Shown: positions 1 to 42,765 of the stretch, piece by piece | Layout: each line of letters begins with the position of its first letter | How positions within the stretch are numbered: the stretch's first letter is position 1 | NCBI GenBank assembly: GCA_902490145.1 | Contig: CABUCT010000001.1 | Coordinates: 1 to 42,765 of the forward strand | Source: an uncultured Oscillospiraceae bacterium | GTDB taxonomy: Bacteria; Bacillota; Clostridia; Oscillospirales; Acutalibacteraceae | Reading direction: 5' to 3' | Length of the DNA: 42,765 nucleotides | Notes under the pieces: model-generated | Database searches by the model: none | What the model was told of the DNA's origin: nothing | The model's input: only the letters and a program-made list of their open reading frames with translations | Position numbers and translations under genes: made by a program

Positions 1-309
1 TGAAAGAATGATAACGGAAGATCTTTAAACGGCATAAAAATAAGATTAATACTTTTATACGTAAAGTAAGATGTACATTTGTATTGAAGTTTGAGTGCTT
101 ATCCGATACAATCAGGCAAGATAGCTTTTTGGAAGAACAGCACCGTTTCCGACATGTTCTCCGCTTACAAACGGGAAGCATTATTCGGTCGAAACATTCA
201 GTCTCCAAATAGTGCTGTATCCTATAAAAAGCTTCACTTGAAAACAAAAAGCTTTTGATATTTTAAAGCGGAAAAACCATAAATCCGGCACTTACGGCTA
301 AATTACAAC

Positions 310-340
310 AAAGAAAGCGGACAAACTGTCCGCTTTCTTT
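310..340 (-). terminator. Rho-independent terminator downstream of ftsY
   Basis: Inverted repeat AAAGAAAGCGGAC / GTCCGCTTTCTTT with a 5-nt loop. On the minus strand the GC core (GCGGAC/GTCCGC) is followed by the T-rich tract TTTCTTTGTTG. Confidence 0.6.
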
Positions 341-358
341 GTTCCATTATTGTACTGT

Positions 359-1261
359 CTAAAGAATACCCTTTGCAAAGTCCTCAGCATTAAAGGGAAG
401 AAGATCGTCGATTCCTTCACCGACGCCAACCATTTTGACCGGGATTCCAAGTTCCTCTTTGATGGACAAAACCATTCCACCCTTTGCGGTTCCGTCAAGC
501 TTTGTGAGAATTATTCCCGTTATACCGGCAGCAGCGGCAAATTCTTTTGCCTGATTCATTGCATTTTGGCCGGTAGTAGCATCTATGACAAGGAGGGTTT
601 CACGATCGGCATCGGGTAGTTCACGGTCAATAATCCGGGACATTTTTGAAAGTTCATCCATAAGCCCTTTTTTATTGTGGAGCCGACCCGCGGTGTCGCA
701 AATAATAAGATCGCTTCCACGAGCCTTGGCAGCGGATATTGTATCAAAAACAACTGCTGCGGGGTCAGAACCCTCTTTCTGTTTGATCATGGGCACGTTG
801 GCACGCTCAGCCCAAACTGCCAGCTGTTCAATGGCGGCGGCACGGAAAGTATCCGCTGCACCCAGAATCACATTTTTACCTTCATTTTTAAATCTGAGAG
901 CCATTTTTCCGATTGTGGTAGTCTTTCCCGCTCCGTTTACGCCGATCATCATTATAACAGATGGCTTTGTATTAAGATGAAATTCCTCACCTTCACAAAG
1001 CATACCGGTGATTATTTCACGCAACATTTCTTTGACCTTAGCCGGATCCTCAACACGCTGGGATTTGACCTTTTCACGAAGTTCTCTGCATATTTTTGAA
1101 GCTGTAGACATGGAAATATCCGACATTATGAGTATTTCTTCAAGCTCTTCAAAAAGCTCCTCATCGATTTTAGTGAAAACTGACAGCATACTGTCAAGGG
1201 CACCCGAGAGTGATTCTTTGGTCTTTTTTAAACCGGCGGCCATTTTGCTGAAAAATCCCAT
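359..1261 (-). CDS. ftsY: Signal recognition particle receptor FtsY
   Basis: 300-aa ORF with SRP-GTPase motifs [13 protein letters not shown] (G1), DTAGR (G3) and [10 protein letters not shown] (G4), preceded by an N-terminal helical NG-type region. Its ATG overlaps the smc stop (TAATG). Confidence 0.95.
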
Positions 1262-4200
1262 TAGTATTCCTTCCCTTCAAGTTTAAGTATTTTGGAAACA
1301 CCCTTTTCCTGCATCGTGATACCGTAAAGTACGTCAGCTTCTTCCATCGTGCCGCGTCTATGGGTTACTACGATAAATTGAGTGTTTTTGCACATTCTGC
1401 GAAGATAGCCGGCAAAACGATCCACATTAACGTCATCGAGAGCCGATTCAACCTCGTCAAGCATACAGAACGGCGGTGGGGCAACTTTCATCATAGCAAA
1501 ATAAATTGCAAGAGCGACAATAGATTTTTCGCCGCCCGAAAGCTGTTCAATGGTGGAGACATTCTTGCCGGGGGGCTGAACCTTGATTTCGATTCCAGAA
1601 TTAAGCACATCCTCAGGATTTGAAAGAGAGAGGTGTGCAGTTCCGCCGCCGAAAAGTTCCACAAAGGTTTCGGAGAAGTTGCGGTTTATAAGAGCAAATT
1701 TTTCATTAAATGCAGTTTGCATGTTACCAATAAGCTCGTTTATAAGACGTTCAAGTTCTTGCTTTGCATTTTCAACGTCGGCAATCTGAGTTTTCATGAA
1801 CTCATATCTTTGTGAAACTTCCGAATATTCGTCAATCGCGGCAAGATTTATGCTTCCGAGAGATTTGATCTTTGCTTTAATCTCACGAAGTCGATTGCCC
1901 GCTTGAGAGACGTCTTCAATTTCGATTCCAAGCTCTTCTGCCGCCGTGATAGTAAGCTCATATTTATCAAACATTTTAGAAATAATGTCGTCATATTCTT
2001 TGGTCATTGCATCGCGACGTTCACGAAGACGAACATTTTCTCCTCCAAGCCGTTCTTTTTGGGCAGACAAATCACGTTCTTCTGAGGTAAGGGCCGAAAT
2101 CTTTGTTTCCAAATCGGTCCGCTCTTTCAGTTTTTCGGCACTTTTTTGTTTGTTTAAATCAGATTTATTGCAAAGCTCTGTAATTTGATTTTTATATTCC
2201 TCAATTTGATTTTGCTCATTTTCGTTTTGAATAACCAGCTCATTTATACGCTGTTTGGTTGTCTCTGTTGCCTTTTCAGCGTCTATTCGGCGATTTTCAA
2301 TGGATGAAATATCAAGCTTAATTCCATTTGCTTCATTCTCCAAAGATAAAATAGTAACACGAACGGCAGAATTCTCCATAAGAAGTTTTTCTCTTTGCTC
2401 TGATAATGAGTCCTGAGATGAGACAAGCGTTGAAAGCTTTTGCTCGCTTTGTTCAAGCTTTTGCTGAAGTTCAATGGTCATTTGCTCGGCATCAGACGCC
2501 GATTTTTTAAGCTCGGCAATTCTTATTTCGGCATTGTCACGTTCACAACGAAGCTCGTTTAGTGCAGTCGAAATACTATCGATATCATTACTTACTCTTT
2601 TTATCTCGGAAAGCACTCGGATTTTGTCCTCGTTTGCCGTGATTTGTTCGGCCTTTGTCGCTTCAATGTAAGCCATTCTTGAATCAAGTCCGATTCTTAG
2701 CTTTTCGGCATCAGCCTTTTTAAACAAAATTTCTTTTTCAAGTTTATCGGCATCGGCTTTTAGCTTTTCGATCTCAGAGGAACGGGAAAGGAGTCCGGCT
2801 GATTTACTGAACGAACCGCCGGTGAGCGAACCACCGGTGTTTACCACCTGACCGTCAAGAGTGACAACACGAAAACGATATCCGCTTTTGCGGGCAATGG
2901 CTGTTGCACAGTCAATGTCTTCAGCAACTGCGATTCCGCCGAGAAGAAAGGATACTATATTTTTATATTCAGGTTTGCAGGAAACAAGCAGGTCAGCAGA
3001 CCCCAAAAATCCTGCATAATCTTTAACTTTGGAAATGTCAATTGAACGCCCTTTGATAACATCCATTGGAAGAAAGGTTGCTCTTCCGATGCGGTTGGCT
3101 TTTAAATAATTAAGAGCCTTTTTACCGTCGCTTTCGGTTGCAATAACGATATTTTGAATAGCTCCTCCAAGAGCAACTTCAATGGCTGCCGAATATTTTT
3201 CATCCACCGAAATGAGCCGTGAGATAACGCCCTTAACACCGGCTATATGTCCTTTTTCAGATTCTTTCATAACGGTCTTTACCGTGTTGTTGAATCCATC
3301 AAGAGATTTTTCCATGTCGATCAAAATTTGAGACCGACGAAGCTTTGTTTGATGCTCTAAGGTCAGTTTCTGAATTTCTTCATTCAGCGTATCAAGCTTT
3401 GAACGGGAGGAGCTTGCAAGCATTTCGGCACCTTTTATGGCATTGGAGCATTCAGAAATTTTTTCTTCGCAATTTTCGAGATCGGAAAGTAAAGCTTTCT
3501 TTTCAAGTTCAGCATCTTCAAGCTGTTTTTCACGCTGAGAAACCGAATCGTTTATGACTCCGCCGCGGTTTTCAATTTCCGAAAGAGAAGAAACGGCCGT
3601 AACATTTTTAAGATTGTATTCCGAAAGATTTTCGTTTATCAATGCCATTTCGGTTCGCAATGCATCAAGTTGTTTTGAGCTTTCCTCAGTGTCACGAAGA
3701 AGTGTTTCAAGCTGAGCCGCGGAATTTTCAAGAGCAGAACGGTTTTTTTGAATTTCATTAAGCTTTTCATCCATAAGCTGCTGCTTTTGCTTCAGCTCTT
3801 CGTCAAGAGAATCACCTTTGTTTCCTCCGTTTTTGATTTCCTCATTCAGGCGGTTTATGTTTTCATTGTTATGGAATATGTTATTTTCGCAAACGGCAAT
3901 CTGACCTTCGATCCTCGCCACGCATTCTTCACTTTCCGAAACGGCACGGCGGAGCTGATCCATTTGTACAGTCAAAATTCGGGTCTGCGAGCCGGAACGG
4001 TCAAGCTCATCTATAATTTCTTCAATTCGGTCGCGGGTTTTATCGTATTGAGACTGAGCCAGATCAATCTTTCTTTCCTGTTCGCGAAGCTTGTCTTTGA
4101 ATTTCCTGAGATTTATAAGCCATAATCCCACTTCCAAGGTCTTTTCTTCTCCCGAAAGAGAAAGGAATTTTTTTGCACGGATACACTGATCCTCCAAGGG

Positions 4201-4809
4201 ACCAACGCGATCGGTAAGCTCCTTCATAATATCACGAAGTCTTACGAGATTATCTTCTGCGGCAGTAAGCTTTCTTTCAGCTTCGGTTTTGCGATAGCGA
4301 AAACGGGAAATTCCCGCCGCTTCTTCGAACATTTCACGACGGTCGTCTGAACGACGTGAAACAATATCACTGATTTTGCCCTGACCTATCATTGAATATC
4401 CGTCGCGACCGAGACCTGTGTCCATAAATAATTCGTTTATGTCTTTAAGGCGGACGGTTGCATGGTTTATCTGATATTCGCTCTCGCCCGAACGATAAAA
4501 CCTGCGTGTGATGAACACCTCGTCAGTGTCACAATTAAGAGAACGGTCGGTATTATCAAGGCAAAGAGTAACCTGTGCCATACCCTGAGGCCGACGTGAA
4601 GACGTTCCGTTAAAAATAACGTCTTCGGATTTTTCACCTCTGAGCTGTTTGTTTGACTGCTCTCCAAGCACCCAACGAATAGCATCCGAGACATTGCTCT
4701 TTCCACTTCCGTTTGGGCCAACAATTCCTGTGATACCCTTTTCAAAATTCAAGGTTGTTTTGTCTGGAAAGGATTTAAAACCCTGTGATTCAAGCGATTT
4801 TAAAAACAA
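1261..4809 (-). CDS. smc: Chromosome segregation protein SMC
   Basis: 1182-aa ORF. N-terminal Walker A GPNGSGKSN, long coiled-coil arms, a hinge (VVTLDGQVVNTGGSLTGG), the C-terminal signature LSGGEKSIVALA, and Walker B FCMLDEVESALD. Confidence 0.95.
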   Translation of the reverse strand: MFLKSLESQGFKSFPDKTTLNFEKGITGIVGPNGSGKSNVSDAIRWVLGEQSNKQLRGEKSEDVIFNGTSSRRPQGMAQVTLCLDNTDRSLNCDTDEVFITRRFYRSGESEYQINHATVRLKDINELFMDTGLGRDGYSMIGQGKISDIVSRRSDDRREMFEEAAGISRFRYRKTEAERKLTAAEDNLVRLRDIMKELTDRVGPLEDQCIRAKKFLSLSGEEKTLEVGLWLINLRKFKDKLREQERKIDLAQSQYDKTRDRIEEIIDELDRSGSQTRILTVQMDQLRRAVSESEECVARIEGQIAVCENNIFHNNENINRLNEEIKNGGNKGDSLDEELKQKQQLMDEKLNEIQKNRSALENSAAQLETLLRDTEESSKQLDALRTEMALINENLSEYNLKNVTAVSSLSEIENRGGVINDSVSQREKQLEDAELEKKALLSDLENCEEKISECSNAIKGAEMLASSSRSKLDTLNEEIQKLTLEHQTKLRRSQILIDMEKSLDGFNNTVKTVMKESEKGHIAGVKGVISRLISVDEKYSAAIEVALGGAIQNIVIATESDGKKALNYLKANRIGRATFLPMDVIKGRSIDISKVKDYAGFLGSADLLVSCKPEYKNIVSFLLGGIAVAEDIDCATAIARKSGYRFRVVTLDGQVVNTGGSLTGGSFSKSAGLLSRSSEIEKLKADADKLEKEILFKKADAEKLRIGLDSRMAYIEATKAEQITANEDKIRVLSEIKRVSNDIDSISTALNELRCERDNAEIRIAELKKSASDAEQMTIELQQKLEQSEQKLSTLVSSQDSLSEQREKLLMENSAVRVTILSLENEANGIKLDISSIENRRIDAEKATETTKQRINELVIQNENEQNQIEEYKNQITELCNKSDLNKQKSAEKLKERTDLETKISALTSEERDLSAQKERLGGENVRLRERRDAMTKEYDDIISKMFDKYELTITAAEELGIEIEDVSQAGNRLREIKAKIKSLGSINLAAIDEYSEVSQRYEFMKTQIADVENAKQELERLINELIGNMQTAFNEKFALINRNFSETFVELFGGGTAHLSLSNPEDVLNSGIEIKVQPPGKNVSTIEQLSGGEKSIVALAIYFAMMKVAPPPFCMLDEVESALDDVNVDRFAGYLRRMCKNTQFIVVTHRRGTMEEADVLYGITMQEKGVSKILKLEGKEY

Positions 4810-5807
4810 GACGTCCTCTCCTTTTCTGATTTAACTTCATATATCTTAAGACCGTACTGCCCCTTAACTCGGCAGTTTTTACCCATTGTTTCAAGTTTTT
4901 TAAGATTGGATTTTTTTTGCCCCGTCATTTTTGAAATGCATGCAGGATTAACAAACAATGTGAAATTTCCCGTGTCCTGTTTTAAAACTTCCAGTGCATT
5001 TTTTAAATAAATTTCGCTTTCGCAAAGCTCTCTGAACGCGGGATGGTAAGGACCTGCAAGGAAATTTTTCTCAACATCAGCCGATGAATGAAGCCCGAGT
5101 TTTATTACCCTGATGCCGTTTGATTCAAAAAATTCCAAAAGTGCTGAACAAAGCTTTATTGTTTCGGGAAGGGTTGGGGGAGAGTATTTTTTATCTTCAA
5201 AAAGCTTTCCGAGAAGAGTGTTTTTAAGGGTAATGGCGGGATAAATCCGCACCGTTTGGGGATTTAGATTTAAAATTGCTTTGGCAGTGTCAAAATCCTT
5301 TTGAGCATCGCTTTTGTAAAGCCCTGTCATCATTTGAAGTCCAAGTTCAAAACCCATGTTTTTTATAAGCTTTGATGCCACTGCAACATCTTGTGCAGTG
5401 TGACCCCTCAGATTTTTTGAAAGCACTTCGTCATCCATGCTTTGAGCACCAAGCTCAATGGATGTTACTCCGTATTCAGATAACAGACTGAGTATTTCTT
5501 CGTTTATGGCGTCAGGTCGGGTGGAAACACGAATTCCCCGAACCTGGCCGGACTTTACATATTCATATGCAGCTGATAAAAGCTCAAGCATATATTCTTT
5601 TTCAATGGCAGTAAAGCTTCCGCCGAAAAAAGCGATTTCAGCTGATTTCGCAGAATCTCCAAGGCTTTTTAAAGCCGTTGCAACCGTTATGTCAACGTCT
5701 TTTTTATGTGGAATCGAAGTTTCACCCGTAATAGCATTCTGGTCGCAAAAGCTGCACCGATGCGGGCAACCGACATGCGGCACAAAAATTGAAATATTAG
5801 CACTCAC
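4800..5807 (-). CDS. Radical SAM protein (ELP3/MiaB-like superfamily, function unassigned)
   Basis: 335-aa ORF with an N-terminal CxxxCxxC motif (VGCPHRCSFCDQ). It sits between rnc and smc with a 4-nt overlap to rnc and a 10-nt overlap to smc. Confidence 0.8.
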   Translation of the reverse strand: MSANISIFVPHVGCPHRCSFCDQNAITGETSIPHKKDVDITVATALKSLGDSAKSAEIAFFGGSFTAIEKEYMLELLSAAYEYVKSGQVRGIRVSTRPDAINEEILSLLSEYGVTSIELGAQSMDDEVLSKNLRGHTAQDVAVASKLIKNMGFELGLQMMTGLYKSDAQKDFDTAKAILNLNPQTVRIYPAITLKNTLLGKLFEDKKYSPPTLPETIKLCSALLEFFESNGIRVIKLGLHSSADVEKNFLAGPYHPAFRELCESEIYLKNALEVLKQDTGNFTLFVNPACISKMTGQKKSNLKKLETMGKNCRVKGQYGLKIYEVKSEKERTSCF

Positions 5808-6484
5808 TCGATTATACCCATAAGACGGAGAGCTTCTTTTGCGGCCGCCTGTTCGGCATCTTTTTTGCTTCTGCCTTCTCCGGTCCCAACAAGATTTGAG
5901 TTGATATGAACCTCAACAGTAAATGTTTTATCGTGATCGGGGCCGCATTCCCCGACAAGGGAATAAACCAACTTGTCTTCGGGATTTTGTTGGATAACTT
6001 CTTGAAGATGAGTTTTGAAATCCTTTTCTGCCGCCTTTGTGTGGCGGTCAAGCGACGGCACAACAAATGAAAGAATAAATTTTGAGGCTTCTTCGATTCC
6101 ACCGTCAAGATAAATTGCGGCAATGAGAGCCTCAAAAGCGTCAGCAAGAATTGACGGACGGCTGCGGCCGCCTGTCCCCGACTCGCCGTGGCTCAAAAGC
6201 AGATATTCGCCCAAATTTATTTTTTTTGCAAATTCACAGAGTGTTTTTTCGCAAACTGCCGAAGCCCTGATTCGGGTAAGCTTTCCTTCAGGGAATTTAT
6301 CAAAGGTTTTATAAAGATAGTCGGATACCACGATAGAAAGCACCGAATCTCCCAAAAATTCCAGTCTTTCATTGCACATTTCGGGACGGTGGCTTTCGTG
6401 TGCATAGGATGAATGGGTTATTGCATTTTCAAGAAGGATCTTTTTTTTGAAGGTATAGCCTATCCTTTCCTCAAGCGTTTTCAT
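5804..6484 (-). other. rnc: RNase III domain of the fusion ORF; possible internal start at the ATG 6484..6482
   Basis: The segment begins MKTLEERIGYTF... like a free-standing Rnc. Only a weak purine tract (GTGAAAAGA) lies upstream of this ATG, with no clear SD. Confidence 0.6.
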
Positions 6485-7468
6485 TCTTTTCACTGTAATC
6501 CGGTCTATTGTCCCTGAAGACGCGAATTTCAATGCCTGTCTTACAGCGTTTTTAATAGCCTTAGCATCGGAACTTCCGTGTGCCTTAATAACCGGTTTTG
6601 AAACTCCCATAAGCGGAGCTCCGCCATATTCAGAATAATCCATTAATGATTTTATAGATTTAAAACCGCTTTTTGCCAAAACTGCGGCAATTTTTGTTTT
6701 TATATTTTTCAAGAAAACATTTTTTATCATACGGAAGAAGGTAATGGCGACGCCTTCTGTAAGCTTCAAAACAATGTTTCCTGAAAAACCGTCGGTAACA
6801 AGAACATCGCATTTATTATCCATCACGTCTCTTGCTTCGATATTGCCGACAAAATTAAGTGTAGAATTTTTAAGCAAATCATATGTATCAAGCCTTAGCT
6901 GATCACCTTTGGTGTCCTCAACGCCATTGTTAAGCAGCCCCACACGTGGGTTTTTAATTCCCATAGATAACTCCATATATTTTGAAGCCATGACTCCGAA
7001 AGAAAGAAGCATCTCGGCACGACATTCAGCATTTGCACCTGAGTCGATCAAAAGGAATTTTGATGTGGGAGTGGGGATTATTGTTGCAATAGCAGGACGC
7101 TTGATACCTTTTATGCGTTTTACAATAAATGTTGCTCCAACCACCAATGCACCGGTGCTTCCGGCCGAAACAAATGCGTCTCCTCGACCATCGGAAAGAA
7201 GCTTCAGTCCCACTGCCATTGAGCTGTCGGACTTTTCTTTTAATATTGTTTTAGGATCATCATGCATGTCAAAAATTTGATCAGCATTCTCAATCTCAAT
7301 ATTTTGAAGTGATATTCCGTTTTGTTCGGCACAATTTTGAATTTCGGTTTTATTTCCGGTAAGAATAATATTAATCCCGAATTCTTCAACGGCGGCGGCA
7401 GCTCCTTCCAAAACAGACTTCGGGGCATTGTCCCCGCCAAAAGCGTCTATTATGACTGTGTTTGCCAT
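5804..7468 (-). CDS. In-frame fusion ORF: phosphate acyltransferase PlsX (N-terminal ~328 aa) + ribonuclease III (C-terminal ~226 aa)
   Basis: Single 554-aa ORF with no in-frame stop. The N-terminal part is PlsX-like (DAFGGDNAP, FVSAGSTGA, TDGFSGNI). The C-terminal part is RNase III (ERLEFLGDSVL signature, a dsRBD with KDAEQAAAKEAL). Confidence 0.85.
   Translation of the reverse strand: MANTVIIDAFGGDNAPKSVLEGAAAAVEEFGINIILTGNKTEIQNCAEQNGISLQNIEIENADQIFDMHDDPKTILKEKSDSSMAVGLKLLSDGRGDAFVSAGSTGALVVGATFIVKRIKGIKRPAIATIIPTPTSKFLLIDSGANAECRAEMLLSFGVMASKYMELSMGIKNPRVGLLNNGVEDTKGDQLRLDTYDLLKNSTLNFVGNIEARDVMDNKCDVLVTDGFSGNIVLKLTEGVAITFFRMIKNVFLKNIKTKIAAVLAKSGFKSIKSLMDYSEYGGAPLMGVSKPVIKAHGSSDAKAIKNAVRQALKFASSGTIDRITVKRMKTLEERIGYTFKKKILLENAITHSSYAHESHRPEMCNERLEFLGDSVLSIVVSDYLYKTFDKFPEGKLTRIRASAVCEKTLCEFAKKINLGEYLLLSHGESGTGGRSRPSILADAFEALIAAIYLDGGIEEASKFILSFVVPSLDRHTKAAEKDFKTHLQEVIQQNPEDKLVYSLVGECGPDHDKTFTVEVHINSNLVGTGEGRSKKDAEQAAAKEALRLMGIIE
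6485..7468 (-). other. plsX: PlsX domain of the fusion ORF
   Basis: Residues 1-328 have full PlsX length. An SD (AAGGAAGGAG) precedes the ATG at 7468, 20 nt after the prfA stop. Confidence 0.8.
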
Positions 7469-7488
7469 AGTTTTCTCCTTCCTTTGTC

Positions 7489-8556
7489 TTATTCCTCGCC
7501 CGCTTTAAGTTTTTCTGCACGATCGGCAGTAATAAGCGGATCAATAATCTCATCAAGAGCACCATTTAGAATTTGTTCAAGATGATATATCGTAAGCCCG
7601 ATTCGATGATCACTCACACGGCTTTGAGGGAAGTTATAGGTTCGAATTCTTTCAGAACGATCACCTGTTCCGACCTGAGACCGGCGTTCGCTTGCAATTT
7701 GGCTTTCCTGTTCCCGAAGCTTTACTTCATAAAGACGGGAGCGAAGAACCTTCATTGCCTTTTCACGGTTTTTATGCTGACTTCGTTCGTCCTGACATTC
7801 AACTATAGTTCCGGTGGGAATATGAGTGATGCGAATAGCGGATTCGGTTTTGTTTATATGCTGTCCGCCGGCACCGCTTGAACGGAAAGTGTCAATTTGA
7901 AGATCGGTGGGATTTATTTCGATTTCAACATCTTCAGCTTCGGGAAGCACTGCCACCGTAACGGTAGAGGTATGAATTCGTCCCTGTGTTTCGGTTTCGG
8001 GAACACGCTGAACCCGGTGAACTCCGCTTTCGAATTTGAGCCTTGAATAGGCTCCCTCTCCCATTATCATAAAGCTGACTTCTTTAAATCCGCCAAGCTC
8101 GGTTTCGTTTGCACTGACAACTTCGGTTTTCCAACCTTTTGATTCGGCATACATGTTATACATTCTGTAAAGCGAGCCTGCAAACAATGCGGCTTCTTCG
8201 CCGCCTGCACCTCCGCGGATCTCAATAATAACGTTTCTGTCATCATTCGGGTCGGATGGAATAAGCAGAATCTTAAGTTCTTCGGAGAGTTTTGCAATCG
8301 ATTCTTTAGCTTCCGAGAGTTCTTCTTCAGCAAGTTCTTTAATCTCTTTGTCACCGCTTTCAAGCAGTTTTTTTGCGTCCTTTTCCCGATCAATGGCGGC
8401 CTTGTATTCTCTGAAAGTTTCCACAATTGGAGTAAGGGTCTTATATTCACGCATAAGTTTTTTATAATTTTCCTGATTTGAAATAACATCGGGATTTTGC
8501 AGTTCTTCTGAAAGTCCCTCGTATCTCTTCTCAATCTCGGACAGTTTTTCAAACAT
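7489..8556 (-). CDS. prfA: Peptide chain release factor 1
   Basis: 355-aa ORF with GGQ ([14 protein letters not shown]). It has an RF1-type PxT tripeptide ([14 protein letters not shown]), not the RF2 SPF motif. Confidence 0.95.
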
Positions 8557-8560
8557 ATAA

Positions 8561-8776
8561 TTAATCCTCCGAATCCAAAATCCGTTTTATTGCCGATTCA
8601 GCTTTCGTCCTGCCAAGCATAATTTCCCGCCCGCAGTTTTTGCAGACAAGCTTTATATCCATGCCGACGCGGATAATAGTGAAACGGTCGTTACCACAGG
8701 GATGTTTTTTTTTCATTACCACGCAATCTCCAATTTTCAAGTTCACGCATTTCACCCCATACATATAATTATTCAT
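8561..8776 (-). CDS. DUF951 family small protein
   Basis: 71-aa ORF with the characteristic K-HPCG...F-I-RVG-DI...C--CGR motif. The true start may be an internal codon a few residues in. Confidence 0.7.
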
Positions 8777-8833
8777 ATTATTCTACCACAGCCAAAGGTA
8801 TCTCGTCAAGGATAATAAACCCAAAACTACCTC

Positions 8834-8862
8834 TTGACAAACATGCTTCAAGGAATTAAAAT
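8834..8862 (+). promoter_or_regulatory. Sigma-A type promoter of csoR-copA
   Basis: TTGACA (8834-8839), a 17-nt spacer, then TAAAAT (8857-8862), about 40 nt upstream of the csoR start. Confidence 0.6.
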
Positions 8863-8866
8863 AAAA

Positions 8867-8883
8867 ATACCCTAAGGGGGTAT
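8867..8883 (+). promoter_or_regulatory. CsoR operator
   Basis: ATACCCTAAGGGGGTAT is a GC-tract inverted repeat (TACCC-N4-GGGGTA) of the type bound by Firmicute CsoR. It lies immediately downstream of the -10 element. Confidence 0.75.
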
Positions 8884-8900
8884 ATTAAAGGAGAATAACG

Positions 8901-9203
8901 ATGGAAAAAGAATGTTGTGCATGTCACAAAATAAAAAATCGGACAGAGGAAGAATACAAAAGCCTGATAAACCGTCTTAACCGAATCGAGGGACAAATCC
9001 GAGGTATAAAGGGAATGGTGGAAAAGAGTGCTTACTGCACCGATATTCTGATTCAGGTGTCGGCGGTGAGTGCCGCTCTTAACGCTTTTAATAAGGCGTT
9101 GCTTGAAAATCACATAAAAACCTGTGTTGCACAGGATATAAGAGAAGGAAAAGACGAAACTATAGATGAACTTGTTTGCACTTTGCAAAAGCTGATGAGG
9201 TGA
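8901..9203 (+). CDS. csoR: Copper-sensing transcriptional repressor, CsoR family
   Basis: 100-aa ORF. The C-H-C Cu(I) ligand signature is present (AYCTD ... ENHIKTC). It has a strong SD (AAGGAG) and lies directly upstream of copA. Confidence 0.9.
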   Translation: MEKECCACHKIKNRTEEEYKSLINRLNRIEGQIRGIKGMVEKSAYCTDILIQVSAVSAALNAFNKALLENHIKTCVAQDIREGKDETIDELVCTLQKLMR

Positions 9204-9207
9204 AAAG

Positions 9208-11718
9208 ATGAAACAATATACAGTCGAAGGAATGAGCTGTGCCGCTTGCAGTGCGAGAGTGGAAAAGGCGGTCTCGGCAGTTGAGGGAGTAAGCTCGTGT
9301 TCAGTCAGCCTGCTTACAAACTCAATGGGAGTTGAGGGTACAGCTTCACCAAATGAAATAATGAAAGCGGTGGAAAATGCCGGTTACAAGGCTAATATCA
9401 AAGGTGAAACAAAGTCAGCCTCTGATGCTTCTGATGACTTTAAAGACCGTGAAACTCCGGTTCTTTTAAAACGGTTGATATTTTCGCTTGGATTTTTGAT
9501 AATTCTTATGTACCTTTCAATGGGGCATACTATGTGGGGGTTCCCGGTTCCGGCCTTTCTTGATAACAATCATGTTGCCATGGGAATTATACAGCTATTG
9601 TTATCAGCGGCAGTTATGGTTATAAATCAAAAATTCTTCATAAACGGATTTAAAGGCTTTGTGTCTGGAGCACCAAACATGGATACACTGGTATCTCTCG
9701 GTTCGTCAGCAGCTTTTATATACAGTACCTATGCATTGCTTGCCATGACGGTTGCTCAGGTAAAAGGAGATATGGCGGCTGTTCACGGATATATGCATGA
9801 TTTTTATTTCGAATCGGCAGCAATGATTCTGGCACTTATAACACTCGGAAAAATGCTGGAGGCCCGCTCAAAGGGAAAAACGACCAATGCATTGAAAAGT
9901 TTGATGGCTTTGACTCCAAAAACCGCAAGAATAATCAAAGACGAAAAAGAGACCGAAGTTCCGATTGAACAGGTTAAAAAAGGTGATATTTTTGTGGTTC
10001 GTGCGGGTGACAGTGTTCCGGTTGACGGAATTGTTCTTGACGGTGCGGGTGCAATTGACGAATCAATTTTAACAGGAGAAAGCATTCCGGTGGATAAAAC
10101 GGTGAATGACACTGTTTCGGCTGCAACAATAAACCGTTCGGGATATTTGCGTTGTGAAGCCTCAAGAGTTGGCGAGGATACCACTTTGTCTCAGATTATT
10201 AAAATGGTAAGTGATGCTGCTGCCACAAAAGCTCCTATTGCCAAAATTGCTGACAAAGTTTCGGGCGTGTTTGTCCCAGCCGTTATTGCTATCGCGGTAA
10301 TAACCTTTGTGGTTTGGATGGTGCTTGGAAAGAGTATGGGATTTTCACTTGCCCGAAGTATATCAGTGCTTGTCATAAGCTGTCCGTGTGCTTTGGGTCT
10401 TGCAACTCCGGTTGCTATTATGGTAGGAAACGGAGTTGGTGCAAAAAACGGAATTTTGTTCAAAACTGCGGTTTCGCTTGAAAATGCCGGAAAGACACAA
10501 ATTGTTGTGCTTGATAAGACGGGAACTATAACCAAAGGCGAACCTGCTGTTACAGAAATAATACCCTCTGAAAATATCTCTGAAGACGAACTTCTGAGCC
10601 TTGCATTTTCGATTGAACAAAAAAGCGAACATCCTCTTGCTCTTGCAATAGTAAAAATGGGCGAAGAAAAGGGCATAAATCCTCCGGAAACAACCGATTT
10701 TGTCACCCTTTCGGGGAGCGGAGTGGAAGGTATTGTAAACGGGTCCAAAATTCGTGGTGGAAGCTTGAAATTTATAAAGTCGCAGGTTGCTGTTTCGGAA
10801 ACCACTGAAAATACTGCAAATACCCTGGCGTCACAAGGCAAAACGCCTCTGCTTTTTGCAAAAGACGACAAAGTTCTTGGTATAATCGCCGTTGCAGATG
10901 TAATAAAAGAGGATAGCAAGGCGGCGGTGCAGGAATTAAAAAATATGGGCATATATGTTATAATGTTGACAGGAGACAATGCTCTGACCGCACAAGCGAT
11001 CGGCAATCAGGTCGGCGTGGATTATGTTTATGCAGGAGTTTCTCCTGACGGAAAAGAATCTGTAATCCGGGAGCTTAAAAATCAGGGGACTGTGGCAATG
11101 GTGGGGGATGGCATTAATGATGCACCCGCACTTACAAGTGCCGACACGGGCATTGCAATCGGAGCAGGTGCGGATGTTGCGGTCGATGCCGCTGACGTGG
11201 TACTCATGAACAGCAGGCTTTCTGACGTTGCGTCCGCTGTACGGCTAAGTCGGTCAACGCTCACAAATATCCGTGAAAATCTGTTCTGGGCATTCATTTA
11301 TAATGTCATCGGAATACCGCTGGCAGCGGGAGCTTTTATCTCAATTTTTGGATGGCAGCTAAACCCCATGTACGGTGCAGCAGCTATGAGTTTGTCCAGT
11401 TTTTGCGTTGTTACCAATGCTTTGAGACTGAATTTTCTAAATGTTCACAGTTCAAAGCACGATAGAAAAAGGAAGCACAATCCAATTAAAATAAATATAA
11501 AGGAGTCAGAAAAGATGGAAAAGACAATTAAAATTGAAGGTATGATGTGCGGTCACTGCGAGGCAAGAGTAAAGAGTGTTCTTGAAGCACTTCCCGAGGT
11601 TGAAGCAGCAAAGGTGAGTCATGAAACCGGTACGGCTGTTGTTTCGCTTTCAGCTGATGTATCAGATGCAAAGCTTAAAGAAACAGTAGAAGCACAAGGC
11701 TATAAAGTTATCGGCTGA
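9208..11718 (+). CDS. copA: Copper-translocating P1B-type ATPase with N-terminal and C-terminal HMA domains
   Basis: 836-aa ORF. N-terminal HMA (GMSCAAC), TGES, CPC (SCPCALGLATP), DKTGT, GDGINDAP, and a C-terminal HMA (GMMCGHC). Confidence 0.95.
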   Translation: MKQYTVEGMSCAACSARVEKAVSAVEGVSSCSVSLLTNSMGVEGTASPNEIMKAVENAGYKANIKGETKSASDASDDFKDRETPVLLKRLIFSLGFLIILMYLSMGHTMWGFPVPAFLDNNHVAMGIIQLLLSAAVMVINQKFFINGFKGFVSGAPNMDTLVSLGSSAAFIYSTYALLAMTVAQVKGDMAAVHGYMHDFYFESAAMILALITLGKMLEARSKGKTTNALKSLMALTPKTARIIKDEKETEVPIEQVKKGDIFVVRAGDSVPVDGIVLDGAGAIDESILTGESIPVDKTVNDTVSAATINRSGYLRCEASRVGEDTTLSQIIKMVSDAAATKAPIAKIADKVSGVFVPAVIAIAVITFVVWMVLGKSMGFSLARSISVLVISCPCALGLATPVAIMVGNGVGAKNGILFKTAVSLENAGKTQIVVLDKTGTITKGEPAVTEIIPSENISEDELLSLAFSIEQKSEHPLALAIVKMGEEKGINPPETTDFVTLSGSGVEGIVNGSKIRGGSLKFIKSQVAVSETTENTANTLASQGKTPLLFAKDDKVLGIIAVADVIKEDSKAAVQELKNMGIYVIMLTGDNALTAQAIGNQVGVDYVYAGVSPDGKESVIRELKNQGTVAMVGDGINDAPALTSADTGIAIGAGADVAVDAADVVLMNSRLSDVASAVRLSRSTLTNIRENLFWAFIYNVIGIPLAAGAFISIFGWQLNPMYGAAAMSLSSFCVVTNALRLNFLNVHSSKHDRKRKHNPIKINIKESEKMEKTIKIEGMMCGHCEARVKSVLEALPEVEAAKVSHETGTAVVSLSADVSDAKLKETVEAQGYKVIG

Positions 11719-11757
11719 TAAATATTTTTATGTAAAACTGTCATATTATAATCGTAT

Positions 11758-11804
11758 TTTCACAGTAAAACACCAAAGTTTTGTTATACTGTTTTACTGT
11801 GAAA
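11758..11804. repeat. 15-bp perfect inverted repeat (hairpin) downstream of copA
   Basis: TTTCACAGTAAAACA (11758-11772) pairs with TGTTTTACTGTGAAA (11790-11804) across a 17-nt loop. No immediate T-run follows. Confidence 0.5.
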
Positions 11805-11813
11805 TAACTTTTT

Positions 11814-11857
11814 AAAACCGCAAAGCCTTCGGTATTACCGAAGGCTTTGCGGTTTAA
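11814..11857. terminator. Bidirectional rho-independent terminator shared by copA and the phage head module
   Basis: About 20-bp near-perfect palindrome AAACCGCAAAGCCTTCGGTA / TACCGAAGGCTTTGCGGTTT. It is flanked by an A-run on the left and a T-run on the right. Confidence 0.75.
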
Positions 11858-11858
11858 T

Positions 11859-12293
11859 TTAAACAATATATCGTTTTTCAATTTCAAGAAATCCGGTCAG
11901 CAAGAATGCTTTTTCGTCTCTTTTATAGGAAAGATCTCCGCATTTTACTGAAGTGAATTTATAGGTGCTAACATTTTCAAAAAACATTTCACCTATACGG
12001 CTGAATATATCATAACACTTATATCCTTCCATAGAGTCGGGAACATAAACATCAAATCTGACGCAAATATTGCAATCCCGATTATAAAGCATAGTAGACG
12101 GATTGTCTTCGGAATAAACCGGGGCGATCCTATTTTCAACCGAGTTTTCAAGTCCCACCGCGACTGTCGGCTTTGACATGGGAAGCGGCTTCTTTTTTCC
12201 TGAAAATCCGAAAACGACTCTTATATCGCTAAAATTTTCGTCGTTTTCAAGCTTTCTTTTAATAGTTGAAAGATAGTTGTTAAATTTGATCAT
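11859..12293 (-). CDS. Phage hypothetical protein (candidate neck/head-completion protein by position)
   Basis: 144-aa ORF that overlaps the upstream ORF by 14 nt. It is the last gene before the terminator. No motif recognised. Confidence 0.55.
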   Translation of the reverse strand: MIKFNNYLSTIKRKLENDENFSDIRVVFGFSGKKKPLPMSKPTVAVGLENSVENRIAPVYSEDNPSTMLYNRDCNICVRFDVYVPDSMEGYKCYDIFSRIGEMFFENVSTYKFTSVKCGDLSYKRDEKAFLLTGFLEIEKRYIV

Positions 12294-12648
12294 CTTGTGT
12301 CTCCTTTACTACGGAGCGGAGTATTGCCCAGTTATAAATAACTTCTCCGCTTACTACTACCTTTTCTTTTTTTACAAAGAAAAATTCAGCTCCATCCATG
12401 TGAAGGCGAAGGTTATCGTCAAAATCCCATACTTCGACATTGGACGGTCCAATATAAAGGTAGTGAGATTGATCAATATATCCGGCACGTGATCGAACGC
12501 CGTCGAGGTACATTTTATTTTTGTACCTCAGCGGCTGAACGAAGGCTTTGAAATAATCCGAAATATTTTCTTCGGTGGTTGAAAGACGAACATTGCTTCC
12601 GTATTGGTTGATAAATTTATCAATTTTACTTTTAGTTAATTTCAGCAT
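12280..12648 (-). CDS. Phage hypothetical protein (candidate head-closure/adaptor by position)
   Basis: 122-aa ORF with a 7-nt overlap to the upstream ORF. It lies two genes downstream of the capsid gene. Confidence 0.55.
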   Translation of the reverse strand: MLKLTKSKIDKFINQYGSNVRLSTTEENISDYFKAFVQPLRYKNKMYLDGVRSRAGYIDQSHYLYIGPSNVEVWDFDDNLRLHMDGAEFFFVKKEKVVVSGEVIYNWAILRSVVKETQDDQI

Positions 12649-13010
12649 TGTATCGCCACAAATTCAAAGTCTCCATTCTTCATAAGACGGCTTATGCGTT
12701 TTAAAGCTTCATCCCGCAGCTGTCGTGATGCCGAAATACGTTCGGAAGCTGAGTCTCTGATAGACAAATCTCCTGCCTTAAAAGAGGTGTTGCCGTCAAA
12801 TGATGAACTTATAAGAACATATTCATAAAATGCACATGCAGCAGCGGCATAAGTCAAAGAACTCATGTTATTTGAAATATCGCAGTCCTCCTTCAGGTCG
12901 GCAGAAATACTATCAGCAGCTGAGCGACAGGTATCTATCCATTTTATAGCATCCTCTTTTTCAAGACCTGTAAGAGACAGAAAAATGTCAAAAACCAGCA
13001 TAAGATCCAT
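12642..13010 (-). CDS. Phage hypothetical protein (candidate head-tail connector by position)
   Basis: 122-aa acidic helical ORF starting 6 nt after the capsid gene stop. Size and position are typical of gp6-like connectors. Confidence 0.55.
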   Translation of the reverse strand: MDLMLVFDIFLSLTGLEKEDAIKWIDTCRSAADSISADLKEDCDISNNMSSLTYAAAACAFYEYVLISSSFDGNTSFKAGDLSIRDSASERISASRQLRDEALKRISRLMKNGDFEFVAIQC

Positions 13011-13016
13011 AGAGGC

Positions 13017-14018
13017 TTAACCCTCATTTGTAACAACGTTAACGAGTTTTTTAACCGAATTATCAATGATTTTTGAGAAACCTGCGATAGATGTTATAGT
13101 TGCCCTTTCAAGCTGACGATCAATAAGTCGATCGCTGTCAACTTCAATATCAGAAGCCACTACCATTTCAAGAGCATAATTCTTGTCAAATGCTATTATA
13201 CTGTTTGTACTGTTTCGTGCGTTGATAATCTTAAATCCCAGATTTGTATCAAATCCGTGGTTATTTCCGAATTTAAAACCGAAATCGGGATCTTGGAATG
13301 CTGACATACTCAGCATTTGAGCAATAACATCAGGGGACATAATCACAGTGCCCATTTCATATGGTGCAAGTGCTTTCCAAAGATTCACAAAATCAGTGAA
13401 AAGAATTTTTGCATTTGAAGTGCGGGTAACCTCTCCGGCATCCTTCGCCAAAACGCTTATTGCATCGTCAAACTGCTGGGATGCAATATGAGCACCGATC
13501 TGTTTCAATGCTACAGTGAAAAGGTCAAGGCGTTGGAACTTAAGAGATTCATATGATGCAACAAGCATTCTTCCGTGCTTTTTAAGATTTACAAGCTTGT
13601 CCTTGATTTTGATGCTGGTTTCGGGAATAGCAGTGCCTTCCTCAACTTCACTTAAGTTAAGATCAGAATCAGCAGGAGTACTTATAATACTGCGGTAATC
13701 CATGCTGTTGATGTGAGTGGTGGTTGCAACAATCTGAGAAAGCAAATCGTAACCGATAAATCCGCTTTTTACCGAACGGGTAAGATATTCGGGGAAGAGT
13801 GCTGCAGATGAAGAAGTAGAAAAGAACTTTTCCACTGTGTCTGATGAAGGACCTGAAACCTTAATATCAAAACGTTTAAGCTGACGCTGATAAGCATCAA
13901 GACCTGCAAGAGGAGTGTCGGCGTAATTTTCCGACGGGTCAATAGATTCAAGAGCGGCGGTAATACCGCCTTTAACATTGTACATCCCTTTTTCAAGTGT
14001 AATATTTTCGTAAGACAT
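13017..14018 (-). CDS. Phage major capsid protein (presumed HK97 fold)
   Basis: 333-aa ORF directly after the protease/scaffold gene. Size and position fit a major capsid protein; the family was not verified. Confidence 0.7.
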   Translation of the reverse strand: MSYENITLEKGMYNVKGGITAALESIDPSENYADTPLAGLDAYQRQLKRFDIKVSGPSSDTVEKFFSTSSSAALFPEYLTRSVKSGFIGYDLLSQIVATTTHINSMDYRSIISTPADSDLNLSEVEEGTAIPETSIKIKDKLVNLKKHGRMLVASYESLKFQRLDLFTVALKQIGAHIASQQFDDAISVLAKDAGEVTRTSNAKILFTDFVNLWKALAPYEMGTVIMSPDVIAQMLSMSAFQDPDFGFKFGNNHGFDTNLGFKIINARNSTNSIIAFDKNYALEMVVASDIEVDSDRLIDRQLERATITSIAGFSKIIDNSVKKLVNVVTNEG

Positions 14019-14032
14019 AAAAACAACCTTTC

Positions 14033-15055
14033 TTAAATAATAAATTTTGTGTTTGTGGAATTTTCATTTTGTTCTTTAACAGCATCAAGCTGTCTTGCAG
14101 GGGGGAAAAATTTAGCCGTTCTTTTTTCAAAAGCCTTTTTCAAAGCTGAAAGCTGATCGAAATCAAGATTGCTTGTTAACTTTTCAAAAAATGAGACCCC
14201 AAGTTCCGGCTCGGCAATACCTCCGAGGCGTGATACCTCTTTTTTAATAACATCAAGCTGTTTTTTGCCTGCTTCGGCAAATTCTTTAAGCTCGTTTATA
14301 TAACTGTAAAGTGCATTAGCCTCATCTTTTTCAAGCGAAACATTTCCTTCATTCAGAGATTTTATGATATCCTCTCTGTTCAACTTTTCAAATCCTCCTT
14401 TTTTATTGCAATTAAATGCTTTGACCACACCTGCCTTCGGCTGAGCGGGAACGGCGACAAAGCTCCATTCATAAGCGTCAGTCGGATCGCTGAGTACATG
14501 GTGGCAAAGCTGTTTAACACCGTCTTTGCGATAAAATCTGCCTTTCTTGTGTTCACAATGAGAAGTACGCATATCAGCCCCGCAAACCGAGCAGTGTACT
14601 GAGCTGACAGAGCAGCCCACACTGACCTCTTTTTTGATGCCCGCATCAATTTCAAGAATAATATCCTTATTTCTGATGCTATTGGGCATATAGGCACGAG
14701 CCTTCAAACGAACATAAGGGTCGCCTCTTTTTGTTGTTTGACCTTCAACCCTTTCGACCTCACATTCAAAAATTCTTGCGACCTGATCTCGGCCTTTCAT
14801 TGAATGGTCAAAAATACCTGTTTTCCCCACAAAAAGAGTGGCAAGTTTTTGCAGCATATCATCGCTGAACCGTTCAAAGTCTCTGTCAACTTCGTTGTCG
14901 CAAAGGATCACCGAAAAGACAAAAACTTCTTCGGGAGACAGTATTCTTCGGGAAAGCTTGTTTATTTTTTCAAGCTCCTGTTCGGTAGGAGTGCCGGAAA
15001 CATTTGACACAAATCCTTCCTTCATTAAATCAATCCTTTCATATAAAGGCAGCAA
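14033..15055 (-). CDS. Prohead protease (HK97/S78-like) with a C-terminal scaffold-like coiled-coil region
   Basis: 340-aa ORF with protease-like blocks GKTGIFDHS, EVSVGCSV and EWSFVAVPAQP. A Cys/His cluster (CSVCG...HCEH) is inserted. The C-terminal ~130 aa are helical and K/E-rich. The ORF opens with TTG at 15055; the ATG at 15025 has a better SD. Confidence 0.7.
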   Translation of the reverse strand: MLPLYERIDLMKEGFVSNVSGTPTEQELEKINKLSRRILSPEEVFVFSVILCDNEVDRDFERFSDDMLQKLATLFVGKTGIFDHSMKGRDQVARIFECEVERVEGQTTKRGDPYVRLKARAYMPNSIRNKDIILEIDAGIKKEVSVGCSVSSVHCSVCGADMRTSHCEHKKGRFYRKDGVKQLCHHVLSDPTDAYEWSFVAVPAQPKAGVVKAFNCNKKGGFEKLNREDIIKSLNEGNVSLEKDEANALYSYINELKEFAEAGKKQLDVIKKEVSRLGGIAEPELGVSFFEKLTSNLDFDQLSALKKAFEKRTAKFFPPARQLDAVKEQNENSTNTKFII

Positions 15056-15073
15056 TAAATCAAAATAAGAATG

Positions 15074-16240
15074 TTACTGCCGGTTTAAATTTTGTTCTAT
15101 CTGTTTTGCCTGCATGCGATAAAGCTGAGCTTTAGCCAGTTCTACCTCATCCTGTAGTGAAATGTTTTCAAAATCAACTTCAACTTCCGGATCATATCCG
15201 TTAAGCATAAGCCACATACGGCAAATCTTGCGGATCGCAGGCATAATAATTCTTCTGTATCCCCAAATCTCACTTGTGAGCATGTCGGATTGCTGGGCGG
15301 ACATCCGTTCAGTGGAACTCCATGAAAGTCCGAGCATAAACGGAGGAATACCAAGCCGTGCAACAATTTGCTCAAGCATATGATGAACAGGAATCTCGCA
15401 GTCAAGTATCTGACTGTCGGAGCCTATAACCTTTATCTGCACATCTCCCACTGCCACAAAATCGCTGACTTTGCCGCTGGCGTTGTCACGCATAGCTTTT
15501 GACCATTGTTCGGCGATCTGCTGTGCACGGTCTTTTGCAAAGGTGCGGTCGGCTGAATCATTTGACGGTTTGTAAATGACCGAGTATCTGAGGTTCCCCG
15601 CCCGTTCAAAATTAACTCTGATAGTATCAAATATTTTAGTCAGCACCTGAGTTACGAATGGCAGACTTTTAAGCAGAGAATTACCGCAGATTTGTCCTGC
15701 ACGGGGGTTCAAGGCACTTGTAACAAGAAACTGAGGATATTTGACCGGTTTTGCTTCACCGGCACATCGTGTAAAATACGAAAGCCCTCCGTTTTTTTCA
15801 TTGCGACTGATTTCAATGCAGTCAAGAGGAGCATTATATAAAGCCGCTATGGTGTTTCCCGAAACAGACGGCACGATCTCGCCTACTGCTGTCCCGTACA
15901 TAAGAAGCTGATCCAAATGCTGTGCCGCAAAGGCTTCTATTCCCGACATTGAATCTCCGACCGGAACGGTCTCAAGAAAATGATCCAGTTCTTTTTGAGC
16001 AGATTTGTCACGGCATACGGCTGTTATTCCGCCGGATAAAGAAACAATTTTTGAAAGAGCGGCATCTACTATCGGTACACCCTCTCGAATTGAATCATAA
16101 AGCCGATATTCCGGACGGCAAAGCGGGATATACCTGTCCAGTGCCGAAAACATCACGGATTTTTCACGTGGAATCTGCAATGCAGTTGTCTTTGATTGCG
16201 GCTCAGTCTGTTTTCGCTTAAAAAAATCAAATGGTTTCAT
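15074..16240 (-). CDS. Phage portal protein
   Basis: 388-aa ORF between terL and the protease, preceded by the SD AAGGAG. Size and order are typical of HK97-type portals. Confidence 0.75.
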   Translation of the reverse strand: MKPFDFFKRKQTEPQSKTTALQIPREKSVMFSALDRYIPLCRPEYRLYDSIREGVPIVDAALSKIVSLSGGITAVCRDKSAQKELDHFLETVPVGDSMSGIEAFAAQHLDQLLMYGTAVGEIVPSVSGNTIAALYNAPLDCIEISRNEKNGGLSYFTRCAGEAKPVKYPQFLVTSALNPRAGQICGNSLLKSLPFVTQVLTKIFDTIRVNFERAGNLRYSVIYKPSNDSADRTFAKDRAQQIAEQWSKAMRDNASGKVSDFVAVGDVQIKVIGSDSQILDCEIPVHHMLEQIVARLGIPPFMLGLSWSSTERMSAQQSDMLTSEIWGYRRIIMPAIRKICRMWLMLNGYDPEVEVDFENISLQDEVELAKAQLYRMQAKQIEQNLNRQ

Positions 16241-16327
16241 TCTGTTCTCCTTATAAAAAAATATCTATATAAAATGAAATTTCATACAATGTATGTACAG
16301 CAGGTAATAATTCCTGCTTTTTGTTTT

Positions 16328-17587
16328 TTACCGTTCGACCGAAACCGCTGCAAAATCGTCCTGTTCACGATAAAGCACCGTAGATACAAAATATCTTATA
16401 TCATCCATTGCGTGGTCATTTTCTTTTATGGGTTTGTCTTTTACACTGCCGCTGTCCCATCTGTAAAGTCCGAATTCCCGGATGGTATCAGCACATTTTT
16501 TAGAAATCACAATTCTATTCTCTCTGAGTGCATCTGCAACAAGACGAATACCGTCTGCCACATTGTTTTTTGCAGGAATGACCTTGAACCGTGCGTGGCG
16601 TCGTATACAGGTTATAAAAGAAGCAGCTGAAGGGTCACAAATTACCGAAATAATGTTTCGTGTTCCTGCAAGTGATTCAAGTGCGTCATAATATTCCTCG
16701 TCTGTTTTTTGAACTCCGTGTTTTCTGGAGGAATAATAGTATTCATCAATTCGGTATGCTATTTTGCCTTTTATTCCCCAAAGGCCCATTGAGGTCGGGT
16801 TCACCGTCCCGTAATCGCAGGAGATATAATATTCGTCATATCCGCAAGTTTCCAGAACTTCTGTATGCTTTTCTTCCGAAAAACCCTGATAGACAAGTCC
16901 TTCCGCAGCCACCCATTTTCCTAAAATGAACCGTTCATAAAAAGCCCCTGTGTAAAGACTTTGATAACGCCTGCGTATCTCAGGGGAAAGGGAGGGATTG
17001 TCGTCCATTGTAAAATGAAGATAAAGGGCATTTTTCTCATCTGTTTGTTTTATCCAAGTAGTGTAAAACCAGTGATGAGGATGTTCAGGATTGCAGTTAA
17101 ACCAAAATTTTGATCCATTAACCGAACATCTTGCCAGCGTTTGCTCCACAAAAGAACGAGGCATAAGAGCTACTTCATCAAGAAGTGCTCCCGAAAGGGT
17201 CATACCCTGAATAAGTGCCGCTGAAGATTCGTCTCTTCCTCCGAAAAAATAAAAGCGGTTAGTGTTTGTCCCCCGCCGTACTTCAAGATAATTTTTGGAA
17301 TGTTTGATGTTACATTCAAATCCGATCTCTCTGAGTTCAGCTGACAGGGGCAAAATAATGTTCCTTTTGAGTGCAGTCACGGTTTTTCCGCAGATCGCAA
17401 AATCCGAATTGTTAAATTGCCAAAAAGCCCATAAAACGAAAGAAACCGACATACAAAGGGTTTTTCCGGATCTCACCGCACCGTCACATATAACGGCATC
17501 GCAGTCCTTGTACTTGCTGTTATTGCACCACCATGTTAAAACAGCGAGCTGCTTTTTTGAAAAAGGTGCATATTTCATATGTCGCAC
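16328..17587 (-). CDS. Phage terminase large subunit
   Basis: 419-aa ORF with Walker A (DGAVRSGKT), Walker B-like LLDE, and a C-terminal nuclease-like region. It overlaps terS by 13 nt. Confidence 0.9.
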   Translation of the reverse strand: MRHMKYAPFSKKQLAVLTWWCNNSKYKDCDAVICDGAVRSGKTLCMSVSFVLWAFWQFNNSDFAICGKTVTALKRNIILPLSAELREIGFECNIKHSKNYLEVRRGTNTNRFYFFGGRDESSAALIQGMTLSGALLDEVALMPRSFVEQTLARCSVNGSKFWFNCNPEHPHHWFYTTWIKQTDEKNALYLHFTMDDNPSLSPEIRRRYQSLYTGAFYERFILGKWVAAEGLVYQGFSEEKHTEVLETCGYDEYYISCDYGTVNPTSMGLWGIKGKIAYRIDEYYYSSRKHGVQKTDEEYYDALESLAGTRNIISVICDPSAASFITCIRRHARFKVIPAKNNVADGIRLVADALRENRIVISKKCADTIREFGLYRWDSGSVKDKPIKENDHAMDDIRYFVSTVLYREQDDFAAVSVER

Positions 17588-18063
17588 TCTGTGCCGTTCA
17601 AAGCATCTGCTCCTTTAATAATTGCATCATAAAACGATTGAACAGGAGCGTCTTCTTGATTGGACGAAATTTCAGACAGCTTTTCCAAAGCCTTTACCCT
17701 GTCAAAAAATTTTATTTCCATTCCGCCGCCTTTTGGTCTTTTGATCTCAGATATGCTGAAAAGATCAAGCGTTTCAAGCTGTTCATCGGTGATATCTTCG
17801 GCAAAAAGAAGCTTCACCGCATCGGTCACAGAACCAAATGCAACTCTTTTGAGTCCACTTGCCGCATCCACTGACGACAGTTCCATTTTACTTTTCAGCC
17901 TTTTTATTTCCGAAACAGCGGCTTCTTTCTGCAAAATTTTAAGTCCGGCTCTTTCGGGGAATATACGAAATCCGGCACGTGACGCTGCTTCCCTGAGATT
18001 ATTTGTAAGGGCGAAATCGGCACAAAATTGTTTTTCTTTGGGTGTTAATTTATAATCTTTCAT
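17575..18063 (-). CDS. Phage terminase small subunit
   Basis: 162-aa ORF. The N-terminal HTH block LTPKEKQFCADFALTNNLREAASRAGF is typical of Terminase_2-type TerS. Confidence 0.85.
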   Translation of the reverse strand: MKDYKLTPKEKQFCADFALTNNLREAASRAGFRIFPERAGLKILQKEAAVSEIKRLKSKMELSSVDAASGLKRVAFGSVTDAVKLLFAEDITDEQLETLDLFSISEIKRPKGGGMEIKFFDRVKALEKLSEISSNQEDAPVQSFYDAIIKGADALNGTECDI

Positions 18064-18503
18064 TCAATCCCTCCTATTTCAGCAGACAAAAAAAGAACAA
18101 GTTGCACGAAATCATACAACCTGAAAACATAAACCGATTAAATTTTTCATATTTTGATATAGGTTTAAGCCAGATAAGGATAAAAGATTTTGTAAACAAG
18201 ATTAATCTTATGCTTGTTCAAAAGCCTTGGAATACTGCAATATTCTTTCGTTTTTCAACCTTGACTAAGAAAATTTTTTGTCTTACAAAACTGTTTTTTA
18301 TCTGAAATGAATAAATTTTTGCTGAAAGACAAAATAAAAACTACTTTTAAGCTGGTGCTTGACGAGCATTTTTACATTGTATTTCACAAAAGAACTTCAT
18401 TTTCAGACTTTTCTCCCTATTTGGATTAAATCTTGATTTGCGGTAATTTAACATTTCAAACAGTTGCCGTGAAAATATATATTGGTTTTATGGGGGCATA
18501 TAA

Positions 18504-19733
18504 ATGCGAAAAATAATTTGCTTTGTATTGGCATTTTCGGTTGCAGTAACCTACTCGGTATGTTTTGCCGACGAGGCTGAAGTTTCCGCACCGGCAACTG
18601 AATATGTAAGTGAGGGAATGTATGATAACTTTGAAACTGCGTCGGTACTCAGTGAAGCAGTTCAGACCGATGAGATTGAAATCAATGCAACCTGCGGTGT
18701 ACTTGCAGAAGTGTCGACCGGTAAAATTCTGTATGCAAAAAATGAAAATGAAACACGTTCGCCTGCTTCTATCACAAAAATCATGACGTTGCTTTTGTGT
18801 GTTGAGGCGATTGACTCGGGAAGGCTTGCTCTTACTGATAAGGTAACGGCGAGTGAACACGCAAGTTCCATGGGCGGATCTCAAATTTGGTTAAAGCCCG
18901 GCGAAACGATGACCGTGGATGAGATGCTTAAAGCCGTAACAGTCGCATCTGCGAATGACGCGGCGGTAGCACTAGCTGAGCATATCGGCGGAAGTGAAGA
19001 AGGTTTCGTTATGATGATGAACAGCAGAGCCAAAGAACTTTCGATGGATTCAACATGTTTTAAAAATGCATGTGGGCTGGATGTCGACGGACATTTCAGC
19101 ACAGCGGCAGATATAGCGAAAATGTCGTGTGAGCTTTTGAAACATGATTTAATAAAAAATTATTCGACCATTTGGATGGACTATCTTCGTGACGGAAAAA
19201 CTCAGCTTGTAAACACCAATAAGCTTGTGCGTTTTTATGAAGGAGCCACAGGACTTAAGACCGGCACTACCGATAAAGCAGGATACTGCGTGGCAGCATC
19301 TGCTCAAAAAAACGGCATGGAGCTTGTTGCGGTAATTCTGGACGGCGAAACAAGCGATAAGAGGTTTTCGTCGGCAAAGGCATTGCTTAATTACGGATTC
19401 GGTGCATTCGAGCTTACGAAAAAAACACTTGACGAAACTGCTTTCCAAACCGTGATGATAAACCATGGTTTAGAGAGTACAGCAGACATAACCTTTGATA
19501 GGGAAAAAAGTTTTTTGCTTAAAAAAGGAAAGGCAAATAATATTGAGATAAAGATAAATATGGCCGAAAGCGTAAATGCACCTGTTTCAGCAGGTCAGTT
19601 GCTTGGGAAAGTCAGTTTCCTGCTCGATGGCGAAATAATTGGAGAAAGTGATGTGTTGGCGGCAAAGGCAGTAGATAAAATAACTTTTAAAACGGCGTTT
19701 TGCAGATTGCTGAAAGAATTTTTTAAAACCTAA
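18504..19733 (+). CDS. D-alanyl-D-alanine carboxypeptidase (class C low-molecular-weight PBP)
   Basis: 409-aa ORF with a signal peptide, SxxK (SPASITK), SxN (ASAND) and KTG (LKTGTT), plus a PBP5-type C-terminal domain. Confidence 0.9.
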   Translation: MRKIICFVLAFSVAVTYSVCFADEAEVSAPATEYVSEGMYDNFETASVLSEAVQTDEIEINATCGVLAEVSTGKILYAKNENETRSPASITKIMTLLLCVEAIDSGRLALTDKVTASEHASSMGGSQIWLKPGETMTVDEMLKAVTVASANDAAVALAEHIGGSEEGFVMMMNSRAKELSMDSTCFKNACGLDVDGHFSTAADIAKMSCELLKHDLIKNYSTIWMDYLRDGKTQLVNTNKLVRFYEGATGLKTGTTDKAGYCVAASAQKNGMELVAVILDGETSDKRFSSAKALLNYGFGAFELTKKTLDETAFQTVMINHGLESTADITFDREKSFLLKKGKANNIEIKINMAESVNAPVSAGQLLGKVSFLLDGEIIGESDVLAAKAVDKITFKTAFCRLLKEFFKT

Positions 19734-19804
19734 GATCTTTTCGTAACACCTTTCCGGTTCTGGGCATAGAATGACAATGAAGGCTGGAAAGGAGGAAAAA
19801 CGAT

Positions 19805-19930
19805 ATGTGTAACTTTTTTGGTAACGGAAACTGCTGGATCATCATCCTTATCATCATCCTGCTCTTAGGCTCAAACTGCGGCAATGGATGCGGATGCAAC
19901 AACAACAACGATTGTGGCTGCGGCTGCTAA
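19805..19930 (+). CDS. 41-aa Cys/Gly/Asn-rich tiny transmembrane peptide (YjcZ-like)
   Basis: Not in the ORF track because it is under 60 aa. A strong SD (GGAAAGGAGG) lies 8 nt before the ATG. Translation: MCNFFGNGNCWIIILIIILLLGSNCGNGCGCNNNNDCGCGC. A strong terminator follows. Confidence 0.6.
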   Translation: MCNFFGNGNCWIIILIIILLLGSNCGNGCGCNNNNDCGCGC

Positions 19931-19951
19931 TCGGCTGTAAACGGCAAAAAG

Positions 19952-19993
19952 CTGCCGGAGATATCATTTGATATCTCCGGCAGTCTTTTTTTT
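19952..19993 (+). terminator. Rho-independent terminator
   Basis: CTGCCGGAGATATCA / TGATATCTCCGGCAG, a 15-bp stem, followed by TCTTTTTTTT. Confidence 0.85.
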
Positions 19994-20217
19994 GAAAATA
20001 TAATATTTGTTTTAGGTTTCTTAAAGATATATTCATAACCTTAATGTATATTATAACCATAGCTTAATTGATAACAGTTACTTAAAAGAAAAATGTCTAC
20101 AGACTTTTCTCATGATGCATGATAAAAACCGAACAAATTATTTATTTCAAAACCCACCGTTTTTATTGCAGCATATGCGGGGAATAATAAAACATAAAAA
20201 ATTAAAGGAGCATTTAT

Positions 20218-21618
20218 ATGGACGACTTTAATTATAATAATGAAGATATAAAAGACAACAAAAAAGAAGATACCAAAGCTGATATCTCTGAAACCGATTC
20301 CAAAGAGGATTTCAAATATTCCGATCAGCCTTATTACGGATATTCGGGATCACACGAAGAAAAAAGTTACACTCCTCCGTTTCATGAGAGCAAAAATAAT
20401 ACGCCTCAAAATTTGTATCCTGTTTCTCCAAATGGCGGGTTTTCAGAAAACAACTTCTCCGCAGATAAGAAAATTCCTAAGCCGGTAACAACTAAAAGTG
20501 TATTTATTTCTTGTCTTATATCCGCCTTGGTTGCAAGTCTTATCACCGCAACTATTTTTGTATTCGGAACAGGAGCAGGTCGGTTGATCGGGAACAGAGG
20601 TTCTTCAAACACAAGCGAAACCGATAGTTCAGTTACAAACAACAGAACTTCCATAATATCTGACAGCACTGATGAAGCGATTGTTGAAGCGGTTGCAGAA
20701 AGTGTGAGCCCTTCTGTGGTAGGAATCGTGGTCACAAACACTGTGGGCAACTTTTTTTACGGAAATTCCGAACAGTCAAGCCAAGGTTCCGGAATAATAT
20801 ACTCTTCCGACGGATATATAATCACAAATTATCATGTGATTTCCGCTGCAGTTGAGTCAAACGGTGTAATAAAAGTGTATCTGCCAACCGATATTGAAAC
20901 CGGAATTGATGCATCGGTGACAGGATACGATGTAAGCTCCGACCTTGCAGTTATCAAAATAAACAGCAGCGGACTTACCGCCATTGAAATCGGTGATTCT
21001 TCTGCACTTAAAGTCGGACAGACTGCTATTGCAGTCGGCAATCCAGGCGGCATCACCTTCATGGGCTCGGTCAGCAAGGGAATAATCAGTGGGCTTGATC
21101 GTGTTTTGCAGCTTGAAAATACAAAAGAAATAAACCTGATACAAACCGATGCGGCTATTAATCCTGGAAACTCAGGCGGTGCTCTTGTAAACAGCAATGG
21201 TCAGCTTATCGGTGTAAACAGTGCCAAAATGGCGTCTTCTGATTATGAAGGAATGGGATTCGCAATTCCGGTAAACAGTGTTGTGGAAATATGCACCCGT
21301 ATTATTCAAAATGAAGATGCTCCTACTCCATATGTCGGAGTTGAGATAAATACACGATATGACTCTAACACTCTTAAAATGATGGGATATCCCGCGGGTG
21401 TTGTGGTTTCACGAGTTGTTGACGGAAGCCCTGCCGACAATGCGGGTATTGAACAAGGTGATATTATTACCGAATTCAATGGCACGTCAGTTACCAGTTA
21501 CTCTGCCTTTAACAGCGAGAAATTGAAATGCAGTCCCAATCAAGAGGTTACTCTTACGGTTTACCGTGCAGGTAGAACCTATTCGGTAAAAATGACTCTT
21601 GGTACAGCCAATGACTAG
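20218..21618 (+). CDS. htrA: HtrA/DegP-family serine protease with a PDZ domain
   Basis: 466-aa ORF. It has a disordered N-terminus and one TM helix. The trypsin-like triad is present (TNYHVI, SDLAVIK, GNSGGALV), followed by a C-terminal PDZ (GVVVSRVVDGSPADNAGI). Confidence 0.9.
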   Translation: MDDFNYNNEDIKDNKKEDTKADISETDSKEDFKYSDQPYYGYSGSHEEKSYTPPFHESKNNTPQNLYPVSPNGGFSENNFSADKKIPKPVTTKSVFISCLISALVASLITATIFVFGTGAGRLIGNRGSSNTSETDSSVTNNRTSIISDSTDEAIVEAVAESVSPSVVGIVVTNTVGNFFYGNSEQSSQGSGIIYSSDGYIITNYHVISAAVESNGVIKVYLPTDIETGIDASVTGYDVSSDLAVIKINSSGLTAIEIGDSSALKVGQTAIAVGNPGGITFMGSVSKGIISGLDRVLQLENTKEINLIQTDAAINPGNSGGALVNSNGQLIGVNSAKMASSDYEGMGFAIPVNSVVEICTRIIQNEDAPTPYVGVEINTRYDSNTLKMMGYPAGVVVSRVVDGSPADNAGIEQGDIITEFNGTSVTSYSAFNSEKLKCSPNQEVTLTVYRAGRTYSVKMTLGTAND

Positions 21619-21977
21619 GGCAACGCACGGCAGATAACATACTGCTGCGGACTGAGTTTAAAAGCAAACATTCTAAATATGTCATCACTTGAAAAATATA
21701 ATATTCCCCTTATTTTATCGTCCCGGCGATGTAACAAGGAGATGACATGCTAAAGAAAGTTTGCACACTCTGATCCTTGTAAGGCCATAAGTCTTATGGC
21801 GTTCGTCCTTGAATAAAATGAGAAAGCTATCCCGTGCTTTCACCTGAAAAATTACAGGCGGGAACGTTCAATAGAGCGTTCCCAAACGGGAACCAAATAT
21901 TTAGTTGAAAATACTATCTCCGGGTACATATACCCAAATTAATTTAGACAACATCTTTTTCATACTCTCCTCATGAA

Positions 21978-22038
21978 GTTAGACCGGCGTGAATATTTTT
22001 TGGACAGATTGATCCGAATTTATTAACGCCGGTCTAAC
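21978..22038. repeat. 12-bp perfect inverted repeat with a 37-nt spacer
   Basis: GTTAGACCGGCG (21978-21989) pairs with CGCCGGTCTAAC (22027-22038), inside a non-coding convergent spacer. Confidence 0.6.
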
Positions 22039-22052
22039 GATATCTGATAGAT

Positions 22053-22072
22053 CTTAATTGCTGCTTAATTGC
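22053..22072. repeat. Tandem 9-bp direct repeat
   Basis: CTTAATTGC-TG-CTTAATTGC. Confidence 0.6.
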
Positions 22073-22109
22073 AACAGCGAGTAAAATCTTTGTCTTAGCT
22101 GAAAATAAT

Positions 22110-22147
22110 AAAAAGGTGTGACTCAGGTTTAGAGCCACACCTTTTTA
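22110..22147. terminator. Bidirectional rho-independent terminator ending the fum-mdh-hdr-flx-frd-transporter cluster
   Basis: AAAAGGTGTGACTC / GAGCCACACCTTTT stem with one mismatch, flanked by A-rich and T-rich tracts. It lies 70 nt past the transporter stop. Confidence 0.7.
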
Positions 22148-22215
22148 AATTATTTTATAGACTTGCTAATATTTGCAGACTTGATAATACAAGACCTTCT
22201 ATTTTAATAATCTGA

Positions 22216-23433
22216 TCAAACTACCATTCCGAATATCTTTGAAGCGACAACAATAAAAACAAGTGCAATCGGATATGTTGCAGCATAAGCTGATGCAACG
22301 TCGTCCGTGCCGGCCACCGATATAAGTGTACCCAGTGCCGGTGTACTTGTCATACCACCGGTGATAGATCCGAGATTGTTGAAAATGCTGAGCTTGAAAA
22401 CATATTTTGCGATTATGAATCCGATAACCATCGGAAGTGTGGTCATTATGATTCCATATACAAAATAGGATGGCTTAAAGTTGTTGACAAAGTTAACTCC
22501 TCCGGGAACTCCTGCTCCGATAAGGAAGAGCATAAGTCCAAGCTCTCGGAAAACGTTGAGTGTGTTTTTGTTTATTCTCATATCAATCGAACCGAAGTGA
22601 CCGAAGTGACCGACAATAAGACCCATAATAAGCGTTCCGCCGGATGATCCGAGCGAGAAATTAATTCCTGGGATTTTGATACTTCCGAGAACTATTCCGA
22701 GTGCTACAGTAGCCATAAATGGGAAAAATCCAAGCGAATCAAGCTGAATTCTTTTGCCCTTTGATTCAGGGATTGTAACACTATTTGCGGCTTCAAACTG
22801 TTCACGCTCTTTTTTTATATCGACCTTAAGAAGTCGGGGAATTATCTGAACAAAAAGAACAACACCAAGCACGCCGAAGATATAAGCAATGCCATACCCC
22901 GCTGTTACAAGACTTTCACCATCGGTACCCGCAAATACTTCTTTTGCCGAAGAAAGTCCAGGGGTGCTTGTGAGTGCACCGGTCAAAAGTCCGATTGCCA
23001 TGGCGGGTTCAACACCTAAAGCAACTGTAATTGACATTACTACAAATCCGATAGTGATTATGATAGCTCCAAGAGCCAAATAAGAAACGCTTTTCTTGTT
23101 AAAGCTGCGGAAAAACTTCGGTCCGGCAATAAGTCCGACCGCTGTGACGAACAACGCAGTTCCTATATTAGAAACTAAACCAAAACTTGATTTCAAGCTG
23201 TCGTTCCAAAATGTTATGGTTGTGTCTCCAATTTGGATAGCGTTAACATAGTGTGCAAATATACCAAATACAAGAGCCATGAGCAGTACTCCGGCAGTTC
23301 CAAGTGAAATACCTTTTACTTTAATGCCGCCCAAAAGATAGCCGACCATAGCAATAATAAAAATAAAAAACAAAGTTGTGAGCAGGCTGTGCATAACAGA
23401 ACCTATATATACCATTTTTCTGTTTCTCCTCAA
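22216..23433 (-). CDS. AAE-family (duplicated Asp-Al_Ex domain, YidE/YbjL-like) transporter without the central TrkA_C domains
   Basis: 405-aa polytopic ORF with a visible internal duplication: LGGIKVKGISLGTAGVLLMALVFG versus LGSIKIPGINFSLGSSGGTLIMGLIVG. The ORF opens with TTG at 23433. The ATG at 23415 with SD GAGGAG is the more likely start. Confidence 0.8.
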   Translation of the reverse strand: MRRNRKMVYIGSVMHSLLTTLFFIFIIAMVGYLLGGIKVKGISLGTAGVLLMALVFGIFAHYVNAIQIGDTTITFWNDSLKSSFGLVSNIGTALFVTAVGLIAGPKFFRSFNKKSVSYLALGAIIITIGFVVMSITVALGVEPAMAIGLLTGALTSTPGLSSAKEVFAGTDGESLVTAGYGIAYIFGVLGVVLFVQIIPRLLKVDIKKEREQFEAANSVTIPESKGKRIQLDSLGFFPFMATVALGIVLGSIKIPGINFSLGSSGGTLIMGLIVGHFGHFGSIDMRINKNTLNVFRELGLMLFLIGAGVPGGVNFVNNFKPSYFVYGIIMTTLPMVIGFIIAKYVFKLSIFNNLGSITGGMTSTPALGTLISVAGTDDVASAYAATYPIALVFIVVASKIFGMVV

Positions 23434-23436
23434 AAC

Positions 23437-23460
23437 GGCGGGCGGTAAGATCCGCCCACC
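23437..23460 (-). terminator. GC-rich hairpin between frdA-like and the transporter (possible partial terminator or attenuator)
   Basis: On the minus strand, GGTGGGCGG-ATCTTA-CCGCCCGCC is followed by GTTTT and then the transporter SD. There is one mismatch and only a short T-run. Confidence 0.35.
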
Positions 23461-23470
23461 GGTATAATAA

Positions 23471-25063
23471 TTATTTTCTTGCGTAGTTCGGAAGAAGCTT
23501 CGGTGATTTCACATCTGATTTAATACCGGCATCACTAAGCTCTTTCTCAAAACGTTCAACATGGTCAAGGGTGAGTTTTCCGACTTTTACACTCTTTGCT
23601 TTTTCAGAAGCGTTTTTACCCGCATTGCGGCCGAAAACGATAATATCAAGCAATGAATTTCCCATAAGACGGTTACGTCCGTGGATTCCTCCTACAGCCT
23701 CACCGGCAACAAAGAGGTTTTCAACACCGCTCTGACCATTGTCTGAAATATCGATACCACCGTTTTGGTAATGAAGTGTCGGATAAACAAGAATAGGCTC
23801 TTTGCGGATATCGATGCCATATTTACCGAACATTCTCATCATTGCAGGGATGCGTTTTTCAATAGTACCCTCTCCGTTTTTAAGCTCGATCATAGGAGTA
23901 TCAAGCCATACGGCTTTTCCTTGAGGAGTTTCGACGCCATTTTTACGGTCTGAACATTCGCGGATTATAGAAGCTGCCGAAACATCGCGGGTCTCAAGCG
24001 GATGCATAAATACTTCACCATTTACGTTGACCAATTTTGCACCGAGAGAACGAACCTTTTCGGTAACGAGAGCACCGAAAATCTGTTCAGGGAAAGCAGC
24101 TCCGGTGGGATGATATTGAAGTGTATCAGCATAAAGGAGCTTTGCACCAACGCGATAAGCCAGTACCAAGCCATCAGCCGTTGCACCGTAATGATTAGAA
24201 GTCGGGAATCCCTGATAGTGCAGACGTCCCGCACCACCGGTTGCGATGATAACGGTCTTTGCCTTCGCCACAAGAATCTCTCCGGTTTCCATGTTCATGA
24301 GAACAGCACCGGAAGCCTTGCCGTTTTCATCAAGAATAATTTCGATAGCAGCGGTGAAATCAACCACAGGAATCTCACGGTTAAGAACTTCATCGCGAAG
24401 CGTTCTCATGATTTCGGCACCTGAATAGTCCTTTGCAGCATGCATACGTTTTCTTGAAGTTCCGCCGCCGTGGGTGGTAATCATAGTTCCGTCTGGAGCT
24501 TTATCAAATTCAACACCCAAATTGTTGAGCCATTGAATCGCTTCAGGAGCCTCGTTTACCAATTTGTAAAGAAGTTCCGGCTTTGCAGCAAAATGTCCGC
24601 CGCCGAAAGCATCAAGATAATGCTGTGCAGGGCTGTCGTTTGGCTTGTCTGCAGCCTGGATTCCACCCTCAGCCATCATGGTGTTTGCGTCACCGATACG
24701 AAGCTTTGTAACAATCATTACTTTTGCTCCGTTGTTATCGGCCTCAATAGCAGCAGAAGAACCTGCACCGCCGCCACCGATGATAAGAACATCAACATCA
24801 TAATCAGGATTTTCAAGATCAATGTCTTTGTCAATAACACGACTATGACCCTGAAGCAAAGCGGCAAGCTCTGTCGGAACTTTTTCACCCTTGTTGGGAC
24901 CGACTGTGAGAGTTGCAAATTCCTCCTTTTTATAGTCGGGATGATATGTAGCAAGGAGGGTTTCTTTTTCCTCAGCGGTCATTCTTCTCGGTTCAAACTC
25001 AGCGTTCTTTACGCGTGCATCTTCAACCTTTTTTATGGATTTTTGTAATTCACTTGGATACAT
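23471..25063 (-). CDS. Soluble fumarate reductase/succinate dehydrogenase-family flavoprotein (FrdA/TfrA-like)
   Basis: 530-aa ORF with an FAD fold (DVLIIGGGGAGSSAA), an HPTG active-site block (LQYHPTG) followed by LVTE..R. The covalent-FAD His position reads Asn (DANTMMAEGG versus RSHTVAAEGG). SD AAGGAGG. Confidence 0.8.
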   Translation of the reverse strand: MYPSELQKSIKKVEDARVKNAEFEPRRMTAEEKETLLATYHPDYKKEEFATLTVGPNKGEKVPTELAALLQGHSRVIDKDIDLENPDYDVDVLIIGGGGAGSSAAIEADNNGAKVMIVTKLRIGDANTMMAEGGIQAADKPNDSPAQHYLDAFGGGHFAAKPELLYKLVNEAPEAIQWLNNLGVEFDKAPDGTMITTHGGGTSRKRMHAAKDYSGAEIMRTLRDEVLNREIPVVDFTAAIEIILDENGKASGAVLMNMETGEILVAKAKTVIIATGGAGRLHYQGFPTSNHYGATADGLVLAYRVGAKLLYADTLQYHPTGAAFPEQIFGALVTEKVRSLGAKLVNVNGEVFMHPLETRDVSAASIIRECSDRKNGVETPQGKAVWLDTPMIELKNGEGTIEKRIPAMMRMFGKYGIDIRKEPILVYPTLHYQNGGIDISDNGQSGVENLFVAGEAVGGIHGRNRLMGNSLLDIIVFGRNAGKNASEKAKSVKVGKLTLDHVERFEKELSDAGIKSDVKSPKLLPNYARK

Positions 25064-25075
25064 AAAACAACCTCC

Positions 25076-25753
25076 TTATTTCTCGATCTCTCTGGTATTA
25101 TAGAGTTCTTTCATTTCTTCAATAGGTTTCTGCATAAGGTCCTCGAGAAGCTCCTTGAAATCGCCGTTTTTGATTTCTTTCACTCTGTTTTCAAGATGCT
25201 CTGTTTTGGGAGCAAGATATTTACCATTAAGTCTGCGGGCAAGCATTGCCACCTGCGGATGAGAAATACCTGCGGGGCAGCGTGAAGAACAAACACCGCA
25301 CATTACGCAGTCAAAGGATTCCTCAGCACATTTTTCGTATTCACCTCTCTGAGCATAGGCGATATACTGCATAACATTGAGTCCCTGAGTACAGCTCTTT
25401 GTGCAGGCATTGCAGCCGATACAGCTGTAAATTTCGGGATAAAGCTGCATCATAATCTGCTCGCTTGGGGAAATCTTTTCAATATCATAAACCTGTTTAA
25501 TAAGCGGGAAAAAGGGGAGTGTTGCAACATACATATTGTCCTCAACTTGTGTTGAGCAGGCGAGACAAACCTTGAGTTCGCGATCACCCTTTATGCGATA
25601 TATAGTGGCACAGGCTCCGCAAAAGCCGTTACGGCATCCGCAGCCTCTCACCAGCTGATATCCGGCATATTCCATAGCACCCATGATAGTCAGGCTTGAC
25701 GGGACTTCGTATTTTTTGCCCATCAGAAATACATTTACCATTTTCTGTTCCAT
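25076..25753 (-). CDS. FrdB/SdhB-like iron-sulfur subunit
   Basis: 225-aa ORF. It has an N-terminal 2Fe-2S pattern (CGCRNGFCGAC...C). Two further cluster motifs follow: CIGCNACTKSC and CVMCGVCSSRCP. Confidence 0.8.
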   Translation of the reverse strand: MEQKMVNVFLMGKKYEVPSSLTIMGAMEYAGYQLVRGCGCRNGFCGACATIYRIKGDRELKVCLACSTQVEDNMYVATLPFFPLIKQVYDIEKISPSEQIMMQLYPEIYSCIGCNACTKSCTQGLNVMQYIAYAQRGEYEKCAEESFDCVMCGVCSSRCPAGISHPQVAMLARRLNGKYLAPKTEHLENRVKEIKNGDFKELLEDLMQKPIEEMKELYNTREIEK

Positions 25754-25768
25754 ATTTCAAAACCTCTC

Positions 25769-26599
25769 TTAATATTCATCTGGCATCTCGTCGATTTGGT
25801 CACAGCGGAAGACCGGACCGTCTTTGCAAACGTATTTAGAGCCGATGTTGCAGCGGCCGCATTTGCCGACACCGCATTTCATTTTGAGTTCCATTGTGGT
25901 GAAAACCTGAGTTTTGTCAAACCCGAGTTCCATAAGACCTGCAAGGGTAAACTTAATCATAATAGGCGGACCGCATATGATAACGGTTTTGTTTGTGTCA
26001 AAGCCAAGTTCCTTGACATAGTTCGGAACAAAACCGACGTGTCCGTCCCAGCCTTCCTGTTCACGGTCAATGGTGAGATGAACATTTATGCCGTCCTCGT
26101 TGCTCCATTCACTTATGATTTCATCATAATCCACAAGGTCATCCTTACTTCTTGAACCATAAACAATGTCAACAGTGCCATAGTTTTCACGGTTATCACG
26201 GACATAATTAATAACCGAACGAAGCGGAGCAAGACCGATGCCGCCGGCAACAAAGAGCAGATCTTTGCCCTTAAATGCAGTATCAACAGGGAAGCCGTTT
26301 CCATAAGGTCCGCGAATGGTGATTTGCTGCCCAACATCCATTTGGTGAAGCCATTCGGTAAGACATCCGCATTTTTTGATGCTGAATTCCATAAACTCAG
26401 TGTTTGTGGGAGATGAAGTAATTGAGAACATAGCCTCTCCGACACCCGGAATAGAGAGCATAGCACATTGACCGGGAATATGCTCAAAACATTTTCCTCC
26501 GTCAAGGGAATTGACGCGGAAGGTTTTTACATCGGGAGTGTCGATGCGAACATCTGTAACAACACCGATGTGCGGAATAAGAGTTTCGTTAACAGACAT
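25769..26599 (-). CDS. FAD/NAD(P)H-binding oxidoreductase with a C-terminal 2Fe-2S (FlxA / HydG / AsrB / PyrK-like)
   Basis: 276-aa ORF with the nucleotide-binding block LLFVAGGIGLAPLRS. The C-terminal motif is CGVGKCGRCNIG...CKDGPVF. Confidence 0.8.
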   Translation of the reverse strand: MSVNETLIPHIGVVTDVRIDTPDVKTFRVNSLDGGKCFEHIPGQCAMLSIPGVGEAMFSITSSPTNTEFMEFSIKKCGCLTEWLHQMDVGQQITIRGPYGNGFPVDTAFKGKDLLFVAGGIGLAPLRSVINYVRDNRENYGTVDIVYGSRSKDDLVDYDEIISEWSNEDGINVHLTIDREQEGWDGHVGFVPNYVKELGFDTNKTVIICGPPIMIKFTLAGLMELGFDKTQVFTTMELKMKCGVGKCGRCNIGSKYVCKDGPVFRCDQIDEMPDEY

Positions 26600-27624
26600 T
26601 ATTTTTTACCCCCTAACTTTTTGATAACCTTTGCAATATTCATAGAAATAGGACACTTTGCAACACATCTTCCGCATCCGACGCAGGAATAAAGTCCTTC
26701 ATTGTTTGCCGGATAGTACACAAGCTTATGCATAAAGCGTTGACGGAAGCGTTCAAGCTGGCTTGTGCGGGGGTTTCCGTGAGCCATTTTGGTAAAGTCG
26801 GAGTACATGCAGGAATCCCAGCAGCGATATCTTTGAACACCGTGACCGGTGTCATAGTCGCGGATATCATAGCACTGGCAAGTCGGACAAACAAATGTGC
26901 AGGTTCCGCATCCGATACATGATTCCGAAAGAGTTGCCCATTCGGGAGAATTGAATTTTTCAAGCATAACTTCTTCGCTGCCAAAGCCTTCAAGCGACAG
27001 ATCGGAGAGAGGAAGCTTTTTCATAATTTCGGAAGTTGCTTTTTTCTGTGTTTCTACAGCAGAATTATCGCAAGCTTCAAACAATCCGGAAATTTTATTT
27101 TCCAAAGCCTTACCCTTTTCGGTTATTGCTTCGAAATAAAGAGCATCATCGGTAATATAGGTTACGGCATCGCCTTTAGGATCGGTTGCATCAATGCCGA
27201 ACACGTTGCAAAAACAGGTTTCTTCAGGAGCTGAACAAGCGAGAGTGACAACAGTGCCTTTTTTGCGGCGGTTTTCATAATATGAATCAACCGGATCACT
27301 GAGGAAAACACGGTCAAGCACGTCAAAACTCTTTGCATCGCAGGCACGAACACCAAAAACTACAAAATCTTTGGTTTCATCGCGGTTGTCAATAACCTCA
27401 ATCTTTTTACCCTCGGTTTTGAAAGCCATAAGATTTTCGCTTTGCGGGAAGAAAAGATCCTTCGGAGAGCGATTTGTATGAAGAATATCAAGGCGAACCT
27501 TTGAATCAGCATCCCATTTGAAGAAATCAACATTTCCGCTCTTTTCAATCGGAAGATAAAGCTCTTCGTCGGCTGCGATTGTTTCAAATAATGAATTTAA
27601 TTTTTCTTTTGAAATTTTAAGCAT
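26599..27624 (-). CDS. Polyferredoxin-type 4Fe-4S protein (FlxB / AsrA / sulfhydrogenase-beta-like)
   Basis: 341-aa ORF with GVRACD, CIGCGTCTFVCPTCQC and CVGCGRCVAKCP. It overlaps each neighbour by 1 nt. Confidence 0.75.
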   Translation of the reverse strand: MLKISKEKLNSLFETIAADEELYLPIEKSGNVDFFKWDADSKVRLDILHTNRSPKDLFFPQSENLMAFKTEGKKIEVIDNRDETKDFVVFGVRACDAKSFDVLDRVFLSDPVDSYYENRRKKGTVVTLACSAPEETCFCNVFGIDATDPKGDAVTYITDDALYFEAITEKGKALENKISGLFEACDNSAVETQKKATSEIMKKLPLSDLSLEGFGSEEVMLEKFNSPEWATLSESCIGCGTCTFVCPTCQCYDIRDYDTGHGVQRYRCWDSCMYSDFTKMAHGNPRTSQLERFRQRFMHKLVYYPANNEGLYSCVGCGRCVAKCPISMNIAKVIKKLGGKK

Positions 27625-28613
27625 TAGTTGTCGCCTCCTTTATCCGAAACCACAGAGGGCTCAACATCATTTTGAGTGAAGCTGGTGAGTGGGGTGCGGA
27701 CTTCGTCATCAGAACCCGCCTGATATTCACCGTAAAAGCTGTCAATATCTTTGATAAATTTGCGATTAAGCAAATGAAGCGGAATGTTTTGAGGGCAAAC
27801 TCTTGAACACTCTCCGCAGTCGGTGCAGCGACCGGCAACATGGAATGCACGGATAATGTGGAAACAATTTTCTTCGAAGCTGTCAACCGGAGCTTTAGAA
27901 GCAATTCCTGATTCAGCATTGTCAAACACACAGTTTGTGCAGGTACAGGCAGGGCATACATTGCGGCAGGCATTGCAGCGAATGCATTTTGAAAGCTCAC
28001 CTCTCCAAAATTCAAAACGCTCGTCCGGAGTCATGGCTTCAAGTTTCTCAACTATTTCAAAGCGATCGGATTTCCATGAATTATCGGGAGTTTCATCTTT
28101 AACTATAAGTTCATCCTGAACAACGTGGGTGCGGCCTTTGCATACACAGCAGCGATCAAGAAGTGCATCTCTGCGGGAAACCTGTTTGTCACCGTAAAGT
28201 GTATGAACAACGAGCGTGTCTCCATCCTCGTCAATAGATGTAATACCTGTAATCCCCATCTTGCGGAGCTTTTCAACGTCAAGCTTTCCACCGCAGTGAA
28301 TGCCGATAGCATAAATTTTTTCGCGGTCAACGCGATGTTCTTTAATCAGCTGATTTAAGCTGTATGTATCGCATGGTTTAAGGAAAACAGCGGTTTTACC
28401 ATCTTTTTTGGACTCTTTTATGAGATATTTACTGAGATTTGCACCGCAAAATCCATTATACACAAAATCATCGAGCTGATCAGCAGAGGTAAACACAGCA
28501 GGTGTGGGATCATAGAAGAACTCTCCGTTTTTCCAACCGACAACACGAGCTACTTCTCCGGAGGACAAAAGCTCTTGAGCCTTTGATTTCATTCGGTCAA
28601 AGATTTCTTGCAT
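27624..28613 (-). CDS. Polyferredoxin-type 4Fe-4S protein (FlxC-like)
   Basis: 329-aa ORF with LKPCD, CIRCNACRNVCPACTC and CTDCGECSRVCP. A good SD (GGAGG, 7-nt spacing) precedes the ATG at 28613. Confidence 0.7.
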   Translation of the reverse strand: MQEIFDRMKSKAQELLSSGEVARVVGWKNGEFFYDPTPAVFTSADQLDDFVYNGFCGANLSKYLIKESKKDGKTAVFLKPCDTYSLNQLIKEHRVDREKIYAIGIHCGGKLDVEKLRKMGITGITSIDEDGDTLVVHTLYGDKQVSRRDALLDRCCVCKGRTHVVQDELIVKDETPDNSWKSDRFEIVEKLEAMTPDERFEFWRGELSKCIRCNACRNVCPACTCTNCVFDNAESGIASKAPVDSFEENCFHIIRAFHVAGRCTDCGECSRVCPQNIPLHLLNRKFIKDIDSFYGEYQAGSDDEVRTPLTSFTQNDVEPSVVSDKGGDN

Positions 28614-29044
28614 CTCAAATCCTCCAATCTCTTATTCGGACCAAGCTCGGTCACAGTTTTTACAAAGTCGTTCATAACTGTAGAAAATCTTGCACCTTCA
28701 GCAGCAGAAACCCATTCAACACGGGTACGTCCCCTCTCGATTCCGAGATAGTCAAGCATACCGAAAAGCAAAGTCATTCTGCGTCTTGCATAATAGTTTC
28801 CGGTTGTATAGTGGCAATCGCCGGGATGGCATCCGCACATGATAACACCGTCTGCACCACGCTGAAAAGCCCTTAAAATGAATATCGGGTTTACACGGCA
28901 GGAGCAAGGCACACGAATTATTTTTACATTTGCGGGATAGTTAAGACGGTTGGTTCCGGCCAGATCCGCCCCTGCATATGAACACCAGTTGCAGCAGAAA
29001 GCAACAATTTTCGGGGTGAATTCTTTGCTGTCATTTATTTGCAT
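28589..29044 (-). CDS. MvhD/FlxD-type protein (methyl-viologen-reducing hydrogenase delta subunit family)
   Basis: 151-aa ORF with the characteristic block VAFCCNWCSYAGADLAG...IRVPCSCRV...GADGVIMCGCHPGDCHY. Confidence 0.9.
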   Translation of the reverse strand: MQINDSKEFTPKIVAFCCNWCSYAGADLAGTNRLNYPANVKIIRVPCSCRVNPIFILRAFQRGADGVIMCGCHPGDCHYTTGNYYARRRMTLLFGMLDYLGIERGRTRVEWVSAAEGARFSTVMNDFVKTVTELGPNKRLEDLRCKKSLTE

Positions 29045-31023
29045 ATTGCATCTACCTCCGCCATAATCTGTTTATTTGAGAATCCCTTAAGGTCCATAGC
29101 TCCTGACGGGCAGGTAACAGTACAAGCACCGCAGCCCTGACATACAGCTTCGTTGACCGAAGCCACTCTTCTTGTTTCGGTTTTGCCACCGCCGAGGCGG
29201 AATTCCTTGTCTATATAAGAAATAGCACCATAGGGACAAACGTTGGCACAAGCCGAGCAGCCGTTACAGGTCATCTCGTTGGAATGAGCAACGCATGGAT
29301 TGCAGGTAAGCTTATCTTTTGAAAGAAGCCCGATAACCTTTGCGGCAGCAGCCGAAGCCTGAGCAACCGTTTCAGGAATATCTTTAGGTCCTTGGCAAAC
29401 GCCCGAAAGGAATACGCCCGCAGTGGGACTTTCGACCGGACGAAGCTTTGGATGAGCCTCTGTAAAGAAATCGTTAGTATCCATGCTGGCAGTAAGCTTT
29501 GTCGCAATCGAGCGGGCGGACTTGTCTGGCTCGATAGCAGCGGCAAGCACAACCATATCGGCTTCAATGTGAAGTTGTTCATTCATTATAAGATCAGAGG
29601 CCTGAACGGTTAGCTTTCCGTCATGTGGAGCAACCTTTCCCACCATGCCTTTTATGTAATGAACACCGTATTCTTCAACTGCACGGCGATAGAACTCGTC
29701 AAAGTTCTTTCCAGGGGTACGAACATCTATATAGAATACATAAACATCTGTGTCCGGATATTTCTCGCGAGTCAGCATTGCGTGTTTTGCAGTATACATG
29801 CAGCAAATCTTTGAGCAATACTCTTTTCCGCAGCCTGATGTATCACGGCTTCCGACACACTGAACGAAAACAATGGTGTGCGGATGGGTTTTGTCGGACG
29901 GACGGAGAAGCGTTCCTCCGGTTGGTCCGGCAGCATTCATAAGACGCTCATATTCAAGAGAAGTTACAACATCGGGACTCTGCGAATAAGCAAATTCGTC
30001 ATAATTATCAAGTTTTATGGGATTAAATCCGGTTGCGGCAACGATAGCACCGTATTTTTGTTCGATAATTTCGTCCTTCTGTTTGTAGTCAATAGCATTT
30101 GCGGTACATACCTTAGAGCAAACCCCGCATTTCCCGGTCTTGAGCATAGTGCAGTAGTCCGGATCAATTCGGGCGACCTTCGGAACTGCCTGAGCAAACG
30201 GGATGTAGATAGCTCTGCGGTTATCAAGTCCGAGATTGAATTCGTTAGGGACTTTTTTCTGAGGACATTTTTCGGTGCAAAGTCCGCATCCGGTACATAC
30301 ATCCTCTTTTACATATCTGGCTTTCTTGCGAATTTTAACACTGAAGTTTCCGACGAATCCGCCGACTTCTTCAATTTCGCTGAAAGAGTAAATTTTTATT
30401 TTTTCATTTTGTGCGGCCTCAACCATTTTCGGAGTCAGAATACAGGCGGCACAGTCAAGAGTCGGGAAGGTTTTGTCGATCTGAGCCATCTTTCCACCGA
30501 TTGTTGGAGACTTCTCAACAATATCGACTTCATAACCTGCGTCGGCAATATCAAGAGCAGTCTGAATACCTGCGATACCACCGCCGATAACCAAAGCTCG
30601 TTTGGTTACAGGGCTTTCTCCTGCGGTGAGGGGAGCATTGAGATGAACCTTTGCAATAGCTGCACGACCAAGAATGATGGCCTTTTCGGTGGCAATCTCC
30701 ATATCCTTATGGATCCATGAACACTGTTCACGGATATTTGCAACCTCGACCATATATGGGTTAAGTCCGACAGATGCGGCAGCTTTTCTGAAAGTTGCTT
30801 CGTGCATACGGGGTGAGCAGGAGCAAATAACTACACCGGTAAGAGAATGTTCCTTAATGGCATTTTTAATAAGATCCTGACCTGCCTGAGAGCACATATA
30901 TTGATAGTCGGCGGAAAAAACAACACCGGGCTCTTTCCCGAGTTCTTCTGCAACTTTTTTAACGTCTACGGTTGCGGCAATGTTGCTTCCGCACCAGCAG
31001 ACAAATACACCTATTCTCTGCAT
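29035..31023 (-). CDS. hdrA: Heterodisulfide reductase subunit A-like flavoprotein
   Basis: 662-aa ORF. It has the N-terminal Cys domain (VFVCWCGSNI...CSCSPRMH) and the FAD fold (VIGGGIAGIQTALDIA...GGKMAQIDKTFPTLDCAAC). An inserted ferredoxin domain (CTGCGLCTEKCP, CGVCSKVC) and a C-terminal one (CNGCSACANVCP, CQGCGACTVTCP) are also present. Confidence 0.9.
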   Translation of the reverse strand: MQRIGVFVCWCGSNIAATVDVKKVAEELGKEPGVVFSADYQYMCSQAGQDLIKNAIKEHSLTGVVICSCSPRMHEATFRKAAASVGLNPYMVEVANIREQCSWIHKDMEIATEKAIILGRAAIAKVHLNAPLTAGESPVTKRALVIGGGIAGIQTALDIADAGYEVDIVEKSPTIGGKMAQIDKTFPTLDCAACILTPKMVEAAQNEKIKIYSFSEIEEVGGFVGNFSVKIRKKARYVKEDVCTGCGLCTEKCPQKKVPNEFNLGLDNRRAIYIPFAQAVPKVARIDPDYCTMLKTGKCGVCSKVCTANAIDYKQKDEIIEQKYGAIVAATGFNPIKLDNYDEFAYSQSPDVVTSLEYERLMNAAGPTGGTLLRPSDKTHPHTIVFVQCVGSRDTSGCGKEYCSKICCMYTAKHAMLTREKYPDTDVYVFYIDVRTPGKNFDEFYRRAVEEYGVHYIKGMVGKVAPHDGKLTVQASDLIMNEQLHIEADMVVLAAAIEPDKSARSIATKLTASMDTNDFFTEAHPKLRPVESPTAGVFLSGVCQGPKDIPETVAQASAAAAKVIGLLSKDKLTCNPCVAHSNEMTCNGCSACANVCPYGAISYIDKEFRLGGGKTETRRVASVNEAVCQGCGACTVTCPSGAMDLKGFSNKQIMAEVDAICK

Positions 31024-31037
31024 TAGCTTTTTCCTCC

Positions 31038-31430
31038 TTACTTACTGTGTTTTCTCATAACGCTGACGATTGCCTGTTGGGGCAGATCATCATTGAGAAG
31101 TGACGGAATGTCATCTTGTTTCATGTGGTTTTGACCCTGCTGGCGAATGACCGAAAGACGGACAGCTTCAACAAACTTTGCAGGTTCAACACCTCTTGGA
31201 CAGCGTTCAACGCAGGCAAGACATGAAAGACACATAAAAAGACTCTTTGAATTCATAAGAGGCTCGATTTTGCCCTGTTCAACCATAGCGACAAACTGAT
31301 GGGGATGATATTCCATCTCGCCGTAAGCAGGACATGTGCCTGAACATTTTCCGCATTTCATACACTTTCTTGGGTTAACACCGGCAATGCGGATTATTTC
31401 CTCAGAGAGGTTAGCGTTTGTATTGCTCAT
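31038..31430 (-). CDS. hdrC: Heterodisulfide reductase subunit C-like 2x[4Fe-4S] protein
   Basis: 130-aa ORF with CMKCGKCSGTCP and CLSCLACVERCP. It overlaps hdrB by 4 nt. Confidence 0.85.
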   Translation of the reverse strand: MSNTNANLSEEIIRIAGVNPRKCMKCGKCSGTCPAYGEMEYHPHQFVAMVEQGKIEPLMNSKSLFMCLSCLACVERCPRGVEPAKFVEAVRLSVIRQQGQNHMKQDDIPSLLNDDLPQQAIVSVMRKHSK

Positions 31431-32218
31431 TTGTCCTCCTCCTTTACGCCGAGAGCTTCGGCGAGAATTTCGGTGAAGTAATAAACCGGCAGTCCGTTTT
31501 GTGCGTTGTGATTAAGGTTGTACATACAAAGCGGACAAGCGGTGATAAGCATTTCTGCTCCTGCACTTTTGGCCGAGTCATTTATATTCGTTACCTTTGC
31601 TTTTGGAAGATCTTCATCCTCCATGGTGATATATCCGCCGCAGCATTCATTGCGATACGGATAAACGACCGGTTCAGCTCCGAGAGCACGAATGAAATCT
31701 TCGATAATAGTCGGATTTTCGGGATTATCAAAGCCGAGCTGTTTTCCTGGACGAAGAAGCAGGCAGCCGTAATAAGCACCGATTTTCTTTCCGGTAAGCG
31801 GATTTTTAACGGCTTCTTTAAGCTTGTCAAATCCGATCTTATCGCGAAGAAGCTCAAGGAAGTGAATGACCTCTGCCTCTCCGTTATACGGATTTTCAAG
31901 AGCAAGGTAATTGTTTGCTTTGAAGTTCATGTTGGCGTCGTTTTTCATGTCATAGTTTGTACGTTTTATAACATGATGACAGGCCGAACACATAGTTACA
32001 AGAGTCTGCCCTTTGTCACGTGCCGCTGCAAGAGCTCTGACAGATGAGAGTTTTGGAGCGATTTCGTCGCTTCCCATAGGATAAACTCCACCGCAGCACT
32101 GCCATTCGGGCAATTCCTCAAGAGTGATACCAAGAGCCTCGGCGGATTTTCTGGCGTATATATCGAGATCCTTGGCTTTGGTTTTGAGTGTACAGCCGGG
32201 ATAATAACTGTATATCAT
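31427..32218 (-). CDS. hdrB: Heterodisulfide reductase subunit B-like protein (two CCG domains)
   Basis: 263-aa ORF with two copies of the C...CCGG...CxxC pattern: YYPGC...QCCGG...CSAC and YYGC...ECCGG...CPLC. Confidence 0.9.
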   Translation of the reverse strand: MIYSYYPGCTLKTKAKDLDIYARKSAEALGITLEELPEWQCCGGVYPMGSDEIAPKLSSVRALAAARDKGQTLVTMCSACHHVIKRTNYDMKNDANMNFKANNYLALENPYNGEAEVIHFLELLRDKIGFDKLKEAVKNPLTGKKIGAYYGCLLLRPGKQLGFDNPENPTIIEDFIRALGAEPVVYPYRNECCGGYITMEDEDLPKAKVTNINDSAKSAGAEMLITACPLCMYNLNHNAQNGLPVYYFTEILAEALGVKEEDK

Positions 32219-32244
32219 AACTCGCTCATTCCTTTCGCAAATTT

Positions 32245-33192
32245 TTATATTTCAAGTCCTTTTATAACCGATTTAAGGTTGTCGGCACTCTTTCTAAGAA
32301 GAGCCATTTCCCCTTGAGTAAGAGGAGTGGGGACTTTGCATTTGATTCCCTGATTATTTACAAGCGACAAGGTGCTCAGGCATACGTCGTCAATACCGTA
32401 TTCGCCGTTCATCATGCTGCTGACCGTGAGAGCGGTATCAACGCTTGAAAAAATGCAGCGGCAGATCATTGCAGTTACGATTGAGACTGCATAGTAAGTA
32501 GCTCCCTTGTTCTCAATGATAGTAGCACCGGAATTTTTAACATATTCCCAAATTTTCTGGCGGTCAATGGGAGGAACAGCAGTTTCCTTGCTGAAGAAAC
32601 AGTCATGATACTGGTTGATGCTGATGCTGGAAATAGTCGAGATAGACCACGGAATGAATGATGTGTCACCGTGCTCACCAAAAACATAAGCATGAACGTT
32701 TTTCTGGCTTACATTATAGTAGTCAGCAAGACTTGTACGCAGACGTGCAGTATCAAGAAGAGTTCCCGAACCGAACACACGGTTCTGCGGAATACCTGAG
32801 ACTTTAGTAAAGACATATGTGAGAATGTCAACAGGGTTTGCAACAATGACATAAATAGCATCAGGAGCATATTTTGTTATCTCCGGTGCAATCTTTTTGA
32901 TTATGTTGGTGTTTACCTGAGACAATTCAAGACGTGACTGACCTGCTTTACGTGCAACTCCTGAGGTGATGATAACGATATCAGCATCTTTGGCATCGGA
33001 ATATGTACCGGAATAAATATTTGTCGGGGAACAATATGCTGTGCCCTGACGGATGTCCATAGCCTCACCGAAAGCCTTTTTTTCATTAATATCGATGAGG
33101 ACGATTTCTGCGGCGGTTCCGTTTACGGTCAAGGTGTATGCAATGGTGGCACCAACATTACCGGTACCGATAATAGCAACTTTGCTGCTCAT
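32245..33192 (-). CDS. L-lactate/malate dehydrogenase family enzyme; Arg at the substrate-specificity position suggests an LDH-like malate dehydrogenase
   Basis: 315-aa ORF with the Rossmann motif IIGTGNVG, the catalytic block GEHGDTS and LDTARLR. The loop GVARKAGQSR aligns with LDH GANQKPGETR, placing Arg where LDH has Gln102. Confidence 0.85.
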   Translation of the reverse strand: MSSKVAIIGTGNVGATIAYTLTVNGTAAEIVLIDINEKKAFGEAMDIRQGTAYCSPTNIYSGTYSDAKDADIVIITSGVARKAGQSRLELSQVNTNIIKKIAPEITKYAPDAIYVIVANPVDILTYVFTKVSGIPQNRVFGSGTLLDTARLRTSLADYYNVSQKNVHAYVFGEHGDTSFIPWSISTISSISINQYHDCFFSKETAVPPIDRQKIWEYVKNSGATIIENKGATYYAVSIVTAMICRCIFSSVDTALTVSSMMNGEYGIDDVCLSTLSLVNNQGIKCKVPTPLTQGEMALLRKSADNLKSVIKGLEI

Positions 33193-33328
33193 ACTTAATC
33201 ATTCCTTACTCTGATTTCTTATTAAGGGAAAATAACACACCGAGATGTTATTTGGAAGCAAATAATCCAATAAATTTAGAAAATTTTATTTCTTTTGGGA
33301 TATCTTGTTGAATACCCCCAAAACGCAC

Positions 33329-33354
33329 GCAAAGGACGGAAGAACCGTCCTTGC
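33329..33354 (-). terminator. Possible weak terminator between the fumarase genes and the dehydrogenase gene
   Basis: On the minus strand, GCAAGGACGG-TTCTT-CCGTCCTTTGC (one bulge) is followed by GTGCGTTTT. Confidence 0.35.
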
Positions 33355-33377
33355 ATTTCAGTTTCCTTTTAAGGAAA

Positions 33378-33986
33378 TTATTTCATATAGTGAACTTTTG
33401 GCTTAAGCTCTGCGGCTTGCTTATCGCGGGCAGAATCAAAATCCTTGCGAACCTGAGTGAACATATTGTTTCCCTGGGTATCAATAGAAACGATCAGCGG
33501 ACCGAATTCTTTAACCCGACATACCCAAAGAGCCTCAGGAACACCGAAATCGAGCCATTCAACATCTTCAACTTCTTCGACCTCCTCGGCGGCCATAACG
33601 GCACATCCGCCGGGGAGAACGCAGTGCAAAGCACCGAATTCTTTACAGGCAGCAGCAGTGTTATCTCCCATGCCGCCTTTACCAATGATAATTTTAACAC
33701 CGGTCTGCTCGATGAAATCAGCCTCAAATGCTTCCATTCTCATGCTGGTGGTCGGGCCTACAGATACCATTGAGTATTTGTCTCCGTCTTTTTTAACAAT
33801 CGGACCCGCGTGGAAAATAGCATTTCCTGCGAATTCAAAATTAGGTTTAATACCCTCATGAACACGTCTTGCGTGGCCGGAGTCACGGCAAGTAGCCATC
33901 ATTCCGGTGAGGTATATCATATCGCCAACACGAAGATCTGCAATATCTTCGGTTTTAATAGGCGTGGTTATGATTCTTTTTTCCAT
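33378..33986 (-). CDS. Class I (Fe-S) hydro-lyase beta subunit: fumarate hydratase or L(+)-tartrate dehydratase beta
   Basis: 202-aa ORF with the Fumerase_C-type block [22 protein letters not shown]. It is paired with the alpha subunit upstream. Confidence 0.85.
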
Positions 33987-34022
33987 ATATAACAGTCCTT
34001 TCGGTCAAATCCAGAATTTATG

Positions 34023-34922
34023 TCAGATTTTTGCACCTTTGTGGGTTATCATCTCGCAGCTGCCGTCTGCCGAAACAGAAAGAGTTCCGCGGCGATGAGC
34101 CCAGCAGCCGGTCTGAACCGACACAGCCAAAGTGGCAGGGTGACGGCAAATGGTTTCAACATTAAGTCCGAGAAGACTTTCGCTTCCGCCGAGACCCTGA
34201 GGTCCGATACCGATTTTATTGATTGAATCAGAGAGAAGCTTTTCAAATTCGGCAACCTTAGGATTCGGGTTATGACTGCCGACTTTTCTGAGAAGAGCTT
34301 TTTTGGAAAGCTTAGTAGCAGTAGAAATACAGCCACTGATACCGACGCCGACAGCGAGAGGAGGACATGCGTTAACACCGCGTCCGGTAACAACGTCAAG
34401 AACAAAGTCAACAACGCCTTCATATCCCTGAGCCGGCATAAGAACTGCCGAACGACCCGGAAGACTGCATCCGCCGCCTGCAAAATAAACGTCCATTTCG
34501 ATTTTATCGGAATCAGGAACAATGTTCCATTCTATGTAAGGAACACCGGTTCCGACGTTTTTGCCGGTATTATACTCGTCGAAGGTTTCAACGGCATTAA
34601 GACGAAGAGGAGTCTGCTGAGTAGCCTGAGCCACAGCCTCATTAATGACTTCGGTGAGAACATTAAGATAAGGACTGAAAGCTCCTGCACGTACATAAAG
34701 ATGAACGATGCCGGTATCCTGGCAGGTTGGTCTCATAATCTCAACTGCTCTTCTTTGATTTCCGATCATGATGTCATAAAGAGTAATAGCACTCTCTTTG
34801 GTTTCTGCTTCTCTCATTTCGAGCAAGCGTGCCATAACATCATCAGGAAGGCGGATAGACGCCATTCCGACAAAGTTGGCAACATGATCAATAAGCTCTT
34901 TTTTCTGCTTCTCGGTGATCAT
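34023..34922 (-). CDS. Class I (Fe-S) hydro-lyase alpha subunit: fumarate hydratase or L(+)-tartrate dehydratase alpha
   Basis: 299-aa ORF with Fumerase-type blocks (CQDTG, GIGPQGLGG, HPATLAVSVQTGCWAHRR). Confidence 0.85.
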   Translation of the reverse strand: MITEKQKKELIDHVANFVGMASIRLPDDVMARLLEMREAETKESAITLYDIMIGNQRRAVEIMRPTCQDTGIVHLYVRAGAFSPYLNVLTEVINEAVAQATQQTPLRLNAVETFDEYNTGKNVGTGVPYIEWNIVPDSDKIEMDVYFAGGGCSLPGRSAVLMPAQGYEGVVDFVLDVVTGRGVNACPPLAVGVGISGCISTATKLSKKALLRKVGSHNPNPKVAEFEKLLSDSINKIGIGPQGLGGSESLLGLNVETICRHPATLAVSVQTGCWAHRRGTLSVSADGSCEMITHKGAKI

Positions 34923-35258
34923 AAAATCATTCCTTTGTACAAAAATGTTATCATATTAATGGTCAAATACTTAAGGTTTTCGGTGTATCAAATAAGGCTG
35001 TACGATAAATCGGAGATTTTAAAAAATTTACAAATAAATTAAAAAAACCGATGATTTCCCTGTAAGCATCAATACAACACCCTATAACCCCACTTTGACT
35101 AATAAATTACGATAGAAGTCTATCACAATTGAAATGAAATTGCAATAGGAAACGTGTTAATTTTTTAACAATTATTTTTTTTGTTATTTATTATTGAAAT
35201 AAAGGGAATTTTGTGATATATTTTCCACATAAATAATATAAAAAAGGGAGATAAACAA

Positions 35259-35915
35259 ATGACTCTTATTGCACCGTCGATTTTGTCGGCAGACTTTGCA
35301 AGGCTCGGAGCCGATTGTGACGAGATGCGTCGTGCGGGAGCAGACATTCTCCATTTTGATGTTATGGACGGTATGTTTGTGCCTAATATTTCTTTTGGTA
35401 TACCCGTGCTTGCATCCCTTAACAAATACACCGATATGCCCATTGATGCACACCTTATGATCGACGAACCGCACAGATATATTGAGCAGTTCGCAAATGC
35501 AGGTGCCGATTATATTACGATACACGTTGAGGCCGAAAGTGATATTGAAGGAACACTCGACAAAATTGCATCTTTTGGCGTAATCCCTTCAATTTCAGTA
35601 AAGCCAAAAACTGCGTCAGAAGAAATTTTTCCGTATCTTGACAAAGTCGGAATGGTTCTTGTTATGTCGGTTGAACCGGGATTCGGAGGGCAAAGCTTCA
35701 TGCCTTGTGCTCTTGATAAAATTTCGTCGATCAGAACCGAATGTAATAAACGAGGACTTACCGACATGAAAATCGAAGTCGACGGAGGAATCGGACTTGA
35801 GACTGCAAAGCAGGTGATAAAAGCCGGTGCGGATGTGCTGGTTGCCGGCAGTGCTTTGTTTAAAGCCGAAGATCCTCAAAAATTTATTGAAGAGCTTAAA
35901 AGCATTAAAGCATAA
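35259..35915 (+). CDS. rpe: Ribulose-phosphate 3-epimerase
   Basis: 218-aa ORF with APSILSADF, HFDVMDGMFVPN, MSVEPGFGGQ and VDGGI. Confidence 0.95.
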   Translation: MTLIAPSILSADFARLGADCDEMRRAGADILHFDVMDGMFVPNISFGIPVLASLNKYTDMPIDAHLMIDEPHRYIEQFANAGADYITIHVEAESDIEGTLDKIASFGVIPSISVKPKTASEEIFPYLDKVGMVLVMSVEPGFGGQSFMPCALDKISSIRTECNKRGLTDMKIEVDGGIGLETAKQVIKAGADVLVAGSALFKAEDPQKFIEELKSIKA

Positions 35916-36228
35916 GCATTTTTAAAATTATTATTAATCAAAACCTCAATGATCAGACGATAAGATAAGCGTATGACATTTCGGGTTTCGGACATATTTT
36001 AGCGTTTTCCTTGTTGACCGGTGCGTGCCGCCAGGGTGCTGTGCAGCACGGTCATTATAAACAATGAAATTCATTTAAGCTCAATTTATCATTTTAAGTC
36101 AGTCTTAAAAAACTTCTATGTCTTGCTTTATTGCTTAATATCTGAATTTTCCTGCTTTATGGCTCGTTAATAATATGCAAAAATCGTTTATTTGATTAAA
36201 ACTTAATACAATATTGAAGCAAAAATAA

Positions 36229-36262
36229 TTCCGCCGGTCATCAATTTTTGATTTCCGCCGGT
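36229..36262. repeat. 10-bp direct repeat upstream of the aminotransferase gene
   Basis: TTCCGCCGGT occurs at 36229-36238 and again at 36253-36262 (24-bp period), ending 20 nt before the ATG. Confidence 0.5.
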
Positions 36263-36281
36263 TATGTAAGGAGAAATAAAA

Positions 36282-37481
36282 ATGAACATTCCTTTTTCTC
36301 CCCCCGATATCGGAGAGGATGAGATTAACGAAGTAATAGATACGCTCCGTTCGGGCTGGATAACTACCGGACCGAAAACCAAGAAATTTGAAAAAGAAAT
36401 TCAAAAATATTGCAATGTAAGCGGAGGTTGTGCCTGTCTAAATTCCCAAACTGCCTGTGCCGAAATGACGCTTAGACTTCTCGGAATCGGCGAGGGAGAT
36501 GAGGTCATCACCTCTGCTTATACTTATACTGCCAGTGCCAGTGTTGTAAGCCATGTTGGAGCAACGCTTAAACTTGTGGATGTAAAATCCGGAACACTTG
36601 AAATGAACCTTGATCAGCTCAAAAATGCTATAACAGAAAAAACCAAAGCAATTATTCCGGTTGACATTGCAGGTGTCATGTGTGATTACGACAGCATTTA
36701 TAAAATCGCAGAGGAAAAAAGAAGCCTTTTCACTCCGTCAAATGATATTCAGAAAAAAATAGGCAGAATCGCGGTTCTTGCTGACGGGGCACATTCTCTC
36801 GGGGCAAGAAGAAATTCAAGACTAAGTGGGACAGCCGCTGATTTTACAAGCTTTTCTTTTCATGCCGTTAAGAATCTCACCACTGCCGAAGGCGGTGCGG
36901 TAACCTGGAATCATATTGACGGAATAGACGATGAAGAAATATATAAAAAATATATGCTCTTGTCTCTTCACGGTCAAACTAAGGACGCTCTTCATAAAAA
37001 CGGGATAGGTGCTTGGGAATACGATATTGTAGCTCCATATTTTAAATGTAATATGACTGATATAATGGCGTCGATCGGACTGGCTCAGCTTCGCCGGTAT
37101 GACAGTTTATTAGAACGCAGACATGCGATAATTGAGCATTATAACAAGCGTCTTTCGGGTCATGGATTGATCCTTCCCGTACATTCGGGAGAAAATTTCC
37201 GTTCAAGCGGACATTTATATTTGCTTCGCATTGGCGGAGCTGATGAGCAAAAACGCAATGAAATAATTACAAAAATGGGCGAGAAGGGCGTTGCCTGCAA
37301 CGTTCATTATAAGCCTTTACCGATGCTCACTGCATATAAGAATTTGGGCTTTTCAATAGATAATTACCCCGAAGCATATGCAATGTATAAAAATGAGATA
37401 TCTTTGCCGCTTCATACAAAGCTGACCGATGATCAGGTGGATTATATCTGTGATTGTCTCATAGAAATTTTGGATAAGTAA
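36282..37481 (+). CDS. DegT/DnrJ/EryC1/StrS-family PLP-dependent aminotransferase
   Basis: 399-aa ORF with IPFSPP at the N-terminus, GDEVI, the PLP-Lys block FSFHAVKNLTTAEGG, and HY-PLP near the C-terminus. Confidence 0.9.
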   Translation: MNIPFSPPDIGEDEINEVIDTLRSGWITTGPKTKKFEKEIQKYCNVSGGCACLNSQTACAEMTLRLLGIGEGDEVITSAYTYTASASVVSHVGATLKLVDVKSGTLEMNLDQLKNAITEKTKAIIPVDIAGVMCDYDSIYKIAEEKRSLFTPSNDIQKKIGRIAVLADGAHSLGARRNSRLSGTAADFTSFSFHAVKNLTTAEGGAVTWNHIDGIDDEEIYKKYMLLSLHGQTKDALHKNGIGAWEYDIVAPYFKCNMTDIMASIGLAQLRRYDSLLERRHAIIEHYNKRLSGHGLILPVHSGENFRSSGHLYLLRIGGADEQKRNEIITKMGEKGVACNVHYKPLPMLTAYKNLGFSIDNYPEAYAMYKNEISLPLHTKLTDDQVDYICDCLIEILDK

Positions 37482-37753
37482 GATTTTTTCTGATATGAAG
37501 CATTTTTTACTGTCATGAGTGAAGTTTTGCTAATCGTAACGTCTATTTCATACTTAAAACAGTGTTTGTGAATGTAAGACATCATTTTGTTCTCCATAGA
37601 AGAGATATTCCATTATAACATGAAGTAACTTTTCCAACTGTTAGGCAGAGCTTTATCCTCTGCGGGTGACTTTTATTTAAAGTAGCACTATAATAAGCTT
37701 TTAGACCACACGGAGAAGTTTTATCGATTCATAACACAACATTTTTTCACACT

Positions 37754-37787
37754 AAAGCCGTACGTTTATTTTTACGTTCGGCTTTTT
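37754..37787 (+). terminator. Orphan rho-independent-like terminator in the alaS upstream region
   Basis: AAAGCCGTACGT / ACGTTCGGCTTT stem with one mismatch, followed by TTTTTA. It lies 270 nt after the aminotransferase stop. Confidence 0.45.
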
Positions 37788-37867
37788 ATAGTATACAGTT
37801 GTGAAGTTTCATCATTCTCCTAATAAAAGGACGGAGAATTAGATCCGATGCTTAAACTCTGTTAATC

Positions 37868-37896
37868 TTGACAAAGTAAAGCGGGATTTGTATAAT
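37868..37896 (+). promoter_or_regulatory. Consensus sigma-A promoter of alaS
   Basis: TTGACA (37868-37873), exactly 17 nt, then TATAAT (37891-37896). Confidence 0.7.
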
Positions 37897-37931
37897 AAAC
37901 CATATATGTAAATTTGAATAGAGGTAAAAAT

Positions 37932-40553
37932 ATGGAATGGACAGGTCTTAATGAACTGCGTGAAAAATATTTGAGCTTTTTTGAGAGTAAGGGACATTTA
38001 AGACTCCCAAGCTTTCCGCTCATTCCGCAAAATGACAATTCACTTCTTCTTATAAATTCCGGAATGGCTCCGATGAAAAAATATTTCACCGGTGAAATCA
38101 CTCCTCCAAGAAAAAGAGTAACCACTTGCCAGAAGTGCATACGCACACCTGATATTGAACGTGTGGGAAAAACTGCACGTCACGGAACCTATTTTGAGAT
38201 GCTCGGAAATTTCTCTTTCGGAGATTATTTCAAACACGAAGCAACCAAATGGGCATGGGAGTTTTTCACAAAGGTGCTTGAAATGCCTGTTGACCGCCTT
38301 TGGGTCACTATTTATCTTGATGATGACGAGGCTTTTGACATTTGGACAAAAGAAGTCGGAGTTTCTCCTGACCGTATTGTTCGTCTTGGCAAAGAGGACA
38401 ACTTTTGGGAACATGGTTCCGGTCCGTGCGGACCATGTTCTGAAATCCATTTTGACCGTGGGGAAGAGTATTCATGCGGAAAGCCGACCTGTGCCGTTGG
38501 ATGCGACTGTGATCGATATGTAGAGGTTTGGAATTTAGTTTTTACCCAGTTTGAGTCAGACGGAAACGGAAATTATACGCCTCTTGACCACCCAAATATT
38601 GACACAGGTATGGGGCTTGAACGTCTTGCCTGTGTTATGCAGGGAGTGGACAACCTTTTCGAGGTTGACACTGTTCAGCGTATCATGAAACATATAAGTG
38701 ATATTGCAGGAGTCAAATATAAGGAAGACGAAAAAACTGATGTTTCCCTTCGTGTTATTACCGACCATATCCGTTCCACAACCATGATGATCGGTGATGG
38801 AGTAATGCCGTCAAACGAGGGAAGAGGTTATGTTCTTCGCCGACTTCTTCGCCGTGCCGCCCGTCATGGAAGACTTCTCGGAATCAAGGAGCCGTTCCTG
38901 TCAAAGGTTGTTTCAACTGTAATTGAAGAAAACAAGGCATATCCTGAACTTGCCGAGAAAAAGGATCTAATTGTCCGTGTGGTCAAAGAAGAAGAGGAAA
39001 GCTTCGGCCGCACAATCGATAAAGGTATGCAGCTGCTTTCCGAGCTTATGGATTCTGCTGACGGAAATGTAATTTCAGGTGAAGATGCCTTCAAGCTTTA
39101 TGATACTTACGGCTTCCCTCTCGACCTTACCAAAGATATTCTTGAAGAACGTGGAATGACGGTCGACGAAAACAGCTTTGAAGCTCTTATGAAGGAACAG
39201 AAAAAGCGTGCAAGGGATGCCCGCAAAAATGCGGGTGCTGAAGCTTGGGACGACGGCGGAGTTCAGCTTGACGGAATTTCCAAAACTGATTTTGTCGGTT
39301 ATGAAACTCTTGAAGCCGATGCAAAGATCCTTGCTATTATAAACGGAGGCGAAAAATCTTCGCTTGTTTGCGAAGGAGAAAATGCTGTTATCGTGCTTGA
39401 TAAAACCCCATTCTACGGCGAAAGCGGCGGACAGGCCGGGGACTGCGGAGAGCTTAGAACAGATAACGGAGTATTCAAGGTTGAAAGTACTGCCAAAAAC
39501 GCCGAAGGAATTGTGCTTCATATCGGAAAAGCCGAGAGCGGGAATTTTGAGATTGATCAAACCGTCAATGCGAAAGTTTGCGAAAAGAATCGCAGTGCAA
39601 CCATGCGAAATCATACTTCCGCCCACCTTATGCAGGCAGCTCTCAGAAAGGTTCTCGGAACCCATGTTGAACAGGCGGGTCAGCTTGTAAACGGAGATCG
39701 CATGAGATTTGACTTCACTCATTTTTCTGCCCTCACTTCGGATGAACTCGCAAAGGTTGAAAAACTTGTGAACGAGGAGATTCTTAAGGGTGAAGACGTT
39801 GTAATAAAAGAAATGCCGATTGCAGAGGCCAAGAAGCTCGGTGCGATGGCATTGTTCGGCGAAAAATACGGTGATGTTGTCCGCGTTGTAAAGGCGGGAG
39901 ATTTCTCCACCGAACTTTGCGGAGGCACTCACGTTTCCAACACCTCCCGAATCGGACTTTTCAAAATTGTTTCCGAAACGTCCGTCGCTGCGGGTGTGCG
40001 TCGTATTGAAGCGGTCACGGGCGAAAAGGTTTTGGAACTTCTAAGCGGATATGAAAACACAATAAAGGAAACTGCTGACGTCCTTAAATCCGGAATAAAC
40101 GATGTTACACAGAAAGCAAAAACAGTTGTTGCAGAGCTTAAAGAAAAAGACAGAATCATTGAAAAGCTTGAAGCGAAGCTTGCGGGCGGACAGCTTGATG
40201 AATTGTTTAACAAAGCGGTAGATGTTAAGGGGTTCAGACTGGTTACCGGCAAACTCAATGTCGATGGACCTGACGCACTCCGTACTGCTTGTGATAAAGC
40301 AAAGGAACAGCCCGATGTTATCGCTCTTCTTGGATTTATTTCTGACAAAGGGACTGTCACTCTTGCCGCCGCTTGCGGAAAGAATGCCGTAAAAGCGGGG
40401 GCACATGCCGGTAATTTGGTTAAAGCAGCTGCTCAGATAGTCGGAGGAAACGGCGGAGGTCGTCCCGATAGTGCAATGGCAGGAGGAAAAGATCCCTCAA
40501 AGCTTGATGAAGCACTTGCTGCCGTAAAAGATATTGTAGAAAGTCAGCTTTGA
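37932..40553 (+). CDS. alaS: Alanine--tRNA ligase
   Basis: The ORF opens at 37914, but MEWTGLNELREKYLSFFESKGH at 37932 has an SD (AGAGG) and matches the usual AlaRS N-terminus. Editing-domain motifs HTSAHL and CGGTHV are present, as is a C-terminal DHHA1-like GGG block. Confidence 0.95.
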   Translation: MEWTGLNELREKYLSFFESKGHLRLPSFPLIPQNDNSLLLINSGMAPMKKYFTGEITPPRKRVTTCQKCIRTPDIERVGKTARHGTYFEMLGNFSFGDYFKHEATKWAWEFFTKVLEMPVDRLWVTIYLDDDEAFDIWTKEVGVSPDRIVRLGKEDNFWEHGSGPCGPCSEIHFDRGEEYSCGKPTCAVGCDCDRYVEVWNLVFTQFESDGNGNYTPLDHPNIDTGMGLERLACVMQGVDNLFEVDTVQRIMKHISDIAGVKYKEDEKTDVSLRVITDHIRSTTMMIGDGVMPSNEGRGYVLRRLLRRAARHGRLLGIKEPFLSKVVSTVIEENKAYPELAEKKDLIVRVVKEEEESFGRTIDKGMQLLSELMDSADGNVISGEDAFKLYDTYGFPLDLTKDILEERGMTVDENSFEALMKEQKKRARDARKNAGAEAWDDGGVQLDGISKTDFVGYETLEADAKILAIINGGEKSSLVCEGENAVIVLDKTPFYGESGGQAGDCGELRTDNGVFKVESTAKNAEGIVLHIGKAESGNFEIDQTVNAKVCEKNRSATMRNHTSAHLMQAALRKVLGTHVEQAGQLVNGDRMRFDFTHFSALTSDELAKVEKLVNEEILKGEDVVIKEMPIAEAKKLGAMALFGEKYGDVVRVVKAGDFSTELCGGTHVSNTSRIGLFKIVSETSVAAGVRRIEAVTGEKVLELLSGYENTIKETADVLKSGINDVTQKAKTVVAELKEKDRIIEKLEAKLAGGQLDELFNKAVDVKGFRLVTGKLNVDGPDALRTACDKAKEQPDVIALLGFISDKGTVTLAAACGKNAVKAGAHAGNLVKAAAQIVGGNGGGRPDSAMAGGKDPSKLDEALAAVKDIVESQL

Positions 40554-40572
40554 TTTAAGGAAAATATAACTT

Positions 40573-40611
40573 AAAGGGCCTGCCAGTTTTAACTGTCAAG
40601 CCCTTTGTTTT
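40573..40611 (+). terminator. Rho-independent terminator of alaS
   Basis: AAAGGGC ... GCCCTTT stem followed by GTTTT. Confidence 0.6.
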
Positions 40612-40685
40612 CAGAATCATTTATAATAAGTTAAAGAAAAAGCTTGTGATAATACTTTTATGCAAAATAAATGTGAGGTGATTTT

Positions 40686-40907
40686 TTGGAAGAGATTAAA
40701 CTTGGAAAGTATCGTCATTTCAAAGGCGGTGAATATGAAGTCGTGGGTTTTGCAAAGCATTCCGAAACTCTTGAGGAAATGGTGGTCTACCGTGCTTTGT
40801 ACGGAAAAAAGGAGCTTTGGGTTCGTCCTAAACTTATGTGGAATGAAACGGTCGAGCATGACGGAAAAGCAGTCAAACGCTTTGCTTTTATGGAAAATAA
40901 TGATTAG
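40686..40907 (+). CDS. DUF1653 family protein
   Basis: 73-aa ORF with the block YRHFKGGEYEVVGFAKHSETLEEMVVYRALYG...WVRP..MW. It has a TTG start with SD GAGGTG 5 nt upstream. Confidence 0.75.
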   Translation: MEEIKLGKYRHFKGGEYEVVGFAKHSETLEEMVVYRALYGKKELWVRPKLMWNETVEHDGKAVKRFAFMENND

Positions 40908-41020
40908 CATTTAAAGATTTGATAAATTCTTCAGATTTTGTTTTTAAAAGATGATAAAAAACTTGATAAAAGATTCCAAAAGGTATATTATAGAAATAAA
41001 AAAATAAAGGATATTAGAGT

Positions 41021-42097
41021 ATGAAACGAATTTGCCTTCCTGTAATTATAACACTTGTTTTTGCCATTGTTTTTTGTGCCTGCACCAAGAAAGAGGGACA
41101 AATCCCATCCGAAGATGCAGTTGCGTCTGTGACCGAATCCGGAGTGAAAAATAAAGATAAAGGGAACATTGACAACCTCACAGGGCTTTATAATTTAGAT
41201 GATTCAGCTGTAGGAAAACGTCCTGTAGCCGTTATGGTTAATAATCTTTCTGATGCTCAGGCTGTCCAAACCGGTCTTAATGATGCCGGAATGGTGTTTG
41301 AATGTATGGTTGAGGGCGGAATCAGTCGCCTTATGGCAGTTTATTCAGACATTTCAAAGGTAAAGCAAATCGGAACTATTCGAAGTGCCCGATATACATA
41401 TGTTCAGCTGGCTCGCTCGCTTGATGCGATTTATGTTCATTGCGGAATGGACGATATTTACACCCGTCCCTATGCAAATAAGCTTTCAGATTTTGATTAT
41501 TTTGACCTTGGAGCCCACAACGGATATTCATTCCGTTCATCCAACGGCCTTTCATATGAGCATACTCTTTATGCATACGGAGAAAAGCTTGAGGACGGAG
41601 CATATGACAGCTTCCGCTCAGATATAAAAAGCTCAAACAAAGAAACCGTGTTTAAGTTTTCTAATCCTGAAGAAACTTCGCCCGCCGGAACGGCTTGCAG
41701 TTCTGTGAGCTATGCTATGTCAAGCTCATATAAAACCACTTTTAAATATAATTCTGAAACTCAAAAATTTATAAGACAACCCAGAGGGAATACTCAAAAA
41801 GACTATCTTACCGGCAAAAACATCGAATTCAAGAATGTTTTTGTGCTTTTTGCTCCGGTTCAATATTTCAGTGATAATTATCATGTGAAGACCATTCTGG
41901 ATTCCGGAAGCGGATATTATATCTCAGACGGCGGATACACCAAAATAACCTGGTCTAAGGGTGATGCTTCGGACAAGCTGAAACTTAAAGATTCATCCGG
42001 CAATGATTTGACCGTCAATGCAGGAAACTCCTGGATCACTTTTGTTCCGTCCGATCAACAGTCCTCAGTCAGCTTCGGAACTTCTTTGGAACAGTGA
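41021..42097 (+). CDS. DUF3048 (YerB-like) lipoprotein
   Basis: 358-aa ORF with a lipoprotein signal peptide and lipobox (VFCAC). DUF3048-type blocks are RPVAVMVNN and ECMVEGGISRLMAVY. Confidence 0.8.
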   Translation: MKRICLPVIITLVFAIVFCACTKKEGQIPSEDAVASVTESGVKNKDKGNIDNLTGLYNLDDSAVGKRPVAVMVNNLSDAQAVQTGLNDAGMVFECMVEGGISRLMAVYSDISKVKQIGTIRSARYTYVQLARSLDAIYVHCGMDDIYTRPYANKLSDFDYFDLGAHNGYSFRSSNGLSYEHTLYAYGEKLEDGAYDSFRSDIKSSNKETVFKFSNPEETSPAGTACSSVSYAMSSSYKTTFKYNSETQKFIRQPRGNTQKDYLTGKNIEFKNVFVLFAPVQYFSDNYHVKTILDSGSGYYISDGGYTKITWSKGDASDKLKLKDSSGNDLTVNAGNSWITFVPSDQQSSVSFGTSLEQ

Positions 42098-42510
42098 TGA
42101 AAAAGATAATTTTTGTATGTACGGGCAACACCTGCCGAAGCCCCATGGCAGAGGGAATCTTCAATAAAATAGCGAAAGAAAATCAGCTTGATATTTTTGC
42201 CGAAAGTGCAGGACTTTTTGCAAACGAAGGAGAGAGCGTTACGCAAAATGCTGTCCTCGCCTGTAAAGAAAAAGGCATTGATATAAGCGGACACAAATCA
42301 AGGCAGCTTACTGAGCAGCTTTCAAAAACTGCTGATTTTATCGTGCCAATGACCCAAAATCACCGTGAAATCTGCATTAAGCTGTTTAAAGAAACTTCAG
42401 TTTTGCCTGCACTTGATATTCCCGATCCATATGGCGGAGATCTTGATGTTTACAGGCTTTGCCGTGATAAAATTACTGAAATGTGTGAGAAAATTGCAGA
42501 TTGTAATTAA
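42094..42510 (+). CDS. Low-molecular-weight protein phosphatase (arginine/tyrosine phosphatase family)
   Basis: 138-aa ORF with the P-loop CTGNTCRSPMAE and the DP acid loop (IPDPYG). It has an ATGA overlap with the upstream gene. Confidence 0.9.
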   Translation: MMKKIIFVCTGNTCRSPMAEGIFNKIAKENQLDIFAESAGLFANEGESVTQNAVLACKEKGIDISGHKSRQLTEQLSKTADFIVPMTQNHREICIKLFKETSVLPALDIPDPYGGDLDVYRLCRDKITEMCEKIADCN

Positions 42511-42765
42511 GAATTTTTCTCCCTCGTTTGCAAACGCTGTTCATGAAATAGAGCGAGAATGTTTTGCTCATCCGTGGACCGTGAAAAATATTATTGAAAC
42601 GGCTTCTAACGGACACAGCATATTTCTCATGGCTGTTGCAGACGGAAAATGTGTGGGATACGGTTCTCTTGACATGGCTGACGGCATTGGATATTTTAAC
42701 AATGTGGCGGTCAGTCCTGCCTTTCGGGGCAATCACATCGGCGAAATGCTTGTGCGTTCGCTTTG
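42494..42765 (+). CDS. rimI: GNAT acetyltransferase, RimI-like (3-prime partial; runs off the window)
   Basis: Open frame from a probable TTG at 42494. Translation reads IVIKNFSPSFANAVHEIERECFAHPWT...GYGSLDM...VAVSPAFRGNHIGEML, matching the RimI pattern (IE...F..PW, acetyl-CoA R-G-G motif). The start codon is uncertain. Confidence 0.65.
   Translation, partial: MQIVIKNFSPSFANAVHEIERECFAHPWTVKNIIETASNGHSIFLMAVADGKCVGYGSLDMADGIGYFNNVAVSPAFRGNHIGEMLVRSL

Follow-up and report, generated by a model that had tools for sequence, protein, structure and literature searches.

A PBSX-type phage head, neck and packaging operon of gut Oscillospirales that is inherited vertically and is probably a domesticated, GTA-like unit

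PBSX of Bacillus subtilis is a defective phage-like element with the gene order xtmA-xtmB-xkdE-xkdF-xkdG-xkdH-xkdI-xkdJ, followed by tail and lysis genes. It packages random 13-kb host DNA (PMC12946183). The virus-like particles of Ruminococcaceae, Oscillospiraceae and Christensenellaceae hold random host DNA fragments of 4-9 kb, and for most of these particle-forming taxa no responsible locus has been identified (PMC12946183). FpGTA of Faecalibacterium prausnitzii (Borodovich et al., Nat Commun 2026) forms ∼40 nm particles with no visible tail and is backed by EM, proteomics and 8.5-kb DNA (PMC12946183), whereas the module described here is known from its genes alone. The "genome" of RcGTA, the alphaproteobacterial agent, is described in PMC5026251 as distributed over several loci.

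The module lies at 11859-18063 on the minus strand of a 42.8-kb contig (42,765 nt, the window) from an uncultured Oscillospiraceae bacterium. It is 6.2 kb in size and consists of eight intact, co-oriented phage head and packaging genes, with no tail genes. The products are, in order, the small terminase subunit TerS (162 aa, 17575-18063), the PBSX-family large terminase subunit TerL (16328-17587), the portal (388 aa, 15074-16240), a prohead protease-scaffold fusion (340-aa ORF, 14033-15055), an HK97-type major capsid protein (333 aa, 13017-14018) and three small neck proteins, g6 (122 aa, 12642-13010), g7 (122 aa, 12280-12648) and g8 (144 aa, 11859-12293, the last gene). An earlier note on this DNA had proposed the same eight minus-strand ORFs in the same order, and ORF coordinates and profile matches confirmed it. 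Internal stops and frameshifts are absent, as the note had also claimed, and each of the eight products can be aligned with homologues over its full length. Its spacing figures hold for the longest ORFs: overlaps of 13 nt (terS/terL), 7 nt (g6/g7) and 14 nt (g7/g8), a terL-portal gap of 87 nt, and 6-18 nt for the remaining gaps. Public gene calls start terL at ATG 17578, giving a 4-nt ATGA overlap with the terS stop and a 416-aa product, and the protease-scaffold gene at ATG 15025 (330 aa); these are likely the true starts, the latter supported by the family alignment, in which M11 is nearly invariant.

Core genes adjoin the module at both ends. On the g8 side, a perfect 20-bp inverted repeat (11815-11855) is a bidirectional terminator common to g8 and the convergent copA; the earlier note had recognized it but placed it 2 nt from the module, and the distance to the g8 stop codon is 3 nt. 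On the terS side, 440 nt separate the module from a divergent D-Ala-D-Ala carboxypeptidase gene of the PBP5 type (18504-19733), in agreement with the note. The other sizeable ORFs of the window all carry housekeeping Pfam domains (FtsY, SMC, radical SAM, PlsX-RNase III, RF1, CsoR, CopA, HtrA, an Hdr/Mvh-like complex, Mdh, fumarase, Rpe, AlaRS and others), and no further phage-like genes were found elsewhere in the contig. Sheath, tube, tape-measure, baseplate, fibre and lysis genes, Xre/Xpf-type regulators and tRNA genes are absent from the window, and no integrase/recombinase, replication, regulation or HNH genes occur at the module. The best flanking direct repeat in the window is 20 nt at 80% identity, which is not convincing. 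The note's view of a module without other phage genes or flanking repeats thus stands.

TerS matched PF03592 (E 2.8e-11, profile positions 1-127 of 141) and phrog_51, and keeps the N-terminal helix-turn-helix (DNA-binding) region of the Terminase_2 family; all related loci of sufficient length contain terS, at 36-56% identity. TerL matched TIGR01547 "PBSX family" (E 6.6e-62) as well as Terminase_6N, Terminase_3 and Terminase_6C. Its translation shows Walker A (GAVRSGKT), Walker B (LLDE) and the nuclease aspartates, and dN/dS of terL is 0.02-0.11. The portal matched phrog_30703 (E 3e-129) and, weakly, PF04860; it has >5400 homologues and a dN/dS of 0.05-0.11 across 40 species pairs. The capsid protein matched PF25209 (E 1.3e-12), phrog_3922 (E 6.9e-71) and, weakly, TIGR01554, with no match to the N4-gp56 family; dN/dS of its gene is 0.03-0.12. 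For the fourth gene, the AF2 model (pLDDT 87.6) retrieved a prohead serine protease (E 1.4e-21) and PBSX XkdF (E 1e-8) in a Foldseek search of BFVD, and herpesvirus assemblins were the top PDB matches, although weak. In hhalign, its VSVGC aligned with the HK97 gp4 catalytic motif MSVGF, and the family shows no variation at H84, S145 and four Cys/His residues. These models and alignments support an XkdF-like prohead serine protease with an inserted CxxC...CxH zinc ribbon and a C-terminal helical scaffold-like domain, and with them the protease-scaffold label of the earlier note.

Among the three neck genes, g8 is the best defined. Its AF2 model (pLDDT 75) matched the PhiTE connector 9cc7_F (E 9e-8), the E217 neck 8fvh_M and lambda gpU in a Foldseek search of PDB, and further fold matches were the SaPI1 neck and the pyocin and diffocin collars; on the predicted structure, g8 is a neck protein with the tail-terminator or "gateway" fold. 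The position of g6 is conserved across the family (dN/dS 0.11-0.30). It gave no Pfam match and no PDB sequence match, and some members of a pooled small-ORF set matched phrog_541 (head-tail adaptor, best E 3e-4); position and these weak family matches suggest that g6 is probably the head-tail adaptor. g7 is kept in nearly all loci, with P39, Y42, K43, N44, K45, Y105 and W107 nearly invariant and a dN/dS of 0.05-0.32. It had no match in the databases searched, and is by position probably the head-closure (stopper) protein.

The 5′ leader of terS contains a terminator-like hairpin with a T-run (18088-18123, minus strand), 25 nt before the ribosome-binding site. A GTTGC-N8-12-GCAAC hairpin recurs across the family, and the copy in the window departs from it slightly; the exact core occurs in 19 of 70 terS leaders vs. 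22 times elsewhere in 1.33 Mb; allowing one mismatch, it was found in 28 of 96 leaders. The outer stem covaries (score 0.389 vs. 0.162 for shuffles, 0/500). No Rfam family matched the hairpin, which is a candidate attenuator or regulator-binding site.

At least 593 gut Oscillospirales species genomes matched the colinear module, as did 80 IMG/VR contigs. In 80 species genomes examined, g1-g8 are colinear in every sufficiently long locus. Two layouts were seen among the informative loci: 55 are head-only, and 51 continue downstream with a PBSX XkdP-U-like baseplate, namely XkdP (LysM), Q (hub), R, S, T (Baseplate_J) and U-like genes. No sheath, tube or tape-measure gene is present in any informative locus of either layout, no integrase, replication or lysis genes were seen at the family loci, and core genes flank the relatives' loci without exception. 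The flanks of 45 head-only loci hold no recurrent phage or mobile-element family, and baseplate genes were not found within 10 kb of any head-only locus. In a sister lineage of Acutalibacteraceae that is head-only, the final gene (280 aa) joins g8 in frame with the gene that ends the baseplate cluster; this fusion is under purifying selection (omega 0.13). The fusion indicates that tails were lost by internal deletion while heads were kept, and the tail was lost stepwise within the family.

In pairs of relatives (the window's own pair not included), dN/dS across all eight genes is 0.02-0.30 (up to 0.32 for g7), away from the values near 1 that the earlier note would have taken against a functional unit. 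For the window itself dN/dS is unmeasurable, since synonymous changes relative to its nearest relative have reached saturation, and the only evidence there is the integrity of its ORFs, all eight of which are unbroken despite 30-72% amino-acid identity to the nearest relatives. The gene mgtE is the divergent upstream neighbour at 31 loci of both layouts, and pairwise identities of MgtE and portal are correlated (Mantel r 0.87; 0/2000 permutations as high). In the window and its nearest relatives (portal 65% identical), the same eight genes lie beside the same PBP5 gene, whose product is 57-60% identical between them, comparable with 53-72% for the module. These paired identities show that the module is inherited vertically and co-diverges with the host chromosome.

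We consider it reasonably probable, from gene content and comparative genomics, that the operon is an anciently domesticated PBSX-type "viriform" or GTA-like head, neck and packaging unit, vertical in gut Oscillospirales, that makes small neck-capped, DNA-filled capsids. Chromosomal inheritance together with selection in hundreds of species makes a domesticated particle-making device most likely, rather than a dead prophage. The earlier note had offered a domesticated GTA-like unit as one of its readings, and the breadth of distribution, core flanks, purifying selection and co-divergence with a host gene support it strongly in comparative-genomic terms. Particle production, DNA cargo, the mode of switching on and DNA transfer are what we infer from the genes, as follows. 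Read-through past the conserved leader hairpin would lead to expression of the operon. With the portal as nucleus, HK97-type capsid protein would assemble into a procapsid around the fusion protein's scaffold domain, the protease domain would mature it, and TerS and TerL would pump in DNA. Since TerS keeps its DNA-binding region, packaging may be site-specific, not random, which is a point against the GTA-like reading. The adaptor, stopper and gpU-like terminator ring would then close the portal, leaving a small, DNA-filled, neck-capped capsid without its own tail, to be released by lysis functions encoded elsewhere. Also against that reading, a tailless capsid has no obvious route for DNA delivery; delivery, if any, might borrow a baseplate or tail encoded at a different locus or by a different phage, or proceed by DNA uptake after capsid breakdown.

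A split-locus GTA is a sub-variant of this domesticated-unit reading, set apart by giving the particle a tail of its own. The operon would be an "operon I", with a second locus elsewhere in the same genome giving baseplate, fibre, holin and endolysin, and complete short-tailed particles would inject DNA into recipients. The two-operon layout of FpGTA, with operons 125 kb apart (PMC12946183), is a precedent; half of the module's relatives keep the baseplate directly downstream, the g8 fold is a tail-docking fold, and lysis genes must sit elsewhere anyway. Against this, the in-frame fusion of g8 in Acutalibacteraceae points to baseplate loss, not relocation, the head-only loci have no baseplate genes within 10 kb, and operon II of FpGTA is missing in 7 of 12 Faecalibacterium strains (PMC12946183). 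We regard a split locus as possible, although rather unlikely.

It is more doubtful still that the capsid machinery was exapted for a cell-internal or defensive role, for example interference with PBSX-like phages (tail competition, packaging of phage DNA) or export of protected extracellular DNA. Purifying selection indicates a function, not which one, DNA injection is impossible for tailless particles, and PBSX transfers no DNA of its own and acts as a killing particle (PMC12946183). However, the module has no associated defence genes, and simple interference would explain its complete packaging and portal-closing set less well than a stable DNA-filled particle does.

The earlier note had also considered a stripped morphogenesis half of a cf-PICI, which would make tailless capsids carrying the element itself and pirate helper-phage tails. 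Points in favour are a packaging gene set like that of cf-PICIs (TerS, TerL, portal, protease, capsid, adaptor, connector), a TerS that keeps its DNA-binding domain, and the fact that such islands release tailless capsids, which bind free tails later. The absence of integrase/recombinase, replication module, regulation module and HNH gene, the 6.2-kb size vs. 10-18 kb for the islands, the core genes abutting both ends, the lack of att-like repeats and of recurrent mobile-element genes at 45 loci, and co-divergence with the host chromosome across families, with no movement between species, make this very improbable. A functionless prophage remnant decaying after a very recent deletion, the note's other proposal, is contradicted by the comparison and barely credible: prophage remnants are common and the module lies between core genes without regulators, but its eight ORFs are intact at 30-72% identity to the nearest relatives, these relatives (only 65% identical in the portal) have the same gene set at the same PBP5 gene, hundreds of species share them at low dN/dS, protease and terminase catalytic residues are invariant, the Mantel result argues against conservation via recent horizontal spread, and no relative has a complete prophage at the site.

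The likeness to PBSX rests on profiles, folds and gene order: TIGR01547 places TerL in the PBSX family, the protease fold of the fourth gene is of the XkdF type, the order terS, terL, portal, protease/scaffold, capsid and three neck genes is common to both, the relatives continue with an XkdP-U-like baseplate, and both elements are chromosomal and non-replicating. The module differs from PBSX in lacking, within the window, the tail, lysis and regulatory genes listed above; even its fuller relatives have no sheath, tube or tape measure, and it occupies other conserved chromosomal sites in another host order. RcGTA is likewise a vertically inherited, phage-derived structural cluster under purifying selection without integration or replication genes, with the same head gene order and with portal and capsid proteins that are both small; the comparison is one of shared folds and gene order. 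However, its main cluster has a complete short siphovirus-type tail, and its CtrA/GafA regulation has no visible counterpart at the module. The cf-PICIs match the module in the composition of the packaging genes and in releasing tailless DNA-filled capsids, which for the module are only predicted, and their adaptor and connector decide which foreign tails bind; unlike the vertically inherited module, they are mobile, self-packaging islands. FpGTA shares the gut Oscillospirales host and a chromosomal head/packaging operon without integrase or replication genes, its structural and lysis functions outside operon I are likewise encoded elsewhere or absent, and it is nearly ubiquitous in its own host clade (PMC12946183). 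It has an N4-gp56-family capsid, a Prp-type protease and a podovirus tail nozzle, whereas the window encodes an HK97/PF25209 capsid, an XkdF-type serine protease and a PBSX-family TerL; TerS of FpGTA and of RcGTA is without the DNA-binding domain that the window's TerS keeps. Judged by these protein families, the module is a different phage lineage from the published FpGTA.

The scaffold that makes up the window (ENA ERZ28634864, sample SAMEA3879571, scaffold_703) is a complete metagenome scaffold of 42,765 bp. An ORF scan of the window identified eight co-oriented ORFs on the minus strand, from 18063 down to 11859, and family matches confirmed the canonical head-gene order that an earlier note on this DNA had described. 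The ORFs encode the small terminase TerS (17575-18063; PF03592, phrog_51), the large terminase TerL of the PBSX family (16328-17587; Terminase_6N/3/6C, and TIGR01547 at 210 bits with a cutoff of 105), the portal (15074-16240; phrog_30703, E 3e-129), the protease-scaffold protein g4 (14033-15055; phrog_16951, function unknown), the major capsid protein (MCP, 13017-14018; PF25209, and phrog_3922 at E 7e-71) and three small neck proteins, g6 (12642-13010) and g7 (12280-12648), both without a family hit, and g8 (11859-12293), without a family hit by sequence. The spacing is also as described in the note, including the 87-nt gap between terL and the portal gene. Public gene calls start terL with an ATG at 17578, which overlaps terS by 4 nt; together with the family alignment, they start g4 with an ATG at 15025, giving a protein of 330 aa. 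The Walker A, Walker B and nuclease motifs of TerL are intact and readable in translation, and TerS has retained its DNA-binding region. The MCP matches PF25209 and, weakly, the HK97 model, and an NCBIfam scan gave no N4-gp56 match for it.

The module occupies 6.2 kb, with copA and a PBP5 gene as its immediate neighbours. Facing the convergent copA gene, a perfect inverted repeat of 20 bp (11815-11855) lies 3 nt beyond the module end, and the divergent gene for a PBP5-type D-Ala-D-Ala carboxypeptidase lies 440 nt from the module start. A second perfect inverted repeat (11758-11804; 15-nt arms, 17-nt loop) separates the stop codon of copA from this first repeat, the terminator that copA and the module share. 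No tRNA gene was found in the window and no flanking repeats able to serve as att sites were found around the module, in agreement with the note, which had seen no convincing direct repeats. The 42.8-kb window carries no integrase/recombinase, replication or regulation genes and no tail, baseplate or lysis genes; its remaining sizeable ORFs are all housekeeping, which bears out the note on this point as well. Rfam gave nothing at the gathering threshold across the whole window. Sites found in a sigma-70 scan were no commoner than in shuffled sequence, so no promoter is claimed.

Elsewhere in the window, a single minus-strand ORF of 554 aa (5804-7468) contains a complete PlsX domain (residues 5-322) and a complete RNase III plus dsRBD (residues 345-549), with no acpP between the two parts. 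The usual plsX-(acpP)-rnc genes thus appear fused, which may be genuine or may reflect a frameshift in the assembly. A long minus-strand operon (23471-34922) encodes a fumarate-reductase-type FAD-binding flavoprotein, Fe-S and NAD-binding subunits, an Hdr/Mvh-like set (FlpD, CCG domain, polyferredoxin-flavoprotein), malate dehydrogenase and a two-subunit fumarase. It looks like a fumarate-linked electron-bifurcating module.

The earlier note had called for structure prediction on the module products. The AlphaFold model of g4 (51 homologues; pLDDT 87.6) consists of a beta-rich domain (20-215) followed by long helices (243-316). Foldseek comparison with predicted viral structures returned prohead serine proteases (E 1.4e-21) and also proteins annotated as PBSX XkdF; in the PDB, the best matches, all weak, were herpesvirus assemblins, which have the same fold. 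In a profile alignment with HK97 gp4, not significant overall, VSVGC of g4 pairs with the catalytic MSVGF motif and SFVAVPAQ..AGV lies opposite SVCTFPANEQAGI. H84 and S145 do not vary within the g4 family, nor does an inserted CxxC...CxH zinc ribbon. The protease-scaffold label given to g4 in the note thus stands on the model, the structural matches, the motif pairing and the invariant residues.

The g8 model (pLDDT 75) matched the PhiTE connector (E 9e-8), the E217 neck, lambda gpU, the SaPI1 neck and the pyocin and diffocin collars in Foldseek searches, which identifies its predicted structure as a tail-terminator or "gateway" neck fold. By position, and with weak PHROG support, g6 is a candidate adaptor and g7 a candidate stopper. 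In sequence-profile searches of the PDB, none of the four family alignments used (g4, g6, g7, g8) had a match with E under 0.1. The hhalign comparisons with HK97 gp4, gp6, gp7, gp10 and the terminator reached no significant probability, and the motifs made gp4 the one informative case. When 85 homologues of the small ORFs were scanned against Pfam and PHROG, the matches were confined to weak ones with adaptors and scaffolds.

The database holds more than 5400 portal homologues, the closest being 72% identical. Relatives with portals 65% (loci L001-L004) and 56% (L005) identical to that of the window carry the same eight-gene head-only module (head, neck and packaging genes with no tail) between core genes; the 65% relative adjoins the same PBP5 gene as the window, and the context of L005 is unrelated. 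With the same module in these first two relatives, the main question, raised by the note's alternative of a very recent deletion remnant, was already settled. A scan of one genome per species detected the module in at least 593 species genomes, the best 80 of which are all gut or rumen Oscillospirales MAGs (Acutalibacteraceae, Ruminococcaceae, Oscillospiraceae). Genes g1 (terS) to g7, plus g8 where detectable, are colinear in every sufficiently long locus. No sheath, tube, tape-measure, integrase or lysis gene lies beside the module in any locus, and when 139 representative proteins flanking 45 head-only loci were scanned against PHROG, no phage family recurred.

Three layouts were observed. 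Layout A, in the window and its clade, is head-only with a g8 of ~144 aa. Layout A', in most Acutalibacteraceae, is also head-only, with an extra ORF of ~112 aa 5' of the capsid gene and a last gene of ~280 aa. In layout B (L021, L019, L064 and others), the eight genes are followed by a 126-aa ORF and then a baseplate cluster in the PBSX XkdP-U order (LysM protein, hub, two small proteins, Baseplate_J, Mu gp48-like protein and a 150-aa protein). Among informative loci, IMG/VR included, 55 are head-only and 51 have head plus baseplate. The Baseplate_J proteins are less than 55% identical to one another. In layout B loci (L021 14634-19429; also L019, L026, L027, L030, L049-L051, L064, L066 and many IMG/VR loci), which make up about half of the relatives, the XkdP-U-like baseplate genes come directly after the head genes, and genes for a sheath, tube or tape measure are missing in between; such a gene set would specify a myovirus-derived particle with a baseplate and apparently no tail tube.

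Some module-bearing records are filed as phages. The "Bacteriophage sp." virome scaffold MT835508 (MT835508.1, our L086; GenBank, 46.7 kb) carries a head-only module between opposite-strand genes. In MT835508.1, MT835952.1 and MT836604.1 (all "Bacteriophage sp." from human faecal viromes), the module lies between seemingly chromosomal genes, as it does in the IMG/VR UViGs L091-L170, mostly 4-18 kb and predicted as phages. For annotation, this means that such records probably represent pieces of bacterial chromosome, or trimmed islands, rather than genomes of phages. Several portals (P0016, P0024, P0255) are named "serine/threonine protein phosphatase" at NCBI, which looks like a propagated misannotation.

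In the dN/dS comparison across relatives that the note had suggested, the portal gave values of 0.05-0.11 (Nei-Gojobori, 40 species pairs listed). For all eight genes, small ones included, dN/dS was 0.02-0.30 in pairs from the window's clade and from Acutalibacteraceae, the latter with unsaturated dS (0.4-1.0). These values are far below 1 and indicate purifying selection; dS between the window and its nearest relatives is saturated, which leaves ORF integrity and conserved catalytic residues as the window's own evidence.

In 31 loci, head-only and head-plus-baseplate alike, the host gene mgtE lies next to the module on its upstream side in divergent orientation, with MgtE identities of 52%-95%. 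Across 28 loci, pairwise MgtE and portal identities were correlated (Mantel r 0.87; 0 of 2000 permutations as high) and spanned similar ranges (48-98% for MgtE, 50-93% for the portal). The PBP5 neighbour common to the window, L001/L006 and L007 is 57-60% identical among them, similar to the module proteins; for the window, the evidence of vertical descent consists of ORF integrity and this shared neighbour. The mgtE synteny, the co-divergence and the PBP5 identity fit a module that descended with the chromosome, with no recent transfer. A possible link to sporulation, prompted by the neighbouring dac-type PBP and by a spoIIR gene in L001, found no evidence.

The 280-aa last gene of layout A' (L040 14088-14930; also L013, L018, L033, L029, L014, L017 and L093) is an in-frame fusion: its N-terminal half resembles g8, and its C-terminal half is a homologue of the gene that closes the baseplate cluster in layout B. 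Such a fusion implies that ~4.3 kb between the two genes was deleted in frame, and it marks the deletion that removed the baseplate. The fused gene was retained afterwards (dN/dS 0.13). The head-only form is derived and has lasted, and is no passing stage of decay.

A terminator-like hairpin with a T-run is present on the coding strand 25 nt 5' of the terS ribosome-binding site (CAGGTTGTATG-ATTT-CGTGCAACTTG, then TTCTTTTTTT), and there is no minus-strand gene upstream for it to terminate. The exact core GTTGC-N(4-16)-GCAAC occurred in 19 of 70 terS leaders vs. 22 times in the remaining 1.33 Mb of the loci, and in 28 of 96 leaders when one mismatch was allowed. The hairpin is found in loci with differing upstream neighbours. 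In the covariation alignment the invariance of the core is by construction; the outer stem, which lies outside the search pattern, shows compensatory substitutions (covariation 0.389 vs. 0.162 shuffled; 0 of 500 shuffles as high). Rfam gave no match to the leader, even at a permissive threshold. We consider the hairpin a candidate attenuator or regulator-binding site of the module itself, a packaging (pac) site being the alternative. In Acutalibacteraceae leaders (L013, L022, L043, L047, L054-L056 and L058), the GTTGC hairpin is missing. Common to these leaders is a different motif, GC.CTTAGGTTGAGAGG-N-CCTCTC-GGAAAGGAG, which lies ~20-80 nt upstream of terS and forms a small hairpin directly 5' of the ribosome-binding site.

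The gene set appears to be exactly what is needed for building, filling and sealing a capsid. Building would fall to the portal and the HK97-type capsid protein together with the protease and the scaffold domain, filling with DNA to TerS and TerL, and sealing to the adaptor, the stopper and the gpU-like ring. From this anatomy and its conservation, the product is most likely a small, DNA-filled, neck-capped capsid with no tail of its own. Since TerS keeps its DNA-binding region, specific initiation of packaging is possible. Lysis would have to be supplied from elsewhere, and delivery would depend on a baseplate or a tail contributed by a second locus or by a different phage, or on neither.

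The earlier note had proposed a domesticated or satellite-like unit. The GTA-like domestication in this proposal is supported by conservation, selection and vertical descent, and we hold domestication and vertical inheritance of the module to be highly probable. That the operon makes DNA-filled particles serving DNA exchange or export is the somewhat favoured view of its role. A broader combination is more doubtful: a pan-Oscillospirales, PBSX-derived viriform that shed its tail stepwise (head plus baseplate, then head only) under purifying selection lasting as long as the bacterial families have diverged, and whose tailless neck-capped capsids would be a functional DNA-export or exchange device, perhaps with pirated tails and leader-hairpin control, and the missing genetic basis of the orphan "GTA-like" packaging of host DNA (4-6 kb) reported from human gut viromes. 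We put this forward as a tentative, rather unlikely whole.

The satellite part of the proposal, half of a capsid-forming phage-inducible chromosomal island (cf-PICI), has in its favour the packaging gene set and the tailless-capsid product. Of the listed cf-PICI components, HNH is missing and the others are present, the adaptor and connector being assigned by position and fold only; lysis and tail genes are absent. Islands of the cf-PICI type are defined by a length of 10-18 kb and by an integrase/recombinase with modules for replication and regulation; the module measures 6.2 kb and none of these genes is found anywhere in the window, and the assignment is not supported. A remnant is the weakest explanation: a recent deletion is refuted by relatives with the same intact head-only module between core genes, and a decaying prophage is contradicted by the lack of stops, full-length alignments, invariant catalytic residues and dN/dS far below 1.

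According to long-read viromics, capsids are filled at high rates with short random chromosome pieces in gut Ruminococcaceae, Oscillospiraceae and Christensenellaceae, and the responsible locus is known for Faecalibacterium alone (PMC12946183). For many of the remaining packaging taxa, the module family is a concrete candidate, with its portal, capsid protein and XkdF-like protease as markers. Its layouts form a natural evolutionary series from head plus baseplate to head only, which bears on an open question about gene transfer agents (GTAs), namely what selection retains a phage-derived particle once DNA injection is lost.

Among known systems, the Faecalibacterium prausnitzii GTA (FpGTA) is nearest by biology. 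FpGTA has a chromosomal head operon and forms ~40 nm particles with no visible tail and 8.4-8.9 kb of host DNA; its second operon (baseplate, fibres, lysis) is missing from many strains (PMC12946183). Its operon I encodes an N4-gp56-family capsid protein, a Prp-type protease and a podovirus tail nozzle (PMC12946183), whereas the module has a PF25209/HK97-type MCP and a serine protease of XkdF type. FpGTA is thus a different lineage. A link between the two was sought in cluster accessions and in L083, a locus from a "Faecalibacterium" MAG, but none of the accessions belonged to F. prausnitzii; the FpGTA proteomics table shows the other lineage. GTA-like packaging of 4-9 kb fragments was reported in other Ruminococcaceae, Oscillospiraceae and Christensenellaceae, with a candidate locus named for Faecalibacterium alone (PMC12946183); these published data do not connect the packaging with the module. 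A 2026 preprint describes further candidate clusters in murine Oscillospirales. Our literature search found no description of the present PBSX-type head-only family.

By homology, the nearest named system is PBSX, the defective phage-like element of Bacillus subtilis. The module shares with it the TerL family (TIGR01547), the XkdF-type protease and the gene order, and relatives add an XkdP-U-like baseplate. The contractile tail of PBSX (sheath, tube, tape measure, baseplate, fibres), its lysis genes and its Xre/Xpf-type control are absent from the window, and relatives of the module have at most the baseplate. With GTAs and viriforms, the module shares a chromosomal structural and packaging cluster free of replication, integration and lysogeny-control genes (in the window and related loci) and, at the family level, vertical inheritance and long purifying selection. 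On this comparison of genes and loci, it would best be filed as a GTA-like (viriform) head-only variant of gut Oscillospirales with a PBSX-type phage origin.

Follow-up and report, generated by a model that had tools for sequence, protein, structure and literature searches.

A probable succinate operon of a human-gut Clostridium that joins Flx-Hdr genes to a soluble fumarate reductase and a tartrate dehydratase

The window, which is the whole 42,765-nt stretch of DNA that was analysed, carries an operon of a human-gut Clostridium in which 13 minus-strand genes run in the same direction from 34922 to 22216 and end at a strong terminator (Table 1). The genes are tightly packed. Gaps of 36, 185 and 26 nt lie between ttdA and ttdB, ttdB and mdh, and mdh and hdrB; hdrB overlaps hdrC by 4 nt, a 14-nt gap precedes hdrA, and the hdrA-mvhD, mvhD-flxC, flxC-flxB and flxB-flxA junctions overlap by 10, 25, 1 and 1 nt, respectively. 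Gaps of 15, 12 and 55 nt then separate flxA from frdB, frdB from frdA and frdA from the AAE transporter gene, for which the start at 23415 (399 amino acids, the call in the source record) is better than the TTG at 23433. The first-pass annotation had described these 13 reading frames, the closing terminator and a hairpin in the 185-nt gap, and all are present where it placed them. Its gene families were borne out by Pfam and NCBIfam except for the hydro-lyase pair and a weak likeness of FlxC to FlxB, and it was right that genes for FrdC/D, DsrC and Adh are absent from the cluster. The ttdB-mdh hairpin is followed by a promoter-like site (33311-33283) and is possibly a partial terminator between the added ttdAB and mdh, with which the ancestral operon would have begun.

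Table 1. Coordinates of the operon genes and associated elements in the window.
Feature	Coordinates	Strand	Evidence
Intrinsic terminator, operon end	22109..22147	-	16-bp stem, 7-nt loop, T-run; 69 nt past AAE stop codon
AAE-family dicarboxylate transporter	22216..23415	-	Pfam Asp-Al_Ex x2, 209.7 bits
FrdA/TfrA-like flavoprotein	23471..25063	-	Pfam FAD_binding_2 at residues 91-471
FrdB/SdhB-like iron-sulfur subunit, 2Fe-2S + two CxxCxxCxxxC motifs	25076..25753	-	hhalign to E. coli FrdB/SdhB
FlxA, FAD/NAD(P)H-binding, 2Fe-2S, predicted electron entry	25769..26599	-	Pfam FAD_binding_6, NAD_binding_1, DHODB_Fe-S_bind
FlxB, HydB/AsrA-like Fe-S subunit	26599..27624	-	Pfam Fer4_22; NCBIfam ShyB/HydB/AsrA; PDB 9NEZ_B, E 5e-47
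FlxC-position Fe-S protein	27624..28613	-	4Fe-4S dicluster at residues 206-277
MvhD/FlxD	28589..29044	-	Pfam FlpD, 184.5 bits
HdrA, FAD + Fe-S	29035..31023	-	M. wolfeii HdrA 5ODC_A end to end, E 1.5e-206
HdrC, 2x[4Fe-4S]	31038..31430	-	Pfam Fer4_8 + Fer4_17; best NCBIfam match HdrC
HdrB, two CCG domains	31427..32218	-	Pfam CCG x2; solved HdrB matched over full length, E 3e-36
LDH-family NAD-dependent dehydrogenase, predicted malate dehydrogenase (oxaloacetate to L-malate)	32245..33192	-	Pfam Ldh_1_N + Ldh_1_C; Arg102
GC-rich hairpin + short U-run in 185-nt ttdB-mdh gap	33328..33356	-	RNA fold of 33193-33377, z = -3.39
TtdB orthologue, L(+)-tartrate dehydratase beta	33378..33986	-	NCBIfam NF006082, 314.8 bits vs cut-off 264
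TtdA orthologue, L(+)-tartrate dehydratase alpha	34023..34922	-	NCBIfam NF006084, 434.6 bits vs cut-off 365
Rex-type operator-like palindrome GTGTTAATTTTTTAACAA	35154..35171	.	between ttdA and rpe, 232 nt 5' of ttdA ATG

The Flx-Hdr set claimed for the locus is complete in the operon. HdrA is the bifurcating subunit of methanogen Hdr. The HdrA of the window is full length with both ferredoxin-like domains; residues 3-659 align with residues 5-648 of 5ODC_A, and the protein scores 796.8 bits against NCBIfam HdrA2. HdrB keeps all ten CCG cysteines (C9, CC41/42, C77, C80, C152, CC192/193, C228 and C231). The proposal of two AsrA/HydB-like polyferredoxins holds for FlxB; FlxC is weakly similar to FlxB, in its cluster-binding C-terminus only. 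FlxA (E 6e-57 to PDB sulfhydrogenase gamma 9NEZ_C) and FlxB resemble the two sulfhydrogenase subunits, gamma and beta, that oxidise NAD(P)H.

The FrdB-like protein aligns with E. coli FrdB/SdhB over 148 columns (hhalign probability 96.3%, E 1.7e-9), and Pfam and NCBIfam find no CCG domain in it. The FrdA-like flavoprotein carries a 90-amino-acid N-terminal extension and is without the C-terminal domain. The first-pass annotation had named the fumarate-binding residues as a check on the flavoprotein, and FrdA keeps all of them together with the catalytic residues, invariant across the family (H318, T320, E335, R338, R359, H431 and R465, equivalent to E. coli H232, T234, E245, R248, R287, H355 and R390). 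The top Foldseek match of its AF2 model (pLDDT 89) is E. coli FrdA (1KF6_A, E 3.5e-33). Nevertheless, 'L-aspartate oxidase' and 'FAD-dependent oxidoreductase' are among the names given to it in databases, its active-site residues are common to NadB, and it reaches none of the curated NCBIfam cut-offs for FrdA, SdhA or TfrA, the best match being TfrA at 345.9 bits, below a cut-off of 718. A role as L-aspartate oxidase or as a reductase of another enoate is still very improbable: the flavoprotein has an obligate SdhB-like partner, to which it is naturally fused in one relative (P0122), in dozens of species its gene goes with mdh and fumC, no nadA or nadC lies near it, and the sole cultured organism studied with a succinate operon is a succinate producer. 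The claim of a soluble FrdA/FrdB-type fumarate reductase beside Flx-Hdr is upheld by the catalytic residues, the fold, the SdhB/FrdB homology and the synteny described below.

Loss of the histidine that binds FAD covalently favours fumarate reduction over succinate oxidation. In FrdA this histidine (His44) is replaced by N127, an invariant Asn, and the sequence predicts non-covalent FAD. The same histidine would be needed for the reverse reaction, a confurcation in which reduced ferredoxin drives the oxidation of succinate. The gene neighbourhood in gut fermenters, with mdh, fumC and a transporter of exporter type, favours the reductive direction. Although a part in syntrophic succinate oxidation has been considered for Hdr-Flx systems (PMC5947623), reverse running has hardly any likelihood here.

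The hydro-lyase pair, with Pfam domains Fumerase and Fumerase_C, had been read as fumarase alpha and beta subunits. It is TtdAB instead: both subunits pass the NCBIfam cut-offs for TtdAB and fail those for fumarase, with TtdA at 239.6 bits against the fumarate hydratase model (cut-off 276) and TtdB below the cut-off of every fumarase model. Because the pair is orthologous to L-tartrate dehydratase and not a fumarase, the malate-to-fumarate step, covered by fumC in relatives, is missing from the operon, and no fumarase was found in the window. In the lineage of the window, the fumC of the usual operon would have been swapped for ttdAB upstream of mdh, so that L-tartrate could enter as oxaloacetate, and another part of the genome would have to provide the fumarase step. 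Such provision in trans has a precedent: the operons of two relatives (L050 and L074) are without any fumarase gene.

These two operons also weigh against the view that the TtdAB-like pair is the operon's actual fumarase, a non-orthologous replacement of FumC that leaves tartrate no role and the function the same as in relatives. The pair does sit in the hydro-lyase slot, which is filled by the class II fumarase gene fumC directly upstream of the core in 54 of 56 relatives; the window's lack of a fumarase fits this view too, and the TtdA clade is small and divergent (identities of 86%, 70% and ~60% with the closest relatives, 53-55% with most annotated TtdA). However, the carbinol carbon has one configuration in L-tartrate (2R,3R) and the opposite one in L-malate (2S). 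TtdA and TtdB are 50% and 60% identical to the experimentally defined E. coli subunits, whereas the pair reaches only 166.8 bits against the solved two-subunit fumarase 7XKY. Clostridial TtdAB homologues lie in tartrate-type gene contexts. A fumarase role for the pair is unlikely.

The dehydrogenase downstream of ttdAB would be named L-LDH by NCBIfam. The MDH-type arginine that had been noted in it is Arg102 in the motif GVARKAGQSRLEL, and its equivalent is kept in 50 of 50 operon-linked homologues. The enzyme would turn oxaloacetate into malate and so feed the core. A homologue of the AAE transporter lies 3' of frdA in 47 of 69 related loci; the transporter would carry the dicarboxylate and is predicted to be a succinate exporter or a tartrate:succinate exchanger.

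The synteny of frdAB and flx-hdr, which had been proposed as a survey of relatives, held throughout: the order hdrBCA-mvhD-flxCBA-frdBA is kept in 58/58 species-level genomes with a contig extending sufficiently upstream. Of the related operons, 41 of 53 contain mdh, which usually accompanies fumC. All 13 genes recur in a sister species, where rnfCDGEAB comes after them, and a relative with 57% identity (P0121) is set in korDABG-hdrA-mvhD-hdrC-hdrB-frdB-frdA. In a gammaproteobacterial relative, frdBA is accompanied solely by the gene for a NuoF-like NADH-binding protein, and the FrdBA module is also found standing alone. This indicates that Flx-Hdr as such is dispensable for FrdBA.

The locus is probably a 'succinate operon' of the Oscillospirales/Ruminococcaceae type, encoding a quinone-independent FrdBA fed by NADH through Flx-Hdr, likely with bifurcation. 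In the proposed mechanism, the nine-gene core from hdrB to frdA would form a cytoplasmic system in which NADH, oxidised at FlxA (FAD/2Fe-2S), gives electrons that travel via FlxB, FlxC and FlxD to the FAD in HdrA, where each pair would be split. One electron would go uphill to ferredoxin via the ferredoxin-like domains of HdrA; the other would take the downhill path from HdrC over the two noncubane clusters in HdrB and on to FrdB (2Fe-2S and 2x[4Fe-4S]), the non-covalent FAD of FrdA and fumarate. The net reaction would be 2 NADH + Fd(ox) + fumarate -> 2 NAD+ + Fd(red) + succinate, and reduced ferredoxin would then be spent by Rnf or a hydrogenase. The ferredoxin coupling, the subunit contacts and the HdrB-to-FrdB path are conjectural, and flavin-based bifurcation from NADH to fumarate and ferredoxin is plausible. 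At midpoint potentials (E0') near +30 mV for the fumarate/succinate couple, -320 mV for NAD+/NADH and between -400 and -500 mV for ferredoxin, the coupled reaction is exergonic. If the scheme is true, fumarate reduction could give an ion gradient without quinones.

A simpler reading is that Flx-Hdr merely relays electrons from NADH to FrdBA and ferredoxin is not reduced. Simple soluble NADH-dependent fumarate reductases exist, such as the five-subunit one of Hydrogenobacter thermophilus (PMC13147460), and the gammaproteobacterial frdBA has only its NuoF-like partner. Seven extra subunits, including a full-length HdrA, are nonetheless strictly kept with frdBA in all 58 genomes, which is hard to explain by a plain oxidoreductase since a three-subunit enzyme would be enough. 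Uncoupled electron flow from NADH to fumarate would waste ~350 mV by the established potentials, and Rnf adjoins the operon in the sister species. A plain NADH:fumarate oxidoreductase is thus doubtful. Still less probable is a pair of independent enzymes that communicate by a soluble thiol/disulfide carrier, with Flx-Hdr reducing the disulfide and FrdBA oxidising the thiol as in the methanogen thiol:fumarate reductase. The disulfide-reducing site of HdrB is intact and TfrA is the best-scoring family of the flavoprotein, but the CCG domain missing from FrdB is the thiol-oxidising part of TfrB, the locus encodes just one CCG protein, and the cluster has no gene for a DsrC-like or other carrier.

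The novelty implied by the first-pass annotation was not sustained, as the gene set and bifurcation from NADH to fumarate and ferredoxin are published (PMC7282089, PMC6315080, PMC11636981, PMC13147460). The operon of the window belongs to this already proposed, biochemically uncharacterised FrdBA-Flx-Hdr arrangement, with TtdAB replacing fumarase. The 'succinate operon' of Pseudoclostridium (Hungateiclostridium) thermosuccinogenes comprises fumarate hydratase, Flx-Hdr (seven genes), fumarate reductase (two genes) and a putative succinate transporter, and by its published description matches the core in number and order; its genes are co-regulated as a unit, and the same bifurcation was proposed (PMC7282089, citing the preprint of Koendjbiharie and van Kranenburg 2019). 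It differs in having a fumarate hydratase gene where the window has ttdAB and mdh, and its enzyme is likewise biochemically uncharacterised. Bifurcation to fumarate and ferredoxin was also proposed for tfrAB-flx-hdr clusters, including those of tubeworm symbionts (PMC6315080, PMC11636981, PMC13147460). The tfrAB-flxABCD-hdrABC-korABCD clusters of Ca. Endoriftia persephone, where the tfrAB-flx-hdr genes are co-expressed, and Thioflavicoccus mobilis set the same FrdBA-type module beside Hdr-Flx, but in an autotrophic rTCA context, with 2-oxoglutarate:ferredoxin oxidoreductase interleaved, another gene order and no mdh, ttdAB or AAE (PMC6315080, PMC11636981). No purified or assayed enzyme of this composition was found in the literature, and a 2026 review still terms the complex 'suggested'. 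What is new is modest: the very broad occurrence among gut and rumen Clostridia, the ttdAB-for-fumC swap and the putative upstream Rex-type operator.

Other known systems share parts of the arrangement. FlxABCD-HdrABC of Desulfovibrio vulgaris has the same seven contiguous protein families but is tied to ethanol oxidation with DsrC as presumed acceptor (Ramos et al. 2015, cited by PMC7282089), whereas the window has FrdBA as the fixed partner. Methanogen MvhAGD-HdrABC (PDB 5ODC), with full-length homologues of HdrA, HdrB, HdrC and MvhD, is the template for the bifurcation chemistry; its donor is H2 via the Mvh hydrogenase and its acceptor CoM-S-S-CoB, while the window has FlxABC (NADH) as donor module and fumarate via FrdBA as proposed acceptor. 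Methanothermobacter TfrAB likewise joins Frd chemistry to CCG clusters, but TfrB fuses them to its FrdB-like part whereas the window carries them on the separate HdrB. The H. thermophilus enzyme, too, is a soluble NADH-linked reductase that works without quinones and adds further electron-input subunits to an FrdA/FrdB core; its accessory subunits are different, and the account in PMC13147460 (citing Miura 2008) reports no HdrA/Flx set and proposes no bifurcation. L-tartrate fermentation in E. coli and Salmonella (TtdAB-TtdT, then Mdh, FumB and FrdABCD; PMC11237755 for gut context) has orthologous TtdAB and the same logic from tartrate through oxaloacetate, malate and fumarate to succinate. 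There, however, TtdT and a membrane-bound menaquinol:fumarate reductase are used, whereas the window combines soluble FrdBA, Flx-Hdr and an AAE-family transporter in a single operon.

The palindrome upstream of ttdA is the sole match in the window to TTGTKAANNNNTTMACAA at <=1 mismatch (0.09 expected), and in a shuffle control 8 of 100 shuffles matched equally well somewhere in the window, the real match being a single site. No rex gene lies in the window; rex is found 3' of the operon in several relatives, and NCBIfam identifies both fumC and rex in Yeguia hominis. In related operons, the 200 nt upstream of mdh/fumC are ~29-fold enriched in Rex-like boxes. This Rex-type operator sequence suggests that the operon may be induced when NADH builds up.

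The thirteen minus-strand genes that the first-pass annotation proposed as one operon are all found in the window, which derives from scaffold_703 of a human-gut metagenome assembly (ENA ERZ28634864). Neighbouring genes share 1-25 nt or lie 12-55 nt apart, except for ttdB and mdh, the second and third genes, which a 185-nt gap separates. The hairpin reported in this gap and the terminator said to close the cluster were both recovered. Housekeeping genes flank the operon (HtrA and D-Ala-D-Ala carboxypeptidase on one side; rpe, an aminotransferase gene and alaS on the other), which is a self-contained unit. Rfam gave no relevant match across the entire window at the gathering threshold, or in the operon leader and the alaS leader at E<=1, and a tRNA search found none. 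The non-coding stretch upstream of alaS is without an Rfam match even at E<=1, and neither a T-box nor any other known leader was recognised in it.

Positions of features in the window and of the compared loci from other genomes
Feature	Sequence	Position	Strand	Content
plsX-rnc ORF	window	5804-7468	-	554 aa; FA_synthesis, RNase III and dsRBD domains
Phage-like head module	window	~11859-18063	-	small and large terminase, two unannotated ORFs (388, 340 aa), Phage_capsid_4 protein, three small ORFs
Closing terminator	window	22147-22109		16-bp stem
Operon	window	34922-22216	-	ttdA-ttdB-mdh-hdrB-hdrC-hdrA-mvhD(flxD)-flxC-flxB-flxA-frdB-frdA-AAE transporter
FrdA-like flavoprotein	window	23471-25063	-	FAD_binding_2 fold
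Dehydrogenase	window	32245-33192	-	third gene of the operon
Hairpin in 185-nt gap	window	~33328-33356		GC-rich, followed by a short U-run
Rex-type box	window	35154-35171		leader region
Non-coding stretch	window	37482-37913		432 nt
Operon of a relative	L050	1-2860		begins at hdrB
Operon of a relative	L074	1-2845		begins at hdrB
Operon of the sister species	L084-L087	13313-20178		same 13 genes, then MatE and complete rnfCDGEAB after the transporter
57%-identical relative	L097	811-9771		korDABG-hdrA-mvhD-hdrC-hdrB-frdB-frdA
47%-identical gammaproteobacterial MAG relative	L088	9366-12891		frdB-frdA-nuoF-like
Natural FrdB-FrdA fusion	L098	5250-7433		one protein
Lone frdA-frdB pair	L099	10001-12357		cluster mate labelled Prochlorococcus sp. 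MIT 1201

Pfam, NCBIfam and comparison with solved structures back the earlier assignments for the redox core. Seven contiguous genes, in the order hdrB-hdrC-hdrA-flxD-flxC-flxB-flxA and overlapping or separated by no more than 14 nt, encode the Flx-Hdr module. Residues 3-659 of HdrA align end to end with 5-648 of the solved Methanothermococcus HdrA (5ODC_A, E 1.5e-206), and the protein contains an FAD domain and ferredoxin-like domains (Pfam Fer4 at ~236-309 and 582-645). The alignment of HdrB with its solved counterpart is full-length, and the protein has two complete CCG motifs with 10 cysteines (C9, C41, C42, C77 and C80; C152, C192, C193, C228 and C231). MvhD/FlxD clearly belongs to the FlpD family, FlxA and FlxB are homologous to the gamma and beta subunits, respectively, of sulfhydrogenase I from Pyrococcus, and FlxC is an Fe-S protein that weakly resembles FlxB. 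The FlxABCD-HdrABC proteins of D. vulgaris are linked to DsrC or an alcohol dehydrogenase, whereas no gene for either lies within or beside the cluster described here.

The flavoprotein has the FAD_binding_2 fold with a capping domain (Pfam 234.8 bits), and its AF2 model (pLDDT 89) has E. coli FrdA (1KF6_A) as its top Foldseek match (E 3.5e-33, TM 0.68). The fumarate-binding residues expected of a fumarate reductase are present: H318, T320, E335, R338, R359, H431 and R465 correspond to E. coli FrdA H232, T234, E245, R248, R287, H355 and R390, and these seven dicarboxylate-binding or catalytic residues are invariant in the family alignment, in which identity falls to 39%. On this evidence the active site is competent. 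Asn127, which is invariant in the family, stands in place of E. coli His44, the site of covalent 8-alpha-FAD; this histidine is also absent from soluble fumarate reductases and NadB. A succinate-oxidising reading was rejected on the basis of the invariant Asn, and an NadB (L-aspartate oxidase) reading on gene context. The C-terminal helical domain (Succ_DH_flav_C) gave no Pfam match, and the alignment to E. coli FrdA stops at residue 421 of 602. At the other end is a 90-residue extension (HPDY...GPNKGEKVP) that is conserved from Clostridia to Gammaproteobacteria, with G55 and G59 invariant; it is modelled with high confidence (pLDDT 83-95), and nothing in E. coli FrdA aligns with it. The extension may, for example, dock to FrdB or substitute for the missing C-terminal domain. 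Because the flavoprotein has this feature set of its own and falls below the NCBIfam cut-offs of all curated TfrA, FrdA, SdhA and NadB models, it is best classed as a distinct subfamily with TfrA as its nearest relative. The public names of this protein, 'FAD-dependent oxidoreductase' or 'L-aspartate oxidase', are misleading.

The partner subunit FrdB (225 aa) gives weak SdhB matches in a plain sequence search against the PDB (E ~1e-4). A profile-profile comparison (hhalign) with E. coli FrdB/SdhB gives a probability of 96.3% (E 1.7e-9, 148 columns) over a region that takes in the 2Fe-2S site as well as the two cluster motifs near the C-terminus. Of these two, the final one, CxxCxxCxxxCP, predicts a 4Fe-4S rather than a 3Fe-4S third cluster. 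In the thiol:fumarate reductase TfrAB, an HdrB-like CCG domain is fused C-terminally to the FrdB-like part of TfrB, whereas the FrdB described here is without a CCG domain. With the HdrB site intact, a thiol intermediate could carry electrons between HdrB and FrdBA, but FrdB is without the domain by which TfrB oxidises thiols and no carrier gene is present; therefore, direct wiring of HdrB to FrdBA is the simpler reading.

The first two genes were initially called a fumarase, a name that has to be replaced. Both subunits of this Fe-S hydro-lyase pass the NCBIfam equivalog models for L(+)-tartrate dehydratase (TtdA, 434.6 against a cut-off of 365; TtdB, 314.8 against 264) and fail every fumarase model, including those for the class I two-subunit fumarate hydratase (alpha, 239.6 against 276; beta, 192.1 against 269). 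Sequence identity to the E. coli proteins is 50% for TtdA and 60% for TtdB, and the match to 7XKY, a solved two-subunit fumarase, has a much lower score. Homologues in other Clostridia adjoin a CitMHS transporter and GntR regulators, or malic enzyme, neighbourhoods that would fit tartrate use. The pair is therefore best identified as the L(+)-tartrate dehydratase TtdAB and not as a fumarase. The malate dehydrogenase call for the third gene is upheld in part. Its product has the MDH-type Arg at position 102 (Gln in LDH; GVARKAGQSRLEL), which is kept in 50/50 operon-linked dehydrogenase homologues, but it misses the NCBIfam MDH cut-off (271.1 against 283) and passes the L-LDH models (352.5 against 339). 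Residue and family evidence clash, and residue and gene context favour MDH. NCBIfam would give this Arg102 dehydrogenase the name LDH, which is misleading. The AAE transporter claimed at the end of the operon (399 aa) contains two Asp-Al_Ex repeats (Pfam 209.7 bits, 2 stretches); Pfam returned no other family for it, and it misses the AspT and YidE equivalog cut-offs.

Given these identities for TtdAB and the Arg102 dehydrogenase, the operon is predicted to take tartrate to oxaloacetate and on to malate, and fumarate to succinate, three steps in all, with the conversion of malate to fumarate missing. A tblastn search of the 42.7-kb window found no fumarase or rex gene.

The comparative scan took one genome per species and yielded at least 590 relatives. 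The best 80 of these are 76-85% identical and nearly all are MAGs of gut or rumen Clostridia, with the cultured Yeguia hominis among them; Solibaculum, Phocea and [Clostridium] leptum are matches in the protein search. Counted over loci whose contigs extend far enough, the nine core genes keep the order hdrB-hdrC-hdrA-mvhD-flxC-flxB-flxA-frdB-frdA in every species-level genome (58/58), which bears out the synteny of frdAB with flx-hdr that the reading of the first-pass annotation required. The class II fumarase gene fumC lies immediately upstream of hdrB in 54 of 56 loci (the Yeguia fumC is above the NCBIfam TIGR00979 cut-off), mdh is upstream of fumC in 41/53, and the AAE transporter is downstream of frdA in 47 of the 69. 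The lineage of the window has ttdA-ttdB-mdh-hdrB and no fumC, as does its sister species (FrdA 91% identical). In a further locus, L010, mdh is immediately upstream of hdrB; the contig begins inside mdh, so ttdAB would be outside view. Two other species (L050 and L074) have neither mdh nor fumC in front of hdrB, and the genes found there are unrelated (GGDEF and GDSL lipase; semialdehyde dehydrogenase on the opposite strand). Therefore, mdh and fumC are dispensable to the operon, and there is a precedent for the supply of both steps in trans.

FrdBA is also found in other wirings, together with kor-hdr genes, beside a nuoF-like gene and as a natural fusion, and a lone frdA-frdB pair is found as well. 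Thus FrdBA is best regarded as a portable soluble fumarate-reductase cassette that in Clostridia is fixed to Flx-Hdr. In the sister species, MatE and the rnf genes occupy the place downstream of the operon where the window has HtrA and carboxypeptidase.

The leader region holds the sole match in the window to the clostridial Rex operator consensus at <=1 mismatch (expected 0.09 per window). A weak promoter-like site on the operon strand immediately precedes this box. At <=3 mismatches the window has 17 matches against 14.8 expected, which is chance level, making the <=1-mismatch site the only informative one. In relatives, the density of Rex-like boxes is ~29-fold higher in the 200 nt that precede mdh or fumC than elsewhere, with 4 of the 17 upstream matches discounted as they overlap the mdh start codon, and rex adjoins the operon in several loci. 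The candidate Rex box would match the idea of an NADH-consuming operon that is de-repressed at rising NADH.

The arrangement is the same as that of the 'succinate operon' of Pseudoclostridium thermosuccinogenes, which comprises a gene for fumarate hydratase, the seven genes of Flx-Hdr, two genes for fumarate reductase and one for a putative transporter, all co-regulated (PMC7282089). That paper, citing its authors' own 2019 preprint, credits them with having earlier proposed a coupling of fumarate reduction to that of ferredoxin (PMC7282089). The reductase was not targeted in a CRISPRi study of P. thermosuccinogenes. The same coupling idea arose independently for tubeworm symbionts and Thioflavicoccus, where tfrAB is interleaved with flxABCD-hdrABC and korABCD, and co-expression was later shown (PMC6315080, PMC11636981). 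As late as 2026, a survey presents the complex as no more than suggested (PMC13147460). Literature searches for a Flx-Hdr-fumarate reductase that had been purified, assayed or structurally solved found none, and those on succinate phenotypes of operon-carrying isolates or on Ruminococcus flavefaciens with Hdr gave no useful result. The statement that no enzyme of such composition has been characterised is literally true, but the concept was already published; the operon belongs to a known but biochemically untested kind.

In the proposed mechanism, NADH would enter at FlxA and electrons would reach the HdrA flavin via FlxB, FlxC and FlxD. The electron pair would be split there between ferredoxin and a chain of HdrC, HdrB, FrdB and the FrdA-FAD leading to fumarate, so that the overall reaction would be 2 NADH + Fd(ox) + fumarate -> 2 NAD+ + Fd(red) + succinate. 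Standard potentials are ~-320 mV for NADH, ~+30 mV for fumarate and -400 to -500 mV for ferredoxin (see also PMC5861303), and therefore the coupled reaction would be clearly exergonic. Rnf could turn the reduced ferredoxin into an ion gradient. By our own arithmetic, a redox-balanced tartrate fermentation would follow 3 tartrate -> succinate + 2 acetate + 4 CO2. A broader proposal, towards which we lean slightly less than against when all of its parts are taken together, is that the Flx-Hdr-FrdBA core is a new flavin-based electron-bifurcating class in which the noncubane clusters of HdrB pass electrons to an SdhB-like protein rather than a disulfide; that in hundreds of gut and rumen Clostridia it is the main quinone-free way of making succinate, hitherto overlooked, and via Rnf a form of fumarate respiration; and that it is re-plumbed here with ttdAB for dietary or inflammation-derived L-tartrate.

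Fumarate-driven bifurcation has been under discussion since 2019. What is new here is that the module is very widespread in gut and rumen Clostridia, hidden by uninformative database names, that ttdAB replaces fumC in the lineage of the window, which points to L-tartrate, and that the operon has a predicted linkage to Rex and Rnf. The module extends beyond one thermophile: at least 58 species-level genomes of Clostridia from the human, mouse, chicken and ruminant gut have it as a fixed element. Succinate is a key cross-feeding and signalling metabolite in the gut. If the coupling is real, it would explain succinate production and energy gain from fumarate reduction in quinone-poor Clostridia, and fumarate would join the short list of high-potential acceptors for HdrA-type bifurcation. 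L-tartrate is a substrate that Salmonella uses for fumarate respiration in the inflamed gut, and the ttdAB variant suggests a commensal that competes for it.

Two other parts of the window deserve mention. On the minus strand, plsX reads in frame, with no stop codon, into rnc (RNase III N-terminus MKTLEERIGY...), giving a single ORF whose exact product is matched by no gene on record. The compact phage-like head module, with no integrase, tail or lysis genes in view, could be what is left of a prophage, or else a satellite/GTA-like element.

What the first reader, a model, noticed from the sequence alone, without database searches (positions are those of the whole stretch)
23471..25753. Anchor-less FrdAB-like pair predicted to bind FAD non-covalently; with the separate HdrB it recreates a split TfrAB
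**What the sequence shows**
- The flavoprotein has Asn where membrane Frd/Sdh enzymes have the FAD-linking His (DANTMMAEGG versus RSHTVAAEGG).
- It keeps the HPTG and TE..R catalytic blocks and has an ~90-aa N-terminal extension.
- The Fe-S subunit has the 2Fe-2S pattern plus two complete Cys motifs (CxxCxxCxxxC and CxxCxxCxxxCP), rather than the 3Fe-4S-type motif.
- It stops at 225 aa, with no CCG domain and no anchor partner.

**Context**
- Non-covalent FAD is typical of soluble fumarate reductases and L-aspartate oxidase.
- TfrB of methanogens carries the CCG domains in cis.

**Interpretation**
- The CCG protein HdrB, encoded 6 kb upstream in the same operon, may play the TfrB C-terminal role in trans.
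- It would then serve as the docking point between the Hdr module and FrdAB.
Basis: partly seen in the sequence, partly recalled or inferred. Interest (0 to 1): 0.6.

Follow-up and report, generated by a model that had tools for sequence, protein, structure and literature searches.

The report
Soluble Hdr/Flx-linked fumarate reductase pair
These two genes encode the catalytic pair of a membrane-free fumarate reductase that sits in one operon with an NADH-oxidising, probably electron-splitting Hdr/Flx module; the design was proposed in 2019-2020 but I found no biochemical test of it, so this is another member of a known candidate enzyme type.

Summary
**Observation: confirmed.**
- The 530-aa flavoprotein has Asn127 where E. 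coli FrdA has the FAD-linking His44. It keeps all dicarboxylate-site residues, has a conserved 89-aa N-terminal extension and lacks the C-terminal domain.
- The 225-aa Fe-S protein has a 2Fe-2S motif and two complete 4Fe-4S motifs. It has no CCG domain and no anchor partner.

**Context.** The pair ends a 13-gene operon: hydratase αβ, mdh, hdrBCA, flxDCBA, frdBA, AAE transporter. The hdrBCA-flxDCBA-frdBA core is conserved in all 80 related loci. In 151 sampled genomes of the order, HdrA and FrdA each occur in 45, and 44 have both.

**Best reading (0.6).** A cytoplasmic complex oxidises NADH, reduces fumarate and also reduces ferredoxin, which Rnf re-oxidises. This was proposed for Pseudoclostridium thermosuccinogenes (PMC7282089). 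I found no biochemical test.

**"Split TfrAB": partly supported.**
- The domain sum FrdB + HdrB = TfrB holds.
- FrdA lies in its own clade, outside TfrA/SdhA and NadB.
- HdrB belongs to a complete HdrABC.
- Same-family FrdBA pairs exist with no CCG protein: one genome of the same order, and marine Gammaproteobacteria with a NuoF-like partner.

**Scan history.** This operon type was noted at least 148 times before on other DNA. New here are the variable electron-input partners and this lineage's class I (TtdAB-like) hydratase in place of FumC.

The parts
23471..25063 (-). FrdA-like flavoprotein, 530 aa: conserved 89-aa N-terminal extension, FAD and capping domains, Asn127 at the covalent-FAD His site, no C-terminal helical domain
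   Evidence: PF00890 covers residues 91-471. TfrA model 346 bits against cut-off 718. E. coli FrdA E = 2e-53. Residue map. AF2 pLDDT 78, pTM 0.84, and best Foldseek match E. coli FrdA.
25076..25753 (-). FrdB-like Fe-S subunit, 225 aa: 2Fe-2S motif plus two complete 4Fe-4S motifs, helical C-terminal tail, no CCG domain
   Evidence: Pfam Fer2_4 and Fer4 families. BLASTP to E. coli FrdB E = 4e-6 with all motifs aligned. All ligand Cys invariant in 75 sequences.
25769..26599 (-). FlxA-like FAD/NAD(P)H-binding subunit with a 2Fe-2S domain (AsrB/HydG-like); probable NADH entry site
   Evidence: PF00175, PF00970 and PF10418. NF006220 235 bits.
26599..27624 (-). FlxB-like Fe-S subunit (AsrA/HydB-like)
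   Evidence: PF17179 Fer4_22. ShyB, HydB and AsrA models.
27624..28613 (-). FlxC-like Fe-S subunit
   Evidence: Fer4_8 and Fer4_17.
28589..29044 (-). FlxD / MvhD-like subunit
   Evidence: PF02662 FlpD, E = 8e-55.
29035..31023 (-). HdrA, full length: candidate electron-bifurcating flavoprotein
   Evidence: HdrA2 model 797 bits. 5odc_A HdrA 691 bits over residues 3-659.
31038..31430 (-). HdrC, dicluster ferredoxin-like subunit
   Evidence: TIGR03290 62 bits; Fer4_8 and Fer4_17.
31427..32218 (-). HdrB with two complete CCG motifs (C9...C41C42...C77xxC80; C151...C192C193...C228xxC231)
   Evidence: PF02754 twice. Methanogen HdrB structures E = 3e-36. SdhE 139 bits, HdrB 134 bits, TfrB C-half 34 bits. 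Motifs read from the translation.
32245..33192 (-). LDH-type malate/lactate dehydrogenase (probable oxaloacetate to malate step)
   Evidence: NF000824 352 bits; NF004863 271 bits. An orthologue lies upstream in 47 loci.
33378..33986 (-). Class I Fe-S hydro-lyase beta subunit (TtdB/FumB-like)
   Evidence: NF006082 315 bits, above cut-off 264.
34023..34922 (-). Class I Fe-S hydro-lyase alpha subunit (TtdA/FumA-like); occupies the functional slot that FumC fills in 53 related loci
   Evidence: NF006084 435 bits, above cut-off 365. FumC in relatives. Same arrangement in L089.
22216..23433 (-). AAE-family (AspT/YidE/YbjL) transporter, probable succinate or C4-dicarboxylate port
   Evidence: PF06826 210 bits. 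Lies downstream of frdA in 48 loci.
22109..22147 (-). Intrinsic terminator-like hairpin (16-pair stem plus T-run) that closes the operon

Best explanation
**What it is.** FrdA and FrdB are the fumarate-reducing end of a soluble multi-subunit complex encoded by hdrBCA-flxDCBA-frdBA.

**Proposed electron path (inferred).**
1. NADH is oxidised at FlxA.
2. Electrons pass through the Fe-S subunits FlxB, FlxC and FlxD (MvhD-like) to the FAD of HdrA.
3. There the pair is split. One electron goes uphill to ferredoxin.
4. The other goes downhill through HdrC, probably HdrB, the three clusters of FrdB and the non-covalent FAD of FrdA, where fumarate becomes succinate.

**Net reaction.** 2 NADH + Fd(ox) + fumarate -> 2 NAD+ + Fd(red) + succinate.

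**Energy conservation.** Rnf re-oxidises the reduced ferredoxin and builds an ion gradient. This gives a bacterium in which I found no MenA hit (66%-complete assembly) an energy yield from fumarate reduction. The upstream hydratase and Mdh supply fumarate from oxaloacetate, and the AAE transporter moves the dicarboxylate.

**Shown here.** Gene content, order and co-occurrence, the catalytic residues and cluster motifs, and the missing anchor, missing His and missing C-terminal domain.

**Inferred.** Complex formation, the electron path, the donor (NADH or NADPH) and bifurcation itself.
For: - **Fumarate is the substrate.** All dicarboxylate-site residues are kept. The NadB-specific Glu121 is Gly here, and a separate nadB lies on contig 17. 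Class II fumarase sits directly upstream of hdrB in 53 related loci, with mdh in 47.
- **No quinone route.** The operon has no anchor genes. The 3Fe-4S site is replaced by a 4Fe-4S motif. No MenA was found in this 66%-complete assembly.
- **Coupling to Hdr/Flx.** The genes overlap or lie 12-26 nt apart from mdh to frdA. hdrBCA-flxDCBA-frdBA is intact in every one of 80 loci as far as the DNA reaches. In 151 genomes of the order, HdrA and FrdA each occur in 45 and 44 have both, each as a single match; where the listed places share a contig they lie about 6 kb apart. One exception is a contig end.
- **The Hdr module looks competent.** HdrA aligns full length to the bifurcating M. wolfeii HdrA. 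HdrB keeps both CCG motifs.
- **Ferredoxin link.** RnfC is present in this genome. rnfCDGEAB lies 3.5 kb downstream of frdA in the nearest relative.
- **Thermodynamics (established knowledge).** NADH (-320 mV) to fumarate (+30 mV) releases far more energy than NADH to ferredoxin (about -450 mV) costs.
Against: - I found no biochemical data for any member of this operon type in the library searched.
- Bifurcation is inferred only from homology to HdrA.
- FrdBA pairs of the same family work without Hdr in other genomes. Wiring to Hdr is therefore an add-on, and could run through a diffusible carrier rather than a fixed complex.
- The FrdB model was poor (pLDDT 63), and no multimer model could be made.
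- The genome is only 66% complete, so the absence of MenA, DsrC or FumC is weak evidence.
- The tool for finding sequencing runs was closed, so there is no expression evidence.
Confidence: 0.6

Rival explanations
1. Non-bifurcating soluble NADH:fumarate oxidoreductase. Flx and Hdr act only as an electron wire from NADH to FrdAB, and no ferredoxin is reduced.
For: Related FrdBA pairs are joined to a simple NuoF-like NADH module in marine Gammaproteobacteria, so plain NADH:fumarate reduction seems to exist in this family. No assay shows bifurcation.
Against: A seven-subunit module with a full-length bifurcation-type HdrA is costly for a reaction that a single NuoF-like subunit appears to serve elsewhere. 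An Rnf operon lies next to the locus in the nearest relative. About 350 mV would be wasted.
Confidence: 0.15
2. Thiol-mediated, Tfr-like two-step scheme (closest to the first reader's picture). Flx-HdrABC reduces an unknown disulfide. HdrB/FrdAB then acts as a thiol:fumarate reductase, with a thiol/disulfide couple or an HdrB-bound substrate as intermediate.
For: FrdB plus HdrB equals the domain architecture of TfrB. HdrB keeps both CCG motifs that bind the heterodisulfide-reducing clusters in methanogens. hdrB is adjacent to frdB in L090.
Against: No DsrC/TusE was found in this incomplete assembly. There is only one HdrB, so reduction and re-oxidation at the same site amounts to direct electron transfer. 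The same-family pair in G065 has no CCG protein in a 98%-complete genome. FrdA is outside the TfrA clade.
Confidence: 0.1
3. FrdAB is a free-standing ferredoxin- or flavodoxin-dependent fumarate reductase that is only co-expressed with Flx-Hdr, and Flx-Hdr has another high-potential acceptor.
For: Stand-alone FrdBA pairs exist. The outermost cluster is a 4Fe-4S, as in ferredoxin-type proteins.
Against: HdrA and FrdA were found together in 44 genomes. HdrA without FrdA was seen once, in a genome where the HdrA match is cut by a contig end. No alternative acceptor gene lies in the operon. Driving fumarate reduction with ferredoxin would waste about 480 mV.
Confidence: 0.1
4. The flavoprotein does not act on fumarate. 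It might be an L-aspartate oxidase, as some database records name its orthologues, or another enoate or dicarboxylate reductase.
For: One orthologue is named 'L-aspartate oxidase' in NCBI. The nadB model scores 278 bits. NadB shares the same Arg/His set.
Against: The score is below the nadB cut-off of 453 bits. The NadB marker Glu121 is Gly here. The protein lies in a clade separate from NadB with 100% support. The genome has its own nadB. Fumarase and Mdh are encoded in the same operon.
Confidence: 0.03

Closest known systems
'Succinate operon' of Pseudoclostridium (Hungateiclostridium) thermosuccinogenes: fumarate hydratase, Flx-Hdr (7 genes), fumarate reductase (2 genes), putative succinate transporter (Koendjbiharie et al. 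2020, PMC7282089; Koendjbiharie and van Kranenburg 2019 preprint, doi 10.20944/preprints201912.0288.v1)
   Same: The gene inventory and logic are the same: hydratase, seven Flx-Hdr genes, a two-subunit anchor-less fumarate reductase and a transporter. The proposed NADH-dependent, ferredoxin-reducing fumarate reduction is also the same.
   Different: I could not fetch its sequences, so orthology of the two FrdAB pairs is inferred from the description only. The window adds an mdh gene. Like that operon it has a fumarate hydratase, but here it is a class I, TtdAB-like enzyme, whereas most gut relatives carry FumC.
Thiol:fumarate reductase TfrAB of methanogens (NCBIfam NF004900 / NF004898)
   Same: It is soluble and anchor-less. 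TfrA is the best-scoring model for the flavoprotein (346 bits). TfrB has the same 2Fe-2S plus dicluster architecture followed by two CCG domains, which is what FrdB and HdrB add up to.
   Different: - The score is far below the cut-off of 718 bits, and the C-terminal 120 residues of TfrA are missing.
- The protein lies in a separate clade.
- TfrA-like representatives keep the FAD-linking His, whereas this protein has Asn.
- The CCG protein here is a genuine HdrB within a full HdrABC.
- No CoM/CoB thiols are expected in a Clostridium (my own knowledge).
FlxABCD-HdrABC of Desulfovibrio vulgaris (Ramos et al. 2015, cited in PMC7282089)
   Same: It has the same seven subunit types: FAD/NAD(P)H FlxA, Fe-S FlxB and FlxC, MvhD-like FlxD, and HdrABC.
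   Different: The gene order is reversed (hdrBCA-flxDCBA). No DsrC was found. The module is fused in one operon to FrdBA and never occurs without it in the order sampled, apart from one contig-end case.
Quinol:fumarate reductase / succinate dehydrogenase (complex II), e.g. E. coli FrdABCD (PDB 1kf6)
   Same: The FAD and capping-domain fold matches (Foldseek E = 6e-28). The catalytic residue set is identical. The Fe-S subunit has the same three-motif layout.
   Different: There is no His for covalent FAD, no C-terminal helical domain and no membrane anchor. A 4Fe-4S motif replaces the 3Fe-4S motif. An 89-aa N-terminal extension is added.
Type E succinate:quinone oxidoreductase / methylmenaquinol:fumarate reductase with the CCG subunit SdhE (NCBIfam NF042965)
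   Same: In that enzyme a separate HdrB-like CCG protein accompanies an SdhAB pair. The window's HdrB scores slightly higher to the SdhE model (139 bits) than to the HdrB model (134 bits).
   Different: Both scores are far below the cut-offs (500 and 345 bits). The window's protein sits with HdrA and HdrC. No quinone biosynthesis gene was found in this incomplete genome.

Membership tests
Complex II flavoprotein (SdhA/FrdA, quinone-linked) | His that binds FAD covalently (E. coli FrdA His44) | tested here: not met
   Asn127 aligns with His44. 79 of 80 orthologues have Asn.
Complex II flavoprotein (SdhA/FrdA, quinone-linked) | Catalytic and substrate residues H232, T244, E245, R248, R287, H355, R390 | tested here: met
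   All are conserved: H318, T334, E335, R338, R359, H431, R465.
Complex II flavoprotein (SdhA/FrdA, quinone-linked) | C-terminal helical domain, and a score above the family model cut-off | tested here: not met
   65 residues follow R390, against 211 in E. coli FrdA. TIGR01812 scores 287 bits against a cut-off of 567.
Complex II (whole enzyme) | Membrane anchor subunit(s) and a 3Fe-4S cluster next to the quinone site | tested here: not met
   No anchor gene lies in the operon. The motif is CxxCxxCxxxCP where E. coli FrdB has CxxxxxCxxxCP.
Thiol:fumarate reductase TfrAB | TfrA equivalog score of at least 718 bits over the full length | tested here: not met
   346 bits, covering model positions 6-426 of 546. 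The protein lies in a separate clade.
Thiol:fumarate reductase TfrAB | TfrB with CCG domains fused to the Fe-S subunit | tested here: not met
   FrdB ends at 225 aa without a CCG domain. It matches TfrB only at model positions 19-94.
Thiol:fumarate reductase TfrAB | Thiols (CoM-SH + CoB-SH) as electron donor | not testable with these tools
   This needs an enzyme assay.
L-aspartate oxidase NadB | Glu121 (E. coli numbering) that binds the substrate amino group, and a nadB model score above the cut-off | tested here: not met
   Gly occupies that column, while the genome's own NadB-like paralogue has Glu. TIGR00551 scores 278 bits against a cut-off of 453. The NadB clade is separate with 100% support.
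Soluble flavocytochrome c / Osm1-type fumarate reductases | Single polypeptide with non-covalent FAD, fed by haem or NADH domains, with no Fe-S partner | tested here: not met
   TIGR01813 scores 206 bits against a cut-off of 285. A dedicated Fe-S subunit is translationally coupled, with a 12-nt gap, and is even fused in P0122.
Flx-Hdr-linked 'novel fumarate reductase' (P. thermosuccinogenes type) | One operon with hydratase, seven Flx-Hdr genes, two anchor-less Frd genes and a transporter | tested here: met
   compared with the description in PMC7282089.
Flx-Hdr-linked 'novel fumarate reductase' (P. thermosuccinogenes type) | Sequence orthology to the P. thermosuccinogenes Frd genes described in PMC7282089 | not tested
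   That genome could not be fetched by name, and the one genome-contig scan returned only the 80 closest loci.
Flavin-based electron-bifurcating HdrABC enzymes | NADH- and fumarate-dependent ferredoxin reduction | not testable with these tools
   Only homology is available: HdrA scores 691 bits to 5odc_A.

The most novel reading that the evidence does not exclude
The window's FrdAB would belong to a so far unnamed family of soluble, modular fumarate reductases. Its marks are an N-terminal extension in place of the C-terminal domain, no covalent FAD, and an Fe-S subunit whose distal cluster motif is 4Fe-4S. Different lineages plug this module into different electron inputs: Flx-Hdr, Hdr-MvhD next to a 2-oxoacid:ferredoxin oxidoreductase, a NuoF-like NADH module, or none. 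In the Hdr-coupled form it would be a new class of flavin-based electron-bifurcating enzyme. Fumarate would be the high-potential acceptor, and HdrB's non-cubane clusters would act as a plain electron relay to FrdB without any thiol substrate.
Probability: 0.4. Interest if true: 0.7.

Novelty: new member of a known kind. Interest (0 to 1): 0.4.

Why it matters
**If the complex works as proposed**
- It would explain how the many gut and rumen Clostridia that carry this operon make succinate and gain energy from it. A MAG labelled Ruminococcus flavefaciens, Clostridium leptum and Phocea massiliensis encode orthologues. No MenA hit was found in this incomplete genome.
- It would add fumarate to the short list of high-potential acceptors of flavin-based electron bifurcation.
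- It would show an HdrB working without a heterodisulfide.

**How common it is**
- The operon was found in 43 of 149 good-quality genomes sampled in this order.
- More than 8000 protein clusters match FrdA.
- It therefore bears on succinate, propionate and hydrogen budgets in guts.

**How new it is**
- The idea is not new (2019-2020), and this scan has met the operon many times.
- What this window adds is modest: evidence that the FrdAB module is portable between electron-input modules, and that a CCG partner is not intrinsic to it.

Tried and rejected
- **AlphaFold2 of FrdB.** With 75 sequences of 77-90% identity the model was poor (pLDDT 63). Foldseek matched only the 76-residue 2Fe-2S domain, to NuoG/HydA-type domains. 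I treat this as inconclusive, not as evidence against an SdhB-like fold.
- **HdrB-FrdB interface.** No multimer prediction is offered, and fused sequences may not be submitted.
- **The 2019 preprint.** It is not held in the library. Four further literature searches found no biochemical follow-up.
- **Rex operator scan.** Matches over the whole window are no more frequent than chance (21 found, 28 expected). Only the position of one site, at 35212-35229 in the operon's upstream region, is suggestive.
- **Own-genome searches.** FumC, MenA, DsrC and ATP-type PckA were all negative, but the assembly is 66% complete, so these count for little.
- **Rejected: aspartate oxidase.** The Glu121 marker is missing, the tree separates the clades, and the genome has a separate nadB.
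- **Rejected: the N-terminal extension as an Hdr docking domain.** It is present in Hdr-free family members.
- **Rejected: Rnf adjacency as a general feature.** It is seen only in the nearest relative L089 and in none of the 80 loci.


Full report
**1. What is at the coordinates**

Two minus-strand ORFs fill the finding. One is a 225-aa Fe-S protein (25076-25753) and the other a 530-aa flavoprotein (23471-25063). They are separated by 12 nt.

They are genes 10 and 11 of a co-directional, tightly packed, partly overlapping series:
- class I hydro-lyase alpha and beta (34922-33378)
- an LDH-type malate dehydrogenase
- hdrB, hdrC, hdrA
- an mvhD-like gene (flxD)
- two Fe-S genes (flxC, flxB)
- an FAD/NAD(P)H-binding gene (flxA)
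- frdB, frdA
- an AAE-family transporter

A 16-bp-stem terminator at 22147-22109 closes the series.

**2. Check of the observation**

*Flavoprotein*
- Pfam FAD_binding_2 starts at residue 91.
- HMMER alignments to E. coli FrdA and Mycobacterium Sdh1 place 'GDANTMMAEGG' on 'RSHTVAAEGG' and 'GKAHTVMAEGG'.
- I fetched E. coli FrdA, SdhA and NadB and aligned them with 66 full-length representatives. His44 corresponds to Asn127.
- H232, T244, E245, R248, R287, H355 and R390 are all kept, as H318, T334, E335, R338, R359, H431 and R465.
- Only 65 residues follow the last Arg, against 211 in FrdA, so the helical/C-terminal domain is missing.
- The extension is real. M1 and Y2 and 19 further positions within residues 1-90 are invariant in 60 orthologues.
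- AlphaFold2 predicts the extension with pLDDT 73-96 (whole model 78, pTM 0.84).
- The best structural matches are E. coli FrdA, M. smegmatis Sdh1 and Wolinella FrdA.

*Fe-S protein*
- It aligns to E. coli FrdB over residues 15-170, with the 2Fe-2S motif and both dicluster motifs in register.
- Cys152 stands where FrdB has the Val of its 3Fe-4S motif.
- All ligand Cys are invariant in 75 sequences.
- It has no CCG domain and no anchor gene beside it.

**3. Which family**

No NCBIfam equivalog cut-off is reached:

| Model | Score (bits) | Cut-off (bits) |
|---|---|---|
| TfrA | 346 | 718 |
| SdhA/FrdA | 287 | 567 |
| NadB | 278 | 453 |
| flavocytochrome c | 206 | 285 |

- A search of 1.84 billion representatives found 2373 relatives at E <= 1e-30.
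- In an IQ-TREE of 57 rows, the window protein and all proteins with the N-terminal extension form a 23-row group. Also in it is a set of 400-aa proteins with Asn or Lys at the His site.
- This group is split with 100% SH-aLRT from a NadB clade and from the SdhA/FrdA/TfrA-like sequences. I left out 14 fragmentary or degenerate rows.
- Every member of the group lacks His and lacks the C-terminal domain. TfrA-like representatives such as P0202 (690 bits to the TfrA model) have His.
- The NadB marker Glu121 is Gly in the window protein but Glu in the genome's own NadB-like gene on contig 17.
- The refutation condition 'clusters with aspartate oxidase' is therefore not met. The pair is also not a TfrA or a complex II flavoprotein in the strict sense.

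**4. Context elsewhere**

*Synteny*
- Eighty loci from gut and rumen Clostridia MAGs, including one labelled Ruminococcus flavefaciens, carry FrdA at 78-85% identity.
- Wherever the DNA reaches, the order hdrB-hdrC-hdrA-flxD-flxC-flxB-flxA-frdB-frdA is intact. The transporter follows in 48 loci and mdh lies upstream in 47.
- Median identities to the window are: FrdB 84%, HdrA 83%, FlxD 83%, FrdA 81%, FlxA 80%, HdrC 68%, HdrB 64%, FlxC 62%, FlxB 60%, Mdh 59%, transporter 49%.
- In 53 loci the gene directly upstream of hdrB is a class II fumarase, above the TIGR00979 cut-off. The locus labelled R. flavefaciens has a rex gene in front of it.

*The window's own lineage*
- The window and its nearest relative (L089, FrdA 91%) have a two-subunit class I hydro-lyase upstream of mdh instead. 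It scores above the L-tartrate dehydratase cut-offs.
- No other class I or class II fumarase was found in this 66%-complete genome.
- In L089 the transporter is followed by a MatE gene and then rnfCDGEAB.
- The window's own genome has rnfC on another contig.

*Co-occurrence*
- In a sample of 151 genomes of the same order, FrdA (E <= 1e-100) occurs in 45 and HdrA (E <= 1e-60) in 45.
- 44 genomes have both, each as a single match. Where the listed places share a contig they lie about 6 kb apart.
- The two exceptions are G033 and G065. In G033 HdrA is cut by a contig end.

**5. The FrdAB module is portable**

- G065 is 98% complete. It has frdB-frdA (FrdA 67% identical) beside an oxaloacetate decarboxylase beta gene, with no HdrA and no CCG-domain hit in the genome.
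- More distant members of the same clade show other partners:
  - 2-oxoacid:ferredoxin oxidoreductase, then hdrA-mvhD-hdrC-hdrB-frdB-frdA, without Flx (L090, 57% identity)
  - frdB-frdA followed by a NuoF-like gene in marine Gammaproteobacteria (L091)
  - the pair alone (L094, and Prochlorococcus sp. MIT 1201 in L095)
  - a FrdB-FrdA fusion protein (P0122)
  - the flavoprotein alone
- All FrdB-like partners that I aligned keep both complete 4Fe-4S motifs. This covers L055, L090, L091, L094 and the N-terminal part of the L092 fusion; the L095 partner was not aligned.
- The N-terminal extension is present in the Hdr-free members, and in the fusion it follows the FrdB tail directly. It most likely belongs to the FrdA-FrdB unit and not to Hdr docking (inference).

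**6. Mechanism**

The best-supported reading is the one already in print for Pseudoclostridium thermosuccinogenes.
- PMC7282089 describes a 'succinate operon' with fumarate hydratase, a seven-gene Flx-Hdr complex, a two-gene fumarate reductase and a putative succinate transporter.
- The paper assumes that fumarate reduction is linked to ferredoxin reduction. [quoted passage not shown]
- Here HdrA aligns full length with the bifurcating HdrA of M. wolfeii (691 bits). HdrB keeps both CCG motifs and matches methanogen HdrB structures. FlxA has FAD, NAD and 2Fe-2S domains.
- The potentials are established knowledge: NADH -320 mV, fumarate/succinate about +30 mV, ferredoxin about -450 mV. They allow 2 NADH + Fd(ox) + fumarate -> 2 NAD+ + Fd(red) + succinate with roughly -35 kJ/mol to spare.
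- The Asn at the His44 site fits a one-way fumarate reductase. By established knowledge, E. coli FrdA His44 variants bind FAD non-covalently, still reduce fumarate and lose succinate oxidation.
- The path HdrC -> HdrB -> FrdB is inferred, not shown.

**7. Verdict on the 'split TfrAB' idea: partly supported**

- The domain arithmetic is right and the coupling to Hdr is very strong.
- However, the flavoprotein is not of the TfrA clade.
- HdrB scores 134 bits to the HdrB model, 139 bits to the type E SdhE model and only 34 bits to the TfrB C-half.
- HdrB comes with HdrA and HdrC.
- The FrdAB family functions elsewhere with no CCG protein at all.
- The better description is a portable soluble FrdAB module plugged into a complete Flx-Hdr module. 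HdrB is the likely, but untested, contact.

**8. Novelty**

- The literature searches found the 2020 paper and its cited preprint, and no purification or assay.
- The scan's own notes list at least 148 earlier findings of this operon type in at least 138 genomes, with the same conclusion.
- I reached the paper and my reading before opening those notes.
- This window is therefore a new member of a known, still unproven kind.
- The small additions here are the portability of the FrdAB module, the existence of CCG-free relatives, the class I hydratase variant and the Rnf adjacency in the nearest relative.

**9. Limits**

- The genome is 66% complete.
- The FrdB model is of low confidence.
- The 80 loci were found partly with the pattern DANTMMAE, so they overstate the conservation of Asn.

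Noticed in passing
window 33378-34922 (minus strand); L089:144-1691: In this lineage the hydratase of the operon is a two-subunit class I Fe-S hydro-lyase that scores above NCBIfam's L-tartrate dehydratase (TtdA/TtdB) cut-offs. In 53 related loci a class II FumC sits next to hdrB instead. No other fumarase was found in this 66%-complete genome. Either this enzyme serves as the fumarase or the operon is fed from L-tartrate.
   Followed up: partly
L089:15126-20196: In the nearest relative (FrdA 91% identical) a complete rnfCDGEAB operon lies 3.5 kb downstream of frdA, after the AAE transporter and a MatE gene. None of the other 80 loci shows this.
   Followed up: partly
window 35212-35229: An imperfect palindrome, TGTGATATATTTTCCACA, lies in the region upstream of the operon and overlaps a promoter-like site. 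It resembles a Rex operator. The locus labelled R. flavefaciens (L055:219-860) has a rex gene in front of fumC. Over the whole window such matches are not above chance.
   Followed up: no
L037 (FrdA orthologue, residue about 127): One of 80 orthologues reads GDAHTMMAEGG, with His restored at the covalent-FAD position, in an otherwise typical operon.
   Followed up: no
L092:5250-7433 (P0122, 727 aa): This is a natural FrdB-FrdA fusion. The first 224 residues are 36% identical to the window's FrdB and are followed directly by the N-terminal extension and the flavoprotein. No hdr gene lies on the 7.7-kb contig.
   Followed up: partly
L098 (G065:C15), frdA 9136-10743, frdB 10756-11430, OAD beta 11633-12760: A 98%-complete genome of the same order has a stand-alone frdBA pair (FrdA 67% identical) placed divergently next to a Na+-translocating oxaloacetate decarboxylase beta subunit. 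The genome has no HdrA and no CCG-domain hit.
   Followed up: partly
L090:811-9771: In this variant operon a four-subunit 2-oxoacid:ferredoxin oxidoreductase is followed by hdrA-mvhD-hdrC-hdrB-frdB-frdA, with no Flx genes. It hints at a ferredoxin-fed or reductive-TCA-linked form.
   Followed up: no
L091:9366-12891: Marine Gammaproteobacteria MAGs carry frdB-frdA (47% identical, with the N-terminal extension and Asn) followed by a NuoF-like gene (Complex1_51K, SLBB, NADH_4Fe-4S). This is a candidate three-subunit soluble NADH:fumarate reductase. A Prochlorococcus genome (L095) has the pair in the order A-B.
   Followed up: no
L036, L052: Two loci with about 80% identical operons are labelled Treponema sp. 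and Bacteroidaceae MAGs. This is either horizontal transfer or mis-binning. The patchy spread (29 of 94 genera) at 67-85% identity also hints at transfer.
   Followed up: no
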